This document shows positions 1-64,000 of a stretch of 64,000 nucleotides of DNA, in pieces (position 1 is the stretch's first letter; every line of letters begins with the position of its first letter). A model generated the notes under the pieces. The model searched no databases and had not been told where the DNA came from. It worked only from the letters and a program-made list of their open reading frames with translations. The DNA is from Alphaproteobacteria bacterium (GTDB taxonomy: Bacteria > Pseudomonadota > Alphaproteobacteria > SP197), in assembly GCA_965200745.1 (NCBI GenBank), contig CBDAUZ010000001.1, positions 370,896-434,895 of the forward strand. The letters are read 5' to 3'. Position numbers and translations under genes: made by a program.

Positions 1-196
1 CATTCGCGGTCGGATAACCTGGCTTGCCAGTCCATCGTGAGTGTGCCGGAAGTTGCCCGTTGTCTGGATTCAGAGTCACCTGACATTCGATGTTCAACCC
101 CAAACAACAGAGCATGTCGGGATGGTTTTCCACCAAACCCCACGGGACGATGCTTCAACAACGCCAGAAACCAGAAGAATTTGAACAGACCGGACA

Positions 197-769
197 GTGC
201 GTGATCGTCCCATGAACACGCTGACAACAAACCACCTCACTCTCGAACCTCTGAATCCGCGCAACCTGAAGGATCTCGAGAACATGTTCGCCAATCGCGA
301 ACACATGTGGGATTTGATGGACATTCCAGGCAGATCCAATGATGCCCGAGACCTCGCACGCTTCTATCTCGATCGTTCAATCTGGAATTTCGAGAACGTT
401 GGTGCCGGAATGTGGGGAATGTACATCCGTCTCAATAATATGCTGGTGTTCATCGGCTACACGGGAGTTGTCAACGACGCAGGCTCAATGATTGATCTTG
501 GGAGCAAGGCAGAAATCGGCTGGGCCATCGGACCGGACTACGGCGGGAAGGGCTTCGCGACCGAAGGAACCCGCCGAATTGTCACACACCTGATCGAGCG
601 TTTCGGTACACGGCGTATTGTCGCAATAACGAGTCCTGACAATCATGCATCGCGCAGACTCATGACGCGTCTGGGCCTTGTTCATGAGGGAAACATCACC
701 GCGTATCAGGGTGATCAGGTTGTCTATTCCGTCGATCGTGACGATTGGCTGAATCACGAGAACAGCTGA
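197..769 (+). CDS. GNAT-family N-acetyltransferase (RimJ/RimL-like)
   Basis: 190-aa ORF. Sequence is typical of GNAT acetyl-CoA binding folds; assignment is by family recognition only. Confidence 0.55.
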   Translation: MRDRPMNTLTTNHLTLEPLNPRNLKDLENMFANREHMWDLMDIPGRSNDARDLARFYLDRSIWNFENVGAGMWGMYIRLNNMLVFIGYTGVVNDAGSMIDLGSKAEIGWAIGPDYGGKGFATEGTRRIVTHLIERFGTRRIVAITSPDNHASRRLMTRLGLVHEGNITAYQGDQVVYSVDRDDWLNHENS

Positions 770-876
770 TCCGATCACTTGGAGCGTCGTCGACTGCCTC
801 TTGCTGGCGTGTAACCCTTTTTCAAAACGCTCTCGGCATCGAGCAGCCGGCGCGGGGAACGTACAAAAATGTTCAG

Positions 877-1640
877 CTATTCTGGTTGAAACTGACAAGC
901 CACGCTCGACACTGATTTTGACATGGATGCCGATGTGCTTTCTGCACCGTTGTAGACCTCGTGCAGGGGGCGCAACGGCGGGACTTCGGGATCAAGGCGC
1001 AGGGAGAAATTGTCTCCGACGAGGCAGATGTCGCCGGCATCGTGGCGGTTGTCGAGGCTGACGGCGCGATCCGTGTTGACGCGTCTTTCAGCTTTGAAGA
1101 GGAACATGTCGTCGAGATAGCTGCGGGGATCGACGGAACACAGGCGTTCGCGGCATTCTGCCCATTCGTCATGCGGCGTTATGCCATTGAAGATGCAGTG
1201 CGGACGACGATGGTATGTTCCCTCGAACCAAGCCTTCAAGATGTTGTTGAGGTCTTCGATGCTCGCGACGTCACCATCGTCGCTCTAGGAACTGCTCGCG
1301 CACGGTTCTGTAAAAGGCGCCTCTCCGGATCGTGCATGCGTATAGCGCGACAATGAGGATGAAACGGGCGATGAATGACAACAAATTCGACCGATCCCTT
1401 GCGCAACAGAATCTGCCCGTTGAAAGAACGCACGACAACTTCGTGAATGACGAATGCCGTTATCGCGTGACTGATTGTGAGAACCCGCGGGTCGTACACC
1501 ATCAGGAAACTGCACTGCAGACTGACACGCCTGTCGCTGTTGAAACGCGAGATCCGAGACCGTTGCACATGACACTGTTCGGACCACCGGGTCGTTCTGA
1601 CTATGCCTTGGTTCGGATTGCTGTGGCATAGAGAGCGACG
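877..1640 (-). pseudogene. IS3-family transposase (orfB/integrase) remnant, frameshifted
   Basis: Minus-strand translation spread across three frames. Fragments include the retroviral-integrase C-terminal motif SIEDLNNILKAWFEGTYHRRPHCIFNGITPHDEW (compare Y-N-x-x-RPH...TP-x-E). Upstream frames give ESFF-like 'RGAFYRTVREQF' and 'HSQND...SRDNGI'. No intact ORF remains. Confidence 0.45.
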
Positions 1641-2824
1641 TCTGTTGCGCTCATCCCGAGGACTCGCGCAATGTCACGCCATCGCTCCAGTGCAGTCGCG
1701 ACTTCATCGATGATTGCATTGGCCCGAACGGCATCCAACGCAAAACAAGGCGCGACCTTGCGGGCAAGATCAAGGTCGGCATCCGAACCTTCGTCAGATA
1801 TCCACGTCGTCAGTTCCCGGGCCTTTTCGGACTCAGGAACCGGGTTCAGATCATAGGCTGGCGAAAGGCGCCACTTGTTTTCCCGTTCGTAAAGGAAGCC
1901 GTGGTTGCGGAGATGGTCGTCGAGATTGCCGACCATCACGTTGAAGACAATCCGCCTCCACAATTCGTGCAGGTCCAATGTGGGTTCACTCGAATACATC
2001 CTGATTACTTCGGCGATATCCGTGTATGTCGCTTCATCACCATCGTTGAGCCCCAGAATGGTCATGGCGGAAACAAACGGAATCCTTCCGTCCTTATCAC
2101 GATCAAAACGGGTTATCAGGGATACCGGCCGACCCGCCACATCCAGCAATGTTGCCGGGGCAACATCAATTCCGGCTTCAGCGGCGAGAGTCATCGCCAA
2201 CACTTCACCATGCGGGATGCTGCGATCGTCATCGTTCCTGGGAAACTTGGCAATTGCCAGATGACCCGATTGATCGATGACCGCGGATTTCGGGCGTGCG
2301 CCACCAAGCGGTGAGCCCTCGTTCAGCAGAATTCTGAGATCTTCGGCCGTTTCCGTATCTGACAGCACCGCATCGGCCGCATTGATGAGCGCCGGCAGTC
2401 GTATCAGGGGAGGAACGCGATAGCGGCCGATATTGTGGTCGAACGCCTCTTCGCCTTTCCGTCGATACCGGAGCGCACCTATTCTGGTCTGATCGTTGAT
2501 AGCGAGAAGATAGTCGACCTCGGACAGGACACGCTGTTCACCAGCTTTACGAAATGCGCGCCGTATCAGTTGTTGGCCCCAACGGTCTGGTGCGGTGTCG
2601 CGTAACGCTCCTGGCAACGCTGACTTGCTGGCGGAGGTGTAAAATTGATGGTTTTCCAACGGCAGGTTCGCCGGGTCCAGGGCAAACGCATCGGATCGGT
2701 CAAGCCATTCGTCAGCGTATTCGAAAACAGAACTTTGACCGTGACGCCTGGCGATGTAATGAAACTGGCCGACGAAACATGCTTGTCCATCGTGTTCGAC
2801 AAAGACCTCGATCGAGTCGGTCAT
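1601..2824 (-). CDS. hipA: HipA-family Ser/Thr kinase toxin (type II TA)
   Basis: 407 aa. Typical HipA N- and C-terminal domains (…NLDDHLRNHGFLY… catalytic region). Overlaps the upstream hipB stop by 4 bp (ATGA). Confidence 0.85.
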   Translation of the reverse strand: MTDSIEVFVEHDGQACFVGQFHYIARRHGQSSVFEYADEWLDRSDAFALDPANLPLENHQFYTSASKSALPGALRDTAPDRWGQQLIRRAFRKAGEQRVLSEVDYLLAINDQTRIGALRYRRKGEEAFDHNIGRYRVPPLIRLPALINAADAVLSDTETAEDLRILLNEGSPLGGARPKSAVIDQSGHLAIAKFPRNDDDRSIPHGEVLAMTLAAEAGIDVAPATLLDVAGRPVSLITRFDRDKDGRIPFVSAMTILGLNDGDEATYTDIAEVIRMYSSEPTLDLHELWRRIVFNVMVGNLDDHLRNHGFLYERENKWRLSPAYDLNPVPESEKARELTTWISDEGSDADLDLARKVAPCFALDAVRANAIIDEVATALERWRDIARVLGMSATDVALYATAIRTKA

Positions 2825-3156
2825 GATGGTGATCGGACACGACGGCGTGGCCGTACTCTCCTGGGCAGTCGTTCCTCCTCGATGTCCAATCCGAGTTCGT
2901 CGTCGCGCCTGTCAGCGACCTGAGCAAGACGTTCGGCAAGCCCCAGAATTGCCAAGACAGTCGCATAGATACCAATTGAAACCGATGGATCACCGCGTTC
3001 GACCTTGTAGAGTGTGCCACGGCTGATGAATGCACGTTCAGCCATTGAAACCGTCGAGATGCGGCGTTTCTTGCGAGCAACCACGATGTCCTCCCCCAGC
3101 TTGGAGAGGGCCTGTTTGGCGGCTCTGGGGAGCGCAGGGATTGCAGCTGTTTTCAT
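2821..3156 (-). CDS. hipB: HipB-like XRE-family HTH antitoxin
   Basis: Likely start is MKTAAIPALP at 3156 (the ORF extends to 3210). HTH region 'ISTVSMAERAFISRGTLYKVERGD'. Translationally coupled to hipA. Confidence 0.75.
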   Translation of the reverse strand: MKTAAIPALPRAAKQALSKLGEDIVVARKKRRISTVSMAERAFISRGTLYKVERGDPSVSIGIYATVLAILGLAERLAQVADRRDDELGLDIEEERLPRRVRPRRRVRSPS

Positions 3157-4032
3157 GAATTGTCTTATATTATTTTCAAAATACGATTTAGTGTTCACAA
3201 TATAGGACATAGTGAGGTTCGATCAACCGATTCCCAGGACTCGGGACCTTTCCATCTCGAACCGATGCACCATGGATTGCCAGTCGATGTCACGCTATCC
3301 GACAAACTGGCAGCAACGCACGCCTTACTGCCACATGACAGGATCGCCGTACCTGACAAATCAGGCGTCGCGGTGTTTGCGCAAACCCAGACGATGCGAT
3401 TTCGTGAATGCGTCTTCAAACTTTCCGATGCAAATCCCGCACCAGTTTCACATTCGCGAACAGCAGCATCGCTCGCACGATGCACCGTGTTACGACTTCA
3501 CTTCGTCGCAATATTGGTATTCCCGTGGCGACATTCACCGGGAACGTCATGTTGGGAAACAAGGTCTGGTGTCGGAACGTCAGGTTGACCGGTCGTTCGT
3601 GTGTACCAGCCCGTCACATTCTTGCCGAAAGATACGCATCGCACCGTATCGCATTTTTGAATCCTGCGATGAAACGCCATGCTGTCGTCTTTCCGAAACC
3701 GGTAGAAGCGAGCGGCACAACAGGATTGATGTCATCTCATCATGATGTGTGACACGCACCAGAGCGAAGGTTGAACGAGTTGTTCAAGGGTGCAGATCAG
3801 GTGCAGTCTTGGAGCGGACCTGTCTTGCGCCACCCGGGGACTATGCGTGTCTGCCGGAAATCCGGGACGTTTCCGTCGTCGACTGACTCGCACAACGTTC
3901 ATTTTCCGACCAGCATTACCTGCGCAGGGGCTACGGCCCGAATGTGCTTTCAGATAGTATCGCGTTTCCAGGGTAACCGTATGGGGAGCGGTGCACGGCG
4001 TCGTCTACCCTGCATGAACCGCACAGGGACGT

Positions 4033-5319
4033 GTGATGACCGAATTCCCCATGACGAAGCCAGGTAGACGCCGCGGGATTCTTTCCTGGTGCCTCTTCGA
4101 CTGGGCGAACTCACCAACATCAACAGTCGTCATCACGTTCATATTTGCTCCGTACTTCACACGCGGTGTTGTCGGCAATGAAGCTGAAGGCTTTGCGCTA
4201 TGGAGTTGGGGCATTGCAGTTTCTGCACTCGTTATTGCCTTTCTTGCACCCGTTACAGGGGCCATCGCCGACGCGGCCGGTCGACGCAAACCGTGGATTG
4301 CCGCCTTTACCGCGTTGGCCGTTACATGCACGGCTCTTCTCTGGTTTTGCGAACCCTCTCCTGCATGGATTGTCGGCACACTGCTGCTCGTCGTGCTCGT
4401 CAACATCGGTTTTGAGACATCGCTGGTTTTTTACAATGCCATGCTGCCGGATGTCGCCGGCAAGGACTATACCGGAAGAATATCCGGCTGGGCCTGGGGG
4501 TTGGGCTATGCTGGAGGAATCGCTTGTCTCGTCCTGGCACTCTTCGTGTTTGTTCTGCCGGAAACCAAGCCCTTTGGCCTGGACACATCGACCAGCGAAC
4601 ACATCCGGATTCTCGGTCCCATCGTTGCCTTGTGGCTGATCGTCTTCGGATGGCCGATGTTCGCATACACGCCCGATCGGCCGGCCAAGTCCAGTTCGCT
4701 CGGTGTTTCCATCTCACAGGGCCTCGTTCGTTTGCGGACAACCTTGCGCGAACTGCGTCATCACCGAATCATCGTTCGATACCTGATTGCGCGGATTCTC
4801 TACATCGATGGATTGAATACGCTCTTTGCGCTCGGCGGTGTTTTCGCCGCAACTGCATTCGGTATGGACGAACAGTCCGTCATAATGTTCGCCATTGCAT
4901 TGAACTGTACCGCATGTCTCGGCGCTGCCGGGTTCGCGTGGCTCGACGACCGGATTGGCGCTCTCAGGACGCTGACAATTTCGCTGGCCTTCCTGACGGC
5001 TCTTTCCGCGATAATCCTGTTCGTTCAATCAGTCATGTGGTTTTGGATCTTCGGCATGTTGATGGGCATTTTCGTGGGCCCTGTCCAATCAGCCAGCAGA
5101 TCCTTGATGGCTCATCTGACGCCGCGCGACATGGAAGGTGAGATGTTCGGTTTCTTCGCCCTGTCAGGCAAGATCACCAGTTTTGCCGGACCGTTGTTCG
5201 TCGGCATTGTCACCACGATCACGGGCAGTCAGCGTATCGGTATGGCCGTCATTCTGGTCTTTCTGATAACCGGACTGGCAGTCCTTTACACCCTGCCCAG
5301 GGATTTGACGCGCAGATAA
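4033..5319 (+). CDS. MFS transporter (UMF1/Atg22-like family)
   Basis: 428 aa with multiple hydrophobic spans. N-terminal 'ILSWCLFDWANSPTST' is typical of this MFS subfamily. Confidence 0.7.
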   Translation: MMTEFPMTKPGRRRGILSWCLFDWANSPTSTVVITFIFAPYFTRGVVGNEAEGFALWSWGIAVSALVIAFLAPVTGAIADAAGRRKPWIAAFTALAVTCTALLWFCEPSPAWIVGTLLLVVLVNIGFETSLVFYNAMLPDVAGKDYTGRISGWAWGLGYAGGIACLVLALFVFVLPETKPFGLDTSTSEHIRILGPIVALWLIVFGWPMFAYTPDRPAKSSSLGVSISQGLVRLRTTLRELRHHRIIVRYLIARILYIDGLNTLFALGGVFAATAFGMDEQSVIMFAIALNCTACLGAAGFAWLDDRIGALRTLTISLAFLTALSAIILFVQSVMWFWIFGMLMGIFVGPVQSASRSLMAHLTPRDMEGEMFGFFALSGKITSFAGPLFVGIVTTITGSQRIGMAVILVFLITGLAVLYTLPRDLTRR

Positions 5320-6546
5320 CCCGTCCGGCTGCTTCCCGAGAAGCAGCGAATTGCGCACCAGCCTCGGCAGCGAACCGGTCATCCCCATGGCATCGCGCAT
5401 GAAAAAACGCTTCAGGGGCGGCGTCCGATTGACGAGTTCAAGCCCTGTCCGGCGCAATATTGCGAGCGCCGGATCCCTGTTGGAGAACAGGCGGTTCAGC
5501 CCGTGGGTGACGGCGAACAGCGATTGTACATCAACGCGACGTTTCCTGGCCCAGTCATCGAGAAGTGTACGGTCGCCAGGATCGAGTCCGATTTTTCTTC
5601 CATCCCCGAGAACCTCTGCAAGCGTGATGCAATCCCTGATTCCAAGATTGAACCCCTGACCGGCCACGGGATGAATTGCGTGGGCGGCATCGCCTGCGAG
5701 GACCAGTCGCCCGGTGAACATCTCATGCGCCATGACCGCGCGCAAGGGATAGCGCCAGACCGGACCGGTCATTGAGAGCCCACCAAGAAATCCGCCAAAT
5801 CGCCGTTGCAACTCGACCGCGAGTTCGTCCCTCTCGAGTTGCAGAATCCGTTCTGCAATGACATCCCGCTCAGTCCATACGATGGACGAGATGTGGCCCG
5901 GCAATGGCAGGATTGCGAACGGACCGGAGGCAAGGAATCGTTCGTGAGCGACACCGCGGTGCGGTCTCTCATGACGGACGCTGCAGACGATCGCAGTCTG
6001 ATTGTATACATGGCGCCAGGCGCCGATTTCGGCTTGCTTGCGCATCGCTGAATCCACGCCGTCACATGCGATCACAAGGCTGGTGTTGATTATCCTGCCG
6101 TCCGACAGATGCAGATCAATACTGCCCTCGTCCTGTTGGTGTCTCGTCACCTCGCTATCGATTCGGACAATCCGTCCGGAATGTCCGACGCCTTCATCCA
6201 GCGCGCAACGCACGTGTCGATTCTCGACAATCCATCCCATGGGATGATCACCTGTTTCGCGATGATCGAAGTGCAGGAACATGCGTGAGTCACGATCGGT
6301 GACCCGTATGTCCAGAATTGGCTGGGCATGTTCGACGATCCGGTCCCAGACACCCAATCCGTCAAGTGCCAACGCGGACCCCCAGGCGATCGAGGTCACC
6401 CTGCCGTCGAAGCCCGGTTTCAGAACCTCCGCCGAGCCGACGCGATCAATCAGGTGTACGTGGAAACCGGCAGCAGCCAGTGCCAACGCACAGGTCTGGC
6501 CGTTGAGACCGCCACCAACGATTGCCATGTCACCATCTTTCGCCAT
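5164..6546 (-). CDS. UbiH/UbiF/Coq6-family FAD-dependent monooxygenase
   Basis: FAD-binding 'MAIVGGGLNGQTCALALAAAG' is near the probable start (6546 or 6528). 'GRLVLAGDAAHAIHPVAGQGFNLGIRD' matches the family. The long ORF upstream of this start is probably non-coding. The C-terminus runs about 70 aa past the usual ...RDAMG end and overlaps the convergent MFS gene. Confidence 0.75.
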   Translation of the reverse strand: MAKDGDMAIVGGGLNGQTCALALAAAGFHVHLIDRVGSAEVLKPGFDGRVTSIAWGSALALDGLGVWDRIVEHAQPILDIRVTDRDSRMFLHFDHRETGDHPMGWIVENRHVRCALDEGVGHSGRIVRIDSEVTRHQQDEGSIDLHLSDGRIINTSLVIACDGVDSAMRKQAEIGAWRHVYNQTAIVCSVRHERPHRGVAHERFLASGPFAILPLPGHISSIVWTERDVIAERILQLERDELAVELQRRFGGFLGGLSMTGPVWRYPLRAVMAHEMFTGRLVLAGDAAHAIHPVAGQGFNLGIRDCITLAEVLGDGRKIGLDPGDRTLLDDWARKRRVDVQSLFAVTHGLNRLFSNRDPALAILRRTGLELVNRTPPLKRFFMRDAMGMTGSLPRLVRNSLLLGKQPDGLSARQIPGQGVKDCQSGYQKDQNDGHTDTLTARDRGDNADEQRSGKTGDLA

Positions 6547-6642
6547 GCTCGCATTCAATACGAGATCGCATATACCGTCACCACCGGTATTCACACGCGT
6601 GATAGAGTCGTCCGCGTCAGATCCGTTTCGGAGGTGCGCAAG

Positions 6643-8010
6643 ATGACAGACTGGCTCACGACAAGCGCATTCCGTATGGGTGACGCGATCGCCACAGGTG
6701 CAATCGATCCGGTGGAACTCGCCGAGTTCTTTCTTGACCGAATCGCGCAGGATGATCCTGATCGCAAGATCTTTGTCCGCATGGACCGGAATCGGACCCT
6801 GTCGGAAGCCCATGCCGCCAGAAGCCGCCAGAAGGCCGGAATCAGGCTCAGTCCGTTCGACGGTGTCCCGATCTCCTGGAAAGACCTCGTCGATGTAGCA
6901 GGCGTCGAGACAAACATGGCGGCGCGTGCGCTCAAGGGCCGCATTCCTGCACATGACGCGGAAGTTCTCGCGCGGGCAACCCGGTGCGGTACTGTGTTCC
7001 TGGGCAAGACCAACCTGACCGAATTTGCGTTTTCCGGGCTCGGCATCAACACGACCTACGGGACACCTGCAAATCCACACGACAGCGAAACCGACCGCAT
7101 ACCGGGCGGGTCTTCATCGGGCGCCGGAGTCGCGGTGGCGCGCGGTCTCGGACCGGTTGCCATCGGCAGCGACACGGGTGGATCCGTGCGCATACCTGCT
7201 TCGCTGAACGGAGTGACGGGACTGAAGACAACCCTCGGTGCGTTGCCGATGCGCGGCGTCCTGCCACTTGCTTCAAGACTCGACTCCATCGGCCCGCTGA
7301 CCAGAAACACGACCGATGCGGCAATCATGTGGTCGATTCTCTCCGGCCAGCCGGTAGCGGACACGACAAATGCCGATCTCGAGAACTGCCATCTTGTCAC
7401 GGCTGATTCACTGTGGCGTGATCTCGATCCTGAAGTCGAGAGAGCTTGCAACAATGCTCTGGAATCGCTCCGATCTGCCGGAGCAACCATTCGACACGAC
7501 CCGGCAGACGAATTCAGCGAAACATCTGAACTGGCGCAGAAGCTCATCACAACCGACGCGTGGTCGGCATGGAAACATGTGATCGAAGCGCGGGAGGCGG
7601 ATATCTTTCCACCCATGTTGCCGCGATTTCAGGCCGGGCAATCCACCCCGGGCAGCGAAATTCTTCAAATCCTGCGTCAACAGGACGATGTCTCCATGCG
7701 CGTGTGTTACCGTCTTGCCGGCTGCGACGCGATGATTGCGCCGACGGTCCCGATATTGCCACCCGCCATCGAACCGCTGCTTGGAGACCGTGACGCCTAT
7801 ATGCACGCTAACCGCATGTGCCTGCGCAACACAACGCCCGTGAACGTCCTGAACCTCTGTGCAATGACCATTCCATGCGGCGTGAGTGCGCCAGGTCTTC
7901 CCGTCGGGCTGATGCTCATCCAGCAACCGCATCATGAGAACAGACTGCTGCGCCTCGGCAAGGCCGTTGAGCGCGCACTCTCGGAAAACACACCGGACAC
8001 AACATCTTGA
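6643..8010 (+). CDS. Amidase-signature family amidase
   Basis: Start MTDWLTT at 6643. Gly/Ser-rich signature 'GGSSSGAGVAVARGLGPVAIGSDTGGSVRIPAS'. Confidence 0.8.
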   Translation: MTDWLTTSAFRMGDAIATGAIDPVELAEFFLDRIAQDDPDRKIFVRMDRNRTLSEAHAARSRQKAGIRLSPFDGVPISWKDLVDVAGVETNMAARALKGRIPAHDAEVLARATRCGTVFLGKTNLTEFAFSGLGINTTYGTPANPHDSETDRIPGGSSSGAGVAVARGLGPVAIGSDTGGSVRIPASLNGVTGLKTTLGALPMRGVLPLASRLDSIGPLTRNTTDAAIMWSILSGQPVADTTNADLENCHLVTADSLWRDLDPEVERACNNALESLRSAGATIRHDPADEFSETSELAQKLITTDAWSAWKHVIEAREADIFPPMLPRFQAGQSTPGSEILQILRQQDDVSMRVCYRLAGCDAMIAPTVPILPPAIEPLLGDRDAYMHANRMCLRNTTPVNVLNLCAMTIPCGVSAPGLPVGLMLIQQPHHENRLLRLGKAVERALSENTPDTTS

Positions 8011-8927
8011 TACGGCGTTCAGGCCTCCGGCCCATGTCCGGAATCCACCCGCACATGCTGGCGATTGTGTTCGCCGTGATCGGCATCTTTGTGATCAACA
8101 CGTCCGACGCTGTCGCCAAGTGGATCGTACAGGACCTTCCGGTGTTCCAGATCATGCTGTTTCAGTCGATCGGCCTGTTCGTGGTTGCACACCTGGTCGA
8201 ACGTCGTACCGATACCTTCCGGTTCATTCGCACCCGGGACCCGTTCTGGCAGCTGTTGCGCTCGCTTTGCGTCTTTTTCAGCGGCATCACATTCTACAAG
8301 GGTCTGCAATCGCTGCCGTTCGCGGACCTCATTGCAATCCTGTTCATCAGTCCGCTGACGATCACGGGCATGGCACATGTGTTTCTCAAGGAACGGGCGG
8401 GGTTACGGCGCTGGATTGCCTGTTTCGTCGGGTTGATCGGCGCACTGGTCATCGTGCGTCCCGGTACCGATGTCATGGGTTGGTCGGCCATCTGGCCTGT
8501 TCTTGCTGTCATATCGTGGTCGACATACATCATCGTGACGCGTCGCATATCGTACCGGAACTCCACAGGTAACATGATGTTGTGGGCTGCCCTTGTCGGT
8601 CTTTTCATCCTGATCACGACATTACCCCTGTACTGGGTCGATCCCCACCCGTTGCAACTTGTGGGACTTTTCCTGATCGGATTGCTTTCGGCGACAAGCA
8701 ACGGGTTTACGATTCGGGCCTATGCAATGGCGCCGGCATCACTTCTGGCACCATTCATCTACTGTGAGATGATTGGCGCAACAGCGTATGGCTGGTATTT
8801 CTGGGACGAGTTTCCAGACATCTGGACGTGGGTCGGCGCCACCATCATCGTTGCGGCGGGCCTCTATGTCTGGCGGCGGGAATTGCAGGTCACACGCGCA
8901 AACCGGCATCGCAAACGCACAGCCTGA
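8007..8927 (+). CDS. DMT-superfamily (EamA/RhaT-like) transporter
   Basis: About 300 aa with roughly 10 hydrophobic helices, arranged as two EamA-like halves. Confidence 0.65.
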   Translation: MIRRSGLRPMSGIHPHMLAIVFAVIGIFVINTSDAVAKWIVQDLPVFQIMLFQSIGLFVVAHLVERRTDTFRFIRTRDPFWQLLRSLCVFFSGITFYKGLQSLPFADLIAILFISPLTITGMAHVFLKERAGLRRWIACFVGLIGALVIVRPGTDVMGWSAIWPVLAVISWSTYIIVTRRISYRNSTGNMMLWAALVGLFILITTLPLYWVDPHPLQLVGLFLIGLLSATSNGFTIRAYAMAPASLLAPFIYCEMIGATAYGWYFWDEFPDIWTWVGATIIVAAGLYVWRRELQVTRANRHRKRTA

Positions 8928-9047
8928 CTGGCCGTGCCGCAATTCGGCACTTGTTAACGTACAAGCTGAATATGCAGCGTTAATTATGCGACATTACGTG
9001 ACAATTGAAACATTCCACAGCACTATGTTAGTCTTTCGGGACAACCT

Positions 9048-10253
9048 TTGGGAACAAACATGATCAGCGACAGGCTTGATCAGCTACGGGATTATCCGTT
9101 CAAACGCCTCGATGCCCTGGTGAAAGACATCCCGCTGCCCAATGGACACGATCACGCGTTACCCATGTATCTGGGTGAACCGCGTCATGGTGTTCCCGAT
9201 GTTTTGCAGCGTGTCCTTGACGGACGTCTCGATGGTTTCGGTCAGTATCCGCCCGTCGAAGGTACGCCGAGCTTGCGCCGTACGATCGTTGCGTGGCTGC
9301 AACGACGCTACGCGTTGCCGACCAGTCTGCTCGACGCGGACGACTGCATCATTCCGGTACACGGGACACGCGAGGGCCTGTTCATGATCGCGTTGGCCGC
9401 GGTGCCACGCTCGCGTTCCGGATCGACCCCCGCTGCGTTGATGCCCAATCCGTTCTACCAACCCTACAAGGGCGGTGCTGTTGCGGCCGGAGCGGAACCG
9501 GTCTGCCTGCCGTGCACGGCCGAAACAGGATTTCTTCCGGATCTCGATAGCCTCGATGCGACCCTGCTGTCGCGAACCGCTATCTTCTATCTCTGTTCGC
9601 CGTCGAATCCCCAGGGCGCGGTCGCAGACCGCGACTATCTCCGTCATGCGGTCAATCTCGCGCGGACATACGGGTTCCTTCTGGTGTCCGATGAGTGTTA
9701 CGCGGAGATCTACGATCGTACGCCACCGCCCGGCATTCTCCAGATCTGTGCGGAGGACGGCGATCTTTCGAATGTGGTCTGTTTCCACTCACTGTCGAAG
9801 CGTTCAAGCGTTCCCGGACTTCGCCATGGGTTTGCCGCTGGTGATCCGGTCTTCATGGAAGCGTTCCTGCGCCTGCGCCGCTATGCCGCGGCAGGTTGTC
9901 CGGCACTACATTTCAACGCAGCAGAAGAACTGTGGTCCGAGGAAACGCATGTCGAACGCAACAGGGCGCTCTACCGGAACAAGATAGACATTGCAGAGAG
10001 AATACTCGGGAACCGACTGGGGTTCTTTCGTCCACCGGGCGGATTCTTCCTGTGGCTTGATGCGGAAAACGGCGAGATGGCTGCACGGAAACTCTGGTCG
10101 GAAGCCGCCGTGAAGGTCCTGCCGGGAAAGTACCTGGCAACCGATATGCCGGACGGCTCCAACCCCGCAGACCGGTACATACGTGTTGCGCTTGTCTGCG
10201 ACGAGGAAACAACACGCGAAGGCCTGTCACGCATTGCGGATACACTCACGTGA
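9048..10253 (+). CDS. PLP-dependent class I/II aminotransferase (DapC/AlaC-like)
   Basis: N-terminal 'LRDYPFKRLDAL' is typical of this aminotransferase group. The start may instead be MISDRL at 9060. Confidence 0.7.
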   Translation: MGTNMISDRLDQLRDYPFKRLDALVKDIPLPNGHDHALPMYLGEPRHGVPDVLQRVLDGRLDGFGQYPPVEGTPSLRRTIVAWLQRRYALPTSLLDADDCIIPVHGTREGLFMIALAAVPRSRSGSTPAALMPNPFYQPYKGGAVAAGAEPVCLPCTAETGFLPDLDSLDATLLSRTAIFYLCSPSNPQGAVADRDYLRHAVNLARTYGFLLVSDECYAEIYDRTPPPGILQICAEDGDLSNVVCFHSLSKRSSVPGLRHGFAAGDPVFMEAFLRLRRYAAAGCPALHFNAAEELWSEETHVERNRALYRNKIDIAERILGNRLGFFRPPGGFFLWLDAENGEMAARKLWSEAAVKVLPGKYLATDMPDGSNPADRYIRVALVCDEETTREGLSRIADTLT

Positions 10254-10317
10254 ATGAACGAGCAACGCGGTCGTCCGTGTACGACCCGACAACAACGACC
10301 TGATACCGGGTGACGAA

Positions 10318-12717
10318 ATGGCGGTAAGAAGCGCGACATCAACTTCTCCACAACTGTTCCGGACAACCGCTTTCGACTGGTTGCGAAATGGGGTTTCGGT
10401 GCTCGTTGGTATCGCATGCCTGGCGGTCGCCTGCTGGCTCGCCGTCGCGTTGGCGACATACAGTTCCGGCGATCCGTCCATCAATCACGCGACATCGGCC
10501 ACGCCCGAGAACGTTGCCGGTGTTGCGGGTGCCTACGTCGCGGACGTGTCACTGACCTGGGCGGGACTTGCCGCCTTGCTTCCGGCATTCGTCCTGATCG
10601 GATGGGCGCATGCACTGATCAGATTTCGCAAGCTGACCAGACCGCTGCTGCGTGTTTTCTGCCTTGTGATCTCGTTCGTCCTGCTCATGCCTGTCCTGGC
10701 GAACCTGTGGCCTGATGTCGAGGACATGCCTGCCGGCGCCGGCGGGCTCGGTGGCATCCTCGTCCTTGATATGCTGGCAGTCTGGATCGACAGCTACGAA
10801 CTGTCATTGTCATGGTTGGTCACCGCACTTGTTGCAATGAGCATGTTGACGTTTCCCGTTGCTGCCGCGATGTCATTCAGCGGCGTTTTTCATGGAGTCG
10901 GTGGCGCTGTCTCAAGGATGATCAGAAAACGTCCGGCATTGCGCCGAAGGCTTGTTCCGGTCCGATTCCGAATTCGCCGCTTTGGACTCAGGCGTTTCAG
11001 CTTGCGCCTTCCGCCATTTCTGCAAAGGGTTCGTTCGGGGCAGTTCAGGCGCAGATCCCGTTCAACCGAAAACGAACCGCGAGTCATGACGGGCAGTCCT
11101 CCCAAGGCACCCGGCAGGAAAAGAAAGGCCACGAAGAAAACCGGCACTGCAGCACGGTCAAAGGCCGATGCAACGTCAACACGGCAGGCTCAGGAGAAAA
11201 AGTACACCTTTCCGCCAACCGATCTCCTTGAAGCAACAAAACGCAGCAGCCGTACAAGCGTCTCCCAGCGGGAACTTGAGGAACAGGCGGAACAACTTCA
11301 GACAGTGCTTTCGGACTTCGGAATTCGCGGTGAAATTGTCAACGCCAGACCCGGTCCTGTTGTCACGCGTTTCGACCTTGAACCCGACGCGGGGATCCGG
11401 GCGAACAGGATCATCGCACTCTCGGATGACATTGCACGGAGCATGTCGGCCGTATCAGCCCGTGTTGCCATCGTCACCGGCAGCAAGCTCATGGGCATCG
11501 AGTTGCCCAAACGCGAACGGGAGCTGGTGCTGCTGCGTGAATTGCTGGAGAGCCCCGCATTCACGTCAAAGAATCGACATCTGCCCGTGATCCTTGGCAA
11601 GGATATTTCCGGTGCGCCTGTCATCGAGGATCTGGTTGACATGCCGCATCTCCTCATCGCCGGCACGACGGGCTCGGGCAAGTCCGTCGGCGTTAACGCG
11701 ATGATCCTGTCACTCCTGTTCCGGCTGAGTCCGAAGGAATGCCGCCTGATCCTGATCGATCCCAAGATGCTTGAACTGTCCGTCTATGACGACATTCCGC
11801 ACCTTCTCGCACCCGTCGTGACCGAACCCGCCAAGGCCGTGCAGGCCCTGAACTGGGTCGTGCGGGAGATGGAGCGGCGATACAGATCAATGCAGAAGGT
11901 CAACGCGCGCAATATCACCGTGTTCAACGAGAAGGTCAGGGCGGCGCTGGCCCGCAACAAACCGCTCATCCGGCAGGTCCAGGTCGGATTCCATCCTGAA
12001 ACCGGGGAACCCGTTCACGAACAGGATGTCATTGCAACAGAAACCTTGCCCTACATCGTCGTGGTTGTTGACGAGATGGCAGACCTCATGCTCGTTGCTG
12101 GACGCGAAATCGAGGGGGCGGTCCAGCGTCTGGCGCAAATGGCGCGTGCCGCCGGAATACACATTATCATGGCGACGCAACGTCCCTCGGTCGACGTAAT
12201 CACCGGAACCATCAAGGCCAACTTCCCCTCTCGAATCTCGTTCCATGTGGCGTCGAAGACCGACAGTCGCACGATTTTCAACGAGCACGGCGCGGAACAG
12301 TTGCTGGGCAAGGGCGACATGCTGTTTGCTTACAGCGGCCGCAAGATGACACGCATCCACGGACCGTTCGTCAGTGACGAGGAAGTCACGCGCGTCGCGG
12401 AAAATTTGCGACAGCAAGGCAAACCCGACTACCTCGAGGACATCACTGAAGAACACACTGATGTTCAGGGTGGAACACTCGGACTGCTGGACAAGCCAAC
12501 CGTGGACAAGGATCAGGGACTCTATGATCAGGCTGTCTATCTGGTCACGACAGAAAAGAAGGCATCAACCAGTTTCGTGCAGCGGCATCTGAAGATCGGT
12601 TACAATCGTGCTGCCAATATTGTTGAGCGGATGGAACGGGAAGGTGTCGTAAGTTCACCAAACCACGTCAACAAACGCGAGGTTCTTGCACCGCCGCCGC
12701 CGGGTCCACCAGGATGA
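10318..12717 (+). CDS. ftsK: DNA translocase FtsK
   Basis: 799 aa. N-terminal TM region, Pro/Arg-rich linker, Walker A 'GTTGSGKS' and a C-terminal gamma/winged-helix region 'SFVQRHLKIGYNRAANIVERME'. Confidence 0.9.
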   Translation: MAVRSATSTSPQLFRTTAFDWLRNGVSVLVGIACLAVACWLAVALATYSSGDPSINHATSATPENVAGVAGAYVADVSLTWAGLAALLPAFVLIGWAHALIRFRKLTRPLLRVFCLVISFVLLMPVLANLWPDVEDMPAGAGGLGGILVLDMLAVWIDSYELSLSWLVTALVAMSMLTFPVAAAMSFSGVFHGVGGAVSRMIRKRPALRRRLVPVRFRIRRFGLRRFSLRLPPFLQRVRSGQFRRRSRSTENEPRVMTGSPPKAPGRKRKATKKTGTAARSKADATSTRQAQEKKYTFPPTDLLEATKRSSRTSVSQRELEEQAEQLQTVLSDFGIRGEIVNARPGPVVTRFDLEPDAGIRANRIIALSDDIARSMSAVSARVAIVTGSKLMGIELPKRERELVLLRELLESPAFTSKNRHLPVILGKDISGAPVIEDLVDMPHLLIAGTTGSGKSVGVNAMILSLLFRLSPKECRLILIDPKMLELSVYDDIPHLLAPVVTEPAKAVQALNWVVREMERRYRSMQKVNARNITVFNEKVRAALARNKPLIRQVQVGFHPETGEPVHEQDVIATETLPYIVVVVDEMADLMLVAGREIEGAVQRLAQMARAAGIHIIMATQRPSVDVITGTIKANFPSRISFHVASKTDSRTIFNEHGAEQLLGKGDMLFAYSGRKMTRIHGPFVSDEEVTRVAENLRQQGKPDYLEDITEEHTDVQGGTLGLLDKPTVDKDQGLYDQAVYLVTTEKKASTSFVQRHLKIGYNRAANIVERMEREGVVSSPNHVNKREVLAPPPPGPPG

Positions 12718-12899
12718 GTCACGCAGATTCGGAAAGCGAGTCCGAACGCACCTGCACGTCTGCGGTGTGTGGATGTGCGCACGACAGCCGCTACCAGCCG
12801 ACATGCCGTGATCGAATACCTGCGACGCACCTGAGGGTTTCCTTGTACCCGTACGGTTTCCGGTCGAATATCCGGATGTCTGTCCGGGGCTGACCTGTC

Positions 12900-13823
12900 G
12901 TGTTCCAGATCTACCTCCCGATTGCCGAGATGTCGGTCGACATCTTCCTTCTGCTTGGCATGGGCGCAGCAGTCGGTTTTCTCTCGGGCCTGTTCGGTGT
13001 CGGCGGTGGATTCCTGATGACGCCGTTGCTGATCTTCATTGGCGTACCGCCGGCCGTTGCGGTCGGTTCGGAAGTGAATCAGGTTGTCGCGGCATCGGTT
13101 TCCGGATTCATGGCGCACTGGCGGCGCAGTCAGGTCGATTTCAAGATGGGAACCGTTCTGCTGATCGGCGGCGTTCTCGGGTCTGCATTCGGCGTCTGGT
13201 TGTTCGGTATCCTGCGACAGGTCGGTCAGATCGATCTCGTTATCTCGATCTCCTATGTCATCATGCTCGGTTCTATCGGTTCACTCATGCTGATCGAATC
13301 AGGTCGAACGATTCTTCGACGCCATCGTGGAACGGCCGTTCGCCGGAAAGCACACGTGCACTACTGGGCGCACGGGTTGCCGTTCAAGATGCGGTTCAGG
13401 ACATCAAGGCTCTACATCAGTGCCATACCGCCTGTCGCGCTCGGGTTTGCGGTTGGCGTCCTCGCCGCAATCATGGGTGTCGGCGGCGGTTTCATTCTCG
13501 TTCCCGCGATGATCTACCTCCTCGGCATGCCGGTCAGCGTCGTGATCGGCACCTCCCTGTTCCAGATCACGTTTGTCACCGCCGCAGCAACACTGTTTCA
13601 CTCCACCGCGACGCAGACCGTGGACGTGCTGCTCGCCGGGCTTCTGACAATCGGCGCTGTCGTCGGCGCCCAGATCGGGACACGCGTCGGTGCGGAACTC
13701 AAGGGTGATGAACTGCGTGGTTTGCTCGCACTTGTCGTGCTCAGTGTCTGTGCAACCCTGTTGTGGCGGCTGGTCAGCGAGCCGATCAGCCTGTTCACGC
13801 TTTCCGTTGCGGGGTTCCATTGA
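12900..13823 (+). CDS. TauE/SafE (TSUP) family sulfite/anion exporter
   Basis: Two repeated halves, each with 'GVGGGFLMTP' / 'GVGGGFILVP' motifs. Confidence 0.8.
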   Translation: MFQIYLPIAEMSVDIFLLLGMGAAVGFLSGLFGVGGGFLMTPLLIFIGVPPAVAVGSEVNQVVAASVSGFMAHWRRSQVDFKMGTVLLIGGVLGSAFGVWLFGILRQVGQIDLVISISYVIMLGSIGSLMLIESGRTILRRHRGTAVRRKAHVHYWAHGLPFKMRFRTSRLYISAIPPVALGFAVGVLAAIMGVGGGFILVPAMIYLLGMPVSVVIGTSLFQITFVTAAATLFHSTATQTVDVLLAGLLTIGAVVGAQIGTRVGAELKGDELRGLLALVVLSVCATLLWRLVSEPISLFTLSVAGFH

Positions 13824-14557
13824 ACCGCCTCGCGATCGTCGTGCTTTGCGCCCTTACGGTGTTTGCGGCGCCCAGAAGTGATGCCCAGGAGCTTGTTTCC
13901 GGGCTTTCGCATCATCTTATCGAGATTTCGGCCAACTTCCAGGGAACCGAACTTCTGACATTCGGTGCGATCGAAGGCACGGGCGATGTCGTTGTCGTCG
14001 TCCGCGGACCGCGCAAGACAACCACGGTTCGCAAGAAGGGACGGGTTTTTGGAATCTGGCTGAACAAGGAATCGTCCCGATTCCTGTCGGTTCCCGGATT
14101 CTATGGACTTGCCACCACGCGCCCGCTCGAGGAAATCGGCAGCACCGAGATTTTCAATGCACTCGAGATCGGCGTCAATGGTCTGCGGTTCGAACCAGAG
14201 GATCGCGATCAGGACGATGTCGAGGAGTTCCGGGAAGCACTGATACAGATACGCCAGGAAGAGGGTCTGTTTCCGGTCGAGCCATCCGTCGTCGAGGTTG
14301 TCGGCGGCAAGTTGTTCAAAGCCAGCATCCCGCTACCCGCAGGCATACCCGTCGGGACCTATACAGCCGATACATTCCTCGTGCGCGAAGGTGTCATTGC
14401 CGCCGCACAGTCGTCGCCCATCATTGTCTCAAAGGCCGGGTTCAGCGCAGAGATATTTCACTTTGCACACCGGAACTCGTTACTCTACGGAGTTCTTGCG
14501 GTGATCGGTGCCGTAATGGCAGGGTTGACTGGCAACTTTCTCTTCCGCAGGCCTTGA
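13820..14557 (+). CDS. TIGR02186-like (Alph_Pro_TM) membrane protein paired with TauE
   Basis: Signal peptide plus a C-terminal TM. A TTG start overlaps the TauE stop. This pairing with TauE is commonly annotated in alphaproteobacteria; assignment is from memory of the family. Confidence 0.5.
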   Translation: MNRLAIVVLCALTVFAAPRSDAQELVSGLSHHLIEISANFQGTELLTFGAIEGTGDVVVVVRGPRKTTTVRKKGRVFGIWLNKESSRFLSVPGFYGLATTRPLEEIGSTEIFNALEIGVNGLRFEPEDRDQDDVEEFREALIQIRQEEGLFPVEPSVVEVVGGKLFKASIPLPAGIPVGTYTADTFLVREGVIAAAQSSPIIVSKAGFSAEIFHFAHRNSLLYGVLAVIGAVMAGLTGNFLFRRP

Positions 14558-14570
14558 ACCGGGACCTTGA

Positions 14571-15101
14571 ATGCCAACTGAAACCAATCAGCCGCCGCCG
14601 GCGGACACACCACAAGATACCGGTGCGGCCGGACACATTGCCGGCCAGGTCAAGTTTCTCGTCTGTGTCGATGCATCGCCACCGAGCAAGGTCGCCGTTC
14701 ACTATGCCTGCCGCAGGGCAAAGAACACCAACGGCAGGGTTGCGCTGCTGCATGTCGTACCTCCGGTCGACTTTCGCCAATGGTCGGGTGTCGAACAGAT
14801 CATGCGCGAGGAGCGTTACGAAGAGGCAAACAACCTACTGCAGGATATCGCGGCCGACGTGAACGCCTGGGCCGGTGTCATGCCTGAACTTGTGGTGCGG
14901 GAGGGACGCATAGGTGACGAAATACTCGGCGCCATTGATGACGATCCGGCCATTGATCTTTTGTGCGTCGGCTCAAATCCAAGTGACGGCCGTGGACGGC
15001 TTGTCTCGTTTCTTGCCGCACACCTGTCAAGCCGTTTGACTATTCCGCTTGTCGTCATACCCGGGACACTCTCTGACGAGCAGATCATCAGTATCACCTG
15101 A
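14571..15101 (+). CDS. Universal stress protein (UspA family)
   Basis: 'KFLVCVDASPPS…' and C-terminal 'IPLVVIPG' match the UspA fold pattern. Confidence 0.65.
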   Translation: MPTETNQPPPADTPQDTGAAGHIAGQVKFLVCVDASPPSKVAVHYACRRAKNTNGRVALLHVVPPVDFRQWSGVEQIMREERYEEANNLLQDIAADVNAWAGVMPELVVREGRIGDEILGAIDDDPAIDLLCVGSNPSDGRGRLVSFLAAHLSSRLTIPLVVIPGTLSDEQIISIT

Positions 15102-15223
15102 AGACCACTGCCGAAATCAATCCCGGTTTTCCACAATTTGCTGCAGCCTGTGTCATCTTGCGTTTGCCGATTGATGCCGCTAGGTTCGCAATAGGTCTTC
15201 AAGCGCAGCAAGGGAGATAAGCT

Positions 15224-15775
15224 GTGTTCATTCAGACTGAGGACACGCCAAATCCGTTAGCCATGAAGTTCATTCCCGGGCGTACAGTTGTTGCTTCGGG
15301 TACTGCAAACTTCACGGACCGGCATACTGCAGCCCGCTCGCCGCTGGCGGCGCGGTTGTTCGATGTTTCCGGAATTGAGGGAGTTTTCCTCGGTTCCGAC
15401 TTCATCTCCGTGACCAAATCCGAGTCCGGAGAATGGCAGCTTCTGCGACCCGTTATTCTCGGTGTCATCATGGAGCATTTCGTCGCAGGTCATCCGGTTC
15501 TTCTGAACGACGATCAAGGCCCAGAGGAAAGCACTGATGAAAGTTCAGAGGTTGTCCGGCAGATCAAGGAGTTGCTTGACACGCGTGTTCGCCCCGCTGT
15601 TGCACAGGATGGTGGTGATATCGTCTTCCACTCCTATCACGACGGTGTCGTTTCCCTCACCATGCAGGGTGCATGCCAAGGATGCCCCAGTTCCACAATG
15701 ACGCTGAAAATGGGCATCGAAAATCTCCTGCGTCACTACATCCCGGAGGTGACCGAGGTCCGACCGGTTATCTGA
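15224..15775 (+). CDS. NifU-like Fe-S cluster scaffold (Nfu/NifU C-terminal domain with N-terminal Nfu_N)
   Basis: 'MFIQTEDTPNPLAMKF' (Nfu_N) and 'CQGCPSS' (CxxC NifU motif). Confidence 0.75.
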   Translation: MFIQTEDTPNPLAMKFIPGRTVVASGTANFTDRHTAARSPLAARLFDVSGIEGVFLGSDFISVTKSESGEWQLLRPVILGVIMEHFVAGHPVLLNDDQGPEESTDESSEVVRQIKELLDTRVRPAVAQDGGDIVFHSYHDGVVSLTMQGACQGCPSSTMTLKMGIENLLRHYIPEVTEVRPVI

Positions 15776-15823
15776 TCGGCTCACACAGTGTGATTCACCG
15801 GCAGGCTTTCCACGCCTGTCTGC

Positions 15824-16720
15824 GTGTCGGGGAGAAACATGCCTTCCGCTCGATTTTTCGCAACCTGCCTGCTCGTGATGTGCCTTGCCGCGAATTCGGC
15901 AAGTGCCACGTCACCGACGTCCAGAATCGATAATTCCGAGTCGACCAATTCGCGCAGTCACAAGACGCAAGATGTTGCACTTCTCGTCAGCAACTATGAC
16001 CTTGAGCGTGTGCGCAACGGTGACCTGTCGGTTCCACGTTCCATCGTTCCGATCGTACCAGGTGATCTGGCCCGGATTACGAACCTCAAGGCCAGGAAGG
16101 TTATATTCATCCAGTTCATGTTGCCGATGATTCTCCGCGTCAACGAACGGATCGAAGCACAGCGTCGTCGACTGGTTTATCTCCTGTGGCAGATTGACGC
16201 CGGACGAGACCTTGATCAGCGCGATCTCCTGTGGCTCGATAATCTGGCCCGTGAGTACGGTCTTGGAACGGACGACCGCGATGAATTGATCCGTCGTGTG
16301 GACACGGTTCCTGTCTCCATCTTCCTGGCACAGGCTATTATCGAATCCGGCTGGGGCACATCGAGATTTGCCGTTGAAGGGAACGCCCTCTACGGACAGC
16401 GCACCTGGAACGAGAGTACCGGCATCATCCCGAAAAAACGACGGTCGAAACAATCATTCGTCGTCAGGACGTTTTCCAAACCACATGGGTCCGTGGTCGC
16501 CTACGCAAACAACCTGAACCAGCATCCCGCCTACAGCGAGTTTCGAAAATCACGCGCGAAGGCCCGTGCAGACGGCCTTCCCATGGACAGCCGGACACTC
16601 GTTCGATTTCTCGGTGGGTACGCTGAGGAGCCCGATTACGTCAATCGTGTACTCGATATCATTGACGACAATGCTCTGACCGATTTCGATGACGCTCGTT
16701 TGGGAACGGCGGCAATCTGA
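15824..16720 (+). CDS. Glucosaminidase-domain protein (Bax/FlgJ-like)
   Basis: Signal peptide, then 'FLAQAIIESGWGTSRFAVEGNALYGQRTW', a mannosyl-glycoprotein endo-beta-N-acetylglucosaminidase motif. Confidence 0.65.
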   Translation: MSGRNMPSARFFATCLLVMCLAANSASATSPTSRIDNSESTNSRSHKTQDVALLVSNYDLERVRNGDLSVPRSIVPIVPGDLARITNLKARKVIFIQFMLPMILRVNERIEAQRRRLVYLLWQIDAGRDLDQRDLLWLDNLAREYGLGTDDRDELIRRVDTVPVSIFLAQAIIESGWGTSRFAVEGNALYGQRTWNESTGIIPKKRRSKQSFVVRTFSKPHGSVVAYANNLNQHPAYSEFRKSRAKARADGLPMDSRTLVRFLGGYAEEPDYVNRVLDIIDDNALTDFDDARLGTAAI

Positions 16721-16934
16721 CGCCAAATCAGAGTATCCGCAGGGGTGCTGCCGTTCGGCCGCGCCGGCCCGGATCGAACCTCGATCGGATCTGCGGCGGG
16801 CAGCGGGGGAGTCGTTCGGGCGCCGGGCATGCGCGATGCGATACGGCACCGCTTCGAACGGGAATGAATCGCTGTCTGTCGCAGGAGCGGAAGAGGCCAT
16901 GTGCCCTGCGCCATTCATGACGCGTGCCGGACCC

Positions 16935-19859
16935 TCAGGCTGATTGGCGCTCCACGAAGCGACGGAACAAGCCGTCGGCCTTGCTGAGCTGTTCGAAGGT
17001 GCCCTCCTGAACGACCTTTCCAGCCTGAAGTACGTAGATACGGCTCGCCTGGCGGATCGTGGATATGCGATGGGCGATGACGATGCGCGTCGCACTGGAA
17101 TTCTCGATTCCGGCCATGGTCAGTTCCTGGCTCTTCGCGTCAAGCCAGCTGGTTGCTTCGTCGAGAAAGAGAATGCTCGGCCTGCGCACCAGTGCCGCTG
17201 CGATGCGGACGCGCTGCACCTGCCCGCCGGAAAACGTCGAGCCGCTGCCGCCCATCGGGGTGTGCATGCCCATCGGCATGGCGGCGATGTCATCGGCAAT
17301 TGCGGCCTGCCGCGCGGCTCGCCAAGCGTCGTCAAGGGTAAGGCTTTCGTCCACGCCGTTGATATTGTCCATCACCGTGCCTGCCAGCAGACTGTTCTCC
17401 TGCATCACGACGCCGATCTGGCGGCGCAGGAAATCGGCGTTGATGCGCGCAAGATCGTGGCCGTCATAGTAGACGGTTCCTGAGGACGGCGTCTCGAGAC
17501 CGAGCGCCAGGCGCATGAGCGTGCTCTTTCCCGAACCCGACTCGCCGACGACAGCGATGAACTCGCCCGGCTTGGTGCGGATCGTCACTTCGTCGAGGAC
17601 GAGAGGGCCGGATTCCGAATAGCGGAAGCTGACACGATCGAAGACGATTTCGCCGTTGATTTGCGGTGCCGCTCCGTCATGTGTTCCGCCCTCCGGCAGC
17701 GCCGCCAGGATTTCCCGCGATTGCTCGCCGGCCGGGATCAGTGCGGCGATGGCCTCGAACGAAAGGCTGAAGATGACGAGTGAGCCAACGAACATCATCG
17801 ATGCAGAGTAGATGACCATGAAATCCCCGACCGACAGCTGGGCCCGGTCCTGGGTGAGCGCCACGGCGATGAAGGCCGCGGTCCACAGCGCCGGAATCGA
17901 AATGGCGAGCGCGGTCAGGTGTTCGTTCAGCTTCGAGATGTCGATCTCGGCCAGTTTCTGCGTGCGATATTGTCTTGCCCATTTCGCATAGGCGGAGGCC
18001 TCGGCCCCACTCGCCCGCAGCTTGCCGATCCCGTTGATGAGCTGGAACAGGTGACCGGCAAGCGTGCGTGCAGCTGCAAAGCGGCGCCGGTGATACCCGA
18101 CCTGTACCATGCCTATGGCGACTGTCAGCCCGAGCGTCGCGATACCGAGGCACAGGCTCAGCCACCCCAGCGCGGTGTTGTAGACGAAGACCAGGGCGAA
18201 AGTCGGCATCAGGAACAGCACGGACAGGATGGCACCGGACGCCAGGGCGGACAATTGGTCGCGCATGACCAGGAATGTCATGGCCCGGGTCGCGAGGTCG
18301 CCGACAGTGAAACTCCGAAAGAACACCGGGCGCAGCCGCAGGAGGCGGTCCCAGACAGCCGCCACGATGCGCGTGGAGGCGCGTCCCTCGAGCCGCATCA
18401 TCGCGGTCCCGCGCAACATGTTGAGCAGACCCGCCAGGACGGCCGCCACCACCACCAGCCCTGTGAGGTGGAGCAGCCGGTCGGGTTCTCCCGAAGGGGC
18501 CAGGATATCGGCCAGGAGGCCGAGGGCCACTGCCGGAAACAGCAGGACGGCGCCGGCCGCGATTCCCGCCAGCGTCAACTGGCCGAGGTCTCCTGCCTGA
18601 TTGCGGCTGGCGAGGCGCAGCAGGTCGCGGGCGCCGGCCGGCCGGTCAGTCGGCAGGGGCCGGTAGACCATGACGGCATCGTCGATGAACTGGTCCGCGG
18701 TGCCTGCCGTCACCCGCCGGGCCTCGCCCGATACCGGATCGATGCTGCGATACCACCCGGACCGCCCGGGAAGAAGCGCGACGGGCTGTCCGTCATCCTT
18801 GCGCCAGGCGATCATCGCCCCGCTGTCTCCGTACCACCAGCGGTCTTCTTCCTTGAGACGCACCTGCCTGCCATTGAGACCGGATGCCAGCAGGACGGAG
18901 CGGAGGCTGTCCTTCGCCTCTTGTCTGTCCGGGACCCGGATGGCGATGTCCTCATAGGCAGCGACGATCCGCAATGCCGCAAGCGGCCCGGAATCGGCGT
19001 GGTCCGGAACAAATCCGTCGATGACAGAGTACAACCGGCTTCTGGACGCCGCCCTGTCCGTTCTCCGCCATGCCCCCCTGTTGCGCTGAAGGTTGGCTTC
19101 GTCGGCGAGAAGCAGCATGCGGTTGAAGGCTTCGGCGGCGAGTGCAAGCCTGTGAAACTCCGGCACATGCAGCGTCAGGAGATCGGCGGGGTCCATGTCC
19201 GAGGTCGCTTGGGCCTCGACCTCCACGCGTGCTGGAAGCATAGCCCAGATTCCGGGGCTGACAGGCATCAGGGCCGATGGCCCCGGACCCGATTCTTCCG
19301 TTCCGAGGTATGCGGCATCGGCGGCATCGCCACGAATCCACGCCACTCCTCGCTCGGAGGAGACCGTGCCCGATGCGGAGGTGGTCGATCCTGCCGTCAG
19401 CAGGACATCGGCACGCGGCCGGGGATCGATGTCTCGCACCACCGCTTCCGCAAATTCACGGATCCATGCGTCGACCTGTCCGGCCAGGGCATGCCCTGCC
19501 GCTCCTTCGGGCAAGCGCTCCAGCAGGTCCGTGATCCCGATCGGGCGAAGCGCAGAACCAGGCAAGCCCTTGGCCAGCAGCCCCAGGCCGCTGTTGCCGT
19601 CGCTCTGACCGAACAGGAGGCGCCCGCGCTGCGCCCGGATCATGTGCTTGTACATCGATGCGGTGCGGTCTTCCTGGAACTCGACCGCAAAGACATCGAC
19701 CGTGCCGCTCTCCACGATCCACACGGTGGTGGAGTCATCGAGGCGCAGCGGCTGGTTGCCGGCGCAGGGAATCGGTTCCCCGAAAAAGTCCGCAAAATCG
19801 ACGCCGTCGACGGGTTGTTCCGGCATGCGGGCGCGATCAGGAGGAATGGATGAGTTCAT
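16935..19859 (-). CDS. NHLM-type bacteriocin-system ABC transporter, ATP-binding/permease with N-terminal cNMP-binding-like domain
   Basis: 974 aa with N-terminal beta-roll/cNMP-like domain, six TM helices and an ABC NBD (Walker A 'GESGSGKST', signature 'FSGGQ'). Overlaps the upstream C39-ABC gene by 23 bp. Confidence 0.75.
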   Translation of the reverse strand: MNSSIPPDRARMPEQPVDGVDFADFFGEPIPCAGNQPLRLDDSTTVWIVESGTVDVFAVEFQEDRTASMYKHMIRAQRGRLLFGQSDGNSGLGLLAKGLPGSALRPIGITDLLERLPEGAAGHALAGQVDAWIREFAEAVVRDIDPRPRADVLLTAGSTTSASGTVSSERGVAWIRGDAADAAYLGTEESGPGPSALMPVSPGIWAMLPARVEVEAQATSDMDPADLLTLHVPEFHRLALAAEAFNRMLLLADEANLQRNRGAWRRTDRAASRSRLYSVIDGFVPDHADSGPLAALRIVAAYEDIAIRVPDRQEAKDSLRSVLLASGLNGRQVRLKEEDRWWYGDSGAMIAWRKDDGQPVALLPGRSGWYRSIDPVSGEARRVTAGTADQFIDDAVMVYRPLPTDRPAGARDLLRLASRNQAGDLGQLTLAGIAAGAVLLFPAVALGLLADILAPSGEPDRLLHLTGLVVVAAVLAGLLNMLRGTAMMRLEGRASTRIVAAVWDRLLRLRPVFFRSFTVGDLATRAMTFLVMRDQLSALASGAILSVLFLMPTFALVFVYNTALGWLSLCLGIATLGLTVAIGMVQVGYHRRRFAAARTLAGHLFQLINGIGKLRASGAEASAYAKWARQYRTQKLAEIDISKLNEHLTALAISIPALWTAAFIAVALTQDRAQLSVGDFMVIYSASMMFVGSLVIFSLSFEAIAALIPAGEQSREILAALPEGGTHDGAAPQINGEIVFDRVSFRYSESGPLVLDEVTIRTKPGEFIAVVGESGSGKSTLMRLALGLETPSSGTVYYDGHDLARINADFLRRQIGVVMQENSLLAGTVMDNINGVDESLTLDDAWRAARQAAIADDIAAMPMGMHTPMGGSGSTFSGGQVQRVRIAAALVRRPSILFLDEATSWLDAKSQELTMAGIENSSATRIVIAHRISTIRQASRIYVLQAGKVVQEGTFEQLSKADGLFRRFVERQSA

Positions 19860-22032
19860 GGTACAGGCCCGTCTCCTCCTTCATCAGCTCGTCATGTGTT
19901 CCGCGCTGAACCTCCTTTCCGTTGTTGAGCACCACGATCAGGTCGCTGTCGCGAATCGTGCTCAGCCTGTGCGCGACGATCAGACAGGTACAGCCCCGCC
20001 GGCGTATCGCGTCGTCGATCTCCAGTTCGCTGACGGTATCCAGGGCGCTGGTGGCCTCGTCGAGGATCAGGACCGACGGGCTGTTCACCAGGGCGCGGGC
20101 GATCTCCAGACGCTGACGCTGCCCGCCGCTGAAATTGCGTCCGCCTTCCTCCACCGCCGAGGCATAGCCCAGCGGGCGGGATGCGATTGCGTGGTGGATC
20201 GCCGCGTCACGCGCTGCCGCGACGATGGCCGAATCCGGCGTCGTCGGATTCCACAAGGTAAGGTTCTCGTTCACGGTACCGGCGAACAGGACGACGTTCT
20301 GGTCCACCATGGCCACCGAACTGGTCAGGATCTCGCGGGGGATCTCGTGTCGAAGATGGCCATCGAACCGGACCTCGCCCGACCAGGGCTGGTAGACACC
20401 GGCCACCAGGAGGGACAATGTCGACTTGCCGGAACCGCTCGGTCCCACGATCGCCACACGCTGCCCCGGTTCGACCGTCAGGTTGAAGTCCTCGAGCAGT
20501 GGCGGCCGGTTCTTCTGGAATCCGAATGTGATGTTGCGCAACTCCACACGCCCCACGAGTTGCAGGCGCTGGTTCAGGGTCACGAGCCTGTCGGTCTGCG
20601 CCGCTTCTTCCCCGCCGAACTCCCTGTCAGGCTCCGCATCCATGACGTCATCAAGCCTGCGCAGGTTCGCGGACATGGTCTCCAGCAGGTCGCTCAACTG
20701 GGCGAATCGTCCCACGGGACGCAGGAAGTTCATGGCCAGGATGTACGAGGCGGTCAGTGCGCCGAGCGTCATGTCTCCCGACATGACCCGCCAGCCGCCA
20801 AGTCCGATGACAAGAGCGGAACCGAGGACGAGCGCTGCCGGCGGCAAGGATTCAACGACATGGCCAAGTTCGACGAATTTCTGCCGGGCATTCAGTTCGC
20901 GTGCCTGATAGGCGGTGAACCGCGAGAAGAAATTGCCCCCCTGGGCGGTCGCCTGCAGCGAATCGATGATGCTGAGCCCGCCCATGCCGAGGCCTGACAT
21001 CATGCCCTGCTCGTGCAACAGGACATGATTGTGGTCCGTGCGCAGATAGGTGATGTATCGCATAGCCAACAGACACATCACGCCCAGAAGGCCGACTGCG
21101 ACGCCCGTCAGCGAATCGAGGACAAGTATCAGGATCAGGAATGCGAGGCTCATCACCAGCTCGATCGCGATGCCTGTCAACTGGATCGAGCCGATCAGGG
21201 CGATCTGATCGATCAATTGCATGCGCGAGGCCACGTCGCCTGCGTGGCGGCGGGTAAAGAAGTCGATGGGCAGCCGGACCAGCCGGCTCAGATAGCGGTC
21301 CGACTGCTGAACGGACAGGACAAGGGAGATCTTTCGCAGAGCGCGCATCTGGAGCCATGCCAGCATGTAGGATGCGACACCGGCGGCGATCGCAAGCCCC
21401 ATCACCAGGCCGGCCCAGCCCTCTTGGGCGTCGCCGACGACATGGTCGACGAAAACGGCCAGCAGGATGGGCAGGGCAAGCCCCGGTATTACCAGGAGGA
21501 GGCCGCAGAGGATGGCAAAGGCGAGGGCCGGACGCACGGACCTCAGCCATGGCCAGAACTGCTTGAGGATGCCGGGATGCGCTCCGCCGGGCTCGAAGGA
21601 CTCGCCCGGGGGCAATTCCAGCGTGACGCCCGTAAAGCATCGGTCGAACTCGTCCTCGCCGATGGTGCGGCGCCCCACCGCCGGGTCATTGATGAAAAAG
21701 CGGCCGCGTCCGATGCCCTCGAGAACGACAAAGTGCCGGAACTCCCAGAACAGGATGAGAGGCATCTTCATGGCCCTGAGTTGATTGATTTCCCGTCGCC
21801 ATGCCGAAGGCTGCAGACCGTATCTGCGCGCCGCCCTGAGGATATCGGCGGCATTCGCGCCGTCTCGGCCGACGCAGCAGGCCTCGCGAAGGTCCTGAAG
21901 CGGAACCCACTTTCCCAGATAGGCAAGGACGATGCCGAGGCTGGCCGCGCCGCATTCCGTGGCCTCGAGCTGCAGGATGACGGGTGTCTTGACGCGCCGG
22001 CCGGGAGTGGATTTGCGTCCGAACAGGTTCAT
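19837..22032 (-). CDS. NHLM-type bacteriocin ABC transporter with N-terminal C39 peptidase domain
   Basis: C39 motif 'LQLEATECGAASLGIVLAYLG', then TMD and NBD ('GPSGSGKST', 'FSGGQRQR'). This is the protein type that cleaves GG-leaders. Confidence 0.85.
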   Translation of the reverse strand: MNLFGRKSTPGRRVKTPVILQLEATECGAASLGIVLAYLGKWVPLQDLREACCVGRDGANAADILRAARRYGLQPSAWRREINQLRAMKMPLILFWEFRHFVVLEGIGRGRFFINDPAVGRRTIGEDEFDRCFTGVTLELPPGESFEPGGAHPGILKQFWPWLRSVRPALAFAILCGLLLVIPGLALPILLAVFVDHVVGDAQEGWAGLVMGLAIAAGVASYMLAWLQMRALRKISLVLSVQQSDRYLSRLVRLPIDFFTRRHAGDVASRMQLIDQIALIGSIQLTGIAIELVMSLAFLILILVLDSLTGVAVGLLGVMCLLAMRYITYLRTDHNHVLLHEQGMMSGLGMGGLSIIDSLQATAQGGNFFSRFTAYQARELNARQKFVELGHVVESLPPAALVLGSALVIGLGGWRVMSGDMTLGALTASYILAMNFLRPVGRFAQLSDLLETMSANLRRLDDVMDAEPDREFGGEEAAQTDRLVTLNQRLQLVGRVELRNITFGFQKNRPPLLEDFNLTVEPGQRVAIVGPSGSGKSTLSLLVAGVYQPWSGEVRFDGHLRHEIPREILTSSVAMVDQNVVLFAGTVNENLTLWNPTTPDSAIVAAARDAAIHHAIASRPLGYASAVEEGGRNFSGGQRQRLEIARALVNSPSVLILDEATSALDTVSELEIDDAIRRRGCTCLIVAHRLSTIRDSDLIVVLNNGKEVQRGTHDELMKEETGLYHELIHSS

Positions 22033-22925
22033 TGCCGTGGCGCCGACTCCGTGTCGGCCAGGAGGTCCAGCAGTGTTGCAGTTTCCACGATGATGCGGAC
22101 CCGGCAGGGCATGGCGTCCGACAGTGGCATGTCCGGTTCCTGGAGCAGGTTCAGGCGCACCATGGTCATGGCGCCCTGTCCGTGCGTGCCGCCGCCTTCC
22201 GAGAGAAGGCGAGTAAACCAGGCGGGCGGCGCAGCCGGCTCGGGAGCGACCATCACGACCTGGCCAGGCAGCGGCTGTTCGTCCGTCAAACCACCGACAA
22301 AGACCTGCGCCTTCATTCCCTTGCCGAGTTCTCGCGCCTCGGCAGGAGGAAGATAGGCGACGACCTCCACCCTGCCGCTTTCACCCATGCGCAGATCCGC
22401 CAGCGGCGTGCCGACGGCGACGGCCTGCCCCACATGAAGATGAAGTGCCGACACCACTCCCGCATAGGGCGCAAGGACCGCTCCCTCCCCGCGGCGTTGT
22501 GTCAGCCTCGCGAGTTCCTGCCGCGCCGCCGCCAGGCGTTCGTCGGTCCCGGCTTCGCGTTCGAGCACCGTCACATAGGCCAGCTGCGAGGCCAGCTGCG
22601 CCTCCAGTTCAGGCGACAGGACATGTGCGATCGGTTCACCCTTGGCAACGCCGTCCTTCACACCGACCGGAACATCCGTAACGACGCCGACTGCGCCGGC
22701 CTGCACGGTGTAGCGCTCGCCCGGATACAGGATCAGGCCTTCCGCGATCAGGGTCCGGTCCAGACTGCCGAATGCCGACCAGGAGAAAGCGGCGATGAGC
22801 GCAACAGCAAAACTGATCCGGATGATCCATTCATGGGGGGCCGTCACGCAGGCAAGGTCGTCCATGGGGTCCGGCCTGGATTGCCTCAGGAGGGCGCGTT
22901 CCCGAAAAATCCCTGGAGATAACAT
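22029..22925 (-). CDS. HlyD-family secretion adaptor (NHLM system)
   Basis: Single N-terminal TM, coiled-coil and a beta-barrel-like C-terminus. 4-bp overlap with the C39-ABC start. It is the first gene of the minus-strand operon. Confidence 0.7.
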   Translation of the reverse strand: MLSPGIFRERALLRQSRPDPMDDLACVTAPHEWIIRISFAVALIAAFSWSAFGSLDRTLIAEGLILYPGERYTVQAGAVGVVTDVPVGVKDGVAKGEPIAHVLSPELEAQLASQLAYVTVLEREAGTDERLAAARQELARLTQRRGEGAVLAPYAGVVSALHLHVGQAVAVGTPLADLRMGESGRVEVVAYLPPAEARELGKGMKAQVFVGGLTDEQPLPGQVVMVAPEPAAPPAWFTRLLSEGGGTHGQGAMTMVRLNLLQEPDMPLSDAMPCRVRIIVETATLLDLLADTESAPRQ

Positions 22926-23214
22926 TATCGGACCGACCGGCGACCTTGCTTCGAAGCTAGCCTAGGTGATGAAGCCCGGCGCGGCAACCAAGCGAAACAA
23001 TGCCGCGCTCGAGGGGCCACGTGAATGAAGGCTCTGCATGGCACGGCGGCCGCCGGCGCCGTCGGCAATACGGCTTTCGTTCCGGTATCGCTGGCTGACT
23101 CTTCCCCGAGGCCCGAGCGGCCTGACATCACGCAAGGCTTGGCGAAGGGTGATGCCTGTTGATATGATGATTCGCCCGCATGGCCGCAGGCTTCCCGCCA
23201 GCACATCGATATCA

Positions 23215-24148
23215 GAGTATGAAACATAAGTCGTTGATTTATTTGTTATTTGTTATCATGCGGTTGCTTCACGCGCCACGCGCCTGACAAGAAATCGACA
23301 GGCGGCCAATTGCGTCCAGGCCAAGGCATTGTCAGTGTGGCGCTCGTAATCCTTCGACAAGCGACGGCATCGGCCCATCCAGGCAAAGGTCCGCTCCACG
23401 ACCCACCGGCGGGGCAACACCGTGAAACCCTTGGTATCCTTCGGTTTTTCCACAATCTCGAGGATGTCTGGCAGGCCCTGTTCCCGGATCTCCTTGCGAA
23501 GTTTCGGTCCCGCATAGCCACCATCGGCATACAGTTTGGAGATCGTCGGCACCGTCGCCAACAGCTGTATGATAACCTCCAGGGCAGCGTCCCTGTCCTG
23601 GACGTCAGCCGGGTGAACCATCATGACAATCGGGCTGCCTAGCGCGTCCACGACAATGTGCCGCTTGCGGCCCTTGATCCTCTTGCCCGCGTCATAGCCA
23701 CAGGGACCGCCACTCTCCGTGGTCTTCACCGACTGGCTGTCGATCACGGCCATGCGCGGGCTCCGCAGAGCGTCCCGATAAGCACCGCACCCGATCCCGC
23801 AAGTGCTGCAGGACCTTGTCTGCGACGCCACCCGTAGAAATAGTTCTGGACCGTCGAAAATGGTGGATATTCACCGGGAAGCGCCCGCCACTGGCAGCCC
23901 GTGCTGAGAATGTACTGAATGGCGTCGAACACCGACCGCAGATCGGTCTTGCGCGGACGACCCATCTTGCCCTGCTTGGGCAGCTGCGGTCCGATGATAG
24001 CCCATTGTGCGTCCGTGAGATTGTTTTGCCGATGGTCGTCTGATCGCTTATAACGCCTGTGAGTGGTCTCGGTCCCCTCCAGATTGGGAATCGAGATCGA
24101 TCTAGTTTACCACATCTTGCGAGACCACTCGACATATGGATCAAACTC
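23215..24148 (-). mobile_element. IS5-family (IS427/IS1031-like) insertion sequence, copy 1
   Basis: 934 bp. Imperfect IRs GAGTTTGATCCATATGTCG / GAGTATGAAACATAAGTCG. Perfect 3-bp direct repeat TCA at 23212-23214 and 24149-24151. Carries orfB (23256..23831, 191 aa, DDE transposase). Its orfA lacks a start codon because of a 12-bp deletion relative to copy 2. Confidence 0.8.
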
Positions 24149-24175
24149 TCAGCGGTTCTGGCGACCTGACGGGTC

Positions 24176-25075
24176 ATGACACGGCCGCCACGCCGTTCAA
24201 CGAAACGGGGCCGGATCATGCGTGGAATGACAAGTACCCGGGATAGACCGCCGGGATCCGTTGACGGCGTAACACGGGTGACCTCGTCCCTCGAATGGAC
24301 TGCGCTGGCCGCAATTGTCCTGGCCATGATCGCCGTGTCCCTGTGGTCGGCTTTCGGAAGCCTGGACCGAAACGTGACGGTCGAGGGAGCCATCCTGCGG
24401 GGGGGAGAACGTCACGCCGTCCTGTCCGGGACCGCGGGCACGGTCGCCGAAGTGCTCGCAGGTGCGAACGACACGGTGGTGCAAGGCGCCCCCATCGCAC
24501 GGCTGTATCAGCCGGAGCTGGAGGCGCGGATCAGCGGGTTGCGGTCGCGTATCGACCGGTTGGAGCAGGCCGGCGATGCTGATGAAGGTTCCGTGACCGC
24601 GGCACGCCTCGAGCTTGCCGGGTTGACCGCGCGCCGGGTCAGCGGCGAGATCCTGGCGCCTTTTGCCGGTACCGTGACGGCAATGCATGTCGCCGTGGGA
24701 GAACCCCTGAAGGTCGGTACGCCGGTCTCGGAATTGCGACGCGCCGGAGGCGATTCCCTGGAAGTGGTGATCTTCGTTCCGGGCGACAAGGCGGAGAGGC
24801 TGCGCGAGGGCATGCGGGCGCAGGTCGAGATCGACAGCTCCGTCGCGGGGGCCGGCGTCGCCGCTGAAATCGTCGAGATTGCGACCGAGAGCGGCCCTCC
24901 ACCGGCCTGGTTCTCGCGGATTTCGGGAGTTGACGGAGCGGGCGCGACCTTGCCGCCGAGACACAGGATCCGGCTGGCCCTGCTTGATGAGCTGGACAAT
25001 CCGCCGGCCGACGCCGCGCCATGCCGGGTCCATATCATTCTCGAGACCGTCTCCTTGTTCGAACTGGTGACCTGA
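24176..25075 (+). CDS. HlyD-family secretion adaptor, orphan paralog of 22029..22925
   Basis: 299 aa, same architecture as the operon HlyD and clearly alignable to it ('LWSAFGSLDR', 'PPPAWF', 'APCRVHIILET'). Starts 25 bp after IS copy 1. A 7-9 bp stem-loop lies at 25066-25088. Confidence 0.7.
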   Translation: MTRPPRRSTKRGRIMRGMTSTRDRPPGSVDGVTRVTSSLEWTALAAIVLAMIAVSLWSAFGSLDRNVTVEGAILRGGERHAVLSGTAGTVAEVLAGANDTVVQGAPIARLYQPELEARISGLRSRIDRLEQAGDADEGSVTAARLELAGLTARRVSGEILAPFAGTVTAMHVAVGEPLKVGTPVSELRRAGGDSLEVVIFVPGDKAERLREGMRAQVEIDSSVAGAGVAAEIVEIATESGPPPAWFSRISGVDGAGATLPPRHRIRLALLDELDNPPADAAPCRVHIILETVSLFELVT

Positions 25076-26984
25076 AATCCTGGTCACCCAGTGCTTGTCG
25101 AGCCGACAATGGGTGATGGCGGCGACATGTTCGGCATTGTTGTCGAGCACATCCGCGATCCGCTGCTGCATCGCCAGTGTGGGAGAGCGCCAAGAATTCT
25201 GAATCTGGGCGAAGCGGGGCGCCAGGTTGTCGCTGGTGGCGTCGCCGGTGGCCAGAAGGGCCTCGTTCAGCGTCCAGGTTCCCGTATGGGCAAGCATGGC
25301 CTCCTTGGTGTATTTCGTCGTCGTGTACATCAGGCACAGGGCGTCATTGGCGCCCGGCGCCCGCGCCACCGTGTGGGCCGTGGCCGGCCCCGGTGCGCCC
25401 ACGCTTTTCCAGGTCTCAGAGCTTGATCCATATGTCGAGTGGTCTCGCAAGATGTGGTAAACCAGATCGATTTTTAACCACAATCTGGAGGATACCATGC
25501 CTTGGACCGAGACCACTCACAGGCGTTATAAGCGATCAGACGACCATCGGCAAAACAATCTCACGGACGCACAATGGGCTATCATCGGACCGCAGCTGCC
25601 CAAGCAGGGCAAGATGGGTCGTCCGCGCAAGACCGATCTGCGGTCGGTGTTCGACGCCATTCAGTACATTCTCAGCACGGGCTGCCAGTGGCGGGCGCTT
25701 CCCGGTGAATATCCACCATTTTCGACGGTCCAGAACTATTTCTACGGGTGGCGTCGCAGACAAGGTCCTGCAGCACTTGCGGGATCGGGTGCGGTGCTTA
25801 TCGGGACGCTCTGCGGAGCCCGCGCATGGCCGTGATCGACAGCCAGTCGGTGAAGACCACGGAGAGTGGCGGTCCCTGTGGCTATGACGCGGGCAAGAGG
25901 ATCAAGGGCCGCAAGCGGCACATTGTCGTGGACGCGCTAGGCAGCCCGATTGTCATGATGGTTCACCCGGCTGACGTCCAGGACAGGGACGCTGCCCTGG
26001 AGGTTATCATACAGCTGTTGGCGACGGTGCCGACGATCTCCAAACTGTATGCCGATGGTGGCTATGCGGGACCGAAACTTCGCAAGGAGATCCGGGAACA
26101 GGGCCTGCCAGACATCCTCGAGATTGTGGAAAAACCGAAGGATACCAAGGGTTTCACGGTGTTGCCCCGCCGGTGGGTCGTGGAGCGGACCTTTGCCTGG
26201 ATGGGCCGATGCCGTCGCTTGTCGAAGGATTACGAGCGCCACACTGACAATGCCTTGGCCTGGACGCAATTGGCCGCCTGTCGATTTCTTGTCAGGCGCG
26301 TGGCGCGTGAAGCAACCGCATGATAACAAATAACAAATAAATCAACGACTTATGTTTCATACTCTCAGGCTCATCACAGATGAAGGTGTAGATGCAGCTC
26401 CAGTAGCTTCCGGAATGGGTGTCCCACACGCAGGTGTTGGTGCGCAGTGTTCCGAAAGAGGGATGAAACGATATCGCCGCGTCCATGTCGTCGTAGTAGC
26501 CCTTGGCGGCGTGGACTGGCTTCGAGCCGCACACCTTCTCCGCGGGCTCGCCCATGAACTTCAGGCTCCCGGCGATATCGTGGCACTCCATCGCCGCCTT
26601 GGCGGCCAGTATCCCGGCCAGGGCGGAGATGCCGAGGGCGGAATGCGGATCGGTGTGGCCGGCCGCGGCATGATGGGCGCCGTCCCTGAGCTTGCGCCAG
26701 GGCACGCGGTCCTGGTTGTTGCCGGGCACGGCGTCATACTCGGGATAGGATCCGATGGTCGGCCCGCTGCCGTTCGACCAGCGCGCGCAGAAGGCGGAAG
26801 GCATGCCGCCGGAGCCTTCCTCGACCTCGATTCTCTCCCGCTTCAGGCAGTCCACATACCATGCCGCCGACCGGTATTCGCGCCACGCCGGTTCGTGAAA
26901 GACCCAGATCACGCGATGCCAGTCCGAGAGTGTCCGGCGGTTGGCTTCGACCCAGTCGATGGCCGTCTGCTTTTCAGGTGTCAT
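25076..26984 (-). pseudogene. M20-family amidohydrolase (AbgB-like), disrupted by IS copy 2 and 3'-truncated
   Basis: The 5' part (26984→26368) aligns to the AbgB N-terminal half ('GSYPEYDAVPG', 'KFMGEPAEK…KGYYDDMDAAISFHP'). Reading resumes in frame on the far side of the IS (25415→~25076, 'ETWKSVGAPG…AITHCRLDKHW') once one TSD copy is removed. Only about 320 of the ~480 expected residues remain, because the hlyD paralog lies on the opposite strand. Confidence 0.6.
25419..26364 (+). mobile_element. IS5-family (IS427/IS1031-like) insertion sequence, copy 2, intact
   Basis: 946 bp. orfA at 25497..25835 (112 aa) and orfB at 25748..26323 (191 aa) overlap out of frame, which suggests a frameshift-fusion transposase. 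3-bp TSD TCA at 25416-18 and 26365-67. Outside the deletion it is nucleotide-identical to copy 1. Confidence 0.85.
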
Positions 26985-27365
26985 GTTTGCCGCTCCGCAT
27001 GCATCAGCCGGCCCGCGCGCCTCCCTCGAGCCTATCACAGGCGGCCCTGTGAGGCACCCAAGGCCATCCCTGACATCGACCAGTCCCGGCCAGGTGCCAT
27101 GCTTGAGTCTGTTACAGGCGGCCGAATTGCGCCGACACGCCCTGTCTTCGCAATGCGTGGGTTGCGCCCGCCATGCCGGGAGGTCGAATCCCGCGCAGTT
27201 CGCCTTGTTTGTTCCGCCGGGCCCGGGGTGATGCCGGTGCGCATGGCCGGTCCGGGCCTGCAGCCCCTGATCGGCTATACCACGCAAGGCTCCGCTTCCG
27301 TTGTGGCGGTGATGCCGAAACCGCCGGTATCCGATCTGTAAAGGACGGCGGCGGGTCTCTCCGGG

Positions 27366-28448
27366 CTAGGAAGGGCCGCCGGCTTCGGATGGTGGAGGGG
27401 AAGTACGCGCTGCTGTTTGGTGGTCCGGTCGGCAAGGTGCTGCCACATCGGCTGTCGCGTGCAAGTCGAGATAGGCCTTTGCGCGCCGATCCGCGCCGTC
27501 GAGCGTGATCTTGAGATGGCTGACGCAGCGGTGGGCGTTGAGGAGTACGTGCATGTCGGAGAAGAGTTTGCTGCCGGGAAACCTTCGCAGCCCCTCGGCC
27601 TTGGCCGGCAGGCAGAGATCCTGCGCCACCAGCCAGTCGAGCATGTCCTCCATCCGGTCCTTCTCCGGCACCCATTCGAGTCCGAGCGGAGAACCGAGCC
27701 CCTCCGGTCCGACATCCAGACCGAGCATACGGCGGGACGACAGCGGTTCCAAGGCGGACGCGATCCGTTCGACCTCCGGCAGGGAGCCCGGCCAGCCGAT
27801 GCGCTCCAGAAAGCGCATCGCCGCCGCCATTGTCGCGAACGTGCAGACGAGGCGCAGACCGCGGCGCAGGCGCGCCGGAAACGTCCCGGCGTGGATCACA
27901 CGCGCCTCTTCGCCGGGAAGGAGGGAAAAGATCCGCTCGACCGTCCGGCGCTCGCCGGCGTCCTCCTCCATTCCTGCCGAGCGGGCGAGCGCCGACAGCA
28001 TGTCGCCTGGATTGCGGAACGCCTTACCGGCGGCGTCGCCGGCCGCCGTCAGGAAGAGTCCGGGTCTCCGGTCCGGTCCGGATTCAATCAGGTCGTATTC
28101 GAGAATCGGCAGGCCGACGATACGGGAAAGACAGGAACCGGGCTCTTCGAGTTGTGCGAGAAGCCAGGCCAGCGCCGCGGCCTGCGGGTCGCTTCCCTTT
28201 GCTTCGCTCCCGCGTCGGCGAAAGTGTGCCGATACGCTCGAACCGGGAACGATGGCGACGGCAAGGTCAGCCGCCGGTTCCGCCTCGCCCAGGCGGATTT
28301 CAAGCCCGAACGGGAAAATCGCCGTCGCCAGCGGCAATGTGGAGGCGCACCGGAGAACACGCTCCAAACCGGAGCCCGCAACCAGCGACTGCGGGATCTC
28401 CGGCCGGAGCGTGTCTAGAAACCAGCCGAGCGATGACCTGTTCGTCAA
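27366..28448 (-). CDS. Hypothetical protein (360 aa), family unknown; immediately downstream of the NHLP precursor
   Basis: TTG start. GC3 is high and the composition is Ala/Leu/Glu/Gly-rich and protein-like, whereas the competing plus-strand ORFs are Ser/Arg/Pro-rich. No recognisable catalytic motif. Confidence 0.5.
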   Translation of the reverse strand: MTNRSSLGWFLDTLRPEIPQSLVAGSGLERVLRCASTLPLATAIFPFGLEIRLGEAEPAADLAVAIVPGSSVSAHFRRRGSEAKGSDPQAAALAWLLAQLEEPGSCLSRIVGLPILEYDLIESGPDRRPGLFLTAAGDAAGKAFRNPGDMLSALARSAGMEEDAGERRTVERIFSLLPGEEARVIHAGTFPARLRRGLRLVCTFATMAAAMRFLERIGWPGSLPEVERIASALEPLSSRRMLGLDVGPEGLGSPLGLEWVPEKDRMEDMLDWLVAQDLCLPAKAEGLRRFPGSKLFSDMHVLLNAHRCVSHLKITLDGADRRAKAYLDLHATADVAAPCRPDHQTAARTSPPPSEAGGPS

Positions 28449-28504
28449 CGCAGGGGAAGCCTGGGTCTGGTCGGTGGATTACCGGGCCGGATGATCGGAC
28501 ATGC

Positions 28505-28789
28505 CTACCAAATATTTATTCGTGATGTAAAACTACCTCCCCCCCCCGAGAAGAAGCCTCCGCTGACTTGCGCGAGGTCGCTTTCGGAGATCATGGGGGA
28601 AGGCGGGAGCACAATGTGTACGTGCTCTGCCGATTGTTCATGCACCGAAAGCGACAAGCTGACTGGAATGGATACATCGAACTCGCTTTCGATCGTGCCG
28701 CGCGGATCGTCGAGCAGTAACTGCCGGAACGCGTCGTCCGCGCCGGCCTTTTCGATCAATTGATCGCGCATCTCTGCCGCTGTCTTCAT
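28505..28789 (-). CDS. NHLP (nitrile-hydratase-leader peptide) family RiPP precursor
   Basis: Start MKTAAEMRDQL at 28789, with AAGGAG 9 nt upstream. The 78-aa leader '…AEHVHIVLPPSPMISESDLAQVSGG' is the NHLP signature and ends in a double-Gly. The 16-aa core FFSGGGGSFTSRINIW is partly encoded by a G9 run. Confidence 0.8.
   Translation of the reverse strand: MKTAAEMRDQLIEKAGADDAFRQLLLDDPRGTIESEFDVSIPVSLSLSVHEQSAEHVHIVLPPSPMISESDLAQVSGGFFSGGGGSFTSRINIW
28539..28547. repeat. Homopolymeric tract C9 (G9 on coding strand) inside the precursor core
   Basis: Read directly. Encodes S-G-G-G of the core (TCG GGG GGG GGA). Confidence 0.9.
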
Positions 28790-28980
28790 GATACTCGTCT
28801 CCTTGTCATTATGCCAACTGATACAGGCTTGACGCATTGCCAAAACACCTGCCGCACAGGCTTGCGCTGTCTAGATACGTAGGCATGTGCTTTCTTTTTT
28901 CAACCCTCGCAACCCGCCAGCCGCATTCGCGACGCGCTGTGGCAATGTTGCACCCTTGCGCTTGCATGTGCGATGGCGAT

Positions 28981-28988
28981 CCCCCCCC
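28981..28988. repeat. Homopolymeric tract C8 abutting the IS4-like left inverted repeat, in the precursor upstream region
   Basis: Read directly. It sits between the precursor 5' region and the IS4 IR, which begins at 28990. Confidence 0.9.
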
Positions 28989-28989
28989 G

Positions 28990-31318
28990 CCTATCATTGA
29001 ATCACACTTGATTCCGACATGAGTTTCTGCATGAAGCAGCATCATGCAGATTGGTTTGCGTCAGGTTTCAGCGGACACGATGTCGTGGCTGAGCAATGCA
29101 TGCAAGAGTGGTGATTGCTCGCGCGCATCACTGGCGCGCGAGATCTCCAGTCTCGAGGGCTGGCTTGACTATCGGGGTCGCCCGCGTTTGTCATCGGGGC
29201 ATCATGTTCTTCCGGTTCTGGCGCGCGAGCTTGGTGTTTCCTTGCCGCCCCGCGCGTTACCGGTTGGTGATGCCCATGTTCGTGCGGCGGTTGGTTATCC
29301 GGACCTGTCTCTTTCCTGCACGCTTGCGGCGCTTGGTGTTGTCTCGGTTGATCTGGTTTCGGAGGCGGATCGCCGTTGTTGGGATTCGATGATGGAGAGC
29401 CATCATCGTGGCGGTTGGCGGCGCGCACCGGGTGGTTTGCTGCGCTACTGGATCCGTTCATCGCGCTACGGGATTGTGGGCGGCTTGTGTTTCACCGCGG
29501 CGGGCCTGCAGCTCAAGCCGCGCGATGACTATATTGGCTGGTCCGCCGCCGCCCGCCTTGCCCACATACAAGAGGTTGTGTGCAACCATCGATTTCTGAT
29601 TTTGCCGTCGGTGCGGGTGCACCATCTGGCTTCGACGGCACTGCGCGCGGCAACCGTGCGCGTGGCCACGGACTGGCAGGAGCGCTATGGCGTGCGCCCC
29701 CTTCTGCTTTACACATTCGTTGCGCCGGACCATTCGGGTCTGAGCTACCGTGCGGCGGGCTGGGAATGCTGTCCGCAATGGACATCGGGTCGCCGTTCCG
29801 GGGTGCCGCGTGCGGTCTGGGTGAAGCCACTGGAGGCGGGCTGGAAGGCGGCACTCACCCACGAGGAGGCGCCTGTTCTCGGCCGTTCCAAACCGTTGTA
29901 TTGTGACGGTTCGTGGGCGCAACGCGAGTATGCCCGCAGTTCTTATCCCGACGGCCGCGTCAGGCGCCGGATTGCGGCGATGGGCAAGGCATGGCAGAAG
30001 AAACTGGGCGCGTCGATCCCGGTTATCTTTCCACGCCAGGCTGATCAGACGGCGGCCTATCGATTGCTGTCGAACGAGAATGTGACCATGAAGCATATCC
30101 TGGAGCCGCATTACGAGGCGACTGTTGACCGCTGCCGACAGGAGCGTCTGGTGCTGGCGATCCAGGACACGACGACCGTGAACTACGACACCTTGTCTGC
30201 GACGGGCGGCCTTGACGATCTCGGTGGCGGCGGCAAGGGGACAGCGGGTGTTCTCGCGCATTGCGGCATGGCGATCAACGGCGTTGGCCGTCCGCTGGGC
30301 CTGTTCACCATGGATGCGTCGTTCCGGCGGGCCGCCGGCAAGGACAGTGTCCGCTGGGTGGCGGGTCTTGACCGTGCGCGGGAACTTGCTGCGGCCTGTG
30401 CGCACACCCGGGTTGTCAGCGTCTGTGACCGCGAGGGCGATTTCTGGAGCCTGTTGTCGCACGCCAGAGACACCGGTGGCGAACTTCTGGTGCGTGCCAG
30501 CCGTTCGGCGCAGCGCCGGGTCGACACGCCTGCCGGTGCGGTTGACCTGTGGAGTCATGTCGAAGGGCTGGAACCGCTCGGGACACGGACCATCGATGTG
30601 CCGGGCTGCGGCGGACCCAACCGGCGCAAGGCGCGCACGGTCACGTTGACCCTGCGGTCTGCCCATGTTGATCTGATTGCGCCCAACGATGTCGGCGGTG
30701 ACCCCCTGTCCATGCTGGCGGTTTCGGCACGCGAGGATAACCCGAAAAAGAACACCACCCCCCTGAACTGGTTGCTGCTTTCCACCGTCGGTGAAGCCAA
30801 TCTCGACGGCGCGAAGGAACTCCTGCGCTTCTACGAACTGCGCTGGAGCATCGAACGCTTCTTCCATGCGCTCAAGACCGGAACACGCATCGAAGACCGG
30901 CGGCTCGACGAGGCCGACGACCTCAAGAAATGTCTGGCATTCGACGCCATCACGGCCTTCCGGGTGTGGGACCTCACCTGGCTGGCGCGGACCAGGGCCA
31001 ACGACCCGGCGCACGAATATGTGCCACCACACGACATCGAGATGTTGTGCGCCCTCACGCGCTTCTATCAACTCAAATCAGTGCGCGGACCGCCCGGACC
31101 GGACATGGATATCGAAAAGTTTGTCATCCTGACCGCCGGGCTGGCAGGCTTCCATCCATCAAAACGACAACCCTTGCCCGGCACACAGAAACTCTGGGAA
31201 GGAAGTCAGATCCTGACCCAATCCGTGACCGGATACCAGGCAATAAAAGAAATACTGGACCAATAACCCGCAAAGGAAACCATCCAGGAAACGGAATCAA
31301 GTGTGATGCATTGATAGG
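28990..31318 (+). mobile_element. IS4-family (Tn5/IS50-like) insertion sequence
   Basis: 27-bp imperfect terminal IRs (CCTATCATTGAATCACACTTGATTCCG / revcomp CCTATCAATGCATCACACTTGATTCCG, 25/27 match). No flanking direct repeat found. Confidence 0.75.
29044..31266 (+). CDS. IS4-family DDE transposase with about 290-aa N-terminal extension
   Basis: The C-terminal two-thirds aligns to Tn5 Tnp ('LAIQDTTTVNY', 'VCDREGDF', 'YELRWSIERFFHALKTG' YREK signature). The N-terminal ~290 aa are extra and possibly DUF4338-like. Confidence 0.8.
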   Translation: MQIGLRQVSADTMSWLSNACKSGDCSRASLAREISSLEGWLDYRGRPRLSSGHHVLPVLARELGVSLPPRALPVGDAHVRAAVGYPDLSLSCTLAALGVVSVDLVSEADRRCWDSMMESHHRGGWRRAPGGLLRYWIRSSRYGIVGGLCFTAAGLQLKPRDDYIGWSAAARLAHIQEVVCNHRFLILPSVRVHHLASTALRAATVRVATDWQERYGVRPLLLYTFVAPDHSGLSYRAAGWECCPQWTSGRRSGVPRAVWVKPLEAGWKAALTHEEAPVLGRSKPLYCDGSWAQREYARSSYPDGRVRRRIAAMGKAWQKKLGASIPVIFPRQADQTAAYRLLSNENVTMKHILEPHYEATVDRCRQERLVLAIQDTTTVNYDTLSATGGLDDLGGGGKGTAGVLAHCGMAINGVGRPLGLFTMDASFRRAAGKDSVRWVAGLDRARELAAACAHTRVVSVCDREGDFWSLLSHARDTGGELLVRASRSAQRRVDTPAGAVDLWSHVEGLEPLGTRTIDVPGCGGPNRRKARTVTLTLRSAHVDLIAPNDVGGDPLSMLAVSAREDNPKKNTTPLNWLLLSTVGEANLDGAKELLRFYELRWSIERFFHALKTGTRIEDRRLDEADDLKKCLAFDAITAFRVWDLTWLARTRANDPAHEYVPPHDIEMLCALTRFYQLKSVRGPPGPDMDIEKFVILTAGLAGFHPSKRQPLPGTQKLWEGSQILTQSVTGYQAIKEILDQ

Positions 31319-31549
31319 AACATGGCCGGCCTCGTGCCCGGCAGGAAGATGAATCTAACGACCCCGTTTCACCCACTGTCCGGAGCCTTGCCTTGGCTCG
31401 AGGGGCCTCTTGTGACCGCGTACTGCGAACGGTTTCATTGTGAGGGCGCGAAGGATTTGCTGCGCACAATACCGGCAGGATGGATAGGTGTTGACACCCG
31501 GTGGCGCCTGCACGCTACCCCACCGTCTCATCTTGATTGACGCTGAGTC

Positions 31550-32163
31550 TCACGTTGATTGTCGGGGACCAGGCCCCGGTTTGCCGCACTGCGCCTGATC
31601 GCCTGACGATGTGCGACGTTGCGGTCGGCATAGCACGCCCGGTGCACCGTGTCGGGTGCAACGTTGAACCACACACACGCGGCTACCACACCGGCCTTGC
31701 TTCATCACCTGTACGGATACACGGCCACAGGCGGCCCGCCGCTCATCATGGAGAGCAGACGGATAGCCCGCGATCATCACCGCATGGTCCGTATCGGTGT
31801 CGTCATGGAGATAACGGCGATCCGACTTGCGCGTTACCCACAGATACGGCGGGTCGCCGTAGACCAGCTCCGATCCGTCAAAGTCTCCAGAAACCGCTGG
31901 GCGCAACCGTGAACAAGCGCCACATCGTAACCGCAGCGAAACGACGCCAGCGCATGTGCATCCAGTTCAATCCCGATGTTGTGCAAGGCCGCAGGTTTGC
32001 GACGCATCGTTGCCCCACCGCCCAGATGTGTCTCGACGTACACGCTGTGTGGAGGCATCATCGCAATCAGCACCTGACACCGTCTTCGAACCAGAGGATG
32101 CGTTGCCCATGAGGGCGCCAGGCCGTCAACCCGATGGACACGACACGAGCAATCGGAAACCAT
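31550..32163 (-). pseudogene. Dam-like (D12-class) N6-adenine DNA methyltransferase remnant
   Basis: Two frames carry 'SVYVETHLGGGA' (motif I-like) and 'LVYGDPPY' (motif IV). The central ~100 aa are missing and there is a frameshift. Confidence 0.4.
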
Positions 32164-32411
32164 GTTGTCAAATCATCCCGCAGAGCGACCAATTGCGCCC
32201 GGATCCGACAAGATCGGTACCCTCGATCAACGCACTGACGCAGACACAATCCTGAAATGAGAATGACTGATTGTTGGACTCAACAGCGGTGCACCGGACA
32301 CGAAGGCTCACATTTCCCTTTCCTGTACTGCATGGCGGAACCAGGATGGTCACGAATCAACTGGAACGGGTGCAGTCAGAAACTTGATCCATTGACGGGA
32401 AGGTTATCGAC

Positions 32412-33173
32412 ATGACGACGTCTACACGAAGTTCAACGCACCGTTTCAGTCCAGGACAATTGACACCCATCGTGGTGCTGGCGTTCCTGATCGCCGCAAT
32501 CGGTCCATGTCGTGCACAATCAATCGAAGAGGTGCGAGAAGCCCACGACAACGGTCGCTTCCTGGAAGCCGCTGAACTCGGTGAGTCCCTGTCAACGTCC
32601 GAAAGTCTCACCATCGCCTCACTGAGTCTGACGATTCATGGATTTCATGTCGTTGAAGGCGATGATGCCATGCCCTTCCTGGTTCGCGCTGCCGAGCTTG
32701 CAGAAAGGGCCATTGATCAGGACGGGGATAATGTCGATGCTCGTGTTGCCTTGTCCCGTGCCCTCGGACGTCAGGCGCAGACCATGGGCACGATGAAGGC
32801 CGCAAACCTCGAAATTCCGCAGAAGTTACGGCGTATCCTGGAACAAGCCCTGGAGATGGACCCCGCGTCGGCGGCGGCTCATCTCGGTTTCGGGATGTGG
32901 AATTCCGAAGTCGTGGACGGCGCAGGTTCATTCCTCGCGGGTTTGATGTACGGCGCATCAAAGGACAAGGCACTGTACGCCTTCGAAAAAAGTCTCGAAC
33001 TTGCGCCTGACGAAAAGATTGTTCTCTACGAAGTCGCGCTTGGTCTCGAACGACTCGATGCGTCCAGATACGCAGACCGGATACGGGAATTGTTGATGCA
33101 TGCTCTCGAAATTCCGATCGGCAACGCCTTCGATTCGATCATTCACACGCGAATCACCGAACGGTTCGTGTAA
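32412..33173 (+). CDS. Secreted hypothetical protein (signal peptide, helical/TPR-like)
   Basis: N-terminal hydrophobic signal '…IVVLAFLIAAIGPCRAQ'. No family assigned. Confidence 0.4.
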   Translation: MTTSTRSSTHRFSPGQLTPIVVLAFLIAAIGPCRAQSIEEVREAHDNGRFLEAAELGESLSTSESLTIASLSLTIHGFHVVEGDDAMPFLVRAAELAERAIDQDGDNVDARVALSRALGRQAQTMGTMKAANLEIPQKLRRILEQALEMDPASAAAHLGFGMWNSEVVDGAGSFLAGLMYGASKDKALYAFEKSLELAPDEKIVLYEVALGLERLDASRYADRIRELLMHALEIPIGNAFDSIIHTRITERFV

Positions 33174-33313
33174 CATTCATGGTCAAACGATGCGCACGTC
33201 TGTCCACGATCAGACCACCATCGTGTAGCGCCAGTTTGACGGAAGCGTATGGCGGCACCTGGAGGCCGGGCGTGTACCCGTCCGGAATGTTCGCTCTGCA
33301 TATGCCCGGCTTT

Positions 33314-34339
33314 TCAGCCAGGGACAAGAAACGGAATGCCCAGCCAGCGGAATCCGCCCGGATCATACGGAATCGTGCAATTGACACGACTGCGCCCGAC
33401 CGGAAACGGTGTATCAATCCGGACCTCGACCCGTCGACCGAGAAACTCGATGCGTGCGTCACCACCATGTGAGGCGAAGCAATTCAACCGGTCCAGCGCC
33501 CCCACCTCGTCGGGAATCGTGAAACCGATTGCCGGGGGATTGGCCTCGTTCGCCGCGACAAGCATGTCGTCAGGCACCAGATCGGTTACGGGGAGCGGGT
33601 AGCTCTCCAGAATAGACGCGAACCTCTCAATTTCGCCGTAGCGTTCGTTGAGCGCAAACCTGGGAAGCTTGAATGGGTCCGTGGTTGTCGACACCACCCC
33701 GGAATGCTGTCCGAACGCTGCAATGAAACCGGCATCCTTGACCATCTGGACCAGTTCGTCGCTGTACTCACCGAACGGATAGGCAAAAATCCGTGGCGTC
33801 GATCCGAGTTCCCTGATGAACACCGATGTCATGCGCACCATGTCGTCAAGAACTGCGCCGTTATCCATCATGACCATATGCTCATGGGTATCGCTGTGTG
33901 CGCCAATCTGGACTCCGGCATCGCGCAACATGCGCACATCATCCCACGACAGTGACCTGTTTGTTCGACCCACCGAATCGGTGTTGACGAAAACAGTGAA
34001 CGGAAACCCCTTCTCCTGGAGACGCGTGAATGCATGCTCCAGAATTGTACTGGATACATCGTCAACCGTTATTGCAACGGCATTTTCAGGAAGTTCTCCG
34101 TCCGCGATCATTGCATCAACGACGTCGTCAAGCGGAACCACCTGATATCGACTACTCGAGAGTATCTCGAGATGTGCGTCGAATTGTTCAAGCCGAATAT
34201 TGGTTGACGCCAGACTGTCTTCCCCAAACCGGTGATACATCAGGACAACAGCACCGGTTTCCTCGTCGGCCCATGCCGGAGAAATCAGGACAAACGGATA
34301 CGAGATCATCAGCACGAATGCTGCCTGGAAGATGCACAT
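33314..34339 (-). CDS. Polysaccharide deacetylase (NodB-homology) family protein
   Basis: 'AVVLMYHRF', 'ITVDDV' and 'HSDTHEHM' motifs. Probable start MCIFQAAF at 34339, giving a signal peptide. Confidence 0.7.
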   Translation of the reverse strand: MCIFQAAFVLMISYPFVLISPAWADEETGAVVLMYHRFGEDSLASTNIRLEQFDAHLEILSSSRYQVVPLDDVVDAMIADGELPENAVAITVDDVSSTILEHAFTRLQEKGFPFTVFVNTDSVGRTNRSLSWDDVRMLRDAGVQIGAHSDTHEHMVMMDNGAVLDDMVRMTSVFIRELGSTPRIFAYPFGEYSDELVQMVKDAGFIAAFGQHSGVVSTTTDPFKLPRFALNERYGEIERFASILESYPLPVTDLVPDDMLVAANEANPPAIGFTIPDEVGALDRLNCFASHGGDARIEFLGRRVEVRIDTPFPVGRSRVNCTIPYDPGGFRWLGIPFLVPG

Positions 34340-34467
34340 CGCCAGCGCGCTTGTGGCGGATCCGAAGATTCTCAATGGATACTCTCCCGTCAACGGTCCG
34401 ATCGCACCGTCCTTATGACGAAAGCCCGGTTGTGCCAGGCCGGTCGCGATCAGGTTATCCGGCGTCG

Positions 34468-35031
34468 TCACGCCATCATCCCGGTACCTGCAGCCCGATC
34501 GGAAAGAACAGGATAACGCGATGGATTGAAGAGTTGATAATGCCACCATTCATTGTTGTACCAGTCGAAACCCGCAGCGGTCATGATACCGAGCAACAGG
34601 ACACGATTGGTGCGTTCTTCACGCGACAAGCCGGCAGCATCATGATGGCCGCGCACAGTCAGATCGTCGACTGGTCCACCCATGTCCAGTTCCTTGCCCG
34701 AAAGATCGAGCAAGGTTAAATCGAGTGCAATGCCCCTGCTGTGCGGTGATCCCCTTGACGGCGGTGCGACGTAGTTTGCATCCGGGGTGTGATCCCACAA
34801 ACGCTGTTGTGCCTCGGAAGGCCTGAACGCATCGGTGATGCGGATACGGTATCCAAGTTCACGGACCATCTTGATTGCCCTGGCAAGACACAAGGCTGCA
34901 TCCTCATGCAGAAAACAGGCTTCCCGGCCGTAGATGCGCCGTCCAGTGAAATTGTCATCGCGCGCATACAGCAGGTCAATCTCCACGTCCCATTCGGGAG
35001 GCGATATCTCAACCAGTCCGGTCTGACCCAA
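34468..35031 (-). CDS. ddpX: D-Ala-D-Ala dipeptidase (VanX/DdpX, M15D)
   Basis: 'ITDAFRPSEAQQRLWD', 'SRGIALDLTL' and 'WEWWHY'-like motifs. Confidence 0.8.
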   Translation of the reverse strand: MGQTGLVEISPPEWDVEIDLLYARDDNFTGRRIYGREACFLHEDAALCLARAIKMVRELGYRIRITDAFRPSEAQQRLWDHTPDANYVAPPSRGSPHSRGIALDLTLLDLSGKELDMGGPVDDLTVRGHHDAAGLSREERTNRVLLLGIMTAAGFDWYNNEWWHYQLFNPSRYPVLSDRAAGTGMMA

Positions 35032-35096
35032 GAAAGCCTCTCAGTGATTCCGGCCGTCGTTCATCCACAAACACTACCGTTCGACTGCGACATTTG

Positions 35097-35280
35097 ATAG
35101 TGTCGCCACAGGAACAGGTCGAGGGAAATCGGTGAGAACCTCTGGTTTCAGGCCGATGCTGCCCCCGCAACTGTAACGGTGAGACCGGAGATGGATAATC
35201 CACTGGAAAGCGCCGGGTCTGGCGTTGACCGGGAAGGAATCTCCAGTGTCGTTGACCCGCAGCCAGGACATCTCGCTGTT
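35097..35280 (+). promoter_or_regulatory. Cobalamin (AdoCbl) riboswitch upstream of cobU
   Basis: 'AGGGAAATCGGTGAGAACC…GCTGCCCCCGCAACTGTAA…CCACTGG…GGGAAGG…AGCCAGGACATCTCGC' matches the conserved cobalamin-riboswitch core and B12 box. Confidence 0.75.
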
Positions 35281-35317
35281 CCCGTTCTGGATCCTCTGCG
35301 CCTCGGAGGGAGGTCGG

Positions 35318-35890
35318 ATGTCCGTTGCTGCATTTCGCTGGCGCGACACATCGTTACAAGAACCCGGCAACCCGCACGTCTGTTTCGTGTTCGGCGCGAC
35401 GCGATCCGGCAAGAGCCGGTTTGCCGAACAACTCGTCACGCAAACCGGTCTTGAACGGGTCTACATCGCGACAGCAGTCGCTGGCGATGCCGAGATGTCC
35501 GAGCGGATCGCCCGCCATCGGTCACGACGCGGTGACGACTGGATCACAATTGAAGAACCCGTTGAGATCGAACGGGTCCTTCGTGCTGCAATGGCGGAGT
35601 GCGATCGGGTTGCCCTTGTTGATTGCCTGACGATCTGGCTGGCCAATCTCATGGCGACCGATCACGGTATTGATCACTACACGACATCTCTCCTGCGTCA
35701 TCTCGCCGAGATACGCACGCCCATTGTTCTGGTCTCCAACGAGGTCGGGAGCGGAATCGTTCCCGATAACGCCCTCGCCCGAACATTCCGTGATGACCTG
35801 GGAACCCTGAATCGACGCGTGGCCGAAATTGCCGGTCGTGTCGTCCTCGTTTCTGCCGGAATTCCACTTACCCTGAAGGATAGTTCATGA
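35318..35890 (+). CDS. cobU: Adenosylcobinamide kinase / adenosylcobinamide-phosphate guanylyltransferase
   Basis: P-loop 'VFGATRSGKS'. About 190 aa. Start follows GGAGGGAGG. Confidence 0.8.
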   Translation: MSVAAFRWRDTSLQEPGNPHVCFVFGATRSGKSRFAEQLVTQTGLERVYIATAVAGDAEMSERIARHRSRRGDDWITIEEPVEIERVLRAAMAECDRVALVDCLTIWLANLMATDHGIDHYTTSLLRHLAEIRTPIVLVSNEVGSGIVPDNALARTFRDDLGTLNRRVAEIAGRVVLVSAGIPLTLKDSS

Positions 35891-36933
35891 CATTGAACGA
35901 AAAGATCCCGGTCACCGTGCTCACCGGGTTTCTCGGCGCCGGAAAGACGACACTGGTCCAGCACCTGATCCGCAATGCAGGCGGAACCCGTTTCGGATTC
36001 ATCGTCAACGAATTCGGCGATCTCGGAATCGACCGTGAACTCATCCGCGGTTGCGGTGTCGAAGGTTGCGAGGACGACGACATCGTCGAACTCGCCAACG
36101 GCTGCATCTGTTGCACTGTTGCGGACGACTTTCTTCCTGCCATGCTCGGTCTCGTCGACCGGGACGAACCGCCCGAGCATATCGTCATCGAGACGTCGGG
36201 ACTTGCGCTCCCGAAGCCGCTGGTCAAGGCCTTCACATGGCCCGAGGTTCGGACCCGCGTCACGGTTGATGGCGTCATCGCTGTTGTTGACGGACCCGCC
36301 GTTGCCGAAGGGACCTTTGCGGATGATCCGGACGCGGTACAGACGCAGCGCGAGGAAACACCGGAACTCGATCACGAGAACCCCCTTGAGGAGGTTTTCG
36401 AGGAGCAGCTCCTTTGTGCCGACATGATTGTCGTCAACAAGTCAGATCTTCTTGATCGCACGTCAGCGGCGCAGGTTCGTGCAATCCTGGACAGTGCGCG
36501 ACGCCAGACAACACGCGTCGTTTCGGCAACACGGGGTGAGATCGATCCCCTTGTCGTTCTCGGAATCGGTGCAGCTGCCGAGGATGATCTGGATCAGCGT
36601 CCATCGCATCACGATGGTGTCGACGATGATCATGACCATGACGAATTCGACTCGTTCTCCCTGCAACTCGAGAGAGTCGACGATCCGGCGCAACTCGAGT
36701 CGATGCTCAAGGATATCGTTGCGCAACACGAAATCCTGCGGGTGAAGGGATTTGTGGAGGTCACGGGATCACCCATGCGCCATGTCTTTCAGGGCGTGGG
36801 AGGACGCATCGTACGCTACTTCGATCGACCCTGGCTGACCGGGGAAAGTCGTCGCGGGACAATCGTGTTCATCGGCCTGAAGGGAATGAACCGGGATACG
36901 ATCGCCAGGGAACTCGGCGGAATTCGTCCCTGA
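35887..36933 (+). CDS. cobW: CobW (COG0523 G3E GTPase)
   Basis: 'LTGFLGAGKTT', a CxCC motif 'GCICCT', and a His/Asp-rich stretch. Confidence 0.85.
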   Translation: MTLNEKIPVTVLTGFLGAGKTTLVQHLIRNAGGTRFGFIVNEFGDLGIDRELIRGCGVEGCEDDDIVELANGCICCTVADDFLPAMLGLVDRDEPPEHIVIETSGLALPKPLVKAFTWPEVRTRVTVDGVIAVVDGPAVAEGTFADDPDAVQTQREETPELDHENPLEEVFEEQLLCADMIVVNKSDLLDRTSAAQVRAILDSARRQTTRVVSATRGEIDPLVVLGIGAAAEDDLDQRPSHHDGVDDDHDHDEFDSFSLQLERVDDPAQLESMLKDIVAQHEILRVKGFVEVTGSPMRHVFQGVGGRIVRYFDRPWLTGESRRGTIVFIGLKGMNRDTIARELGGIRP

Positions 36934-39900
36934 TGCACCTGCTCGCGGCGCGGCCGGGCCTCCTCATTGACGGCAGCGAGGCGGTAGATCTTCGGCAAAG
37001 CCCGGGAGATATTGCAATTCTTTCCGCTGCCGACACGGAACTTGCATTGTTGGCCGATGCGGCGCAACGGCGTCAGTCCTCCAGACCTGTCGTGCGACTC
37101 GCAAGCACCCTACAACTGGCGCATAACCTTTCGGTTGACACCTGGATCGAGTCAGTTGCTTCACATGCCCGGATCATCGTTGCCCGGATGCTCGGTGGTG
37201 CGTCCTACTGGCGGTACGGCACCGATGAACTCACTGAACTTGCACGCCGGTCCGGATGCCGCCTGGTGCTGCTTCCAGGAGACGACCGCGAGGATCCGGA
37301 ACTCCGCGAACTCTCCTCGATCAGCGATCACGCGTACGACGTACTGTGGTCCTACCTCAACCACGGTGGTTCCACGAACGCCGACAATTTTCTCGGTTTT
37401 CTCGCAAACCTCTGTGACTTCACCGAACCGGTCCTGCCACCGCAACCGTTTGCGCGTTCGGGCTGCTATTGGCCCGCCGTCGGGGTAACCGACAGGGAGC
37501 ATATTCGCAATTTCTGGGCTGGCGACCGACCTGTCGTCGCCATTGTGTTCTACCGCGCGCTCGTTCAGGCTGCGGATACGGCCCCGATTGACATGCTGGT
37601 CGATAGTCTGACGGCTGCGGGTCTCAACCCCCTCCCCGTCTTTTCGCAAAGCCTGCGGGAACCCGGACCGTCTGCATTCGTTGAAGAAACACTGGCCCGG
37701 TATCCGCCGTCAGTGATCGTGAACTGTACGGGATTCTCGTTGTTCAGTCCCGATTCGATCCGTGGCCCCACGCCGTTCGATACCGCCGATTGTCCAATCA
37801 TCCAGGCGGTTCTGTCATCCGACAGTCTGGAGTCCTGGGAGACGCGCACGCGCGGCCTCGCACCGCGCGATATCGCCATGAACGTTGCCCTGCCGGAAGT
37901 TGACGGACGAATTTTCTCGCGCGCCATCTCTTTCAAGTCCGCCAAACGTTTCAACAAGTTTGCGGAAACAAGCGTGGTTCGCCATGAACCGCTTGAAGAC
38001 AGGGTGGACTGGACCGCTGCGCTCGCAGCCGCGTGGGTTCGCCTCGGAAAGACACCCGTCGCACAACGCCGCGTCGCGATGGTTCTCGCGAACTATCCGG
38101 GAAAAACCGCCCGAATCGGCAACGGTGTCGGACTGGACACACCCGCCTCGGCTGTCAACATTCTCGTGCGCATGTATGCCGCTGGCTACCGGACCGGCCC
38201 CGTTCCTGACGACGGCGGCACGTTCATCAGGACCCTGATCGACCGGAAGACCAGAATCCGCGATGACACAGCATGCACACTTGATCTTGACACATACCAA
38301 CAGAGGTTTTCCAACCTTCCCGCAGCTGTCCGGAAGCTGACAACCGAACGCTGGGGCGCGCCGGTTGCCGATCCGACATGCATTGATGGCGCGTTTCGGT
38401 TGCACGTCCACCAACAGGACAACATTGTCATCGGTGTGCAACCCGGACGCGGATATGGTCTCGATCCAAAAGCGGCCTATCACGACCCCGACCTGCCGCC
38501 ACCGCATAGCTATCTCGCCTTCTACTTCTGGATCATTCACGAATTCGGCGCACACGCCGTGATTCAACTCGGCAAGCACGGTAATCTCGAATGGCTGCCG
38601 GGAAAGTCGCTGGCACTGTCAGAATCCTGTTTCCCCGAGGCCGTGTTTGCGCCAATTCCATTGATCTATCCGTTCATCGTGAACGACCCGGGCGAGGGAA
38701 CACAGGCAAAGCGTCGCAATGCCGCAGTCATTGTCGATCACCTGACACCGCCGCTGACGCGTGCGGGAACCTACGGCGCCCTGAACGACCTTGAACAACT
38801 GGTCGATGAATACTTCACCGCGAGCCAGACGGATCCGCGCCGGCTGCCGGTTCTTGCCCGTGACATTCTTGATCTCTGTTCTTCAACAGGACTGGATCAG
38901 GATTGCGGATTCACCACGTCAGATGACGAGGAAAGTCGCCTGTCCAGATTGGACGGTTATCTGTGCGAACTGAAGGAAATGCAGATTCGCGACGGTCTGC
39001 ACATCCTTGGGGATTCGCCACAGGGTGAGCTCCGTGATTCGCTGCTGGTTGCGCTGGCCCGCATGCCGCGCCGCAACGGCGATGGTGAATCGTTGATTCG
39101 CGCGCTCGCCCGTGATCTGTCCCTTGCGTTCGATCCACTCGATGCAGACATGTCGGTGTCCTGGGCGTCCCATCGTCCACCGTGCCTGGAACAGGTGCAT
39201 GATTCGCCCTGGCGCACAAACGGCGACACGATCGAACGCCTTGAACTGCTTGCCAGTGCGCTGGTCGCAGGGCGATGTGAAGTGAACCCGGACTGGCACC
39301 ACACGGCAATCGTACTCAAGGAAATCAGCGAAACACTGGCACCGGCCGTTGAGGCGTGCGGTGAACGTGAATTGACTGCAGTTCTCGACGCGCTCGATGG
39401 CCGTTTTATCGAACCGGGCCCGTCTGGTGCACCCAGCAGGGGTCGCCCCGAAGTCCTGCCAACCGGACGCAATTTCTTTTCGGTCGATACACGTGTTGTC
39501 CCGACCGCCGCGTCCTGGCAGCTTGGCTCAAAATCCGCGGCGCGTCTGCTTGAACGTCATGTTCAGGAGCATGGTGTCTGGCCGCGTTCCGTCGCATTGT
39601 CGGCCTGGGGCACAGCGAACATGCGCACCGGCGGCGACGATATTGCGCAGGCGATGGCTCTGATTGGCGCCCGGCCGGTCTGGGAAAAACGCACGGGCCG
39701 TGTCACCGGATTCGATACCATACCGCTCGACATTCTCGCGCGGCCACGTGTGGACGTTACCTTGCGCGTTTCCGGCTTTTTCCGTGACGCCTTTCCTTCT
39801 CTCATCGATCTCTTCGACAACGCGGTACGCCGGATTGCCGAACTCGACGAGCCGTCGGATATGAATCCTCTGGCAGCGCACGCCCGCCGTGAGGCCGCCA

Positions 39901-40658
39901 ATGCAGCCGGCGATCCTGATCAGGCCTGGCGCAATGCGACAATTCGCGTGTTCGGGTCCAAACCGGGTGCCTATGGCGCCGGACTGCAAGCCCTGATCGA
40001 CGATTCCTTGTGGGAAACCGACAAGGATCTCGCGCGTGCGTTTGTCTCCTGGAGCGGATATGCTTACGGCGCAGGTTCCGAAGGCATTGCAGCACACGAT
40101 CACTTCGAAAACAGGCTGGCGCATACGGAGGTTGTGATCCACAACCAGGACAATCGTGAGCACGACCTTCTCGATTCGGATGATTACTACCAGTTTGAGG
40201 GGGGCATGACCGCTGCGGTGCGTCATGCATCGGGATCACAGCCAACCGTCTACCACAATGACCATTCGCGCCCCGAAAGCCCTGCGATAAGGACATTGCA
40301 GGAAGAAATTGCCCGTGTTGTTCGTGCGCGTGTCGTCAATCCCAAGTGGATCGCGGGTGTCATGCGGCACGGTTACAAGGGCGCCTTCGAAATGGCCGCG
40401 ACAGTCGATTACCTGTTCGGGTTCGCTGCATCCGCCCGCTGCGTCGCGGATCATCATTTTGATGCCGTCTATGATGCGTGGCTGGCGGATGACACGGTCA
40501 GACGGTTCATTTCAGAAGCGAATCCGCATGCCCTGCGCGATATTGCGCTGCGGATGTCCGAGGCACAGAAACGCGGGTTGTGGAAATCCCGTCGCAACAG
40601 CACCATGGCGCTGCTTGACGCGCTGATTGCCGAGAAGAACGGAGGACATGAACAGTGA
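36933..40658 (+). CDS. cobN: Cobaltochelatase subunit CobN
   Basis: 1241 aa with CobN/Mg-chelatase H-subunit architecture. Confidence 0.9.
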   Translation: MHLLAARPGLLIDGSEAVDLRQSPGDIAILSAADTELALLADAAQRRQSSRPVVRLASTLQLAHNLSVDTWIESVASHARIIVARMLGGASYWRYGTDELTELARRSGCRLVLLPGDDREDPELRELSSISDHAYDVLWSYLNHGGSTNADNFLGFLANLCDFTEPVLPPQPFARSGCYWPAVGVTDREHIRNFWAGDRPVVAIVFYRALVQAADTAPIDMLVDSLTAAGLNPLPVFSQSLREPGPSAFVEETLARYPPSVIVNCTGFSLFSPDSIRGPTPFDTADCPIIQAVLSSDSLESWETRTRGLAPRDIAMNVALPEVDGRIFSRAISFKSAKRFNKFAETSVVRHEPLEDRVDWTAALAAAWVRLGKTPVAQRRVAMVLANYPGKTARIGNGVGLDTPASAVNILVRMYAAGYRTGPVPDDGGTFIRTLIDRKTRIRDDTACTLDLDTYQQRFSNLPAAVRKLTTERWGAPVADPTCIDGAFRLHVHQQDNIVIGVQPGRGYGLDPKAAYHDPDLPPPHSYLAFYFWIIHEFGAHAVIQLGKHGNLEWLPGKSLALSESCFPEAVFAPIPLIYPFIVNDPGEGTQAKRRNAAVIVDHLTPPLTRAGTYGALNDLEQLVDEYFTASQTDPRRLPVLARDILDLCSSTGLDQDCGFTTSDDEESRLSRLDGYLCELKEMQIRDGLHILGDSPQGELRDSLLVALARMPRRNGDGESLIRALARDLSLAFDPLDADMSVSWASHRPPCLEQVHDSPWRTNGDTIERLELLASALVAGRCEVNPDWHHTAIVLKEISETLAPAVEACGERELTAVLDALDGRFIEPGPSGAPSRGRPEVLPTGRNFFSVDTRVVPTAASWQLGSKSAARLLERHVQEHGVWPRSVALSAWGTANMRTGGDDIAQAMALIGARPVWEKRTGRVTGFDTIPLDILARPRVDVTLRVSGFFRDAFPSLIDLFDNAVRRIAELDEPSDMNPLAAHARREAANAAGDPDQAWRNATIRVFGSKPGAYGAGLQALIDDSLWETDKDLARAFVSWSGYAYGAGSEGIAAHDHFENRLAHTEVVIHNQDNREHDLLDSDDYYQFEGGMTAAVRHASGSQPTVYHNDHSRPESPAIRTLQEEIARVVRARVVNPKWIAGVMRHGYKGAFEMAATVDYLFGFAASARCVADHHFDAVYDAWLADDTVRRFISEANPHALRDIALRMSEAQKRGLWKSRRNSTMALLDALIAEKNGGHEQ

Positions 40659-41275
40659 CGGAGACTGCAAACGATCATGCGACCAACGATCGTCATCGCG
40701 AGAAGATGCAGAAACGAAAGGCCGCACGCGACAGGATAATGGAAACGAAGACCGAGGAACGTGGTCTGATCATCGTTCACACCGGCAAGGGAAAGGGAAA
40801 ATCGTCGGCTGCGTGGGGCATGGCGCTTCGTTGCCTGGGTCACGGTTACCGGATCGGTATTGTCCAGTTCATCAAGGGCCGAACCGAAACGGGTGAATAC
40901 AAGTTTCTGACAAGATTCCCGGAAAGCGTGACATACAGGGTCATGGGTGAAGGCTTCACGTGGGAGACCCAGGATCGCGCCCGTGACATCGAGATGGCGA
41001 ATGCGGCGTGGATGACGTCAAGGGAACTGATGCAGGACCCTGATATCCGGATGGTCATACTCGACGAACTGAACATTGCCCTGCGCTACGAATACGTCGA
41101 TCTTGCAGACGTGCTCGAGACCCTGTCGAACAAGAGACCGGACCTGCACGTCGTCATAACCGGCCGGAATGCGCATGCTGATCTTGTTGCGTGTGCGGAC
41201 CTCGTCACAGAAATGACGCTGGTGAAACATCCGTTTCGTGATGGTGTGAAGAGTCAACCAGGCGTCGAGTTCTGA
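40655..41275 (+). CDS. cobO: Cob(I)yrinic acid a,c-diamide adenosyltransferase
   Basis: 'LIIVHTGKGKGKSSAAWG' P-loop of the CobA/CobO family. Confidence 0.85.
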   Translation: MTETANDHATNDRHREKMQKRKAARDRIMETKTEERGLIIVHTGKGKGKSSAAWGMALRCLGHGYRIGIVQFIKGRTETGEYKFLTRFPESVTYRVMGEGFTWETQDRARDIEMANAAWMTSRELMQDPDIRMVILDELNIALRYEYVDLADVLETLSNKRPDLHVVITGRNAHADLVACADLVTEMTLVKHPFRDGVKSQPGVEF

Positions 41276-41344
41276 ACCGGTCGGTTCGATCATCTGACGC
41301 AACATCGCCTGTGCAATCAGTGTCCTCGCTTGCAATCTGACCCG

Positions 41345-42838
41345 ATGCCCCGACGCACACGTGCGCTGATGATCCAGGGAACCGGCTCCGACGTCGGGAA
41401 GTCCGTTGTGGTCGCGGGTCTGGCGCGTGCTTTCACGCGTCGTGGTCTGAACGTTCGTCCATTCAAACCCCAGAACATGTCGAACAACGCCGGCGTGACA
41501 GCGGACGGCGGCGAAATCGGTCGCGCCCAGATGCTTCAGGCGCATGCATGCGGTGTTCTCCCGAGCGTTCACATGAATCCCGTTCTCCTGAAACCGCAAT
41601 CGGACCGCGAATCGCAAATCATCGTACAGGGTGCCGTGACGGGCCGCTCGAGTCCCTTTGACTACAGAAATCGCAAGGCGGAACTTCTCAAACCCATACT
41701 GGAAAGTTTCTCCATCCTGTCCCGCGAGGCGGACCTGTTGCTGATCGAAGGTGCGGGCTCACCTGCAGAAGTCAATCTTCGTGAAAACGACGTCGCGAAC
41801 ATGGGATTTGCAATCGAAGCCGATGTCCCTGTCGTGTTGCTCGGCGATATCGAGCGGGGCGGCGTCATCGCAAACCTCGTGGGTACGATGATGCTTCTCG
41901 ACGAAAGGGAGCGATCGCTGGTCAAGGCGTGCTGCATCAACAAGTTTCGCGGTGATCCCGGTCTGTTCGACAGCGCTCTCGACTGCATACGCTCCCGCGC
42001 CGGACTTGCCTGTCTTGGCGTCATACCCTGGCTGCCGCAGGCACGAAACCTTCCTGCCGAGGACTCGGCAAACCTGGATGATGCCATGCCAATGGCACGG
42101 TCGGGAGAAAAAGGTTCGGGCGCGCCGATCCGAGTCGTTGTGCCGCGATTGGACCGGATCGCGAACCACGACGATCTCGACCCGTTGCAGGCTGAACCCG
42201 ACGTGACGGTAACCCTTTTGCAACCCGATGACGCACTGCCTGGTGATACGGATCTCGTCATTCTTCCCGGCTCAAAGAATACGCGCAGCGACCTGGCACG
42301 CTTGAAATCCCATGGTTGGCACATTGACATTGCCGCACATGTGCGGCGCGGCGGTTGGGTTGTCGGCATGTGCGGCGGATTTCAGATGCTTGGACACGAA
42401 GTCAGCGACCCCGACGGTGTCGAGGGCGACCCGGGCACCGAGGATGGACTTGGCTTGCTGGACATTTCAACGGTTCTTGATCGTTCGAAGCGGCTTTCAC
42501 GCGTCACGGGAGAGGAGCTGTCGACGCGTTCGTCCGTTGTCGGCTACGAAATACATGCGGGAATCTCGACCGGACCCGACTGTGCCCGACCGATGATCAT
42601 GCTTGAATCAGGTCCCGACGGTGCAATCTCCCGTTCCGGCAAGGTCATGGGAACCTATGTTCACGGAATCTTTGCGTCGGACCGGTTCAGGTACAGTTTT
42701 CTGAACGCAATCAGGCAGAGGGAATCGACGGCGATCTCGTATCAGGACCGCATCGATACAGCGCTCGATTCAATCGCTGACGGTATCGAGAAGGCAACAA
42801 GGCTTGATGCCTGGTATGAGATTGCCGCGGGTTACTGA
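41345..42838 (+). CDS. cobQ: Cobyric acid synthase
   Basis: 'ALMIQGTGSDVGKS' N-terminus and a C-terminal glutamine amidotransferase domain. Confidence 0.85.
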   Translation: MPRRTRALMIQGTGSDVGKSVVVAGLARAFTRRGLNVRPFKPQNMSNNAGVTADGGEIGRAQMLQAHACGVLPSVHMNPVLLKPQSDRESQIIVQGAVTGRSSPFDYRNRKAELLKPILESFSILSREADLLLIEGAGSPAEVNLRENDVANMGFAIEADVPVVLLGDIERGGVIANLVGTMMLLDERERSLVKACCINKFRGDPGLFDSALDCIRSRAGLACLGVIPWLPQARNLPAEDSANLDDAMPMARSGEKGSGAPIRVVVPRLDRIANHDDLDPLQAEPDVTVTLLQPDDALPGDTDLVILPGSKNTRSDLARLKSHGWHIDIAAHVRRGGWVVGMCGGFQMLGHEVSDPDGVEGDPGTEDGLGLLDISTVLDRSKRLSRVTGEELSTRSSVVGYEIHAGISTGPDCARPMIMLESGPDGAISRSGKVMGTYVHGIFASDRFRYSFLNAIRQRESTAISYQDRIDTALDSIADGIEKATRLDAWYEIAAGY

Positions 42839-43812
42839 CCTGTCCATGTCGCCACGAAAAGCAGAAGTCCGCTACTGATGATGAACCAGACAACGCACGA
42901 ACGAACAAGAAGACGCAGCGCCCTGCGAATGTCATCGGCCGTGCAATCCGCGCGACCGTCTCCCATCCACCCGTCGTTGACAACGTGATCGGCGTAGTAT
43001 CGGGGACCGGCAAGCGAGATGCCGAGTGCACCTGCAAACGCGGCTTCGGGCCAACCCGCGTTGGGAGACTTGTGCTTTCCCGCATCACGCTGCATCGCCG
43101 TCACGGCCGCTCTGGCGTTGAGTCCGCATGTTTGTGCGGCAAGGGCGACTATCAGTCCGGAAAGGCGTGCCGGTACAAGATTGAGAAGATCATCGAACCG
43201 TGCAGACGCCCAACCGAAATCGACATGCCGGTCGTCAACATGACCGATCATGCTGTCGAGCGTATTGACAGTCTTGTAGATCAGCACGCCCGGGAGGCCT
43301 GCGACGAGGTACCAGAAAACCGGCGCCACGACGCCGTCGGAAAAGTTCTCGGAACAGCTTTCTATTGCCGCACGGGAGACGCCCGCCTCGTCGAGAACAG
43401 CCGGATTGCGCCCGACAGTTCTCGCAACAACGATACGCGCCTCGTCGAGACCGTCCCGCTCGAGGGCAATGGCAACGGCAGCGATGTGATCGTGAAGGTC
43501 GCGTTGTGCAATCAGTGTGAAAAGTATCAACGCCTCGACCGCCATCAATGCCGGGAATGCTTCACTCGCTGCATTGACCAGTGTTCCAGACATCCCGGCG
43601 ACGACGGTCATCAGTACAAGTGTCACGACACCCAGGAGTCGTTTTCGACCCGGTCCTCCTTTATTAAGGCGCACTTCAAGCCAGGCACAGGCGTCACCGA
43701 CAAGCGCAACTGGATGTCTTATACGCGACCAGATCCAGCGCGGGTCGCCGAGTGCTGCATCCGCAGCCAGCGCAGCGGCCAACACGATCAACGATACATT
43801 GTCAAACAACAT
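42832..43812 (-). CDS. cobD: Adenosylcobinamide-phosphate synthase CobD/CbiB
   Basis: Start MLFDNVSL at 43812. Membrane protein matching the CbiB family. Confidence 0.8.
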   Translation of the reverse strand: MLFDNVSLIVLAAALAADAALGDPRWIWSRIRHPVALVGDACAWLEVRLNKGGPGRKRLLGVVTLVLMTVVAGMSGTLVNAASEAFPALMAVEALILFTLIAQRDLHDHIAAVAIALERDGLDEARIVVARTVGRNPAVLDEAGVSRAAIESCSENFSDGVVAPVFWYLVAGLPGVLIYKTVNTLDSMIGHVDDRHVDFGWASARFDDLLNLVPARLSGLIVALAAQTCGLNARAAVTAMQRDAGKHKSPNAGWPEAAFAGALGISLAGPRYYADHVVNDGWMGDGRADCTADDIRRALRLLVRSCVVWFIISSGLLLFVATWTGQ

Positions 43813-43853
43813 CGGTGCGGTCCGATCGCGGAAAGGAACCCGCCGAGAAGGGT

Positions 43854-44834
43854 ATGGAGCACACGGGCATGAACAAGACGGCGGTAATGATCTGTGGACA
43901 TGGCAGCCGGGATACCGGCGCGGTCCGGGAGTTTTCCTGCGTCGCGGACAAACTGTCCGAACGCGTCTCCTGGCCCATGGCGTACGGGTTTCTTGAATTC
44001 GCCACACCGATCATTCGTGACGGTCTCGACAGGCTACGTAACCAGGGCGCGACACGGATACTCGCCGTACCCGGCATGTTGTTTGCCGCCGGACACGTCA
44101 AGAACGATGTTCCAAGTGTGCTGAACAGTTATGCGGCGCAGAACAATCTGGAAGTCCTCTATGGGCGGGACCTCGGTGACGACGTCCGCATGGTGCGCGC
44201 CGCTGGTGAGAGGGTTCGTGAAGCCATTGCACGCGCCGATGCCGAACAGGCGATTCCGCTTCATGACACCCTGCTGTTGACGGTCGGACGCGGTACATCG
44301 GATCCGGATGCAAATGCCAATATATCCCGGGTATCGCGCCTCGTGGCCGAAGGAATCGGTGTCGGGTGGGGTGCAACCGCATACTCCGGCGTGACGTTCC
44401 CGCTTGTACAACCGGCGCTTGAACGCCTCGTCCGGCTGGGGTTCAGGCGAATCATCGTGTTCCCGTACTTCCTGTTCACCGGTGTCCTGGTTCGTCGCAT
44501 CTATGAAGCGACGGACAATGTCGCAAGACAGTTTCCCGAAATCCAGTTCGTACGGGCGGATTACCTGAATGACCACCCGCTTGTTCTCGATACCTTCGTC
44601 TCGCGCATTCACGAGATTCTCGACGGTACCGGAAACATGAATTGCCAGTTTTGCAAGTACCGGGAACAGATTCTCGGATTTGAAAGCGAGGTTGGTCTGC
44701 CGCAGGAAAGCCATCATCATCACGTTGAAGGCATCGGAACAGGTGGTCACACGCATCATCACCACGGGCACACACATCACCCTTATCCCCATGCCGACCA
44801 CCCGCTAGGTCCACGGACTCTCGCCCACGACTGA
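43854..44834 (+). CDS. cbiX: Sirohydrochlorin cobaltochelatase CbiX (long form with His-rich C-terminus)
   Basis: Duplicated CbiX halves ('VMICGHGSRD', 'LLLTVGRGTSDPDAN') plus a poly-His tail. Confidence 0.75.
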   Translation: MEHTGMNKTAVMICGHGSRDTGAVREFSCVADKLSERVSWPMAYGFLEFATPIIRDGLDRLRNQGATRILAVPGMLFAAGHVKNDVPSVLNSYAAQNNLEVLYGRDLGDDVRMVRAAGERVREAIARADAEQAIPLHDTLLLTVGRGTSDPDANANISRVSRLVAEGIGVGWGATAYSGVTFPLVQPALERLVRLGFRRIIVFPYFLFTGVLVRRIYEATDNVARQFPEIQFVRADYLNDHPLVLDTFVSRIHEILDGTGNMNCQFCKYREQILGFESEVGLPQESHHHHVEGIGTGGHTHHHHGHTHHPYPHADHPLGPRTLAHD

Positions 44835-45174
44835 ATACCGCTTGCGTTCAGCGAACCGTCTTGTTGCATGTGCCGGTTGATCATGGTGCGTGTCTTGTCA
44901 ACGACCGCCGGGCGGTGCGAACTTCCTGTGCAATCATTTCTGGAATCCGAAGGGATCGACGAGAGGACCCTGTAAACCACCCTGTTCCAGACCGGTCGAA
45001 CGACAGGTACCGATGGACGACAATACAGTGACGAAACAGTTTTGACGGGTTCAGGGAACATGTACGATCAACGCACGCGCGGTCTCTGACCTGTTCCAGA
45101 TCGCAAGTCCTGTGCGAGGTGACCGGATGCTGCAGGAATTTGTCGTGACCGACGCAGCCGATAACATGCATGCG

Positions 45175-45188
45175 ACACACACACACAC
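45175..45188. repeat. (AC)7 dinucleotide microsatellite 16 nt upstream of the gentisate dioxygenase start
   Basis: Read directly: acacacacacacac. Confidence 0.9.
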
Positions 45189-45204
45189 CTGGTGAGAAGA
45201 CGAC

Positions 45205-46335
45205 ATGTCGAACAATCGAAGTGAAGTGCTCAAGGCTCTCTACGATGATGTGCATCAGTCAAACATGTTTCCATTCTGGGCAACAAGCACGGATGTGGAA
45301 CACGACGAGATACGCCAGCTCATGGATTCCACGCGCGCTGTTCCGTTCGTCTGGAATTACGCCGAGACCATTCTCCCCCTCCTCGAGCGATCGGCTGAAC
45401 TCGTGTCAATGGCCGATTCCGAGAGGCGTTCACTGATTTTGATCAATCCCGGTCTCGCACCCCGGCGCGCTACGGTGACGACGATGTACACGGCCTACCG
45501 TCTCAACGATCCGCATGAGGTCATGCCGCCGCATCGCCATTCGCCCAACGCCATCCGGTTCGGCTTGACGGGTACGCAGAATTTTACCGGTGTCGAAGGC
45601 GAGAACATCGAATTCGGACCAGGCGACATGGTCTTGACGCCGCATGACACCTGGCACAACCACGGCAACAAGGGAGACGAACCCGCGGTCAACCTGTCCG
45701 TGCTTGACTTGCCGCTGGTCGAGACCATGAACGCCATTTATTTCGAGCACGATTATCGCGAGGAAGAACACGGCGTGATGATGAATCGACGCGAGCAGTC
45801 TGCGCGATTCCAGGACGATTACTCCGCGTGTATTTATGGACGTGGCGGATTTCGCGCTCATTTTGTCTCGCATCATCGTGGCACCGGAATGGCGTCGCCA
45901 ATGTATGTGTATCGTTGGGCACCGATTCGGGAATTCCTGGAAGAGAACCGGGACCGTGACGGCGACGCGTACGATGCGCTGAAGATCGAGTACACCAACC
46001 CGCTTGATGGACAACCGGTATTCCGGACCATGACCTATTTCGCCATGATGCTGCGCCCCGGTGAGCGAACGATGCCCTCGAAGCAGACAGCCAGTCTTCT
46101 GGTCTCCCCCATCGAAGGTGAACCGGGTCATTCGATCATCGATGGTGAACGTCATGGCTGGTCGAAATTCGATACCGTCGCCATACCCGGCGGCAGCTGG
46201 GTCGAACATGTCAATGAGACGCGCAACCCCATTGTCCTGTTCGTCGCAAGCGATGAACCGGCACTGCGCAGCGTCGGTCTCTACAAGCGCTGGGGACGCA
46301 ACGAAGCCGGCGATGTCCTGCGCATCGCGGACTGA
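45205..46335 (+). CDS. Gentisate 1,2-dioxygenase-like bicupin
   Basis: 376 aa. Two cupin halves with His motifs ('MPPHRHSPNAIRF', 'HNHGN'). Confidence 0.75.
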   Translation: MSNNRSEVLKALYDDVHQSNMFPFWATSTDVEHDEIRQLMDSTRAVPFVWNYAETILPLLERSAELVSMADSERRSLILINPGLAPRRATVTTMYTAYRLNDPHEVMPPHRHSPNAIRFGLTGTQNFTGVEGENIEFGPGDMVLTPHDTWHNHGNKGDEPAVNLSVLDLPLVETMNAIYFEHDYREEEHGVMMNRREQSARFQDDYSACIYGRGGFRAHFVSHHRGTGMASPMYVYRWAPIREFLEENRDRDGDAYDALKIEYTNPLDGQPVFRTMTYFAMMLRPGERTMPSKQTASLLVSPIEGEPGHSIIDGERHGWSKFDTVAIPGGSWVEHVNETRNPIVLFVASDEPALRSVGLYKRWGRNEAGDVLRIAD

Positions 46336-47468
46336 TGAGGATGGAACACGCACGGAACGTCACACAACTCGGACATATTGACTGCCCTGGCGGTGGGCAG
46401 GTCTGGGTCGATGGACACTTGCTGTATGTCGGGCACATGCGCGCCCCGACCGGAACGTCAATCTACGACGTCTCGGATCCGGCATCGCCGAAGCCTCTCG
46501 CGAGAATTTTTCTGCCGGATGGCTGGCACTCACACAAGGTGCGTACCGCTGACGGGATCATGATCGTCAATCATGAAAAGCTGGGTCCGGGGGCTGAAGA
46601 ATTCGGCGGGGGCCTTGCAATCTACAATGTTGAAGACCCGGCCAATCCGGTGTTGATCACGAAGTGGAGAACGCACGGCAAGGGCGTGCATCGTTTCGAT
46701 TTCGATGGCCGGTATGCCTATATCTCGCCGACTGCCGCGGGATATGTCGGCAACATCGTGATGATTCTCGATCTTGGGAACCCGTTACAACCGCGCGAGG
46801 TCGGCCGATGGTGGCTGCCGGGACAATGGCAAGCCGGCGGCGAAGAGTATCCGTGGGACAACTATGTACCGCCCCGCTGCCACCACCCGTTACGATACCG
46901 GAATCGCCTCAACGTCAGTTACTGGCATCACGGGTTCGTGATCCTGGATATCGACGACATGTCGAAACCCGTTGCCGTGTCGGGACGCAATACCACCAGC
47001 AGTTTTCCGCACCCGACGCACACGTGCCTGCGCCTGAACGAACCGGTCATGGGCCGTGAAATCATGATCGTGGCGGATGAGGATGTTGCCAAACTATACC
47101 CGACCGCACCCGCGTTCACCTGGGTTTACGACGTAACCGACGAGCGGAATCCGGTTTCCATCGCGACGTTTCAGGTCCCGGGCGTCGACCAGGACGGTTC
47201 ACCGCAAACACCGATGACCGGCTGTCATCAACCGAGCGAACGCCTGACCGGAACAACCGTGGTTCCGTTCGCGTGGTTTGCGCAGGGTCTGCGGCTTGTG
47301 GATTTCCGGAATCCCTTCATGCCTGAAGAAGTCGGGTACTGGCGCGCAGCGCCTCCACAGGGCGCGGAGCGCGTATCCGCCAATGATGTCACGATCGATT
47401 CCAGGGGAGTCATCTACCTGATCGATCGCCAGCACGGCGTCGACATTCTGGAGACCTCACTTTTCTGA
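46335..47468 (+). CDS. LVIVD-repeat beta-propeller protein
   Basis: Repeated 'SIYDVSDPASPKP', 'LAIYNVEDPANPV', 'WVYDVTDERNPV' and 'LRLVDFRNPFMP' units. ATGA overlap with the upstream gene. Confidence 0.55.
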   Translation: MRMEHARNVTQLGHIDCPGGGQVWVDGHLLYVGHMRAPTGTSIYDVSDPASPKPLARIFLPDGWHSHKVRTADGIMIVNHEKLGPGAEEFGGGLAIYNVEDPANPVLITKWRTHGKGVHRFDFDGRYAYISPTAAGYVGNIVMILDLGNPLQPREVGRWWLPGQWQAGGEEYPWDNYVPPRCHHPLRYRNRLNVSYWHHGFVILDIDDMSKPVAVSGRNTTSSFPHPTHTCLRLNEPVMGREIMIVADEDVAKLYPTAPAFTWVYDVTDERNPVSIATFQVPGVDQDGSPQTPMTGCHQPSERLTGTTVVPFAWFAQGLRLVDFRNPFMPEEVGYWRAAPPQGAERVSANDVTIDSRGVIYLIDRQHGVDILETSLF

Positions 47469-47732
47469 GCACCCGTGTCCTGCTGCGGACCATGTCATGA
47501 TCCTTATCAACAATGTTTCCGGTTTCGCGATAAAACAAACAGGTACATGTTGCGCACGAATTCACGCATAATGCGATTATCGAACCGGAAAGTGGGGTTT
47601 CGGGTCAACGCGCCATTCGCGTGATCTGCCGTTCGGGATTCCCTGGCGTCCGTGCTTTCAGACGCTCAGGTGCGGTGCTGCAAGGAGGTTGGCTGGGGAA
47701 CAGTCACAACAGTTGCGAGGGATAACATCAAG

Positions 47733-48647
47733 ATGCGTTCTTCTGTGATCGGGCTTGGAACCATGGGACCTGGCATTGTGATGACAATGGCCCGCGCAGG
47801 CATGGATGTCCTGGCGTATGATTCCGACCCTGACGCCAGCGCGCGTTGCACCGAGCAATTCGAGCCGATTCGGCTCGTTCTCGACCAACTGGAGTTTCCC
47901 GACCGCGGGGACCAGAACAATATCGAAATCGTATCGAGCCTGTCCGATGTGTTGGTGGACACCGAGTTTGTCCTTGAGAACATTAACGAGAGTCTCCAGC
48001 TCAAACAGGTCCTGCTGGCAGAGATCGAACGGGAAGTGCCTGCAGATGTCGTGATTGCCTCCGATACGTCGGGGATCCCGATCAGCGCATTGCAGGACGG
48101 TGCCGCGACGCCTGAACGAGTTGTCGGAATGCATTGGTCAAATCCGCCACATCTCATTCCGGTCATCGAAGTCGTTGCCGGCACGCAAACCAGTCAGGAG
48201 ACCATCAACAAGCTGACTCGCATCGTCGAGGATCTCGATGCTTTCCCGATCACCATCAAACGCGATATACCGGGGTTTGTCGAAAACCGGATTCTCTACT
48301 CGATCATGCGTGAGTCCTTGAATCTGGTCGACGACGGGATCATCAGTCCAACGGATCTCGACACCTGCATTTCATGGGGTATCGGCTACAAACTAGCTGT
48401 CATCGGTCCGATGAGCCTTCTCGATATGGCGGGACTGGACCTCTACAACTCCGTCGCGAGCTATCTCAACAAGGAACTGGCCAACAACACGGATGTCAGC
48501 AAGTACATCACCGAGAAGGTGGCAGAAGGCAAGTTCGGTCAGAAAACAGGTGAAGGAATCTTTACCTACAATCCGGAAGGTCTAAATGCCTTGCGGCGGT
48601 TGCGAGCAGAACGTTTCATTGCGGTTCGACAGGCACTCGGTCTGTAA
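47733..48647 (+). CDS. 3-Hydroxyacyl-CoA dehydrogenase (NAD-binding)
   Basis: 'VIGLGTMGPGI' Rossmann motif and the C-terminal 3HCDH domain. Confidence 0.8.
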   Translation: MRSSVIGLGTMGPGIVMTMARAGMDVLAYDSDPDASARCTEQFEPIRLVLDQLEFPDRGDQNNIEIVSSLSDVLVDTEFVLENINESLQLKQVLLAEIEREVPADVVIASDTSGIPISALQDGAATPERVVGMHWSNPPHLIPVIEVVAGTQTSQETINKLTRIVEDLDAFPITIKRDIPGFVENRILYSIMRESLNLVDDGIISPTDLDTCISWGIGYKLAVIGPMSLLDMAGLDLYNSVASYLNKELANNTDVSKYITEKVAEGKFGQKTGEGIFTYNPEGLNALRRLRAERFIAVRQALGL

Positions 48648-48680
48648 CCTGCAGAAACCGTCCTGCGTACGGAACGACAG

Positions 48681-49226
48681 ATGACTATACGCAAGACCGT
48701 GTATGTGGCGGAAACTGTCTTCTCGGAAGCAGGCAAACCGTCACCCGTGCCGGTCAGTCGCGTCGCTGCCATTGCGGTAATCTCCAACCCCTGTGCCGGC
48801 GCATGGCATGCGAATCTTGATGAGCTTGCCGACCTCGGTCTGCACATCGGTGAGACATTGGCTGAAAAAGCGGTCGCGCTGCTGGAAAACAATCCGGTTG
48901 CCTACGGCAAGGCGGCGATTGTCGGTGTCAACGGCGATATAGAACACGCAGCCGCCGTGCTGCACCCGAAACTCGGCAAACCGATGCGCGCCGCATGTGG
49001 CGGTGGTCAATCGCTGATCCCCTCTGTTACCAAGGTGGCTGCAGCTGGCGCGTCCGTCGACATTCCGCTGGCACACAAGGATGAAATCTGGAGCTTCAAC
49101 GAACTTGACACCATAACGGTGTTCGTCGCCGATGCACCGCGGCCTGACGAGATTGTCGCAGCCATTGCGTATTCCGACGGCGGTCGACCGGAGCCCAGGA
49201 TTGGCGCAACCCGCGCGGTTGTCTGA
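48681..49226 (+). CDS. Amino-acid-synthesis (AA_synth/DUF1185-like) family protein
   Basis: 181 aa. Family recognition is moderate only. Confidence 0.5.
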   Translation: MTIRKTVYVAETVFSEAGKPSPVPVSRVAAIAVISNPCAGAWHANLDELADLGLHIGETLAEKAVALLENNPVAYGKAAIVGVNGDIEHAAAVLHPKLGKPMRAACGGGQSLIPSVTKVAAAGASVDIPLAHKDEIWSFNELDTITVFVADAPRPDEIVAAIAYSDGGRPEPRIGATRAVV

Positions 49227-49252
49227 ATCAGAGCGACAGGGAGAGATGAATC

Positions 49253-49993
49253 ATGATGCGGTTTGAGGGACGTGTTGCAATCGTGACCGGCGCGGCCAGT
49301 GGAATCGGCGCTGAAGCCGCGAAACGCCTTGCCACCGAAGGTGCATCAACGGCTTTTGTCGACATCGATGAAGATGGTGCGCACAGCAAGGCACGCGCTG
49401 TCGGCGGTCTGGCATTCGGATTGGGTTGCGACGTCGCAGATCCTGAGTCCGTCGCAGCAATGCACAGCGCGGTTCTCGAGAAGTGCGGCAAGATCGACAT
49501 ACTCGTCAACGCGGCAGCAATTGTTCCGTTTGTCCCGTGGGACGAATTGACGTTCGAGGAATGGCGCAGGGTCTTGCGGGTGAATCTGGACGGTTTGTAT
49601 CTGATGTGCCGTGCGTCCTCCGATGCCATGCGCCAGTCGGGCTATGGCCGTATCGTGGCTGTCTGCTCGAATTCCATTTTCGCCGGCACGCCGAACATGG
49701 CGCACTATGTTGCATCCAAGGGCGGTGTGCTGACCTTTGCCCGCGCACTCGCCACGGAACTTGGAGGCGACAGGATCACGGTCAACTGCGTCTGCCCGGG
49801 CCTTACCGATACCGAAGGCGTACGCAAGACAGCGCATGTCAACGCCTTCGAGATCGTCAACATGCTTCAGGCCATCAAGGGTAACGGTACCCCGCCGGAT
49901 ATTGTGCCGGCGATCGCGTTTCTCGCTTCGGAGGAGGCACACTGGATTACCGGTCAGGCGCTCAACGTGGATGCGGGCATGGTCCGGGTGTAA
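49253..49993 (+). CDS. SDR-family oxidoreductase
   Basis: 'VAIVTGAASGIG' and a 'YVASK' catalytic motif. Confidence 0.8.
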   Translation: MMRFEGRVAIVTGAASGIGAEAAKRLATEGASTAFVDIDEDGAHSKARAVGGLAFGLGCDVADPESVAAMHSAVLEKCGKIDILVNAAAIVPFVPWDELTFEEWRRVLRVNLDGLYLMCRASSDAMRQSGYGRIVAVCSNSIFAGTPNMAHYVASKGGVLTFARALATELGGDRITVNCVCPGLTDTEGVRKTAHVNAFEIVNMLQAIKGNGTPPDIVPAIAFLASEEAHWITGQALNVDAGMVRV

Positions 49994-50021
49994 CAGACAG
50001 TTTCGGAAATACCGTGGTGGC

Positions 50022-50429
50022 TCAGAAACGGCAGTGGAGTTTCTGTTCGCAAGAACCCGTGCACGACAACCTGTAGTCGGCTTCGGCGCCGCGCCGCAAC
50101 GCAAGCAAGGAGACGTCGTTCACGGTACGAGACCAGTCAGAATCACTGCCGCAGAGAATGTTCTCGATCATGAGAAGTGAGTCGGCAGGGCGGATGGCCA
50201 GTTCTCCTGTATCAGAATTGCGAACGACCACCACGATCAATTCGGAGTCCGGTGCAATCACTGGGAACTGCCGGGTCACGAAGTGTGCAAGAACGGCAAC
50301 GCATCGCAGGGGCGATGGCGAATCATTGCCAATCACAAGCCGGACCTGAGACTCCTCGGATTTTGCGTCTATCGACGGCATGAGGCAGGATAGGATCACA
50401 AGAAAGACGATTGATATGTGTCGAGGGTC
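50022..50429 (-). CDS. Hypothetical small secreted protein
   Basis: Possible start MDPRHISIVFLVILSC (signal-like). No similarity recognised. Could be non-coding. Confidence 0.3.
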   Translation of the reverse strand, partial: DPRHISIVFLVILSCLMPSIDAKSEESQVRLVIGNDSPSPLRCVAVLAHFVTRQFPVIAPDSELIVVVVRNSDTGELAIRPADSLLMIENILCGSDSDWSRTVNDVSLLALRRGAEADYRLSCTGSCEQKLHCRF

Positions 50430-50576
50430 CATTTCGCTCAAGGGTGCATGCTGAAGTCTGGTGAATCCTGAATCTGCGGAACCGCGTGACATGCGGACCC
50501 GGCCGAACAGATTCTGCTTCTCCTTCGTCCCGTGGCCCCAGGGCCTCCCGATGCATCAGGCCAGGGAGATATCGGA

Positions 50577-51758
50577 ATGTCCAGTAACGCCATCAGGCCT
50601 CCCGTACTGACGCTGAGCGCCGGTCCGGTCCAGAGCTATCCTTCCGTACTGCAAGCTTTGGCGAAACCGCAAGGTTACGATTTCGATCCGTCATTTCAGC
50701 AGTTCTACGAGCAAACCGCAAAGCGTTGCGCCGAAGCCATGCGCTCGACCAACCCGGCGCTCATTCTGCAGGCTGAACCCGCTGTGGCAATCGAGGCTGC
50801 GGCTGCCTCGCTCATTTCACGACAGGACACGGTTCTGAACCTGGTCTCCGGTGTCTACGGCAAGGGTTTCGGCTACTGGTCGGCACGGTATCACGGCTCC
50901 ATGATCGAGTACGAGGTTGCCTACAACGACGCGCTCGATCCGGAAGTGGTCCGTACCTGCCTGCGCGAGAATCCGGCAGTGACTGTTGTATCTGTCGTTC
51001 ACGTTGACACGCCTTCCGGAACCGTCAATCCGGTCATCGAGATTGGCAAGATCGTCGCGGACCACGGTGCGCTCCTGATTGTCGATGCAGTGTCCTCCTT
51101 CGCCGGAATGGATATTCATCCCGACGCCTGTCATGCGGATGTTTTCATCACGGGCCCGGGCAAGTGTCTCGGCGGCGTCCCCGGAATCACGGTTGTTTCC
51201 GTCTCGGATGCGGCTTGGGATCACATGGCCGGGAATCCAGATGCGCCGCGCGCATCAATCCTGAGCTATCTCGACTGGAAGGATGCATGGAGCAGCGACG
51301 CAGCGTTCCCGTTCACGCCATCAACGGCTGAGATAGGCGGACTCGCCGAGGCGATTGACGGATATCTTGCCGAAGGTCCCGAAAACGTCTGGAAGCGGCA
51401 CGCGCTGACCGCTGCGGCCTGTCGTGCAGGTGTCGTGGCACTTGGTGCCGAACTGTGGGCTGCATCCGACGCGGCGGCAGCACCGACGACAACAGCGGTG
51501 CGAATTCCGCAGGGCATGACGGATACCGATATCATCTCGACGGCACGGGATTGTTACGGCGTTGCCTTTTCGCTGGGACGCGGCGATACGCTGGGCAAGC
51601 TGTTGCGTATCGGTCACATGGGTCCGACCGCAGAACCGGTCTATGCGCTGACCGCCGTCACAGTGCTTGGCGCCACACTGAATCGGCTTGGTTTCCCTGC
51701 AAAAACGGCAGCGGGCGTTGACGCGGCGCTTGCCGTCATCGATCAGGGCGTATCGTGA
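50577..51758 (+). CDS. Class V aminotransferase (serine-pyruvate/alanine-glyoxylate-like)
   Basis: Start MSSNAIRPPVL. Matches the PLP fold type I class V pattern. Confidence 0.7.
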   Translation: MSSNAIRPPVLTLSAGPVQSYPSVLQALAKPQGYDFDPSFQQFYEQTAKRCAEAMRSTNPALILQAEPAVAIEAAAASLISRQDTVLNLVSGVYGKGFGYWSARYHGSMIEYEVAYNDALDPEVVRTCLRENPAVTVVSVVHVDTPSGTVNPVIEIGKIVADHGALLIVDAVSSFAGMDIHPDACHADVFITGPGKCLGGVPGITVVSVSDAAWDHMAGNPDAPRASILSYLDWKDAWSSDAAFPFTPSTAEIGGLAEAIDGYLAEGPENVWKRHALTAAACRAGVVALGAELWAASDAAAAPTTTAVRIPQGMTDTDIISTARDCYGVAFSLGRGDTLGKLLRIGHMGPTAEPVYALTAVTVLGATLNRLGFPAKTAAGVDAALAVIDQGVS

Positions 51759-52136
51759 GCATGTTCCATTCGACACGCAAAATCGCTCGGGTTCCTCTGC
51801 GCGTACATTGATTTCGACAAACGCGGTTGCCAGCCATTCATTTCGACCCGATCGAAACGCTCAACGACAGGGATTCACCAGGCACGAAGAGTTCGTAACT
51901 GGTCACCATAAACGGCCACGAGCTTTGTCATTGTGTGACGGGCGCCACCGGCCCGTTGCTTGCGAACGGGGTCGGGGCCCTCTGCTACATCAAGGCACGT
52001 AGCCTTCTCCGGCGCAAAGTTGAATGCTTGCCGCATACTGATGTTGCGTGATATTAGGTATAACATGGTTTAATGCCATTTAAATACGACTTTCGTAAAA
52101 TTTGACTTGCATGTGTTTTGGAATAAGCGTGTTTTG

Positions 52137-52985
52137 ATGACGATGAACCGCCAAAGAACGCCACGCCTGAAACCGCTCCTGGATACTGTCCCTCCCGGCT
52201 TCATGGTAGACACGCCATGGCTGAGAGCCCGAGGGATCGACCCGAAGTCCATCCACGACTATGTCGCCCGCGGGTGGCTAGAACGCGTGGTCCGCGGCGT
52301 GTACCGCCGTCCGCTACCCGACGGCGCGCAGGGCGGTCACGAGGAGGCCTGGGCGATTCCGCTTCTCTCCCTGCAATGGATCATGAAGTACGCCGTACAT
52401 CTCGGAGGAGAGAGTGCCCTCGACATGGCCGGCTACGCCCATTACTTGAGACTCGGCGGGAGATCGCGCGTTCATTTCTATGGCGAGGTGCCGTCATGGC
52501 TGAAGCGGCTGCCCATGCAGGTCGAGACCGTAGTCCGCCGGCGCACGCTCTTCGGCGACGCCCCCCTCGGTATCGACGATGCCAATCTTGACGCTGCGAG
52601 AAGCCAACCGATGGTGAACGTGTGGCGCTGGCCCCTCAGGGCATCGTCGCCGGAACGCGCCATCCTCGAGGCCCTCGACGAGCTGCCGCGGAATGCGACC
52701 TTCGAGAACCTCGACAAGGTCTTCGAGGGACTGGTGTCGCTCCGACCCAAGCGGCTCACGATGCTCCTCAAGGCGTGCCACAGCGTGAAGGTGCGACGGC
52801 TGTTCTTCGTGTTTGCCGACAAGCACCAGCACGCATGGCGCAAGCACTTGGATACCTCAGAGTTCGATTTCGGGTCTGGGCCGCGGGCCTTGGTAGAGGG
52901 CGGCAGATTCCATCCGACCTATCGCATCTACGTGCCCGAAATGTTCCTGACCGGATCACAGCAAACGGCAGACGGCGATGTTTGA
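52137..52985 (+). CDS. AbiEi-family antitoxin/transcriptional regulator (type IV TA)
   Basis: N-terminal 'TPRLKPLLDTVPPGFMVDTPWLRARGIDPKSIHDYVARGWLERVVRGVYRRP' is the AbiEi_4 signature. Overlaps the downstream gene by 8 bp. Confidence 0.7.
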   Translation: MTMNRQRTPRLKPLLDTVPPGFMVDTPWLRARGIDPKSIHDYVARGWLERVVRGVYRRPLPDGAQGGHEEAWAIPLLSLQWIMKYAVHLGGESALDMAGYAHYLRLGGRSRVHFYGEVPSWLKRLPMQVETVVRRRTLFGDAPLGIDDANLDAARSQPMVNVWRWPLRASSPERAILEALDELPRNATFENLDKVFEGLVSLRPKRLTMLLKACHSVKVRRLFFVFADKHQHAWRKHLDTSEFDFGSGPRALVEGGRFHPTYRIYVPEMFLTGSQQTADGDV

Positions 52986-53658
52986 CCGGTACGCGGCGCA
53001 GGTACGCCTGCTCCTGGACACGCTGCCCGATATCGCCAACGAGAACGTGTTTGCACTCAAGGGCGGCACCGCCATCAACCTGTTCTACAGGGACATGCCG
53101 AGATTGTCCGTCGACATCGACCTGACTTACCTGCCGGTGGCGGACCGTCAATCTTCGTTGCAGGACATCGACCATGCCCTCGACCGCATCGTCGCGGCCA
53201 TCGCCCGCCGCAACCCGCACATCGAGGCGCGCCGTGCAGCGGGTGGCGGAAACGCCGACACGCGCATCATGGTTAGTGACGGCCAGTAGCAAATAAAGAT
53301 CGAGACCTCCCCGATAGCGCGGGGGGCGGTGTATCCAGCGACCACAATGAACGCTTCGGAGGCCGTGACGGCGCTCTTCGGATTCGTCGAGACGACCGTG
53401 CTGACGTTCGAGGATGTGTACGGCGGGAAACTTGCCGAGGCTCTCGATCGCCAGCATCCGCGCGACCTCTACGATGTGAATCTCCTGTATGAGAACGAAG
53501 GCCTGACAGCAGATATCTTTCGAACGTTTATGGTCTATGTGGCGAGCTCTGGCCGTCCGATGCACGCGCTGCTGGCGCCGACGGCGCCTCTCAGGGAGGA
53601 GCTGTATGGTAAGGAATTCGTGGGATCGCCTGGCACCAGGTCCAGGGAAGGAAGATGA
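52978..53658 (+). pseudogene. AbiEii/AbiGii-family nucleotidyltransferase toxin interrupted by in-frame TAG (53287-53289)
   Basis: 'NVFALKGGTAINLFYRDMPRLSVDIDLTY' nucleotidyltransferase motif. A single amber stop occurs after ...RIMVSDGQ, and translation continues in the same frame ('QIKIETSPIARG…'). Confidence 0.65.
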
Positions 53659-53842
53659 TCAGACTGATGAACAGAAGTGTCGGGATTGCGAGAAGCAATC
53701 TCCGTATTGTGTAATTTAACATGGGAGTCCGACCGGATCCGTTATCGTCGCATCGGTGCTGATGCGGAGCGCGAACGAATCGTCGTCACGACAGGGATAG
53801 CAGCCCGGGATCGACTGGATCCCGGGCTGAATTCAAAAATGT

Positions 53843-55543
53843 TCACTCGGAGATGCGATACCAGTCGGCAGCGTTCCAGAGTTCCGAATCCCAGGTATTG
53901 AGCACGATTCCACCCAGCGTGTTTGCGTGCGCAGAAACCCGGCCACGGTAGACCAGCGGGATCATGATATGCTGTTGCATCAGCATGTCGTTCATCGCTC
54001 TGGCAAGTTCGGCGCGTTCATTGATGTCACCCGTCTTCGACATTGTATCGAGAAGTGCATCATATTCCGGGCTGCAGTAGCGCGGGATATTGCCACCCTG
54101 CCACTGGCTGGCGGGGCTCGGATCGTTACCGCAACGCCAGCTACCAAGGTACGGCTCAGGATCAGCACCACCGAAACCATTCGCGTACATCTCGATGTCG
54201 GCAAAGAACTTCTGGGTGGTGTCGGGTTTGCCTGGATCACCGCCGAAGAACACTGACGCAGAAAGATTGCGCAATTCCGTTTCCACACCAATTTCCGACC
54301 ACCACTGCTTGATCAGAGCCTGAAAGTCCTGACGAACGGCATTGGTGGACGTCTGGTAGAGAATCGAAAGGCGAACGCCGTCCTTCGCACGCACACCATC
54401 GCTGCCAACTAACCAGTCGGCACTGTCGAGCAGGGTGTTTGCACCTTCGATGTCCTGGGTGAGACATGAGTCATTCGCTGACGACTCATAAATCGCTGGC
54501 GCGGGTACAATATTGCATGTCACACGACCAGCGGGACCATAACCGATCTCGACAAGAAGCGCGCGATCAATGGCCATGGAAAGTGCCTTGCGGACATCGG
54601 GGTCCGTCAGGAAGGGATGCGGATGGGCACGCGTCGAACGCTCGTCTCCAAGGGCAGGAGACGGGTTCGTCAGGTTTACCATCAGCCGTTCCACGAGTGT
54701 TCCGAATGCGGAAACCACGACACCCTTGCCAGCTGCCTCCATGTCCGCAAGGACGTCAGGTGCAAGCTGCAGATTCCATGCGTAGTCGAATTCCCCGGTC
54801 TCAAGTACCGACCGTCCTGCCGCAGCAGCATCACCGCCGCCCTTGAAGGTCAGCGTCGCAAACGCCGGTTTTGCAGGATCACGGTAATTCGGATTCGCTT
54901 CCATGCTGATTACGTCATTGGGACGGAAATCCGTGACACGAAATGGTCCGGTACCGATCGGATTGAAGTTCGCTTCCGTGCACTCCCGTGCCTTGGCACC
55001 GACACAATTCTCGAACTGCTTCTTCTGAATGATTGGCGTCTTGTCACCAACAAATGGACCATAGGGAAACGGCTTGGGAACACCGAATGTAATCTGTACG
55101 GTCAGCTCGTCCAGCGCGTCGACCGAGACCAGATCGCCGAACTTCCCACGCTGCGAACACCCGCCGTCGGGGTTGATGCAGTACTCAGCGGTGAACACGA
55201 CATCAGCGGATGTAACCGGTGAACCGTCGGACCAGAGCAGGCCTGGCTTCAGTTTCCAGGTGATCTTCGTCAGATCGGCAGAGACACCGCCATTCGCGAC
55301 AGTCGGAACGGATTCGGCAAGCCATGGCGTGATGTTGCCATTTTCGTCGTACCTTGCCAGCGGATCAAGTATGAGAGATGCAGCCTCAATATCCTTCGTG
55401 CCTCTAGACAGGTACGGGTTCAGAATGGACGGTGCCTGCCAGTAGATAATACTGACATGTCCGTCGCTGCCACGTTCTGCATAGGCCGTCGCCGCAACCA
55501 GTCCCAACATCAGACCGGTTACTGCAAGCGCAAGTTTTTTCAT
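53843..55543 (-). CDS. ABC transporter substrate-binding protein, family 5 (OppA/DppA-like)
   Basis: 566 aa with signal peptide and SBP_bac_5 architecture. Confidence 0.85.
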
Positions 55544-56225
55544 GCCGGAACTCCTTTCCGTTCTTGCCGGTCAGGTGCCGTAGAGTAGCAGATTTCCATG
55601 ACTTTCGGACAACGCGTGCAGAACACACATCCGGTCGGCGGGTTGGCAGGTGATGGCACATCGCCCTCGAGAATAATTCTCTGACGATGCTGTTCGTGTA
55701 CGGGATCAGGCTCGGGAACGGCGGAAAGCAATGCCTCCGTATAGGGGTGACCCGGTCTCTCGTAGAGATCCTTGACGTCCGCGAGTTCGATGACCTTGCC
55801 AAGGTACATGACCGCAACCCTGTCAGCGATGTGGCGCACCATTCCAAGATCATGACTGATAAAGAGATAGGTCAGATTCATCTGTTCCTGCAGGTCCTCA
55901 AGCAGATTGACGACCTGTGCCTGAATGGAGACGTCCAGCGCCGCAATCGGCTCGTCACAGATAATCAGGCGGGGACGCAGGGCCAGCGCCCTGGCTATGC
56001 CAATGCGTTGTCGTTGGCCGCCGGAAAACTCATGTGGATACCTGTTGGCAAAATCCTGATTGAGTCCGACAGACTTCATCAGTTCAATCACGCGTTCGTG
56101 ACGCTCGTCTCGCGAAAGGTTTCTGTGTTCGTCGAGTGGTTCTGAAATGATCTCTGCAACGGTCATGCGCGGATTGAGACTGGCCTGGGGATCCTGAAAG
56201 ATCATCTGCATTTCGGAACGCAGCT
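55540..56225 (-). pseudogene. Peptide ABC transporter ATPase (OppF/DppF-like), N-terminally truncated by IS remnant
   Basis: Retains the Q-loop, signature '[15 protein letters not shown]', Walker B and the C-terminal oligopeptide domain. Lacks Walker A. The first codons of the ORF are IS-derived sequence. Confidence 0.7.
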
Positions 56226-56983
56226 TCCGGACCTCACCGCTGCTGCCCAAGCAGGGCAAGATGGGTCGTCCGCGCAGGACCGATCTGCGGTCGACGCCAT
56301 CTGGTACATCCTCAGCACGGGCTGCCCATTGGCGGTCGCTTCCGGTGAATATCCACCATTTTCAACAGTCCAGAACTATTTCTACGGGTGGCGTCGCAGG
56401 CAAGGTCCTGCAGCGCTTGCGGGATCTGGCGCGGTGCTCGCTCTGCGGAGCCGAGCATGGCCGTGATCGACAGCCAGTCGGTGAAGACCACGGAGAGTGG
56501 CGGTCCCTGTGGCTATGATGCAAGCAAGAAGATCAAGGGCCGCAAGCGGCACATTGCCGTGGACGCGCAAGGCAACCCGATTGTCATGATGGTTCACCCG
56601 GCTGACGTCCAGGACAGGGACGGTGCCCTGGAGGTTGTCATACAGCTGTTGGCAACGGCGCCGACGATCTCCAAACTGTATGCCGATATGGTGGCTATGC
56701 GGGGCCGAAACTTCGAAAGGAGATCCGGGAACAGGGTCTGCCAGACATCCTCGAGATTGTGGAATAGCCGAAGGCACGGTGTTGTCCCGCCGGTGAGTCG
56801 TGGAGCGGACCTTTGCCTGGATGGGCCGATGCCGTCGCTTGTCGAAGGATGACGAGCGCCACACTGACAATCCCTGGCCTGGGCGCAATTGGCCGCCTGT
56901 CGATTTCTTGTCAGGCGCGTGGCGCGTGAAACAACTGCGTGAAAAAAATTGACTATTAAAACATGGATTTATGATTCAAACTC
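56226..56983 (+). mobile_element. Degenerate, 5'-truncated IS5-family copy (about 85-90% identical to copies 1 and 2)
   Basis: Homology starts inside orfA. There are indels and frameshifts in orfA and orfB. The right end '…TTTATGATTCAAACTC' resembles the IR of copies 1 and 2. Confidence 0.65.
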
Positions 56984-57306
56984 TTACACCTTTCGCGCCG
57001 GCGACCCGTAGCGTTCTCTATTGCCTCTTCAGAAGCTCAGGCTTCAGAGCGAAGATGCTCACAAGGGTCACCGGCACGTCCAAAAGCCATCAGCGTGTCG
57101 CGCCGAATTCTCTTCTCGCTTGCGAGGTGCTCGCTGCGGATTCAAGGTTGCTTGCCTTGTTCGACGGAAAAGTCAGCCCAATGATGAATCTGCTTCTCTC
57201 GAATCGTCGAGAGTCCCACGAACTGACGCTGATCCGCGCCCTCCTCCTACCGAAGCTCATGTCCGGCGAAATTCGCCTCCATGATGCCGAGAAGGCGGTG
57301 GCATGA
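56984..57306 (+). pseudogene. Possible C-terminal fragment of a type I R-M specificity subunit (HsdS)
   Basis: Ends '…LIRALLLPKLMSGEIRL', which resembles conserved HsdS C-termini. It is only about 105 aa and abuts the IS remnant. Confidence 0.3.
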
Positions 57307-58136
57307 GTTCGTTGACGGACATTGAGAAGCGGTATCTCGAAAAGTTGCTCGACATGAACGGCGGCTATGTTCTCGACTTCACGGACGCCACATTTGGTGA
57401 ATTCTTCGAACGGCACAACGTCGACATCCACGGTCGCAAGTATCAGACGTTCGGAACGTCGAAGGCGAAGAAGCTCCGCGCCTTTTGGTCATCGGAATCC
57501 GACCAACAGGTCGGCACAGTGGTGTCCGAACTGCTGGACACCTATGAGGCAGACTGCGACCTCAACGGCAGGGAACTGAACAAGGGATTGCTGGAAAAAG
57601 TGCGCAGCATCGCCGGACGGCTGAACGGTCAATCTACCGTTTCTCTGGTGACCACGACGAAAGGCCAGTTTCTAGCTCGGGAGTTCGCGGTTCCGAACAT
57701 TCGAAATATGCCCATTGACGCGCAGGTCGTGTCGATAGTCGAAGCAAGACTTGACGAGGCCCGCATCGCGCTTGCCGCAGGTGCCCATTTGTCAGTGATC
57801 TTTATGTGCGGCAGCGTCGTTGAAGCCGTTTTGCTCGGCGCAGCCCAGAAGGCTCCAGCAAAATTCAATCAGGCGAACGCGACGCCGAGGGCAACGAACG
57901 GATCGCCGAAACGTTTTCATGAATGGAGCCTTGCACAGTTGATCGACGTTGCGTGCGAGGTTGGCATTCTGGGGCCCGACATCAAGAAATTCAGTCACGG
58001 CTTGCGCGATTTCCGGAACTATATCCACCCATACCAGCAGATGGCCTCCGGTTTCACACCGGATGAACACACCGCCAAGGTCTGCTTCCAAGTCCTGAAG
58101 GCCGTTTTGGCGAGCCTGGCGGGTGAGCGCTCATGA
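57303..58136 (+). CDS. Hypothetical protein with C-terminal HEPN-like R-x(4-6)-H motif
   Basis: 277 aa. 'HGLRDFRNYIHPYQ' near the C-terminus. ATGA overlap with both upstream and downstream genes. Confidence 0.45.
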   Translation: MSSLTDIEKRYLEKLLDMNGGYVLDFTDATFGEFFERHNVDIHGRKYQTFGTSKAKKLRAFWSSESDQQVGTVVSELLDTYEADCDLNGRELNKGLLEKVRSIAGRLNGQSTVSLVTTTKGQFLAREFAVPNIRNMPIDAQVVSIVEARLDEARIALAAGAHLSVIFMCGSVVEAVLLGAAQKAPAKFNQANATPRATNGSPKRFHEWSLAQLIDVACEVGILGPDIKKFSHGLRDFRNYIHPYQQMASGFTPDEHTAKVCFQVLKAVLASLAGERS

Positions 58137-59281
58137 TGCGCGTCTCCGTCAATCCCAAGCTTCTGCATTGGGCGCGCGAGCGCGCTGGTTTTGCGCAGGA
58201 AGATCTGGCGGCGAGATTCAAGAAACTGCCAGAGTGGGAAAGCGGCGAGGTTCAGCCCACGCTGAAGCAGTTGGAGGCCTTCGCTCGCGCCGTCCATGTG
58301 CCATTCGGTTATCTGTTCTTCCCGGAGCCCCCCGTCGAACGCCTCCCGATCGCCGACTTCCGCACTGTTGCGGACAAAGCAAAGGTCAAAGCGAGCCCCG
58401 ACCTGATCGATACGCTCTACGCCATGCAGCGGAGACAGGCATGGCTACGGGAGCACCTCGTCGAGAGCGGGGTGGAGCCGTTGGCCTTCGCGGCGAGCGC
58501 CAGTCTTGCAGACGACCCCGGTGCGGTGGGCCGAGAGATGCGGCGTGTGCTTGGCCTGGACGAGGGCTGGACGGCGGGGGTGCGCAGTTGGCAGGATGCC
58601 GTGAATGAGCTGCGCCGCATGATCGAGCAACTTGGCGTGATGGCGGTAATCAACGGTATCGTCGGCAACAATACGCACCGTCGGCTGAGCGTGGCGGAGT
58701 TTCGCGGGTTCGCGCTCACGGATCGTTATGCACCCCTGATTTTCGTGAACGGCGCGGGTGCGAAATCCGCCCAGATGTTCACGCTGGCTCACGAGCTGGC
58801 CCACATCTGGCTCGGCGAAGAGGGGCTTTCCGGCTTCGATCACCTGCTTCCTGGCGGCACGGACGTGGAAGATTGGTGCAACCAGGCAGCGGCTGAATTC
58901 CTCGCACCATCGCGCGAAATGCGGGAGCGCTGGAACAAGGTCAGACGGGAAGTGAATCCCTTCGAGGCCCTTGGTCGGTCGTTCAAGGTGAGCCCGGTTG
59001 TCGCGGCCCGTCGAGCCATGGACCTCAAGCTCATTGAGCGCAACATTTTCTTCGAATTCTACGAAGGCTACATCACGCGGGAACATCGGGGCGGGGCGGC
59101 ATCGTCCGGTGGCGATTTTTACAACAAACAGAACGTGCGTGTCGGCAAGCTTTTCGCAACCCATGTGATGCGGGCAGCAATGGGAGGCGAGATAGGTTTC
59201 AGGGAAGCCTATGAGCTGACCGGCCTCCGGGGCGGAACGTTCCAGGACTACGCCAATAAACTGGGCATCCTGCTTCCCTGA
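58133..59281 (+). CDS. XRE-family HTH fused to ImmA/IrrE (COG2856) zinc metallopeptidase
   Basis: N-terminal HTH, then 'MFTLAHELAHIWL' HEXXH and the ImmA/IrrE fold. Confidence 0.8.
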   Translation: MMRVSVNPKLLHWARERAGFAQEDLAARFKKLPEWESGEVQPTLKQLEAFARAVHVPFGYLFFPEPPVERLPIADFRTVADKAKVKASPDLIDTLYAMQRRQAWLREHLVESGVEPLAFAASASLADDPGAVGREMRRVLGLDEGWTAGVRSWQDAVNELRRMIEQLGVMAVINGIVGNNTHRRLSVAEFRGFALTDRYAPLIFVNGAGAKSAQMFTLAHELAHIWLGEEGLSGFDHLLPGGTDVEDWCNQAAAEFLAPSREMRERWNKVRREVNPFEALGRSFKVSPVVAARRAMDLKLIERNIFFEFYEGYITREHRGGAASSGGDFYNKQNVRVGKLFATHVMRAAMGGEIGFREAYELTGLRGGTFQDYANKLGILLP

Positions 59282-59808
59282 TGACAAATCAGACAACATA
59301 TCTCGTGGACTCCGACGCCCTCATTACCGCAAAGGATCTGTACTACGCGTTCGATCTATGCCCCGGATTCTGGAAGAGCTTGCTTCATTATCACCGAGAG
59401 GGTCGGGTTTTCAGCATTGACAGAGTACGAAACGAGTTGCTCATGGGTCGCAGTAACGAGGATCTGGTTCAGTGGGTGAAAAACGATGTCCCGGACGAAT
59501 TCTTCCTGCCAGTCGACACCGATGAATTGGCGCGCGTCTATGCGGAAATCATGATGTGGGTTCAACGCCATCCAGACTATTTCGATCATGCGAAAGCGAA
59601 GTTCGCGACGGGTGCGGACGGCTGGCTCGTAGCCTGCGCACGTGTTTGGGGCGCGACCGTCGTGACGAACGAGCAGCCTGCCCCGGAGTCCCGAAGGGAC
59701 GTGAAACTGCCGGATGTTTGCGACGAATTCAGAGTCCTTCGGCAGGACACGTTCGTCATGCTTCGAGCGCTGGGAGTGCGGTTCGATTGGAAGGGCGGAG
59801 TTGAATGA
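59281..59808 (+). CDS. DUF4411-family (PIN-like) protein
   Basis: 'YLVDSDALITAKDLYYAFDLCPGFW' N-terminus typical of DUF4411. 1-nt stop/start overlap with the ImmA gene. Confidence 0.7.
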   Translation: MTNQTTYLVDSDALITAKDLYYAFDLCPGFWKSLLHYHREGRVFSIDRVRNELLMGRSNEDLVQWVKNDVPDEFFLPVDTDELARVYAEIMMWVQRHPDYFDHAKAKFATGADGWLVACARVWGATVVTNEQPAPESRRDVKLPDVCDEFRVLRQDTFVMLRALGVRFDWKGGVE

Positions 59809-60307
59809 GCCAAAGCATGAACCCCTATGAAATGCTCCGCCGCGAGCGAGTTCGCTTCGTCCAGGGATATGCCGGAACCGGCAAGACCACCATGCTGAAC
59901 CGCGCCTGCGCGATGCTCGAGAAGAAGGGCTACACGGTCCGGGTCCTTGCGCCGTGCATTCCTTCCAGGGACGCACCGTCGACACGGTGATCACCGCCAT
60001 GGAGGCGAAACACCCCAATCTCACCACCCAGCAGATGCTCTATGTCGAGATCAGCCGCGCACGCGACCGCGCCGAATTCGTCACCGACGACAGGGAGCAG
60101 CTCGAAGCCGTCGCCGGCGAGCGCATCGCCGCACTGGAAGCTGTCGGGTCGGAGCGGACCGCAACGCCGGAAGCCCGATCCGATGTGGGCCGCAGCGCCG
60201 GTCGGGAAAGCGGTACGCCAGAATCGCCGGAGAAACACCGGGCGCCGGAACCCGAAATCGGGAAAGCGCACGTTCCGAAGCGCATCGCGCACGATCTCGG
60301 CTTATGA
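59805..60307 (+). pseudogene. Relaxase/helicase (TraA/MobA-like) remnant A: Walker-A fragment fused to C-terminal motif
   Basis: 'VQGYAGTGKTTML' is followed directly, after a frame change, by 'VHSFQGRTVD…MLYVEISRARDRAEFVTDD'. Confidence 0.55.
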
Positions 60308-60329
60308 TGCGGCGCTGCGGGTGCCAGTG

Positions 60330-60362
60330 CAGAACGGAGTAGCATCGGTGCCGTTCTGTTTT
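60330..60362 (+). terminator. Rho-independent terminator
   Basis: 8-bp perfect stem CAGAACGG/CCGTTCTG with a 13-nt loop, followed by TTTT. Confidence 0.55.
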
Positions 60363-60419
60363 GGCAGAACAGATCATCCGATATATTCGTATATAATCCG
60401 ATCTTCGAAGGAGTCCGAT

Positions 60420-60674
60420 ATGGCCTTGGTCAAGAAGAGCATCACTGTAACGGATCGACAGGAGCGGTGGATCAGAACCGTGGTCGCCAGCGGCGAGTAC
60501 GGCAATGACAGCGAATATTTGCGCGATCTGATCCGCCGGGATCAGGAACAGAATGCGCAGTTCCGCGCGTTGAAGCAGGCCATTCAGGACGGTCTGGAGA
60601 GCGGCGTGAGCGACAGGACAGTGAAGGAAGTGTGGGCCGAAGTGGAGCAACGCTATCGCGCGCGGCATGGCTGA
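60420..60674 (+). CDS. parD: ParD-family antitoxin
   Basis: 'MALVKKSITVTDRQERWIRTVVASGEYGNDSEYLRDLIRRDQEQ' is the ParD/CopG signature. Preceded by TATATAAT and AAGGAG. Confidence 0.8.
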   Translation: MALVKKSITVTDRQERWIRTVVASGEYGNDSEYLRDLIRRDQEQNAQFRALKQAIQDGLESGVSDRTVKEVWAEVEQRYRARHG

Positions 60675-60957
60675 CTATCAGCTTTCCTCTCTCGCCGAGG
60701 CCGACCTCGCCGGGATCGCCGACTAAACCATCGAGACCTTCGGCATCGAACAGGCGCGCCGCTATCGCGACGAATTCGATGCGTGCTTCCGAAACCTCGC
60801 GAAGAATCCGCAATCGGGCCGGAACGCCGAACGATTGGCGCCGGGACTGCGGCGCTGGGAGCATCGCTCGCACGTCGTATTCTATACCGAGGACGAACGC
60901 GGAGTTTTGATCGTTCGTATCCTGCACGCGAGGATGGATGCAATCCGTCATTTATGA
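60667..60957 (+). pseudogene. parE: ParE-family toxin with in-frame TAA at codon 20 (60724-60726)
   Basis: 'MADYQLSSLAEADLAGIAD*TIETFGIEQARRYRDEF…VVFYTEDERGVLIVRILHARMD'. TAA replaces the expected Tyr codon of the conserved D-Y-T. Confidence 0.75.
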
Positions 60958-61079
60958 CGGAGGAAGTGGTTGAGGGTCATCGCCCCTACTGTCGCCCTTT
61001 TTGGTCTTGGTGATGGACACGATGAATGCCATTCCGCCCATCATCCACCGTTGCGCGACGACTGTCGGCGACATGAACC

Positions 61080-61565
61080 GCCGAGGTCGCCGCGGTGAGG
61101 GACGGCAAGGTGACGTTCCGGCTGGAGGACGGGCGCAGCCTCGACCTCTACCCCGGCGATCCGCAACTGCGCCAAATCGACCGCGTCTGGGCCTCCACCG
61201 TGCATTCCTTCCAGGGTCGCACCGTCGGCACGGTGATGCCGCCATGGAGGCGAAGCATCCCAATCTCACCACCCAGCAGATGCTCTATGTCGAGATCAGC
61301 CGCGCACGCGACCGCGCCGAATTCGTCACCGACGACAGGGAACCGCTCAGGGAGCAGCTCGAAGCGGCCACCGGAGAGAGGATCGCCGCGCTGGAAGCGG
61401 TCGAGACCGAGCGGGCCTGGGCGCTGGAAGCCTGATCCGATATGGGCCGCAGCGCCGGTCGGGAAAGCGGTGAGCCGAAATCGCCGGAGAAACACCGGGC
61501 GCTGGAAACGGAACACGAGAAGGCCTCGACACCGAAGCGCATCGACCACGATCTCGGTCTGTAAT
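61080..61565 (+). pseudogene. Relaxase/helicase remnant B (direct repeat of remnant A, about 95% identical over about 370 bp)
   Basis: 'GKVTFRLEDGRSLDLYPGDPQLRQIDRVWASTVHSFQGRTVGTV', then a 1-nt deletion frameshift, then 'MEAKHPNLTTQQMLYVEISRARDRAEFVTDD'. Confidence 0.5.
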
Positions 61566-61641
61566 CCGATGCAGGAAACGAGTGTCCACGCGTGAGGCTA
61601 TACGGTCCCTATATGGGACCGTGATACTTTGATAATATACG

Positions 61642-61655
61642 ATATACTAGTATAT
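61642..61655. promoter_or_regulatory. 14-bp perfect palindrome ATATACTAGTATAT overlapping the higB -10/RBS region
   Basis: Read directly. 9 nt upstream of the higB ATG. A 6-bp stem-loop GGTCCC-tatat-GGGACC lies at 61604-61620. Confidence 0.45.
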
Positions 61656-61663
61656 AGGGAGTC

Positions 61664-61957
61664 ATGAGGATCGTAGCCCGGCCCAGGCTGATTGCGTTTG
61701 GGGAGCGCTTTCCGGATGCGAAGGTGCAGCTTGACGCGTGGTGGACCGAGGCCAGGCGCGCGGAGTGGAAAACACCGGCCGACATCAAGGCGCAGTACCG
61801 CAACGCGAGCATCCTCAAGGGCGGGCGCGTGGTTTTCAATATCTGCGGCCACAAGTATCGGCTGGTCGTCCGATTCGACTACGGCAAGGGTATCGGACTT
61901 GTCCGTTTTCTGGGAACTCACAAGGAGTACGACCGAATCAACGCGGAGGAGGTGTGA
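61664..61957 (+). CDS. higB: HigB-family toxin (RelE/ParE superfamily)
   Basis: '…ASILKGGRVVFNICGHKYRLVVRFDYGKGIGLVRFLGTHKEYDRINAEEV' matches the HigB_toxin family. Confidence 0.8.
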   Translation: MRIVARPRLIAFGERFPDAKVQLDAWWTEARRAEWKTPADIKAQYRNASILKGGRVVFNICGHKYRLVVRFDYGKGIGLVRFLGTHKEYDRINAEEV

Positions 61958-63177
61958 TGATGAGCGAATATCGTATCCGGCCAATTCATTCCGAGCAGGA
62001 CTATGTCGATGCTCTCGCCCGCGTTGAAGCGCTCATGGAGATGGATCGCTCATCGGCGGAAGACGACGAGTTTGACGTGCTCGCGACTCTCATCGAGGTC
62101 TACGAGGATCGGCTTTTTCCGATGAATGCACCCGATCCCATCGAAGCGATCAAGTTCCGCATGCATCAGCTCGGGAAGAACCAGAGCGACCTGGCCCCGA
62201 TCTTCGGGAGTCGGGCGAAAGCCTCGGAGGTGCTGAGCGGTAAGCGCGATCTGACCCTGAAGATGATCCGTGCCTTGCATGAGCATCTGGGCATTCCCGC
62301 AGAGGTTCTGATCCGTGACGGTAGGAGCCTGCCAAAGGCTCCTGCCGGGATCGATCTCGACCGCTTTCCCGTCACCGAAATGGCCAAGCGAGGGTGGATC
62401 AAGAAGACGGCGGATATGAAGGACCGCATCGAGGAAATCGTGCAGGAGCTTGTCGCCTGTGCCGGTGGCCGCGAAGCGCTTCCCCAGGCGCTCTTCCGTC
62501 AGGGCGGCGGGGCGCGCGTGAACGCCAGGACCGACCTGCATGCCATGCAGGCGTGGTGTCTCCACATCCTTTGCAAGGCTAGATGCGCGGGGCTTGAGGG
62601 TATCTACGAGTCCGGGACCATAGACCTTGTCTTCCTGCGGGACCTTGCGAGGCTCAGTACCTTCGATGATGGACCGAGGCTTGCCAGGGAGAAGCTCGCG
62701 AAGCATGGCATCGCGTTGGTTGTCGCGGCCCATCTGCCGACGACCTATCTCGATGGCGCCGCGCTCTGGACCATGGAAAAGGTGCCTGTAGTCGGCATGA
62801 CGGTCCGGCATGACCGCCTCGACAATTTCTGGTTCTGTCTTCTGCACGAACTCGCCCATCTCGGGCGCCATTTTCCGGACGGGAATGGAGAGGTCTTCAT
62901 CGACGATCTGCAGCTCCGCGAACGAAACCATGAGCGCGATGACGAGCGTGAGCGCGAAGCTGACGAATGGGCGCAAGAGGCGCTGATCCCGTCGGAGATC
63001 TGGGACGAGCATCCGGCGCAAGACAACCCGAGTGTTCGGAATGTTCTTTCGCTTGCGCGAAAAGCCGATGTGCATCCTGCAATTGTGGCGGGTCGCATCC
63101 GTCACGAGTCGCGCAACTACCGGCTTCTGTCGCAGTTCGTTGGCGCAAGAGAGGTGGGTCCGCTGCTAAGAGCATGA
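61958..63177 (+). CDS. higA: HigA-like HTH antitoxin fused to ImmA/IrrE metallopeptidase domain
   Basis: Start MMSEYRIRP. N-terminal HigA-type region, then a C-terminal domain with 'FWFCLLHELAHLGRH' HEXXH. Confidence 0.7.
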
Positions 63178-63306
63178 ATCATAAATCAATGACTTATGAT
63201 TCATACCCCAACGTGAGAACTGGTCGATTCTGGACCGCCGGAAGTGAGTGGCCTGTGCCGCAATCGCTTGAGGACGATCCGATTAGCGTGGGTATGAATG
63301 TTGCGA

Positions 63307-64000
63307 CTAGGCGTAAAATCCGTCCGGCGCCTTCACATAGTCCCCGAAACTGTCCGGGTCGTGCGAGTAGAACAGTTCCGCATCGTGTTTCTCTGCCAGT
63401 TCCTTCAGCCGGTGCATTGACTGCAGACTGGCGACCGGATCAAGGTGAAAGCTCGAGATGCACATGAGATCCATGTTCTTCTGGCTGTAACAGGCATCTG
63501 CGGTGAACAGCATGGGACGGCGATTGTCGAGTTCCACCATCATGCTGTAATGCCCCGCAGTGTGTCCGGGTGTCTCGAACAGCCACAGGCCTTTCGCGAT
63601 CTCCTGATCTCCTGTCAGGGTTTCGAATTTCGGCGTGTAGATGTCCATTTCCGGGTCACCCTCAGAGGCACCGGTTCCGTCGCGCGCCTGCTCGTGTTCC
63701 GGCGAGAAACTGAGATCCGAGTAGCCGAGATGCTCGAAAGGCTGATAGCACGAGCATGCCTCGAGTTCCTTTGCGTGGCAGAGGGTACACGCTTCGGTCA
63801 GGTATTTGTTTCCACCGCAATGATCAAAGTGGTAGTGCGAATTGATCACATAATTGATGTCGCCAGGCCGGAGCCCGAGCAGTGCAAGAGAGCCGGGGAT
63901 TGTCTGTTCAGGTGTCTGGATCGGTTTTTCGAACGGCAGGACCTTCATGACATGATCGTAATCGTAGCCGGTGTCGAACAGGTACAGGCCGTCCTTGTGT
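63307..64000 (-). CDS. MBL-fold metallo-hydrolase (AHL-lactonase-like), 5' end beyond window
   Basis: 'HYHFDHCGGN' HxHxDH motif. The ORF continues past 63948 to the window edge. Confidence 0.6.
   Translation of the reverse strand, partial: HKDGLYLFDTGYDYDHVMKVLPFEKPIQTPEQTIPGSLALLGLRPGDINYVINSHYHFDHCGGNKYLTEACTLCHAKELEACSCYQPFEHLGYSDLSFSPEHEQARDGTGASEGDPEMDIYTPKFETLTGDQEIAKGLWLFETPGHTAGHYSMMVELDNRRPMLFTADACYSQKNMDLMCISSFHLDPVASLQSMHRLKELAEKHDAELFYSHDPDSFGDYVKAPDGFYA

Follow-up and report, generated by a model that had tools for sequence, protein, structure and literature searches.

Which enzyme, if any, matures a double-glycine RiPP precursor whose core lacks Cys and whose surroundings seem to lack a maturase? 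This question is raised by a 64,000-nucleotide stretch of an alphaproteobacterial contig (the window), in which an NHLP-type precursor of 94 aa is encoded on the minus strand (28505..28789). Its ATG lies at 28787-28789, with AAGGAG ca. 8 nt upstream, and its stop codon at 28505-28507. In an NCBIfam scan, TIGR03793 (leader_NHLP) matched the precursor above its cut-off (61.6 vs. 50.9 bits; E = 4.7e-17), residues 4-78 aligning to profile positions 2-77 of 77. This result bears out the claim, made in an earlier note on this DNA, of a genuine NHLP/double-glycine precursor. The leader (residues 1-78; 28556-28789, minus strand) ends in a double-glycine motif (...DLAQVSGG) and is followed by a short core of 16 residues, FFSGGGGSFTSRINIW (28508-28555, minus strand). 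The core contains four Ser, one Thr, one Arg, and no Cys; its C-terminus is ...INIW, the sole Trp being Trp94 (core position 16). As previously noted, a core without Cys does not allow thiazol(in)e or lanthionine chemistry. The GC content of the core coding sequence is 43%, compared with 59% for the window, and a G9 run lies inside it. Independent gene calls on a 2.68-Mb contig and on three short-read contigs of other runs gave the identical 94-aa protein (P0177), so this G9 run is not an assembly artefact. The precursor was the only ORF with a double-glycine leader found in the window.

Pfam and NCBIfam scans of the large ORFs of the window revealed no YcaO, LanM, or radical-SAM protein, in agreement with the earlier inspection. 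With no such maturase in the scanned ORFs and no Cys in the core, the locus does not have the features of a proteusin-, TOMM-, or prochlorosin-type pathway. The gene located downstream of the precursor, with a gap of 56 nt between the precursor stop codon and its start, encodes a 360-aa protein (27366..28448, minus strand). This ORF had no Pfam or NCBIfam match at E ≤ 0.01, its relatives are publicly annotated as "hypothetical protein", and a PDB sequence profile search gave only chance matches (e.g., PARP14 macrodomain, E = 0.016). The missing Pfam and NCBIfam matches and these annotations favor the idea that the precursor yields an unmodified or "simpler" NHLP product without a maturase, the 360-aa protein being either unrelated or a non-catalytic barrel for leader binding or immunity. 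However, the predicted structure of the 360-aa protein was a high-confidence beta-barrel with the alpha-beta-beta-alpha (ABBA) PT-barrel fold, its strong structural neighbors were prenyltransferases only, and the closest of them act on indoles. All 41 residues invariant in the enzyme family are present in the window enzyme, and in the model the invariant charged and aromatic residues sit on barrel strands, as is typical of diphosphate binding. In addition, the domain is fused elsewhere in the family to LanM, 2OG oxygenase, FAD-binding, and sulfotransferase domains, which marks it as a tailoring enzyme. With the homology to an enzymatically characterized family described below, we consider an unmodified product hardly credible. 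Judging from the modeled fold and this homology, the adjacent protein belongs to the ABBA-fold prenyltransferases, more precisely to the MppC-like RiPP family; it is the predicted maturase of the precursor and is predicted to act on the core Trp. The label "orphan" with "no recognisable maturase" given to the precursor is not supported, since the neighboring gene encodes an MppC-type homologue from a family that is paired with NHLP precursors.

The homology was established with a 375-aa ORF of Moorena producens, which adjoins a LanM gene and a gene for an MppE homologue (87% identical) and is presumed, from synteny and species, to be the MppC orthologue. The window enzyme matched this ORF in hhalign (99.85%, E = 1e-30) and in BLASTP (E = 4e-18), although its identity to MppC-type enzymes is only 27%. 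MppC and its substrate MppE belong to the mpp cluster of M. producens (Wakeel, McShan & Agarwal, JACS 2025; PMC12715784). Like the window enzyme, MppC is a soluble ABBA-type prenyltransferase encoded beside a precursor with a long structured leader (MppE, ending in ...AGG) and a short core with Trp, on which MppC acts. All invariant barrel residues are common to the Moorena orthologue and the window enzyme, and in sequence networks MppC shows no similarity to cyanobactin prenyltransferases. On the other hand, the leader of MppE is of the Nif11 type, whereas that of the window precursor is of the NHLP type. The MppE core (ACWRWSG) is first cyclized by the LanM MppM, and MppC prefers the macrocycle; in contrast, the window has no LanM and a linear core without Cys. 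The modified Trp is internal in MppE and is predicted to be C-terminal in the window core. Furthermore, the window enzyme has a gap opposite a segment of ca. 25 residues (about 306-335 of the Moorena ORF) that lies in the region of the published leader-contacting residues. Residues 336 and 340 of the Moorena ORF are not W/F, and the published W336/F340 numbering maps inexactly onto this orthologue. Because the segment is missing in the window enzyme, its engagement of the leader probably differs from that of MppC or may be absent.

The earlier note had allowed for the 360-aa ORF having no conserved homologues. An exhaustive profile search recovered 3879 cluster representatives at E ≤ 1e-3, indicating that the ORF is conserved; a family of only eight obtained with a word-indexed search was an artefact of limited sensitivity. 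The closest homologue, P0001, shares 73% identity with the window enzyme, and a search for its contig location found none. Scanning metagenome contigs with the single window protein yielded no relatives. The analysis, which included a genome scan with a five-sequence alignment, found roughly 40 related loci. As to the syntenic comparison that the earlier note had called for, what recurs at homologous loci is this enzyme together with cores that contain Trp, rather than Cys-rich cores and a standard maturase. Two of the related loci (L005 and L004) have a separate class II terpene-cyclase-like gene. Two long homologues, P0113 and P0094, were considered as prenyltransferase-cyclase fusions of the NctPC kind, but they showed no similarity to the terpene-cyclase-like protein of L005; with two stretches matching the family profile in each, they are probably tandem prenyltransferase domains.

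Among the distinct NHLP cores adjoining enzyme homologues (n = 84), 73 contain Trp, 29 are Trp-terminal, and nine contain Cys; Trp makes up 8.3% of the residues across linked cores. Two sister precursors from the same population as the window have the cores NFLRNVIW and FISGRMIW, ending in ...VIW and ...MIW. The three cores of this population have only F-x-S-G/..R..IW in common, the IW end being present in all three. The remaining 11 linked cores lack Trp (e.g., VDVYPV and FAPTNDSY), so Trp is not the universal acceptor in the family. These cores, together with the four Ser, the Thr, and the Arg of the window core, raise the question of whether an active prenyltransferase modifies Ser/Thr O-, Arg N-, Phe, or a free N- or C-terminus, as in the cyanobactin F-family. 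Two articles (PMC10853753; PMC13290415) describe ABBA peptide prenyltransferases for Ser/Thr, Tyr, His, Arg, and termini. Nevertheless, nearly all of the Trp-less cores carry Tyr, which is also an aromatic acceptor, and the characterized homologue and the closest structural neighbors of the window enzyme use indoles. With the Trp content of the linked cores, the frequency of Trp-terminal ones, and the uniform IW end in the population, an acceptor of this other kind appears improbable, and Trp94 is the favored candidate.

Among known systems, the closest match in substrate logic is PalQ/PalX of Paenibacillus alvei (Miyata, Ito & Fujinami 2023; PMC10853753). As in the window, the precursor (PalX) is of the NHLP type, has a conserved Trp at the end of its core (DNVRRFFW), and is encoded beside a single prenyltransferase; the PalQ product is a linear peptide prenylated on the C-terminal Trp. 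However, PalQ has an all-alpha isoprene-synthase (ComQ-like) fold. The window enzyme had no polyprenyl-synthase match and its predicted fold is a beta-barrel, so it is not of the PalQ/ComQ type, and PalQ is an analogue rather than a homologue. The Pal cluster also differs in having a histidine kinase, in lacking an NHLP ABC exporter, and in belonging to Firmicutes, compared with Proteobacteria for the window. According to PMC13290415, NctPC (Hubrich et al., Chem 2024) is a RiPP prenyltransferase with an ABBA barrel; its similarity to cyanobactin enzymes is described as low, and Trp as the acceptor of the geranylgeranyl group that it transfers. By the descriptions in PMC13290415 and PMC12715784, NctPC is a prenyltransferase-cyclase fusion, whereas the window has no cyclase; the logic thus described is echoed by the separate cyclase-like gene of L005 and L004. 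The cyanobactin F-family enzymes (PagF, PatF, LimF, and KgpF) are leader-independent and act after proteolysis and macrocyclization. They had no sequence-level match to the window enzyme and were structurally further from it than indole prenyltransferases; neither PatF/TruF-type models nor a PatA/PatG protease context was found for the window enzyme and its locus. MpnD, CymD, 6-DMATS, and TleC, which are bacterial indole/Trp ABBA enzymes, use free Trp or small molecules as substrates instead of leader-bearing peptides; their identity to the window enzyme is ca. 10%, and the window enzyme had no match to Pfam Trp_DMAT.

A complete NHLP export set (C39-ABC, second ABC, and HlyD) is encoded on the same strand 5-12 kb downstream of the precursor. 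An NHLP export ABC transporter with an N-terminal C39 peptidase domain (19837..22032, minus strand) matched TIGR03796 over the full length (877 bits vs. a cut-off of 853; Peptidase_C39, E = 7e-30), and is predicted from sequence to cut after GG and export the product. The second NHLP export ABC transporter subunit (16935..19859, minus strand) covered TIGR03797 profile positions 5-685 of 686 with 688 bits, just below the cut-off of 709. For the HlyD-type NHLP secretion adaptor (22029..22925, minus strand), the top NCBIfam match was TIGR03794 (NHLM_micro_HlyD, E = 2e-26, below cut-off). A second HlyD-type adaptor gene (24176..25075, plus strand; TIGR03794/HlyD_3) is inverted between two IS5 copies; its product is 41% identical to the first (BLASTP, E = 1e-67), and its TIGR03794 score was also below cut-off. 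The earlier note had named the 360-aa ORF and an M20 amidohydrolase as the only co-oriented downstream genes. The former was correct, but the M20 gene is only a fragment and the export genes (16935-22925) had been missed.

Three IS copies sit in the locus, making its decay possible. IS5-family copy A (23214..24150, minus strand) and copy B (25418..26365, plus strand; transposase DDE_Tnp_1, transpos_IS5_3) form an inverted pair of identical copies that separates the exporter from the enzyme; copy B is 100% identical to 23214-24075 in inverted orientation over 862 nt. No clear target-site duplication was seen at the outer ends of the pair, and a simple composite-transposon origin of the block of the two IS5 copies and the second HlyD gene is unsupported. 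Copy B truncates the M20 amidohydrolase gene, leaving a 5' fragment (26366..26984, minus strand) that matches TIGR01891 profile positions 2-155 of 366; the IS boundary at 26365 corresponds to residue 308 of the ORF. No M20 gene adjoins the enzyme in any of the related loci with a gene table. Truncated here and missing there, M20 was rejected as a tailoring enzyme, and the fragment is probably outside the pathway. An IS4-family element (28990..31318, plus strand) encoding a 740-aa transposase with a DruA-like N-terminal domain (transpos_IS4_3, E = 1.6e-80; DruA, E = 2.2e-19) is bounded by 27-nt inverted repeats (28990-29016 and 31292-31318) and ends ca. 200 nt upstream of the precursor start codon.

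This arrangement, with an inverted HlyD paralogue and a truncated M20 gene, is what would be expected of a decaying relic, with intact ORFs for precursor and prenyltransferase that IS4 and IS5 insertions and rearrangement have cut off from the promoter and/or the exporter, so that no product is made now. Related copies are visibly decayed: in L001/L012 the precursor is frameshifted and the enzyme has an internal deletion, in L050 the enzyme is cut at residue 182, and L054 has a precursor without the enzyme. The window enzyme differs from the 97%-identical L050 copy at four synonymous and six non-synonymous sites, too few for dN/dS. In contrast, the five pathway ORFs (precursor, enzyme, both ABC subunits, and HlyD) are full length with family-level scores, none of the invariant residues of the window enzyme has been lost, the same precursor-enzyme pair occurs unchanged in three other sequencing runs, and the IS5 copies, being 100% identical, seem to have been inserted recently. 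We regard a relic as unlikely but a case to be taken seriously. Of the two alternatives posed by the earlier note, a new and simpler class or inactivation, the second was right insofar as the locus is eroding, with its three IS copies and truncated M20 gene. "New and simpler NHLP product class" was overstated because members of this family had been shown to make prenylated RiPPs in work of 2024-2025.

The reading that we prefer, and think fairly probable, is a small prenylated-RiPP gene cluster, still expressed despite its IS load, in which the precursor, the ABBA prenyltransferase, and the NHLP exporter give a C-terminally lipidated 16-mer. The NHLP precursor would be bound by the adjacent ABBA-fold prenyltransferase, probably through the leader, and an isoprenyl group (C5 to C20) would be transferred to the indole of Trp94, the donor being a prenyl diphosphate supplied by primary metabolism. 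The NHLP-type ABC transporter would then cut past the GG motif with its C39 peptidase domain and, together with the second ABC subunit and the HlyD adaptor(s), export the 16-residue peptide. The most likely product is this GG-cleaved, exported 16-mer with the prenyl group on the C-terminal Trp, a small secreted lipopeptide of a type recently described and little explored.

There is demand for prenylation as a tool to lipidate therapeutic peptides at a late stage. To our knowledge, studies so far cover a single leader-dependent enzyme of the ABBA type (MppC) and a single fusion of prenyltransferase and cyclase (NctPC), both cyanobacterial. The window locus and the ca. 40 related loci indicate a much larger family, without a Pfam or NCBIfam model, one branch of which is combined with NHLP leaders and with linear cores that lack Cys and end in Trp. 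If so, it would offer a two-gene, genetically encodable C-terminal peptide lipidation that is independent of the PalQ fold. Fold-level annotation of "hypothetical" neighbor genes can likewise explain "orphan" NHLP precursors. That the window enzyme represents a distinct MppC-like branch, acting as a stand-alone maturase on linear NHLP precursors, recognizing an (I/V/M)-I-W-type C-terminus instead of a lanthionine ring, and engaging the leader in a mode other than that of MppC, we put at slightly below an even chance. If true, the branch would mark out a widespread class of linear lipopeptides prenylated on a C-terminal Trp; with precursor arrays of up to about a dozen in uncultured MAGs of many phyla, these could be pheromone-like (cf. 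ComX and PalX) or membrane-active.

The gene at 28505–28789 (minus strand) encodes a 94-aa peptide, with its ATG at 28787–28789 and AAGGAG ahead of it. TIGR03793 (leader_NHLP) matched this peptide at 61.6 bits (cut-off, 50.9; E = 4.7e-17), with residues 4–78 covering profile positions 2–77 of 77, and the split after GG gives the leader MKTAAEMRDQLIEKAGADDAFRQLLLDDPRGTIESEFDVSIPVSLSLSVHEQSAEHVHIVLPPSPMISESDLAQVSGG and the core FFSGGGGSFTSRINIW. These results confirm an NHLP-type precursor with a core containing no Cys, as an earlier note had proposed from the sequence. No other double-glycine leader peptide turned up when the six-frame ORFs of the whole window were scanned with a regex. With 43% GC vs. 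59% window-wide, the core coding sequence is AT-rich, and it includes a G9 run. The identical protein is encoded on a 2.68-Mb contig and three short-read contigs (other runs), indicating that the reading frame is real; the downstream gene is the same after each of these four copies. The G9 homopolymer of the core coding stretch (28508–28555, minus strand) encodes GGGG. Slippage by +1 or −1 would give FFSGGGR or FFSGGEVVLHHE, each followed by a stop, and the C-terminal Trp would be lost; hence, the site may be phase-variable or hypermutable.

The 360-aa ORF located 56 nt downstream of the precursor gene (27366–28448, minus strand) matched no Pfam or NCBIfam model. A word-indexed search found only 8 relatives, while exhaustively searching 1.84 billion cluster representatives with a HMMER profile recovered 3879 (E ≤ 1e-3), 913 of them with E ≤ 1e-30. 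The protein therefore belongs to a large family that neither Pfam nor NCBIfam models cover and whose members are labeled "hypothetical protein" in public records; the ORF thus does not lack homologs, which the earlier note would have taken as a sign that it is non-coding. Some members are fused with LanM, 2OG-Fe(II) oxygenase, FAD-binding, or sulfotransferase domains, all of which are tailoring-enzyme contexts. AlphaFold2 (9-sequence alignment; pLDDT 88, pTM 0.85) modeled a 10-stranded barrel from five alpha-alpha-beta-beta repeats. All of the top 50 Foldseek matches in the PDB were aromatic prenyltransferases, including CloQ, NphB/Orf2, EpzP, AmbP1, DMATS1, AnaPT, 5-DMATS, FgaPT2, CdpNPT, LimF, and PagF. 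Based on the alignment and the model, the family-invariant polar residues (E50, E117/D119, R199, D245, E258, K283, H311/K313, and K324/Y326) sit on barrel strands with i/i+2 spacing, as expected of a diphosphate-binding prenyltransferase barrel.

MppC of Moorena producens is an ABBA-type, strictly leader-dependent prenyltransferase; in the lanthipeptide precursor MppE, which has a Nif11 leader, it geranylates indole C5 of Trp82 (PMC12715784). In sequence networks, MppC-like proteins stay apart from the cyanobactin prenyltransferases; they co-localize with LanM (76), Nif11 precursors (87), and NHLP precursors (9), this bare count of 9 sequences being the prior mention of the NHLP association (SI, PMC12715784). 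Using the MppE sequence (SI, PMC12715784) as a query, we found an 87% identical homolog in M. producens together with its locus, which consists of LanM, the precursor, and a 375-aa ORF without a Pfam match. This ORF, presumed from synteny to be the MppC ortholog, matched the window-family profile with 99.85% probability (E = 1e-30), showed 27% identity with the window protein across the whole barrel (BLASTP, E = 4e-18), and kept every family-invariant residue. The published MppC residue numbers W336 and F340 did not map exactly onto the Moorena ORF; the segment around these numbers (ca. 306–335) lies opposite a gap in the window protein. The window enzyme is homologous to MppC but lacks the segment around the positions published as leader contacts, and the window system has neither the LanM partner nor the cyclized substrate of the MppC system.

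Almost certainly, the 360-aa protein belongs to the MppC-like ABBA prenyltransferases. The earlier note had seen no maturase at this locus; that reading, or one in which the 360-aa protein is non-catalytic, is contradicted by the barrel fold, the homology, and the conserved residues and is extremely improbable. The absence of YcaO, LanM, and radical-SAM genes stated there did hold in our scans of the other large ORFs of the window. A cyanobactin F-family enzyme was rejected as the identity of the enzyme, as were the proteusin, TOMM, and prochlorosin pathways as that of the system.

Homologs of the enzyme gene directly follow NHLP precursor genes in metagenome loci L002/L003, L005, L010, and L006–L009, and the same order was found in most of 38 genome loci, all from MAGs, obtained by scanning 185,579 species genomes. 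The hosts include Rhodobacter sp. (62% identity), Alphaproteobacteria (57%), Spirochaetia, Gammaproteobacteria, Binatia, Dehalococcoidia, Acidobacteria/Vicinamibacterales, Gemmatimonadetes, and Ca. Poriferihabitaceae; several record titles point to sponge-associated lineages such as the last. Many loci contain precursor arrays and several enzyme paralogs. In L005, L010, L020, and L027 (Gammaproteobacteria MAG OZ251545.1 and metagenome contigs), at least six NHLP precursors are interleaved with 4–5 enzyme paralogs, accompanied by FAD_binding_4 proteins and a terpene-cyclase-like gene. Repeated proteins of 118–194 aa lie between the array modules; each combines a single TM segment with a coiled-coil built of 'AEARSDRAAWQAE'-type repeats, and they may serve in immunity. 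The extra gene in L005 and L004 is class II terpene-cyclase-like (8pak "squalene-hopene cyclase", E = 5e-7; SQHop_cyclase_C, E = 1e-4). L002 and L013, which are the nearest relatives that are complete, carry a 600-aa methyltransferase-domain protein in place of the terpene-cyclase-like gene; their cores are ACQGLPWYCS and CKSFTPWYCS. A distant member, P0008 (391 aa), lies within a richer RiPP cluster in L006–L009 (e.g., L006 4772–14680) encoding an arginase-JmjC/cupin fusion, an 859-aa Trp-halogenase/FAD_binding_4 fusion, TfuA, YcaO, and a 125-aa NHLP-like precursor with an Ala-rich core ending in TRAGRSW. The identical cores RGSGNDEAITFWDDF and ARPRGQEWDPRTW, along with near-identical ones, occur in L015, L016, and L018 (Gammaproteobacteria MAGs) and L022 (Ca. 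Binatia MAG), and the motifs ..ITFWDD[FW], ..WYH..W, and VDVNWDTVNIS recur widely. Identical cores in MAGs assigned to different phyla and these recurrent motifs suggest that the clusters spread horizontally.

Using our own leader HMM on six-frame ORFs, we collected 84 cores, counted as distinct sequences from phylogenetically non-independent loci. Trp was present in 73 (15.8 expected at a Trp frequency of 1.3%) and C-terminal in 29 (1.1 expected), and it accounted for 8.3% of all residues; Cys occurred in only nine cores. In contig L050 from the same population, two tandem sister precursors with the cores NFLRNVIW and FISGRMIW are followed by an enzyme copy (9291–9848) that is 97% identical to the window enzyme and truncated at residue 182. 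The ending (I/V/M)-I-W is common to the three cores of this lineage, and FISGRMIW looks like the window core minus the expansion. The acceptor is probably Trp94. The 11 linked cores without Trp could point to modification of another residue; however, these almost always have Tyr (Trp or Tyr in 83/84), making this improbable.

The earlier note had listed the 360-aa and M20 genes as the only co-oriented downstream genes, which overlooked three genes of an NHLP-specific export set further downstream in the same orientation: a C39-peptidase ABC transporter (19837–22032; TIGR03796, 877 bits, cut-off 853; Peptidase_C39, E = 7e-30), a second ABC subunit (16935–19859; TIGR03797, 688 bits, full-length), and an HlyD adaptor (22029–22925). 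The M20 match itself was correct, but the gene is a fragment (profile positions 2–155 of 366) cut by IS5 copy B at ORF residue 308; no M20 gene adjoins the enzyme gene in related loci. The two inverted IS5-family copies (A, 23214–24075; B, 25504–26365; 862 nt, 100% identical) sit between the enzyme gene and the exporter and flank a second HlyD paralog (24176–25075, plus strand; 41% identical to the first). Their inner 82 nt (24071–24152 vs. 25415–25496) are just 87% identical, unlike the 862 nt, and no clear target-site duplication was found at the outer ends of the pair (23214–26365); inversion, deletion, or gene conversion are candidate histories of this block. An IS4-family element (28990–31318; inverted repeats, 28990–29016 and 31292–31318) ends ca. 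200 nt upstream of the precursor ATG. Its 740-aa transposase (29044–31266, plus strand) has an unusual architecture, with an N-terminal Druantia DruA match (PF14236, E = 2.2e-19) followed by Tn5-type DNA-binding and DDE regions. The remaining window content is housekeeping, including FtsK and a cobalamin biosynthesis block (35225–44007), with toxin-antitoxin/defense-type genes at the edges (1601–2824, minus strand; 52107–52985, plus strand; 58133–59281 and 61738–63177, plus strand) encoding a HipA kinase, an AbiEi antitoxin-like regulator, and two IrrE/M78 peptidase-domain proteins.

These insertions and the truncated M20 gene could mark a decaying relic, and sister loci are decaying as well: L001/L012 (9677–10939; uncultured Rhodobacter sp.) has a frameshifted precursor and an enzyme with a 36-residue internal deletion, L050 is truncated, and L054 (10001–10270) has a precursor (core, IDRWGSRDYGP) but lacks an enzyme in its vicinity. 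Part of the decay in related copies could derive from low-coverage long-read assemblies (2x–10x). Against a relic, each of the five pathway ORFs in the window is intact, and the IS copies, at 100% identity, look recent. A relic is rather unlikely, and we lean slightly toward a locus that is still active.

PalX of Paenibacillus alvei is an NHLP precursor whose conserved C-terminal Trp is prenylated by the isoprene-synthase-fold PalQ (PMC10853753). The window system shares with PalQ/PalX the logic of an NHLP leader, a C-terminal Trp, and a single prenyltransferase, while its enzyme is not homologous to PalQ. Going by the description of the prenyltransferase-cyclase NctPC, the window enzyme appears to be of its type, and the terpene-cyclase-like gene of L005 and L004 parallels its prenyltransferase-cyclase logic. 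We propose that the 360-aa enzyme would bind the NHLP precursor and move a prenyl group, C10 in the case of MppC and C20 in that of NctPC, onto the only Trp, at the C-terminus. Cleavage after GG by the C39 domain of the TIGR03796 transporter would follow, and then export of the lipidated 16-mer. Among the papers covered by our literature search, none characterizes an NHLP-linked, LanM-free member of this family. In 2024, Hubrich et al. reportedly described a prenyltransferase-cyclase with a proteusin-type substrate from cyanobacteria; if so, the pairing of an NHLP precursor with an ABBA enzyme already has one precedent.

Follow-up and report, generated by a model that had tools for sequence, protein, structure and literature searches.

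Two long G/C tracts at an NHLP-leader RiPP precursor gene as probable by-products of local mutational history

The two longest homopolymers of the window (the whole 64 kb stretch of DNA analysed here) are a G9 run inside a small RiPP precursor gene and a G8 run upstream of it, and both are probably by-products of the local mutational history rather than parts of an evolved switch. As runs of this length they are latent slippage hotspots, as any such run is. The initial annotation had gone further and regarded them as phase-variation substrates. The tracts are indeed real, rare and capable of changing the reading frame, and one of them lies beside an IS4-type element, but switching is not evident, and neither the consensus assemblies nor the protein records give any sign that G9 slips at an appreciable rate or is in use.

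Rarity of the tracts and consequences of a slip

Both tracts are present as first described. The first occupies positions 28539-28547 as C9 on the plus strand, and is thus read as G9 on the minus strand, where it falls within the core-coding region of the precursor gene. The second occupies positions 28981-28988 (C8 on the plus strand, G8 on the minus strand) and lies in native DNA, 192-199 nt upstream of the precursor ATG. They rank first and second by length among all homopolymers of the window, where the next longest has 7 units. G/C runs of 4, 5 and 6 occur 180, 24 and 8 times in the 64 kb, respectively, and runs of 7, 8 and 9 occur once each. When this observed decay was extrapolated with context models of order 2-4, the resulting analytic estimates were 0.13-0.33 G/C runs of at least 8 and 0.02-0.07 runs of at least 9 per 64 kb, which bears out, for this genome, the earlier statement that homopolymers of at least 8 are uncommon. 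An i.i.d. model gives approximately 5 runs of at least 8 per 64 kb; this value is so high because the model ignores the avoidance of runs in the genome. Because such runs are rarely expected here, the occurrence of two of them inside 450 bp is unusual, with a chance of roughly 1e-3 or less in a post hoc estimate. The concentration of two of the rarest features of the 64 kb inside 450 bp of one small gene is a counter-point to the by-product view.

The precursor gene (28505..28789, minus strand) encodes 94 amino acids followed by a stop codon. Its product matches TIGR03793 with 61.6 bits, above the curated cut-off of 50.9, and is therefore a member of the NHLP leader peptide family; the exact protein is on record (P0001). 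The leader ends with ...AQVSGG, and codons 79-94 (28508..28555, minus strand) encode the core, FFSGGGGSFTSRINIW. The double-glycine cleavage motif (...VSGG) occurs together with a co-located C39-peptidase ABC exporter, the combination that marks an NHLP precursor. The G9 tract is read as tcG GGG GGG GGa, and the minus-strand codons tcg ggg ggg gga ggt specify S-G-G-G-G, which confirms the placement of the run inside the core-coding part.

In silico translation of the slipped alleles reproduced the products predicted in the initial annotation: FFSGGEVVLHHE for G8 and FFSGGGR for G10. A change of one repeat unit in either direction thus alters the frame, and the C-terminal Trp is gone in both cases. 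Because both products lose the C-terminal Ile-Trp common to the paralogues, a slip by one unit most likely yields a non-substrate. In length, the two tracts also resemble those of contingency loci, which carry a hypermutable homopolymer of about 7-9 or more G/C in an ORF or promoter; here, G9 lies in the ORF and G8 upstream.

These properties are the basis for considering G9 as a contingency tract, in which slippage would toggle between an ON state (G9, or G6/G12) and an OFF state (G8 or G10, without Trp), and part of the population would make the peptide. The length of G9 within the hypermutable range of known systems, the frame effects and the rarity of the tracts in this genome all favour this reading. 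We nevertheless regard it as unlikely, in view of the tract lengths found in the sampled assemblies and the apparent origin of the run, which are described below.

Tract length in the sampled assemblies and the origin of G9

The locus was sampled in six assemblies, whose consensus sequences do not display minority length variants. Four Logan contigs derived from Illumina data of other runs (SRR33991069, SRR33991094, SRR33991097 and SRR33991093) have the same G9 tract as the window, and one of these contigs represents a different haplotype (SNP at 27680). At the consensus level, G9 was therefore found in 5/5 assemblies with the long core. In a collection of 15 billion proteins, none corresponding to G6, G8, G10 or G12 was found, and no slipped variant is present inside the 90% cluster of P0001. 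Contingency loci show polymorphism in tract length; in these consensus assemblies and protein records, we observed none. Uniform length across samples or strains had been named in advance as the outcome that would speak against phase variation, and at the consensus level this is the outcome obtained. The proposed comparison of strains for length heterogeneity at 28539-28547 likewise revealed none at this level, the only difference being a swap of the whole core. The phase variation deduced from the tracts is hence not supported by these data.

The same contigs bear on the possibility that errors of sequencing or assembly, such as miscalled homopolymers in long reads, account for the length of one tract or of both. 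Related records have long-read-style contig names and low coverage, and C8 is covered by no independent contig, its length being that of the window assembly; a record look-up found no protein for an ORF spanning C8. On the other hand, the four independent short-read contigs concur on the exact G9, as the recommended check for assembly error demanded, and an artefact at this tract was rejected. Elsewhere, the window and these contigs agree at 99.9-100%, and a G6 run at the homologous site of a paralogue indicates that the upstream tract is real sequence. An artefactual origin of either length is thus very unlikely.

The sixth assembly, a contig from SRR33991092 (L030), represents the same locus, as judged by window-specific SNPs, an exact copy of the 360-aa partner enzyme and the downstream sequence up to an IS5 copy. 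Its core is the 8-residue FISGRMIW, which is the same as the core of a paralogue, with G4 only, and it differs from the window by CACC for CATC at 13 nt past the stop codon. A de Bruijn chimera of paralogues was considered and rejected, since none of the three known copies has the SNPs of L030 in this combination over 26 nt. No k=31 path through these copies yields the L030 sequence, and it is therefore a real allele or haplotype. Positions 28505-28560 are polymorphic in the sampled community, with a 16-residue core containing G9 in one form and the 8-residue FISGRMIW in the other, on a haplotype that is otherwise the same. The polymorphism is therefore a core swap and not a change in tract length. 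It could be explained either by import of a patch or by gene conversion from a paralogue, in either direction.

A second locus in the same genome (L001; proteins P0002, P0015 and P0017 on the same 2.68-Mb contig) contains tandem duplicate precursor cassettes (L001 positions 8100-9850), whose cores are NFLRNVIW and FISGRMIW; a truncated enzyme copy of 185 aa follows them. Position 27903 and the upstream G tract delimit the homology of L001 to the window. Alignment of the three precursor cassettes gave approximately 95% identity over a stretch that starts 115 nt before the ATG, includes the leader and extends past the stop codon, and they diverge essentially only in the core.

Alignment of the window (TCGGGG-GGGGGAGGTAGTTTTACATCACGAATAAAT-ATTTGG) with the second L001 copy (TCGGGG-CGCATG-ATTTGG) delimits a 30-nt patch, GGGGGAGGTAGTTTTACATCACGAATAAAT (28514..28543, minus strand), which replaces the CGCATG of the short allele and the paralogue with a net gain of 24 nt, in frame. 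Positions 28547-28544 of the tract are the native G4 common to the paralogue and the short allele, whereas the patch contributes its first 5 bases at positions 28543-28539. The G9 run exists because the patch opens with G5 next to this native G4. In the patch, all nine codons in the stretch GGA to AAT have A or T in the third position, and the GC3 of these codons is 0.00, compared with 0.69 for the reference genes and 0.71 for the leader. This composition suggests that the patch is of recent or foreign origin; a search for a donor in the window and in all fetched loci gave none.

Retention of the tract in relatives, another property of contingency loci, was not observed: L030 and both paralogues have G4 at this site. 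That the alternative allele and the two paralogues lack G9, and that the patch looks young, argues against a contingency tract. In addition, the presence of two further paralogues makes OFF switching of this copy redundant, and in a bacterium with functional mismatch repair, slippage of a G9 run is far rarer than in Campylobacter or Neisseria. Taking these points together with the uniform length, we consider it improbable that G9 is a functional switch.

The preferred, by-product explanation of G9 would start from an ancestral-type core, FISGRMIW, in which a compositionally foreign 30-nt patch took the place of 6 nt, so that the G5 of the patch and the native G4 formed G9; we infer this direction of the core change. 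G9 would then be the in-frame state, which keeps the C-terminal Ile-Trp common to the paralogues. The Trp would be prenylated by the adjacent enzyme, and the C39 ABC exporter would cleave past the GG motif. With a slip by one unit, the Trp would be lost and this paralogue alone inactivated. As a counter-point to the by-product view, the preservation of an in-frame G9 could reflect selection for the ON state.

The run might also act at the level of RNA or peptide, as a hairpin that attenuates transcriptional read-through towards the enzyme gene or as a flexible GGGGS spacer, maintained by selection, in the core. The arms CUUCUUCUC and GGGGGGAGG can form a terminator-like hairpin that is followed by UAGUUUU. 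There are 5 terminator-like matches against 0.7 expected, of which 4/5 overlap on one hairpin, and the hairpin has a predicted energy of -10.5 kcal/mol (z = -2.3) and is missing in the short allele. At the peptide level, the family tolerates cores of 7-18 residues. However, the hairpin leans on G-U pairs, lies inside a translated ORF and has a weak U-tail, and its 111-nt context folds no better than shuffled sequences (z = +0.7). A comparable element was found in no relative. We therefore regard such a role as very unlikely.

The upstream tract and tracts in related loci

On the minus strand, the window reads ...GATAGG up to the end of the IS element and continues as C GGGGGGGG ATCGCC, whereas the paralogue reads ...CCC G C GGGGGG ATCGCC. 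The site in the paralogue is G-C-G6, not G8, and the upstream tract of the window corresponds to the paralogue's GCGGGGGG with one substitution. Because a single C-to-G change makes G8 from G-C-G6, no slippage is needed to explain it. In the by-product explanation, the native G-C-G6 would have become G8 by this change, and the IS4-type element would have inserted later, 1 nt off.

The IS4-type insertion sequence (28990..31318, plus strand) has 27-nt terminal inverted repeats (28990-29016 and 31292-31318; 93% complementary) and encodes a 740-aa transposase. The transposase matches NF033590 with 271 bits (cut-off 160), and this match, together with the flanking inverted repeats, places the element in the IS4 family. 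C8 does adjoin the end of the element, as had been noted, at a distance of 1 nt from the terminal inverted repeat. There is no target-site duplication, the left flank being CCCCCCCCG and the right flank AACATGGCC. An origin of G8 from the IS element or from a target duplication was rejected, since the tract is also present in the paralogue, which lacks the IS, and the two flanks differ. The transposase protein was not on record in a look-up. Its N-terminal ~290 aa (gene at 29044-31266, plus strand) matches Druantia DruA (PF14236, 70 bits), and this DruA-like domain precedes the Tn5-type DNA-binding and DDE domains.

The upstream cassette common to the three paralogues comprises 115 nt (28790..28904, minus strand), in which the promoter and the ribosome-binding site are presumed to lie. 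The G8 tract is located outside it, 77 nt beyond the common sequence, and the region around the tract is wholly absent from the first L001 copy. For these reasons, a role of G8 in promoter spacing, and any influence on the precursor promoter, would be unlikely, and G8 was rejected as a promoter-spacer element. Within the cassette, two Logan contigs (L002 and L003) open with an Illumina adapter joined to window positions 28842 and 28849, 53-60 nt upstream of the ATG; these junctions may represent defined fragment ends or RNA 5' ends.

Longer G/C tracts occur at related precursor-enzyme loci, although their lengths are uncertain because the records L009, L011 and L031 are low-coverage assemblies with long-read-style contig names. 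In L011, from an Alphaproteobacteria MAG, a C14 tract (6517-6530) splits the enzyme gene into two ORFs. A C6 tract would match the orthologue in L007, and C12 or C15 would be in frame; C14 reflects either an error in the homopolymer or a gene that is genuinely OFF or a pseudogene. Poly-C runs separate the -35 from the -10 element at precursor paralogues in L009 (C8 at 1344-1351 and C13 at 9515-9527) and in L031 (C13 at 9492-9504 and C14 at 11367-11380), while the promoters of sister paralogues consist of TTGCC(A/G), a mixed C/T-rich spacer and TATAAT. As read from these sequences, the layout is the classic promoter-spacer architecture of phase variation, at different paralogues in the two related contigs. 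These C13-C14 spacers and the C14 frameshift in an enzyme gene count in favour of a contingency tract, and the presence of far longer G/C tracts in functional positions is a further counter-point to the by-product view.

One may thus ask whether slippage is a recurrent production switch in NHLP-leader, Trp-core, prenyltransferase-associated peptides of environmental bacteria. The G9 of the window would then be a switch at the ORF level, the C8, C13 and C14 tracts of L009 and L031 would be transcriptional switches, and the C14 of L011 would be an OFF state. We consider this unlikely; the tracts of the relatives keep the idea alive at the family level and are without direct bearing on the tracts of the window. 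Among 17 JGI loci of the RiPP family, no long G/C tract was found in the modules, and the one G8 lies upstream in a terminator-like stem; a general enrichment of long G/C runs in the family is therefore not supported. A scan of a genome collection that does not include the window's own genome returned two relatives only, and a metagenome scan with the 26-nt leader end matched nothing. Shorter G runs were also observed, one G7 at the codons for the Gly-Gly cleavage site in the precursor of one relative (L007 9962-9968) and another G7 in a MAG labelled as Rhodobacter, within the ribosome-binding region of a degraded precursor (L006 9668-9674).

Partner enzyme, export genes and known systems

The gene directly downstream of the precursor (27366..28448, minus strand) encodes the 360-aa partner enzyme. 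It has no match in Pfam or NCBIfam and belongs to an unnamed family of 3879 representative clusters, and its sequence profiles retrieved no solved relative. The AlphaFold2 model (pLDDT 88, pTM 0.85) consists of repeated alpha-alpha-beta-beta units. In a Foldseek search of the PDB, the top matches were all ABBA, DMATS or cyanobactin prenyltransferases (probability 1.0, TM-scores 0.45-0.57), including CloQ, NphB/Orf2, EpzP, AmbP1, DMATS enzymes, LimF and PagF. The enzyme is thus predicted, with high confidence, to adopt the alpha-beta-beta-alpha barrel of the ABBA aromatic-prenyltransferase fold. The pairing of precursor and enzyme was found again in many loci, and all of the associated cores, of 7-18 residues, include a Trp. 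From this pattern, we infer that the adjacent enzyme, with its prenyltransferase fold, probably acts on the core Trp. A C-terminal extension of ~23 residues (27366-27440, minus strand) is predicted to be disordered (pLDDT <50) and is found in no homologue; the native 3' end of the enzyme gene may have been altered.

A set of NHLP bacteriocin export genes (16935..22925, minus strand) lies approximately 6 kb from the precursor, with IS5 copies interspersed. It encodes ABC2 (16935-19859), a C39-peptidase ABC1 (19837-22032) and an HlyD-type adaptor (22029-22925), all on the minus strand, and the genes appear intact. They correspond to TIGR03794, TIGR03796 and TIGR03797; the TIGR03796 match scores 877 bits (cut-off 853), and that of TIGR03797 is just under its cut-off (688 against 709). 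The IS5 pair at 23214-24152 and 25415-26365 is 97.8% identical and inverted, and flanks a second HlyD-like gene (24176-25075); a third copy at 56236-56984 is 89% identical. An M20-type amidohydrolase ORF (26292-27287), which matches its family model only at N-terminal positions 2-155 of 366, runs into the IS5 copy at 25415-26365 and appears truncated by it. A direct repeat of ~350 nt was found at 59952-60300 and 61198-61557 (85% identity). P0007 was not on record in a look-up.

A close biosynthetic parallel is PalX of Paenibacillus alvei, an NHLP-type precursor with the 8-residue core DNVRRFFW, whose terminal Trp is prenylated (PMC10853753). The format of this core resembles that of FISGRMIW and NFLRNVIW in the present genome. 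In contrast, PalQ is all-alpha and isoprene-synthase-like (PMC10853753), whereas the enzyme described here is predicted to have the ABBA fold. The precursor and the enzyme probably constitute a leader-dependent Trp-prenylating RiPP system that is distinct from PalQ, as far as the model indicates. The paralogous precursors, with leaders and flanks ~95% identical and unrelated cores, resemble the NHLP and Nif11 precursor families, whose leaders are conserved and whose cores are hypervariable (Haft et al. 2010, PMC2887384), and the nearby export genes are a further similarity. The present system differs in that its partner has an ABBA prenyltransferase fold and is not a lanthionine synthetase or cyclodehydratase.

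Precedent for a contingency tract in this kind of gene is provided by Neisseria napR (poly-G) and napC (poly-T), in which homopolymers occur in bacteriocin-like genes with GG leaders and length alleles are known across >10,000 isolates (PMC11798529). As in NapR/NapC, the homopolymer here lies within a small ORF for a double-glycine-leader peptide, and a change by one unit removes a functional part of the peptide. However, a single length was found here in 5/5 assemblies, the tract is missing from the sister allele, and the organism and the peptide class (an NHLP leader with a prenyltransferase-fold partner) are different. With the G/C contingency loci of Campylobacter, Neisseria and Haemophilus (PMC8355987), the window shares a run of 8-9 G/C, placed within a coding region or ahead of a gene, and a change of frame on slippage. 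It differs from these classical loci in that length polymorphism, conservation of the tract and a link to a promoter spacer are not seen, and in that the host is free-living, high-G+C and probably alphaproteobacterial.

In Propionibacterium acnes, variable G/C tracts track clades, and the authors favour slow accumulation over active switching (PMC4746626). The G+C content is similar (~60%) and nearly all of the P. acnes tracts are G/C; that study, however, surveyed 90 genomes across the species, compared with six assemblies of one locus here. The present case fits the P. acnes pattern better than the Neisseria pattern.

If the tract did switch, it would exemplify how a free-living bacterium turns a secreted modified peptide on and off stochastically, and would offer a simple route to a varied peptide repertoire; phase variation of RiPP production would be a novelty outside pathogens adapted to a host. 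On its own, however long, a homopolymer in a region that determines the product does not count as evidence of phase variation. On the present evidence, the two tracts are a curiosity of mutation, marking a core allele that is young and polymorphic within a precursor family of several copies. Of more practical value is their context, a large unnamed family with a prenyltransferase fold that is accompanied by NHLP precursors whose short cores always contain Trp.

What the first reader, a model, noticed from the sequence alone, without database searches (positions are those of the whole stretch)
56984..59808. Tightly coupled HEPN-like, HTH-ImmA peptidase and DUF4411 three-gene cassette next to an hsdS-like fragment
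Three ORFs with 4-nt and 1-nt overlaps suggest a single translationally coupled unit. The first has an R-x6-H HEPN-type motif. The second is an XRE-HTH fused to a HEXXH ImmA/IrrE peptidase. The third is DUF4411 (PIN-like). ImmA-type peptidases normally control phage repressors or toxins, while PIN and HEPN proteins are common defence effectors. The cassette sits beside a probable truncated type I R-M specificity gene and is surrounded by toxin-antitoxin modules. This is a candidate uncharacterised anti-phage or abortive-infection module.
Basis: partly seen in the sequence, partly recalled or inferred. Interest (0 to 1): 0.65.

Follow-up and report, generated by a model that had tools for sequence, protein, structure and literature searches.

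The report
Stacked defence genes in a dead restriction operon
The three overlapping genes are real, but they are two separate, separately mobile defence-type modules (a lone HEPN RNase-like gene, and a known kind of protease-antitoxin/PIN-toxin pair) left behind in the cargo slot of a destroyed type I restriction-modification operon, not one new three-gene system.

Summary
Observation confirmed. ORFs 57303-58136, 58133-59281 and 59281-59808 overlap by 4 and 1 nt. They follow a 3' remnant of hsdS (56971-57306), which overlaps ORF1 by 4 nt.

ORF2 is an HTH plus M78/ImmA peptidase with an intact HEXXH, and it matches the PADLOC RmrA model. ORF3 is a full-length DUF4411 PIN-like protein with four conserved acidic residues. 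ORF1 has no Pfam, PADLOC, NCBIfam or PHROG hit of its own. It belongs to a very large family (about 3,000 clusters at 50% identity). The family's C-terminal domain has a HEPN fold, shows sub-threshold DUF4145 similarity in 58 of 91 relatives, and carries invariant E174, R238 and H242 (R235-x6-H242).

The "single three-gene unit" interpretation is only partly supported:
- ImmA follows ORF1 in 7 of 80 ORF1 genome loci. Elsewhere ORF1 mostly follows hsdS or MmeI-type genes and precedes hsdR, or stands alone.
- Upstream of DUF4411, ImmA is always present, but ORF1 only in the closest relatives.
- In other loci the ImmA-DUF4411 pair sits in the same hsdS-hsdR slot alone, or stacked with DarTG or Septu-like genes. 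On plasmids it is autonomous.

The pair is a RosmerTA-like / "HTH-DUF955-PIN" module already described. ORF1 is an uncharacterised RM-embedded HEPN effector and the only moderately novel part.

The parts
56388..56852 (+). Truncated DDE transposase (IS remnant) that marks the left break of the former type I R-M operon
   Evidence: The Pfam DDE_Tnp_1 hit (6.3e-14) covers only profile positions 4-84 of 200. It lies between a 5'-truncated oligopeptide ABC ATPase gene and the hsdS remnant.
56971..57306 (+). 3' remnant (about the last 100 codons) of a type I R-M specificity gene (hsdS). Its stop overlaps the ORF1 start by 4 nt.
   Evidence: PADLOC Specificity_I at 6e-19, profile positions 340-442 of 446. 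Only the last 80-103 aa align to the full HsdS of L014, L015 and L019.
57303..58136 (+). ORF1, 277 aa. It has an N-terminal helical domain (residues 1-108) with no recognisable relatives, then a linker, then a C-terminal DUF4145-like HEPN domain (residues ~120-272).
   Evidence: AF2 model with pLDDT 94.5. Foldseek hits to HEPN structures 1ufb, 1wol, 3o10, 7ae6, 2hsb. DUF4145 hits in 58 of 91 relatives, mapping to residues ~150-250. The family has 3,043 and 3,075 hits in the two searches.
57303..57626 (+). ORF1 N-terminal domain (consensus GYVLDFS...SKAKRLRxFW), the putative sensor/regulatory domain
   Evidence: Domain-only AF2 model with pLDDT 96.4. No PDB fold match (best probability 0.28). 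Among the 120 best of 929 profile-search hits there were only the same family, truncated forms of it, and one Abi_C fusion.
58005..58028 (+). Putative HEPN catalytic motif RDFRNYIH (R235-x6-H242; R238 and H242 invariant)
   Evidence: Alignment A1 of 91 sequences: invariant E174, R238, H242; R235, N239 and P243 at least 90% conserved. Positions.
58133..59281 (+). ORF2, 382 aa. XRE-type HTH (residues ~10-65) fused to an M78 ImmA/IrrE zinc peptidase (residues ~196-295; HELAH at 220-224, nt 58790-58804). RmrA-like antitoxin/regulator.
   Evidence: Pfam and PADLOC, NCBIfam antitox_spr1629 at 3.8e-9, phrog_2439 at 4e-50. H220, E221, H224 and E255 are conserved in 21 homologues.
59281..59808 (+). ORF3, 175 aa. 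DUF4411 PIN-like nuclease, the putative toxin/effector of the pair.
   Evidence: PF14367 at 3.4e-41 (141 bits against a 23.5-bit cut-off). phrog_11126 at 5e-28. D10, E52, D113 and E131 are conserved in 19 homologues. ImmA lies immediately upstream in every related locus with enough sequence.

Best explanation
The region is the surviving cargo of a type I restriction-modification operon. That operon has lost hsdM, most of hsdS and hsdR. An IS remnant lies on the left and relaxase/helicase debris on the right.

Two evolutionarily independent modules had been stacked in the hsdS-hsdR slot.

(1) ORF1 is a single-protein effector of the HEPN superfamily (DUF4145-like clade).
- It is held inactive by, or activated through, the family-specific N-terminal helical domain.
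- On phage infection it would cleave tRNA, rRNA or mRNA and abort the infection.
- The logic is that of RAZR (sensor domain plus DUF4145 RNase). It is possibly also that of PrrC, because the gene is so often translationally coupled to hsdS or MmeI-type genes.

(2) ORF2-ORF3 is a RosmerTA-like toxin-antitoxin/abortive-infection pair.
- The HTH-ImmA protein (RmrA-like) would repress the operon and neutralise the DUF4411 PIN-like nuclease.
- A phage- or damage-derived signal would then trigger the zinc peptidase (self-cleavage or HTH cleavage, as for ImmA/ImmR, IrrE/DdrO and CapP/CapH).
- That would release the nuclease.

Shown here: the gene structure, the domain identities, conservation of the catalytic residues, and the separability and genomic contexts of the modules.

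Inferred: RNase/nuclease activity, toxicity, neutralisation, the triggers, and antiphage function.

In this genome the three genes are probably still co-transcribed, given the overlapping stop and start codons. That reflects stacking, not a three-component mechanism.
For: Modularity:
- ImmA follows ORF1 in 7 of 80 ORF1 loci by tblastn (6 of the 77 with a called ORF1 gene). 25 of 77 loci are in recognisable type I R-M context, 12 of them with both flanks. 5 are after MmeI-type genes.
- Among 57 same-strand upstream neighbours, 15 are Methylase_S and 4 are MmeI. Among 50 downstream neighbours, 9 are HsdR and 6 are Peptidase_M78.
- From the DUF4411 side, ImmA is always adjacent but ORF1 only in the 82%-identical loci. 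L096-L101 have ImmA-DUF4411-hsdR, with hsdM or hsdS upstream, and no ORF1.
- The slot also stacks DarT-DarG (L098) or AAA_21+HNH (L096) in front of ImmA-DUF4411.
- On plasmids the pair is autonomous among TA genes.
- ORF1 linkage is polyphyletic in the ImmA tree.

ORF1 as a HEPN protein. DUF4145 is a HEPN family linked to R-M (PMC3710099) and an active RNase in RAZR (PMC13017515).

The pair. Literature: PMC5499597, 10.1101/2022.05.11.491447, PMC10440598.

Embedded genes in type I R-M operons acting as independent defences: 10.1101/2024.01.29.577857, PMC11411939.
Against: - No activity has been measured for any of the three proteins.
- The window ORF1 itself does not reach any Pfam threshold. 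The Foldseek E-values for HEPN structures are weak (0.9-7), although TM-scores normalised to the target reach 0.66 and the top hit has probability 0.97.
- R238-x3-H242 is not a canonical Rx4-6H spacing. The canonical reading relies on R235, which is at least 90% conserved but not invariant.
- ORF1-ImmA adjacency with 4-nt overlap arose or persisted in two divergent ImmA lineages. This could hint at some functional synergy.
- ORF3 and ORF1 hit no PADLOC RmrT model.
- Neighbouring modules in the window are pseudogenised, so the cassette could be on its way to decay.
- The locus samples were ascertained through ORF1 or DUF4411 homology and are mostly MAGs. My gene calls were crude, so the counts are approximate lower bounds.
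Confidence: 0.68

Rival explanations
1. Single three-component system. Here the HTH-ImmA protein is the shared antitoxin/regulator of two flanking toxins, HEPN ORF1 upstream and PIN-like DUF4411 downstream (a toxin-antitoxin-toxin operon).
For: - The 4-nt and 1-nt overlaps suggest coupled translation.
- The trio recurs in nine other loci, and ORF1 sits next to two divergent ImmA lineages.
- ImmA/Rosmer antitoxins are reported with variable gene order, 58% toxin-first (PMC10440598).
- The window itself has a toxin-first HigB + HTH-ImmA pair.
Against: - ORF1 lacks any ImmA neighbour in about 90% of sampled loci, and is often solitary or directly followed by hsdR. A constitutively toxic ORF1 needing ImmA would not be viable there.
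- ImmA-DUF4411 is complete without ORF1 in all moderately diverged relatives and on plasmids.
- In other loci the same position upstream of ImmA is taken by self-sufficient systems, DarTG or Septu-like.
Confidence: 0.1
2. ORF1 is a PrrC-like guard of the R-M enzyme. Its N-terminal domain docks on the methyltransferase/specificity complex (HsdS/HsdM, or MmeI-type enzymes), which keeps the HEPN RNase silent. Phage anti-restriction proteins would release it. In this window it would be an orphan whose partner has been deleted.
For: - ORF1 occupies exactly the prrC position (hsdS-X-hsdR) in at least 12 loci.
- It overlaps the upstream gene's stop in 21 of 60 loci; 10 of those upstream genes are hsdS and 3 are MmeI-type.
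- R-M linkage of HEPN clades, with the PrrC analogy, was proposed in PMC3710099.
Against: - 47 of 77 loci show no recognised R-M gene nearby (a lower-bound detection).
- Type I HsdS and MmeI-type enzymes are structurally unrelated docking partners.
- ORF1 lacks PrrC's ABC ATPase.
- The gene remains intact here although the R-M genes are gone. An unguarded toxic RNase should be counter-selected.
Confidence: 0.2
3. The genes are inert or merely addictive leftovers. ImmA-DUF4411 would act only as a stabilisation (addiction) module of a former mobile element. ORF1 would be a non-catalytic HEPN-like RNA-binding or regulatory protein. There would be no antiphage role.
For: - The neighbourhood is decayed: truncated hsdS, an IS remnant, frameshifted AbiEii, ParE with a stop codon, and duplicated helicase fragments.
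- On plasmids the pair sits among classical TA genes.
- Some HEPN domains are non-catalytic (PMC3710099).
Against: - All three ORFs are intact with every family-conserved catalytic residue.
- ORF1 relatives are about 70% identical across phyla, implying strong purifying selection and horizontal spread.
- Both modules are embedded in R-M operons next to validated defence systems.
- RosmerTA systems and the DUF4145 protein RAZR do defend against phages (10.1101/2022.05.11.491447; PMC13017515).
Confidence: 0.1

Closest known systems
RosmerTA (RmrT/RmrA), and the 'HTH + DUF955/ImmA protease + PIN-like' three-component TA predicted by Matelska et al. 2017
   Same: - ORF2 has the RmrA architecture, an N-terminal HTH plus an M78 Zn-peptidase, and hits 15 PADLOC RmrA models (best 1e-15).
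- The two genes are tightly overlapping.
- A DUF4411.1 gene downstream of a fused HTH-DUF955 gene is exactly the arrangement described in PMC5499597. ImmA-PIN pairing is noted in PMC10440598.
   Different: - No PADLOC RmrT toxin model matches ORF3.
- As far as I found, no DUF4411-type pair has been tested for toxicity or defence.
- Here, and in relatives, the pair is embedded in type I R-M operons.
RAZR / PD-T7-4 (zinc-finger + DUF4145 HEPN RNase)
   Same: - Single polypeptide with an N-terminal non-catalytic domain and a C-terminal DUF4145-type HEPN domain.
- Conserved Arg and His are needed for RNase-based abortive infection in RAZR (PMC13017515). ORF1 has invariant R238 and H242, plus R235.
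   Different: - ORF1's N-terminal domain is an all-helical ~110-aa domain without a Cys4 motif and without a PDB fold match.
- No member of the ORF1 family matches a PD-T7-4 (RAZR) model in PADLOC.
- DUF4145 similarity is below Pfam's threshold in the relatives inspected individually.
PrrC anticodon nuclease in the EcoprrI type Ic R-M operon
   Same: A HEPN RNase gene inserted between hsdS and hsdR. The proposed logic is a second line of defence coupled to R-M (PMC3710099).
   Different: - No ABC ATPase domain.
- Many family members are not next to R-M genes.
- There is no evidence of interaction with HsdMS.
DUF4145-like HEPN proteins with 'DpnII/MboI-NTD' (Anantharaman et al. 2013, Table 2)
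   Same: The published description fits ORF1's predicted secondary structure and its R-M context. It describes a ~100-115-aa, mostly helical N-terminal domain with a strand after the first helix, fused to a DUF4145 HEPN.
   Different: I could not obtain the reference sequences, so identity of the N-terminal domains is untested. No Pfam model hits the ORF1 N-domain.
Defence genes embedded in type I R-M / BREX / Hma operons (Payne et al. 2024; TgvAB in V. cholerae VPI-2)
   Same: Independent defence modules nested between R-M genes. The slot carries interchangeable cargo: ORF1, ImmA-DUF4411, DarTG, Septu-like, and AAA_21+DUF4276.
   Different: In this window the host R-M system itself has been destroyed, leaving only the cargo.

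Membership tests
HEPN superfamily | All-alpha helical-bundle HEPN fold | tested here: met
   The AF2 model has pLDDT 94.5. The only Foldseek PDB hits with probability above 0.2 are HEPN-containing structures: 1ufb (probability 0.97, target-normalised TM 0.66), 1wol (0.77, 0.66), sacsin HEPN 3o10, HepT 7ae6/6m6u/7bxo, 2hsb and 1ylm. E-values are weak at 0.9-7.
HEPN superfamily | Conserved Rx4-6H motif | tested here: met
   R235-x6-H242 (RDFRNYIH). H242 and R238 are invariant and R235 is at least 90% conserved in 91 sequences. The invariant Arg (R238) gives a non-canonical x3 spacing.
HEPN superfamily | Metal-independent endoRNase activity | not testable with these tools
   Needs biochemistry.
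Pfam DUF4145 (PF13643) | Score at or above the gathering threshold (23.1 bits) | tested here: not met
   The window protein gives no hit even at E<=1. 58 of 91 relatives hit at E<=1 (best 7.5e-6). Of ten relatives inspected individually, six hit at 13-20 bits, always on the C-terminal domain (residues ~150-250 against profile positions 1-75). It is a divergent relative, not a formal member.
RAZR / PD-T7-4 | N-terminal Cys4 zinc-finger domain, and a match to the PD-T7-4 model | tested here: not met
   The N-domain is helical and has only one Cys (C85). No member of the family matches a PD-T7-4 (RAZR) model in PADLOC.
PrrC-type R-M-linked anticodon nuclease | N-terminal ABC ATPase fused to the HEPN domain | tested here: not met
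   No ATPase or P-loop family hit. The N-domain is a 108-aa helical domain.
PrrC-type R-M-linked anticodon nuclease | Gene embedded between hsdS and hsdR | tested here: met
   True for relatives (12 loci with both flanks; L010-L012). In the window only the hsdS remnant survives.
RosmerTA | RmrA: HTH + M78/ImmA Zn-peptidase antitoxin | tested here: met
   PADLOC RmrA at 1e-15 (15 RmrA models hit), Pfam Peptidase_M78 at 3.4e-13, HTH_3 at 0.0018. HEXXH and a downstream Glu are conserved.
RosmerTA | Adjacent RmrT toxin recognised by a system model | tested here: not met
   ORF3 and ORF1 give no PADLOC hits at E<=0.1. RmrT toxins are heterogeneous, so this lowers formal membership, not the functional analogy.
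RosmerTA | Toxicity neutralised by the antitoxin; phage defence | not testable with these tools
   Needs experiments.
DUF4411 (PF14367), PIN-like VapC group | Full-length profile match and four conserved acidic active-site residues | tested here: met
   141.2 bits against a 23.5-bit cut-off, profile positions 1-159 of 159. D10, E52, D113 and E131 are at least 95% conserved in 19 homologues.
HTH-DUF955 + DUF4411.1 three-component TA (Matelska 2017) | DUF4411 gene immediately downstream of a fused HTH-ImmA gene | tested here: met
   Seen in the window (1-nt overlap) and in every related locus with upstream sequence.
Type I restriction-modification system | hsdM, complete hsdS and hsdR all present | tested here: not met
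   Only the last ~100 codons of hsdS remain. There is no tblastn match to HsdM or HsdR in the 64-kb window.

The most novel reading that the evidence does not exclude
ORF1 founds a large, unrecognised class of ATPase-less 'R-M guard' RNases. Its family-specific N-terminal domain would dock on DNA methyltransferase/specificity modules of unrelated R-M types (type I HsdS, MmeI-type enzymes). It would release a DUF4145-like HEPN RNase when phage anti-restriction proteins disable the enzyme. Stacking with ImmA-DUF4411 would then form a layered fail-safe.
Probability: 0.15. Interest if true: 0.7.

Novelty: new variant of a known kind. Interest (0 to 1): 0.38.

Why it matters
The result turns an apparent new three-gene system into two separable, testable modules. 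It also shows directly that the hsdS-hsdR gap acts as a cargo slot. Complete defence modules are stacked there in different combinations: ORF1, ImmA-DUF4411, DarTG, Septu-like, and AAA_21+DUF4276.

The useful lead is ORF1:
- The family is very large, with about 3,000 clusters at 50% identity in bacteria and archaea.
- Relatives are about 70% identical across phyla.
- The window protein matches no Pfam, NCBIfam, PADLOC or PHROG model, and its relatives match no PADLOC system consistently.
- It has a confidently predicted HEPN domain and an N-terminal domain with no structural relative.

It is a good candidate for a plaque-assay and RNase study, and for asking whether R-M-coupled HEPN effectors other than PrrC exist. 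The ImmA-DUF4411 pair would extend RosmerTA to a PIN-like toxin. That is an incremental gain.

Tried and rejected
- Direct Pfam, NCBIfam, PADLOC and PHROG scans of ORF1 gave nothing.
- A PDB sequence-profile search with A1 gave only chance hits to VPS35 and uL1m.
- Foldseek of the N-domain alone against the PDB found no meaningful match.
- Foldseek of the full model against BFVD viral structures was uninformative.
- The N-domain profile search aimed to find other effector fusions. Among the 120 hits listed it returned mostly truncated or frameshifted copies of the same family, plus one Abi_C fusion.
- The exact look-up of P0001's contig failed. The cluster look-up gave no names or organism.
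- The promoter/terminator scan of 56300-60500 was at shuffle level and uninformative.
- The supplement of PMC3710099 did not hold the DpnII/MboI-NTD alignment, so that identity could not be tested.
- I considered ORF1 as the RmrT partner of ORF2 and rejected it as the main reading on co-occurrence grounds.
- I considered the downstream 59805-60307 ORFs as a remnant hsdR and rejected that. They are AAA_30/UvrD_C_2 helicase (relaxase-like) fragments.
Full report
**1. Observation**

The ORF list and the junction sequences confirm three co-directional ORFs. ORF1 is 57303-58136 (277 aa), ORF2 is 58133-59281 (382 aa) and ORF3 is 59281-59808 (175 aa). Their stop and start codons overlap as ATGA, ATGA and TGATG. 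A 111-aa ORF at 56971-57306 also overlaps ORF1 by 4 nt.

- That 111-aa ORF matches only the C-terminal quarter of PADLOC type I specificity-subunit models (6e-19, profile positions 340-442 of 446). It is therefore a truncated hsdS.
- ORF2 matches Peptidase_M78 at 3.4e-13, with weak HTH_3. It also matches PADLOC RmrA (1e-15), CapP and PD-Lambda-2_B and NCBIfam antitox_spr1629. HELAH lies at residues 220-224.
- ORF3 is a full-length DUF4411 (3.4e-41).
- ORF1 has no hit in Pfam, NCBIfam, PADLOC or PHROGs, but it contains RDFRNYIH (R235-x6-H242).

So the factual part of the finding is correct.

**2. What ORF1 is**

ORF1 belongs to a very large family. There are 3,043 hits in the 90%-clustered database and 3,075 representatives at 50% identity. 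The best 120 hits are at least 69% identical over the full length. The few named ones come from Alpha- and Gammaproteobacteria and Rhodothermaceae. More distant members occur in Dehalococcoidia, Planctomycetes, Acidobacteria, Bacteroidota, CPR bacteria and methanogenic archaea.

An alignment of 91 diverse members (A1) has invariant E174, R238 and H242, and nearly invariant R149, E152, R235, N239 and P243.

AlphaFold2 with this alignment gives a confident model (pLDDT 94.5). It has two helical domains, residues 1-108 and about 120-272, joined by a low-confidence linker.

Evidence on the C-terminal domain:
- Against the PDB, the only hits with appreciable probability are HEPN domains or HEPN-containing proteins. 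These are TT1696 1ufb (probability 0.97, target-normalised TM 0.66), ST0689 1wol, sacsin HEPN 3o10, HepT toxins 7ae6/6m6u/7bxo, AF_0298 2hsb and YutE 1ylm. E-values are weak.
- Scanning every member of A1 against Pfam shows 58 of 91 hitting DUF4145 (best 7.5e-6). No other family is hit by more than two members.
- In ten members inspected individually, six gave a DUF4145 match. It always falls on the C-terminal domain (residues ~150-250 against profile positions 1-75 of 88), at 13-20 bits, below the 23.1-bit threshold.

DUF4145 was assigned to the HEPN superfamily by Anantharaman et al. They noted its linkage to R-M operons and its fusion to several N-terminal domains (PMC3710099). It is the catalytic RNase domain of the abortive-infection protein RAZR/PD-T7-4, where a conserved Arg and His are essential (PMC13017515). 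I therefore accept "HEPN-like", and more precisely a divergent DUF4145-like HEPN.

Evidence on the N-terminal domain:
- It folds confidently on its own (pLDDT 96.4) but has no PDB fold relative.
- Among the 120 best of 929 profile-search hits there were only the same family, truncated copies, and one fusion to an Abi_C-type HEPN.
- The C-domain, in contrast, occurs with other N-termini (P0155, P0171, P0229).
- No PADLOC model consistently matches the family.

**3. Is the trio a unit?**

ORF1 side. I fetched 80 genome loci encoding ORF1 relatives, called genes, and labelled neighbours with locally built HMMs and tblastn.
- ImmA follows ORF1 in only 7 loci (L013, L015, L016, L019, L040, L069, L083), with DUF4411 behind it wherever sequence allows.
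- 25 of 77 loci lie in recognisable type I R-M context, 12 with both flanks. Five follow an MmeI-family gene.
- In 21 of 60 loci ORF1 overlaps the stop of the upstream same-strand gene. Ten of those upstream genes are hsdS and three are MmeI-type.
- Pfam scans of the immediate same-strand neighbours agree. Upstream (57 genes): Methylase_S 15, MmeI 4, plus other methyltransferases. Downstream (50 genes): HsdR 9, ResIII 14, Peptidase_M78 6.
- Metagenome contigs with precomputed Pfam annotations show hsdM-hsdS-ORF1-AAA_21-DUF4276-hsdR and MmeI-ORF1-...-DEAD-T5orf172-SIR2.

DUF4411 side. In 14 metagenome loci, ImmA is always immediately upstream. ORF1 is present only in the 82%-identical loci, L093 and L095. 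The 59-67%-identical loci L096-L101 have ImmA-DUF4411-hsdR, with hsdM or hsdS upstream, and no ORF1. The gene in front of ImmA there is:
- hsdS itself in L100 and L101;
- DarT-DarG in L098;
- an AAA_21 ATPase plus an HNH nuclease (Septu-like) in L096.

On plasmids the ImmA/XRE-DUF4411 pair is a free-standing two-gene module among VapBC, RES-Xre and GNAT toxin-antitoxin (TA) genes. Both of its genes have PHROG families.

In a neighbour-joining tree of ImmA proteins, the ORF1-adjacent ones form two separate clades, each sister to ORF1-less ImmAs.

Conclusion: ImmA-DUF4411 is an obligate pair and ORF1 is an autonomous gene. Both are frequent cargo of the hsdS-hsdR slot, and the trio is a stack that arose, or was reshuffled, more than once. 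The co-occurrence is narrow, however, and is better explained by a shared insertion slot.

**4. State of the locus in the window**

- No hsdM or hsdR is detectable in the window.
- Only about 100 codons of hsdS survive. They lie next to a truncated DDE transposase (56388-56852) and a 5'-truncated ABC ATPase gene.
- Downstream of ORF3 lie fragments of an AAA_30/UvrD_C_2 helicase gene. A ~320-nt piece of it is duplicated (59952-60267 and 61198-61524) around a ParD/ParE module whose ParE frame carries a stop codon.
- AbiEii upstream is split.

The cassette is thus the intact survivor of a degraded defence/mobile region. Its closest relatives (L013, L015, L016, L019) still sit inside type I R-M operons.

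**5. Mechanism: best-supported, mostly inferred**

ORF1. The C-terminal HEPN domain probably dimerises or oligomerises to form a composite RNase site with R235/R238/H242. The N-terminal domain senses a trigger or autoinhibits. Activation during infection would cleave cellular or phage RNA and abort the infection. RAZR is the closest tested analogue. The frequent translational coupling to hsdS and MmeI genes keeps a PrrC-like R-M-guard model alive (rival, about 0.2). The many R-M-free loci, and the intact gene in this R-M-less window, argue against obligatory guarding.

ORF2-ORF3. By analogy with RosmerTA (10.1101/2022.05.11.491447; PMC10440598) and with ImmA/ImmR, IrrE/DdrO and CapP/CapH, the HTH-peptidase would autoregulate and neutralise the PIN-like nuclease until a signal activates the peptidase. 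The nuclease's four acidic residues (D10, E52, D113, E131) and the peptidase's HEXXH and Glu are conserved.

None of these activities was or could be tested here.

**6. Comparison with known systems and novelty**

The pair matches the published description of DUF4411.1 downstream of a fused HTH-DUF955 gene (PMC5499597) and the ImmA-PIN edge of the NetFlax network. It is a new member of a known kind.

ORF1 is a new variant of a known kind: a DUF4145-like HEPN effector with a distinct N-terminal domain. It may be the "DpnII/MboI-NTD + DUF4145" architecture listed in 2013, which I could not verify.

Nesting of independent defences inside type I R-M operons is established (10.1101/2024.01.29.577857; PMC11411939).

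**7. Verdict**

Interest is moderate to low (0.38). Nothing here would surprise a defence-systems specialist. ORF1 is nevertheless a large, unannotated and highly conserved family worth testing.

Noticed in passing
window 61664-63177 (+): A second ImmA-type module. A HigB_toxin gene (61664-61957, 4.7e-28) is directly followed by a 406-aa HTH_3 + Peptidase_M78 protein (61957-63177, HELAH motif). This is a toxin-first, Rosmer-like arrangement with a RelE/HigB toxin.
   Followed up: partly
window 52107-53658 (+): An AbiEi antitoxin gene (AbiEi_3, 4e-41) is followed by an AbiEii nucleotidyltransferase toxin split into two ORFs (52978-53289 and 53329-53658). It is probably a frameshifted pseudogene.
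   Followed up: partly
window 60420-60960 (+): A ParD antitoxin gene (60420-60674, 1.1e-8) is followed by a ParE-like reading frame interrupted by an in-frame stop codon.
   Followed up: partly
window 59805-60307 and 61095-61550: Fragments of an AAA_30/UvrD_C_2 helicase (relaxase-like) gene start 4 nt inside the ORF3 stop. A ~320-nt 3' piece is directly repeated (59952-60267 against 61198-61524, 83-96% identical) on either side of the ParDE module.
   Followed up: partly
window 55540-56852: A truncated DDE_Tnp_1 transposase (56388-56852) abuts an oligopeptide ABC-transporter ATPase gene that lacks its 5' end (55540-56259, minus strand). This marks the deletion or insertion that removed hsdM and most of hsdS.
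   Followed up: partly
L098 2281-9351; L096 954-12168: In relatives, the hsdS-hsdR slot holds ImmA-DUF4411 stacked behind DarT-DarG (L098) or behind an AAA_21 ATPase plus an HNH nuclease, Septu-like (L096). This is a clear example of combinatorial defence cargo inside type I R-M operons.
   Followed up: yes
L010 2715-8004 (also L011, L012): HsdS is fused at its N-terminus to an NTP_transf_2/Polbeta nucleotidyltransferase and is preceded by an NTase_sub_bind (HEPN-like) gene. This looks like an MNT-HEPN pair whose MNT is fused to the specificity subunit. A DUF3644 HEPN gene (HEC-08-like) sits upstream of hsdM.
   Followed up: no
L005-L009, L017-L021: A conserved cluster: an MmeI-family R-M gene, ORF1 (overlapping the MmeI stop or, in L018, one small gene further on), a DEAD/PMBR helicase (~685 aa), and T5orf172 (~400 aa). 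In L005-L009 two unannotated genes (286 and 400 aa) lie between ORF1 and the helicase, and a SIR2_2 gene and a DUF87/FtsK-like ATPase gene follow. This may be a larger uncharacterised defence island built around ORF1.
   Followed up: no
P0271, P0283, P0316, P0335: Many database entries of about 200 aa are ORF1 homologues that end prematurely inside the HEPN domain. One of them (P0283) was seen on 28 contigs. Recurrent truncation could reflect counter-selection of an active RNase, or assembly or frameshift artefacts.
   Followed up: no
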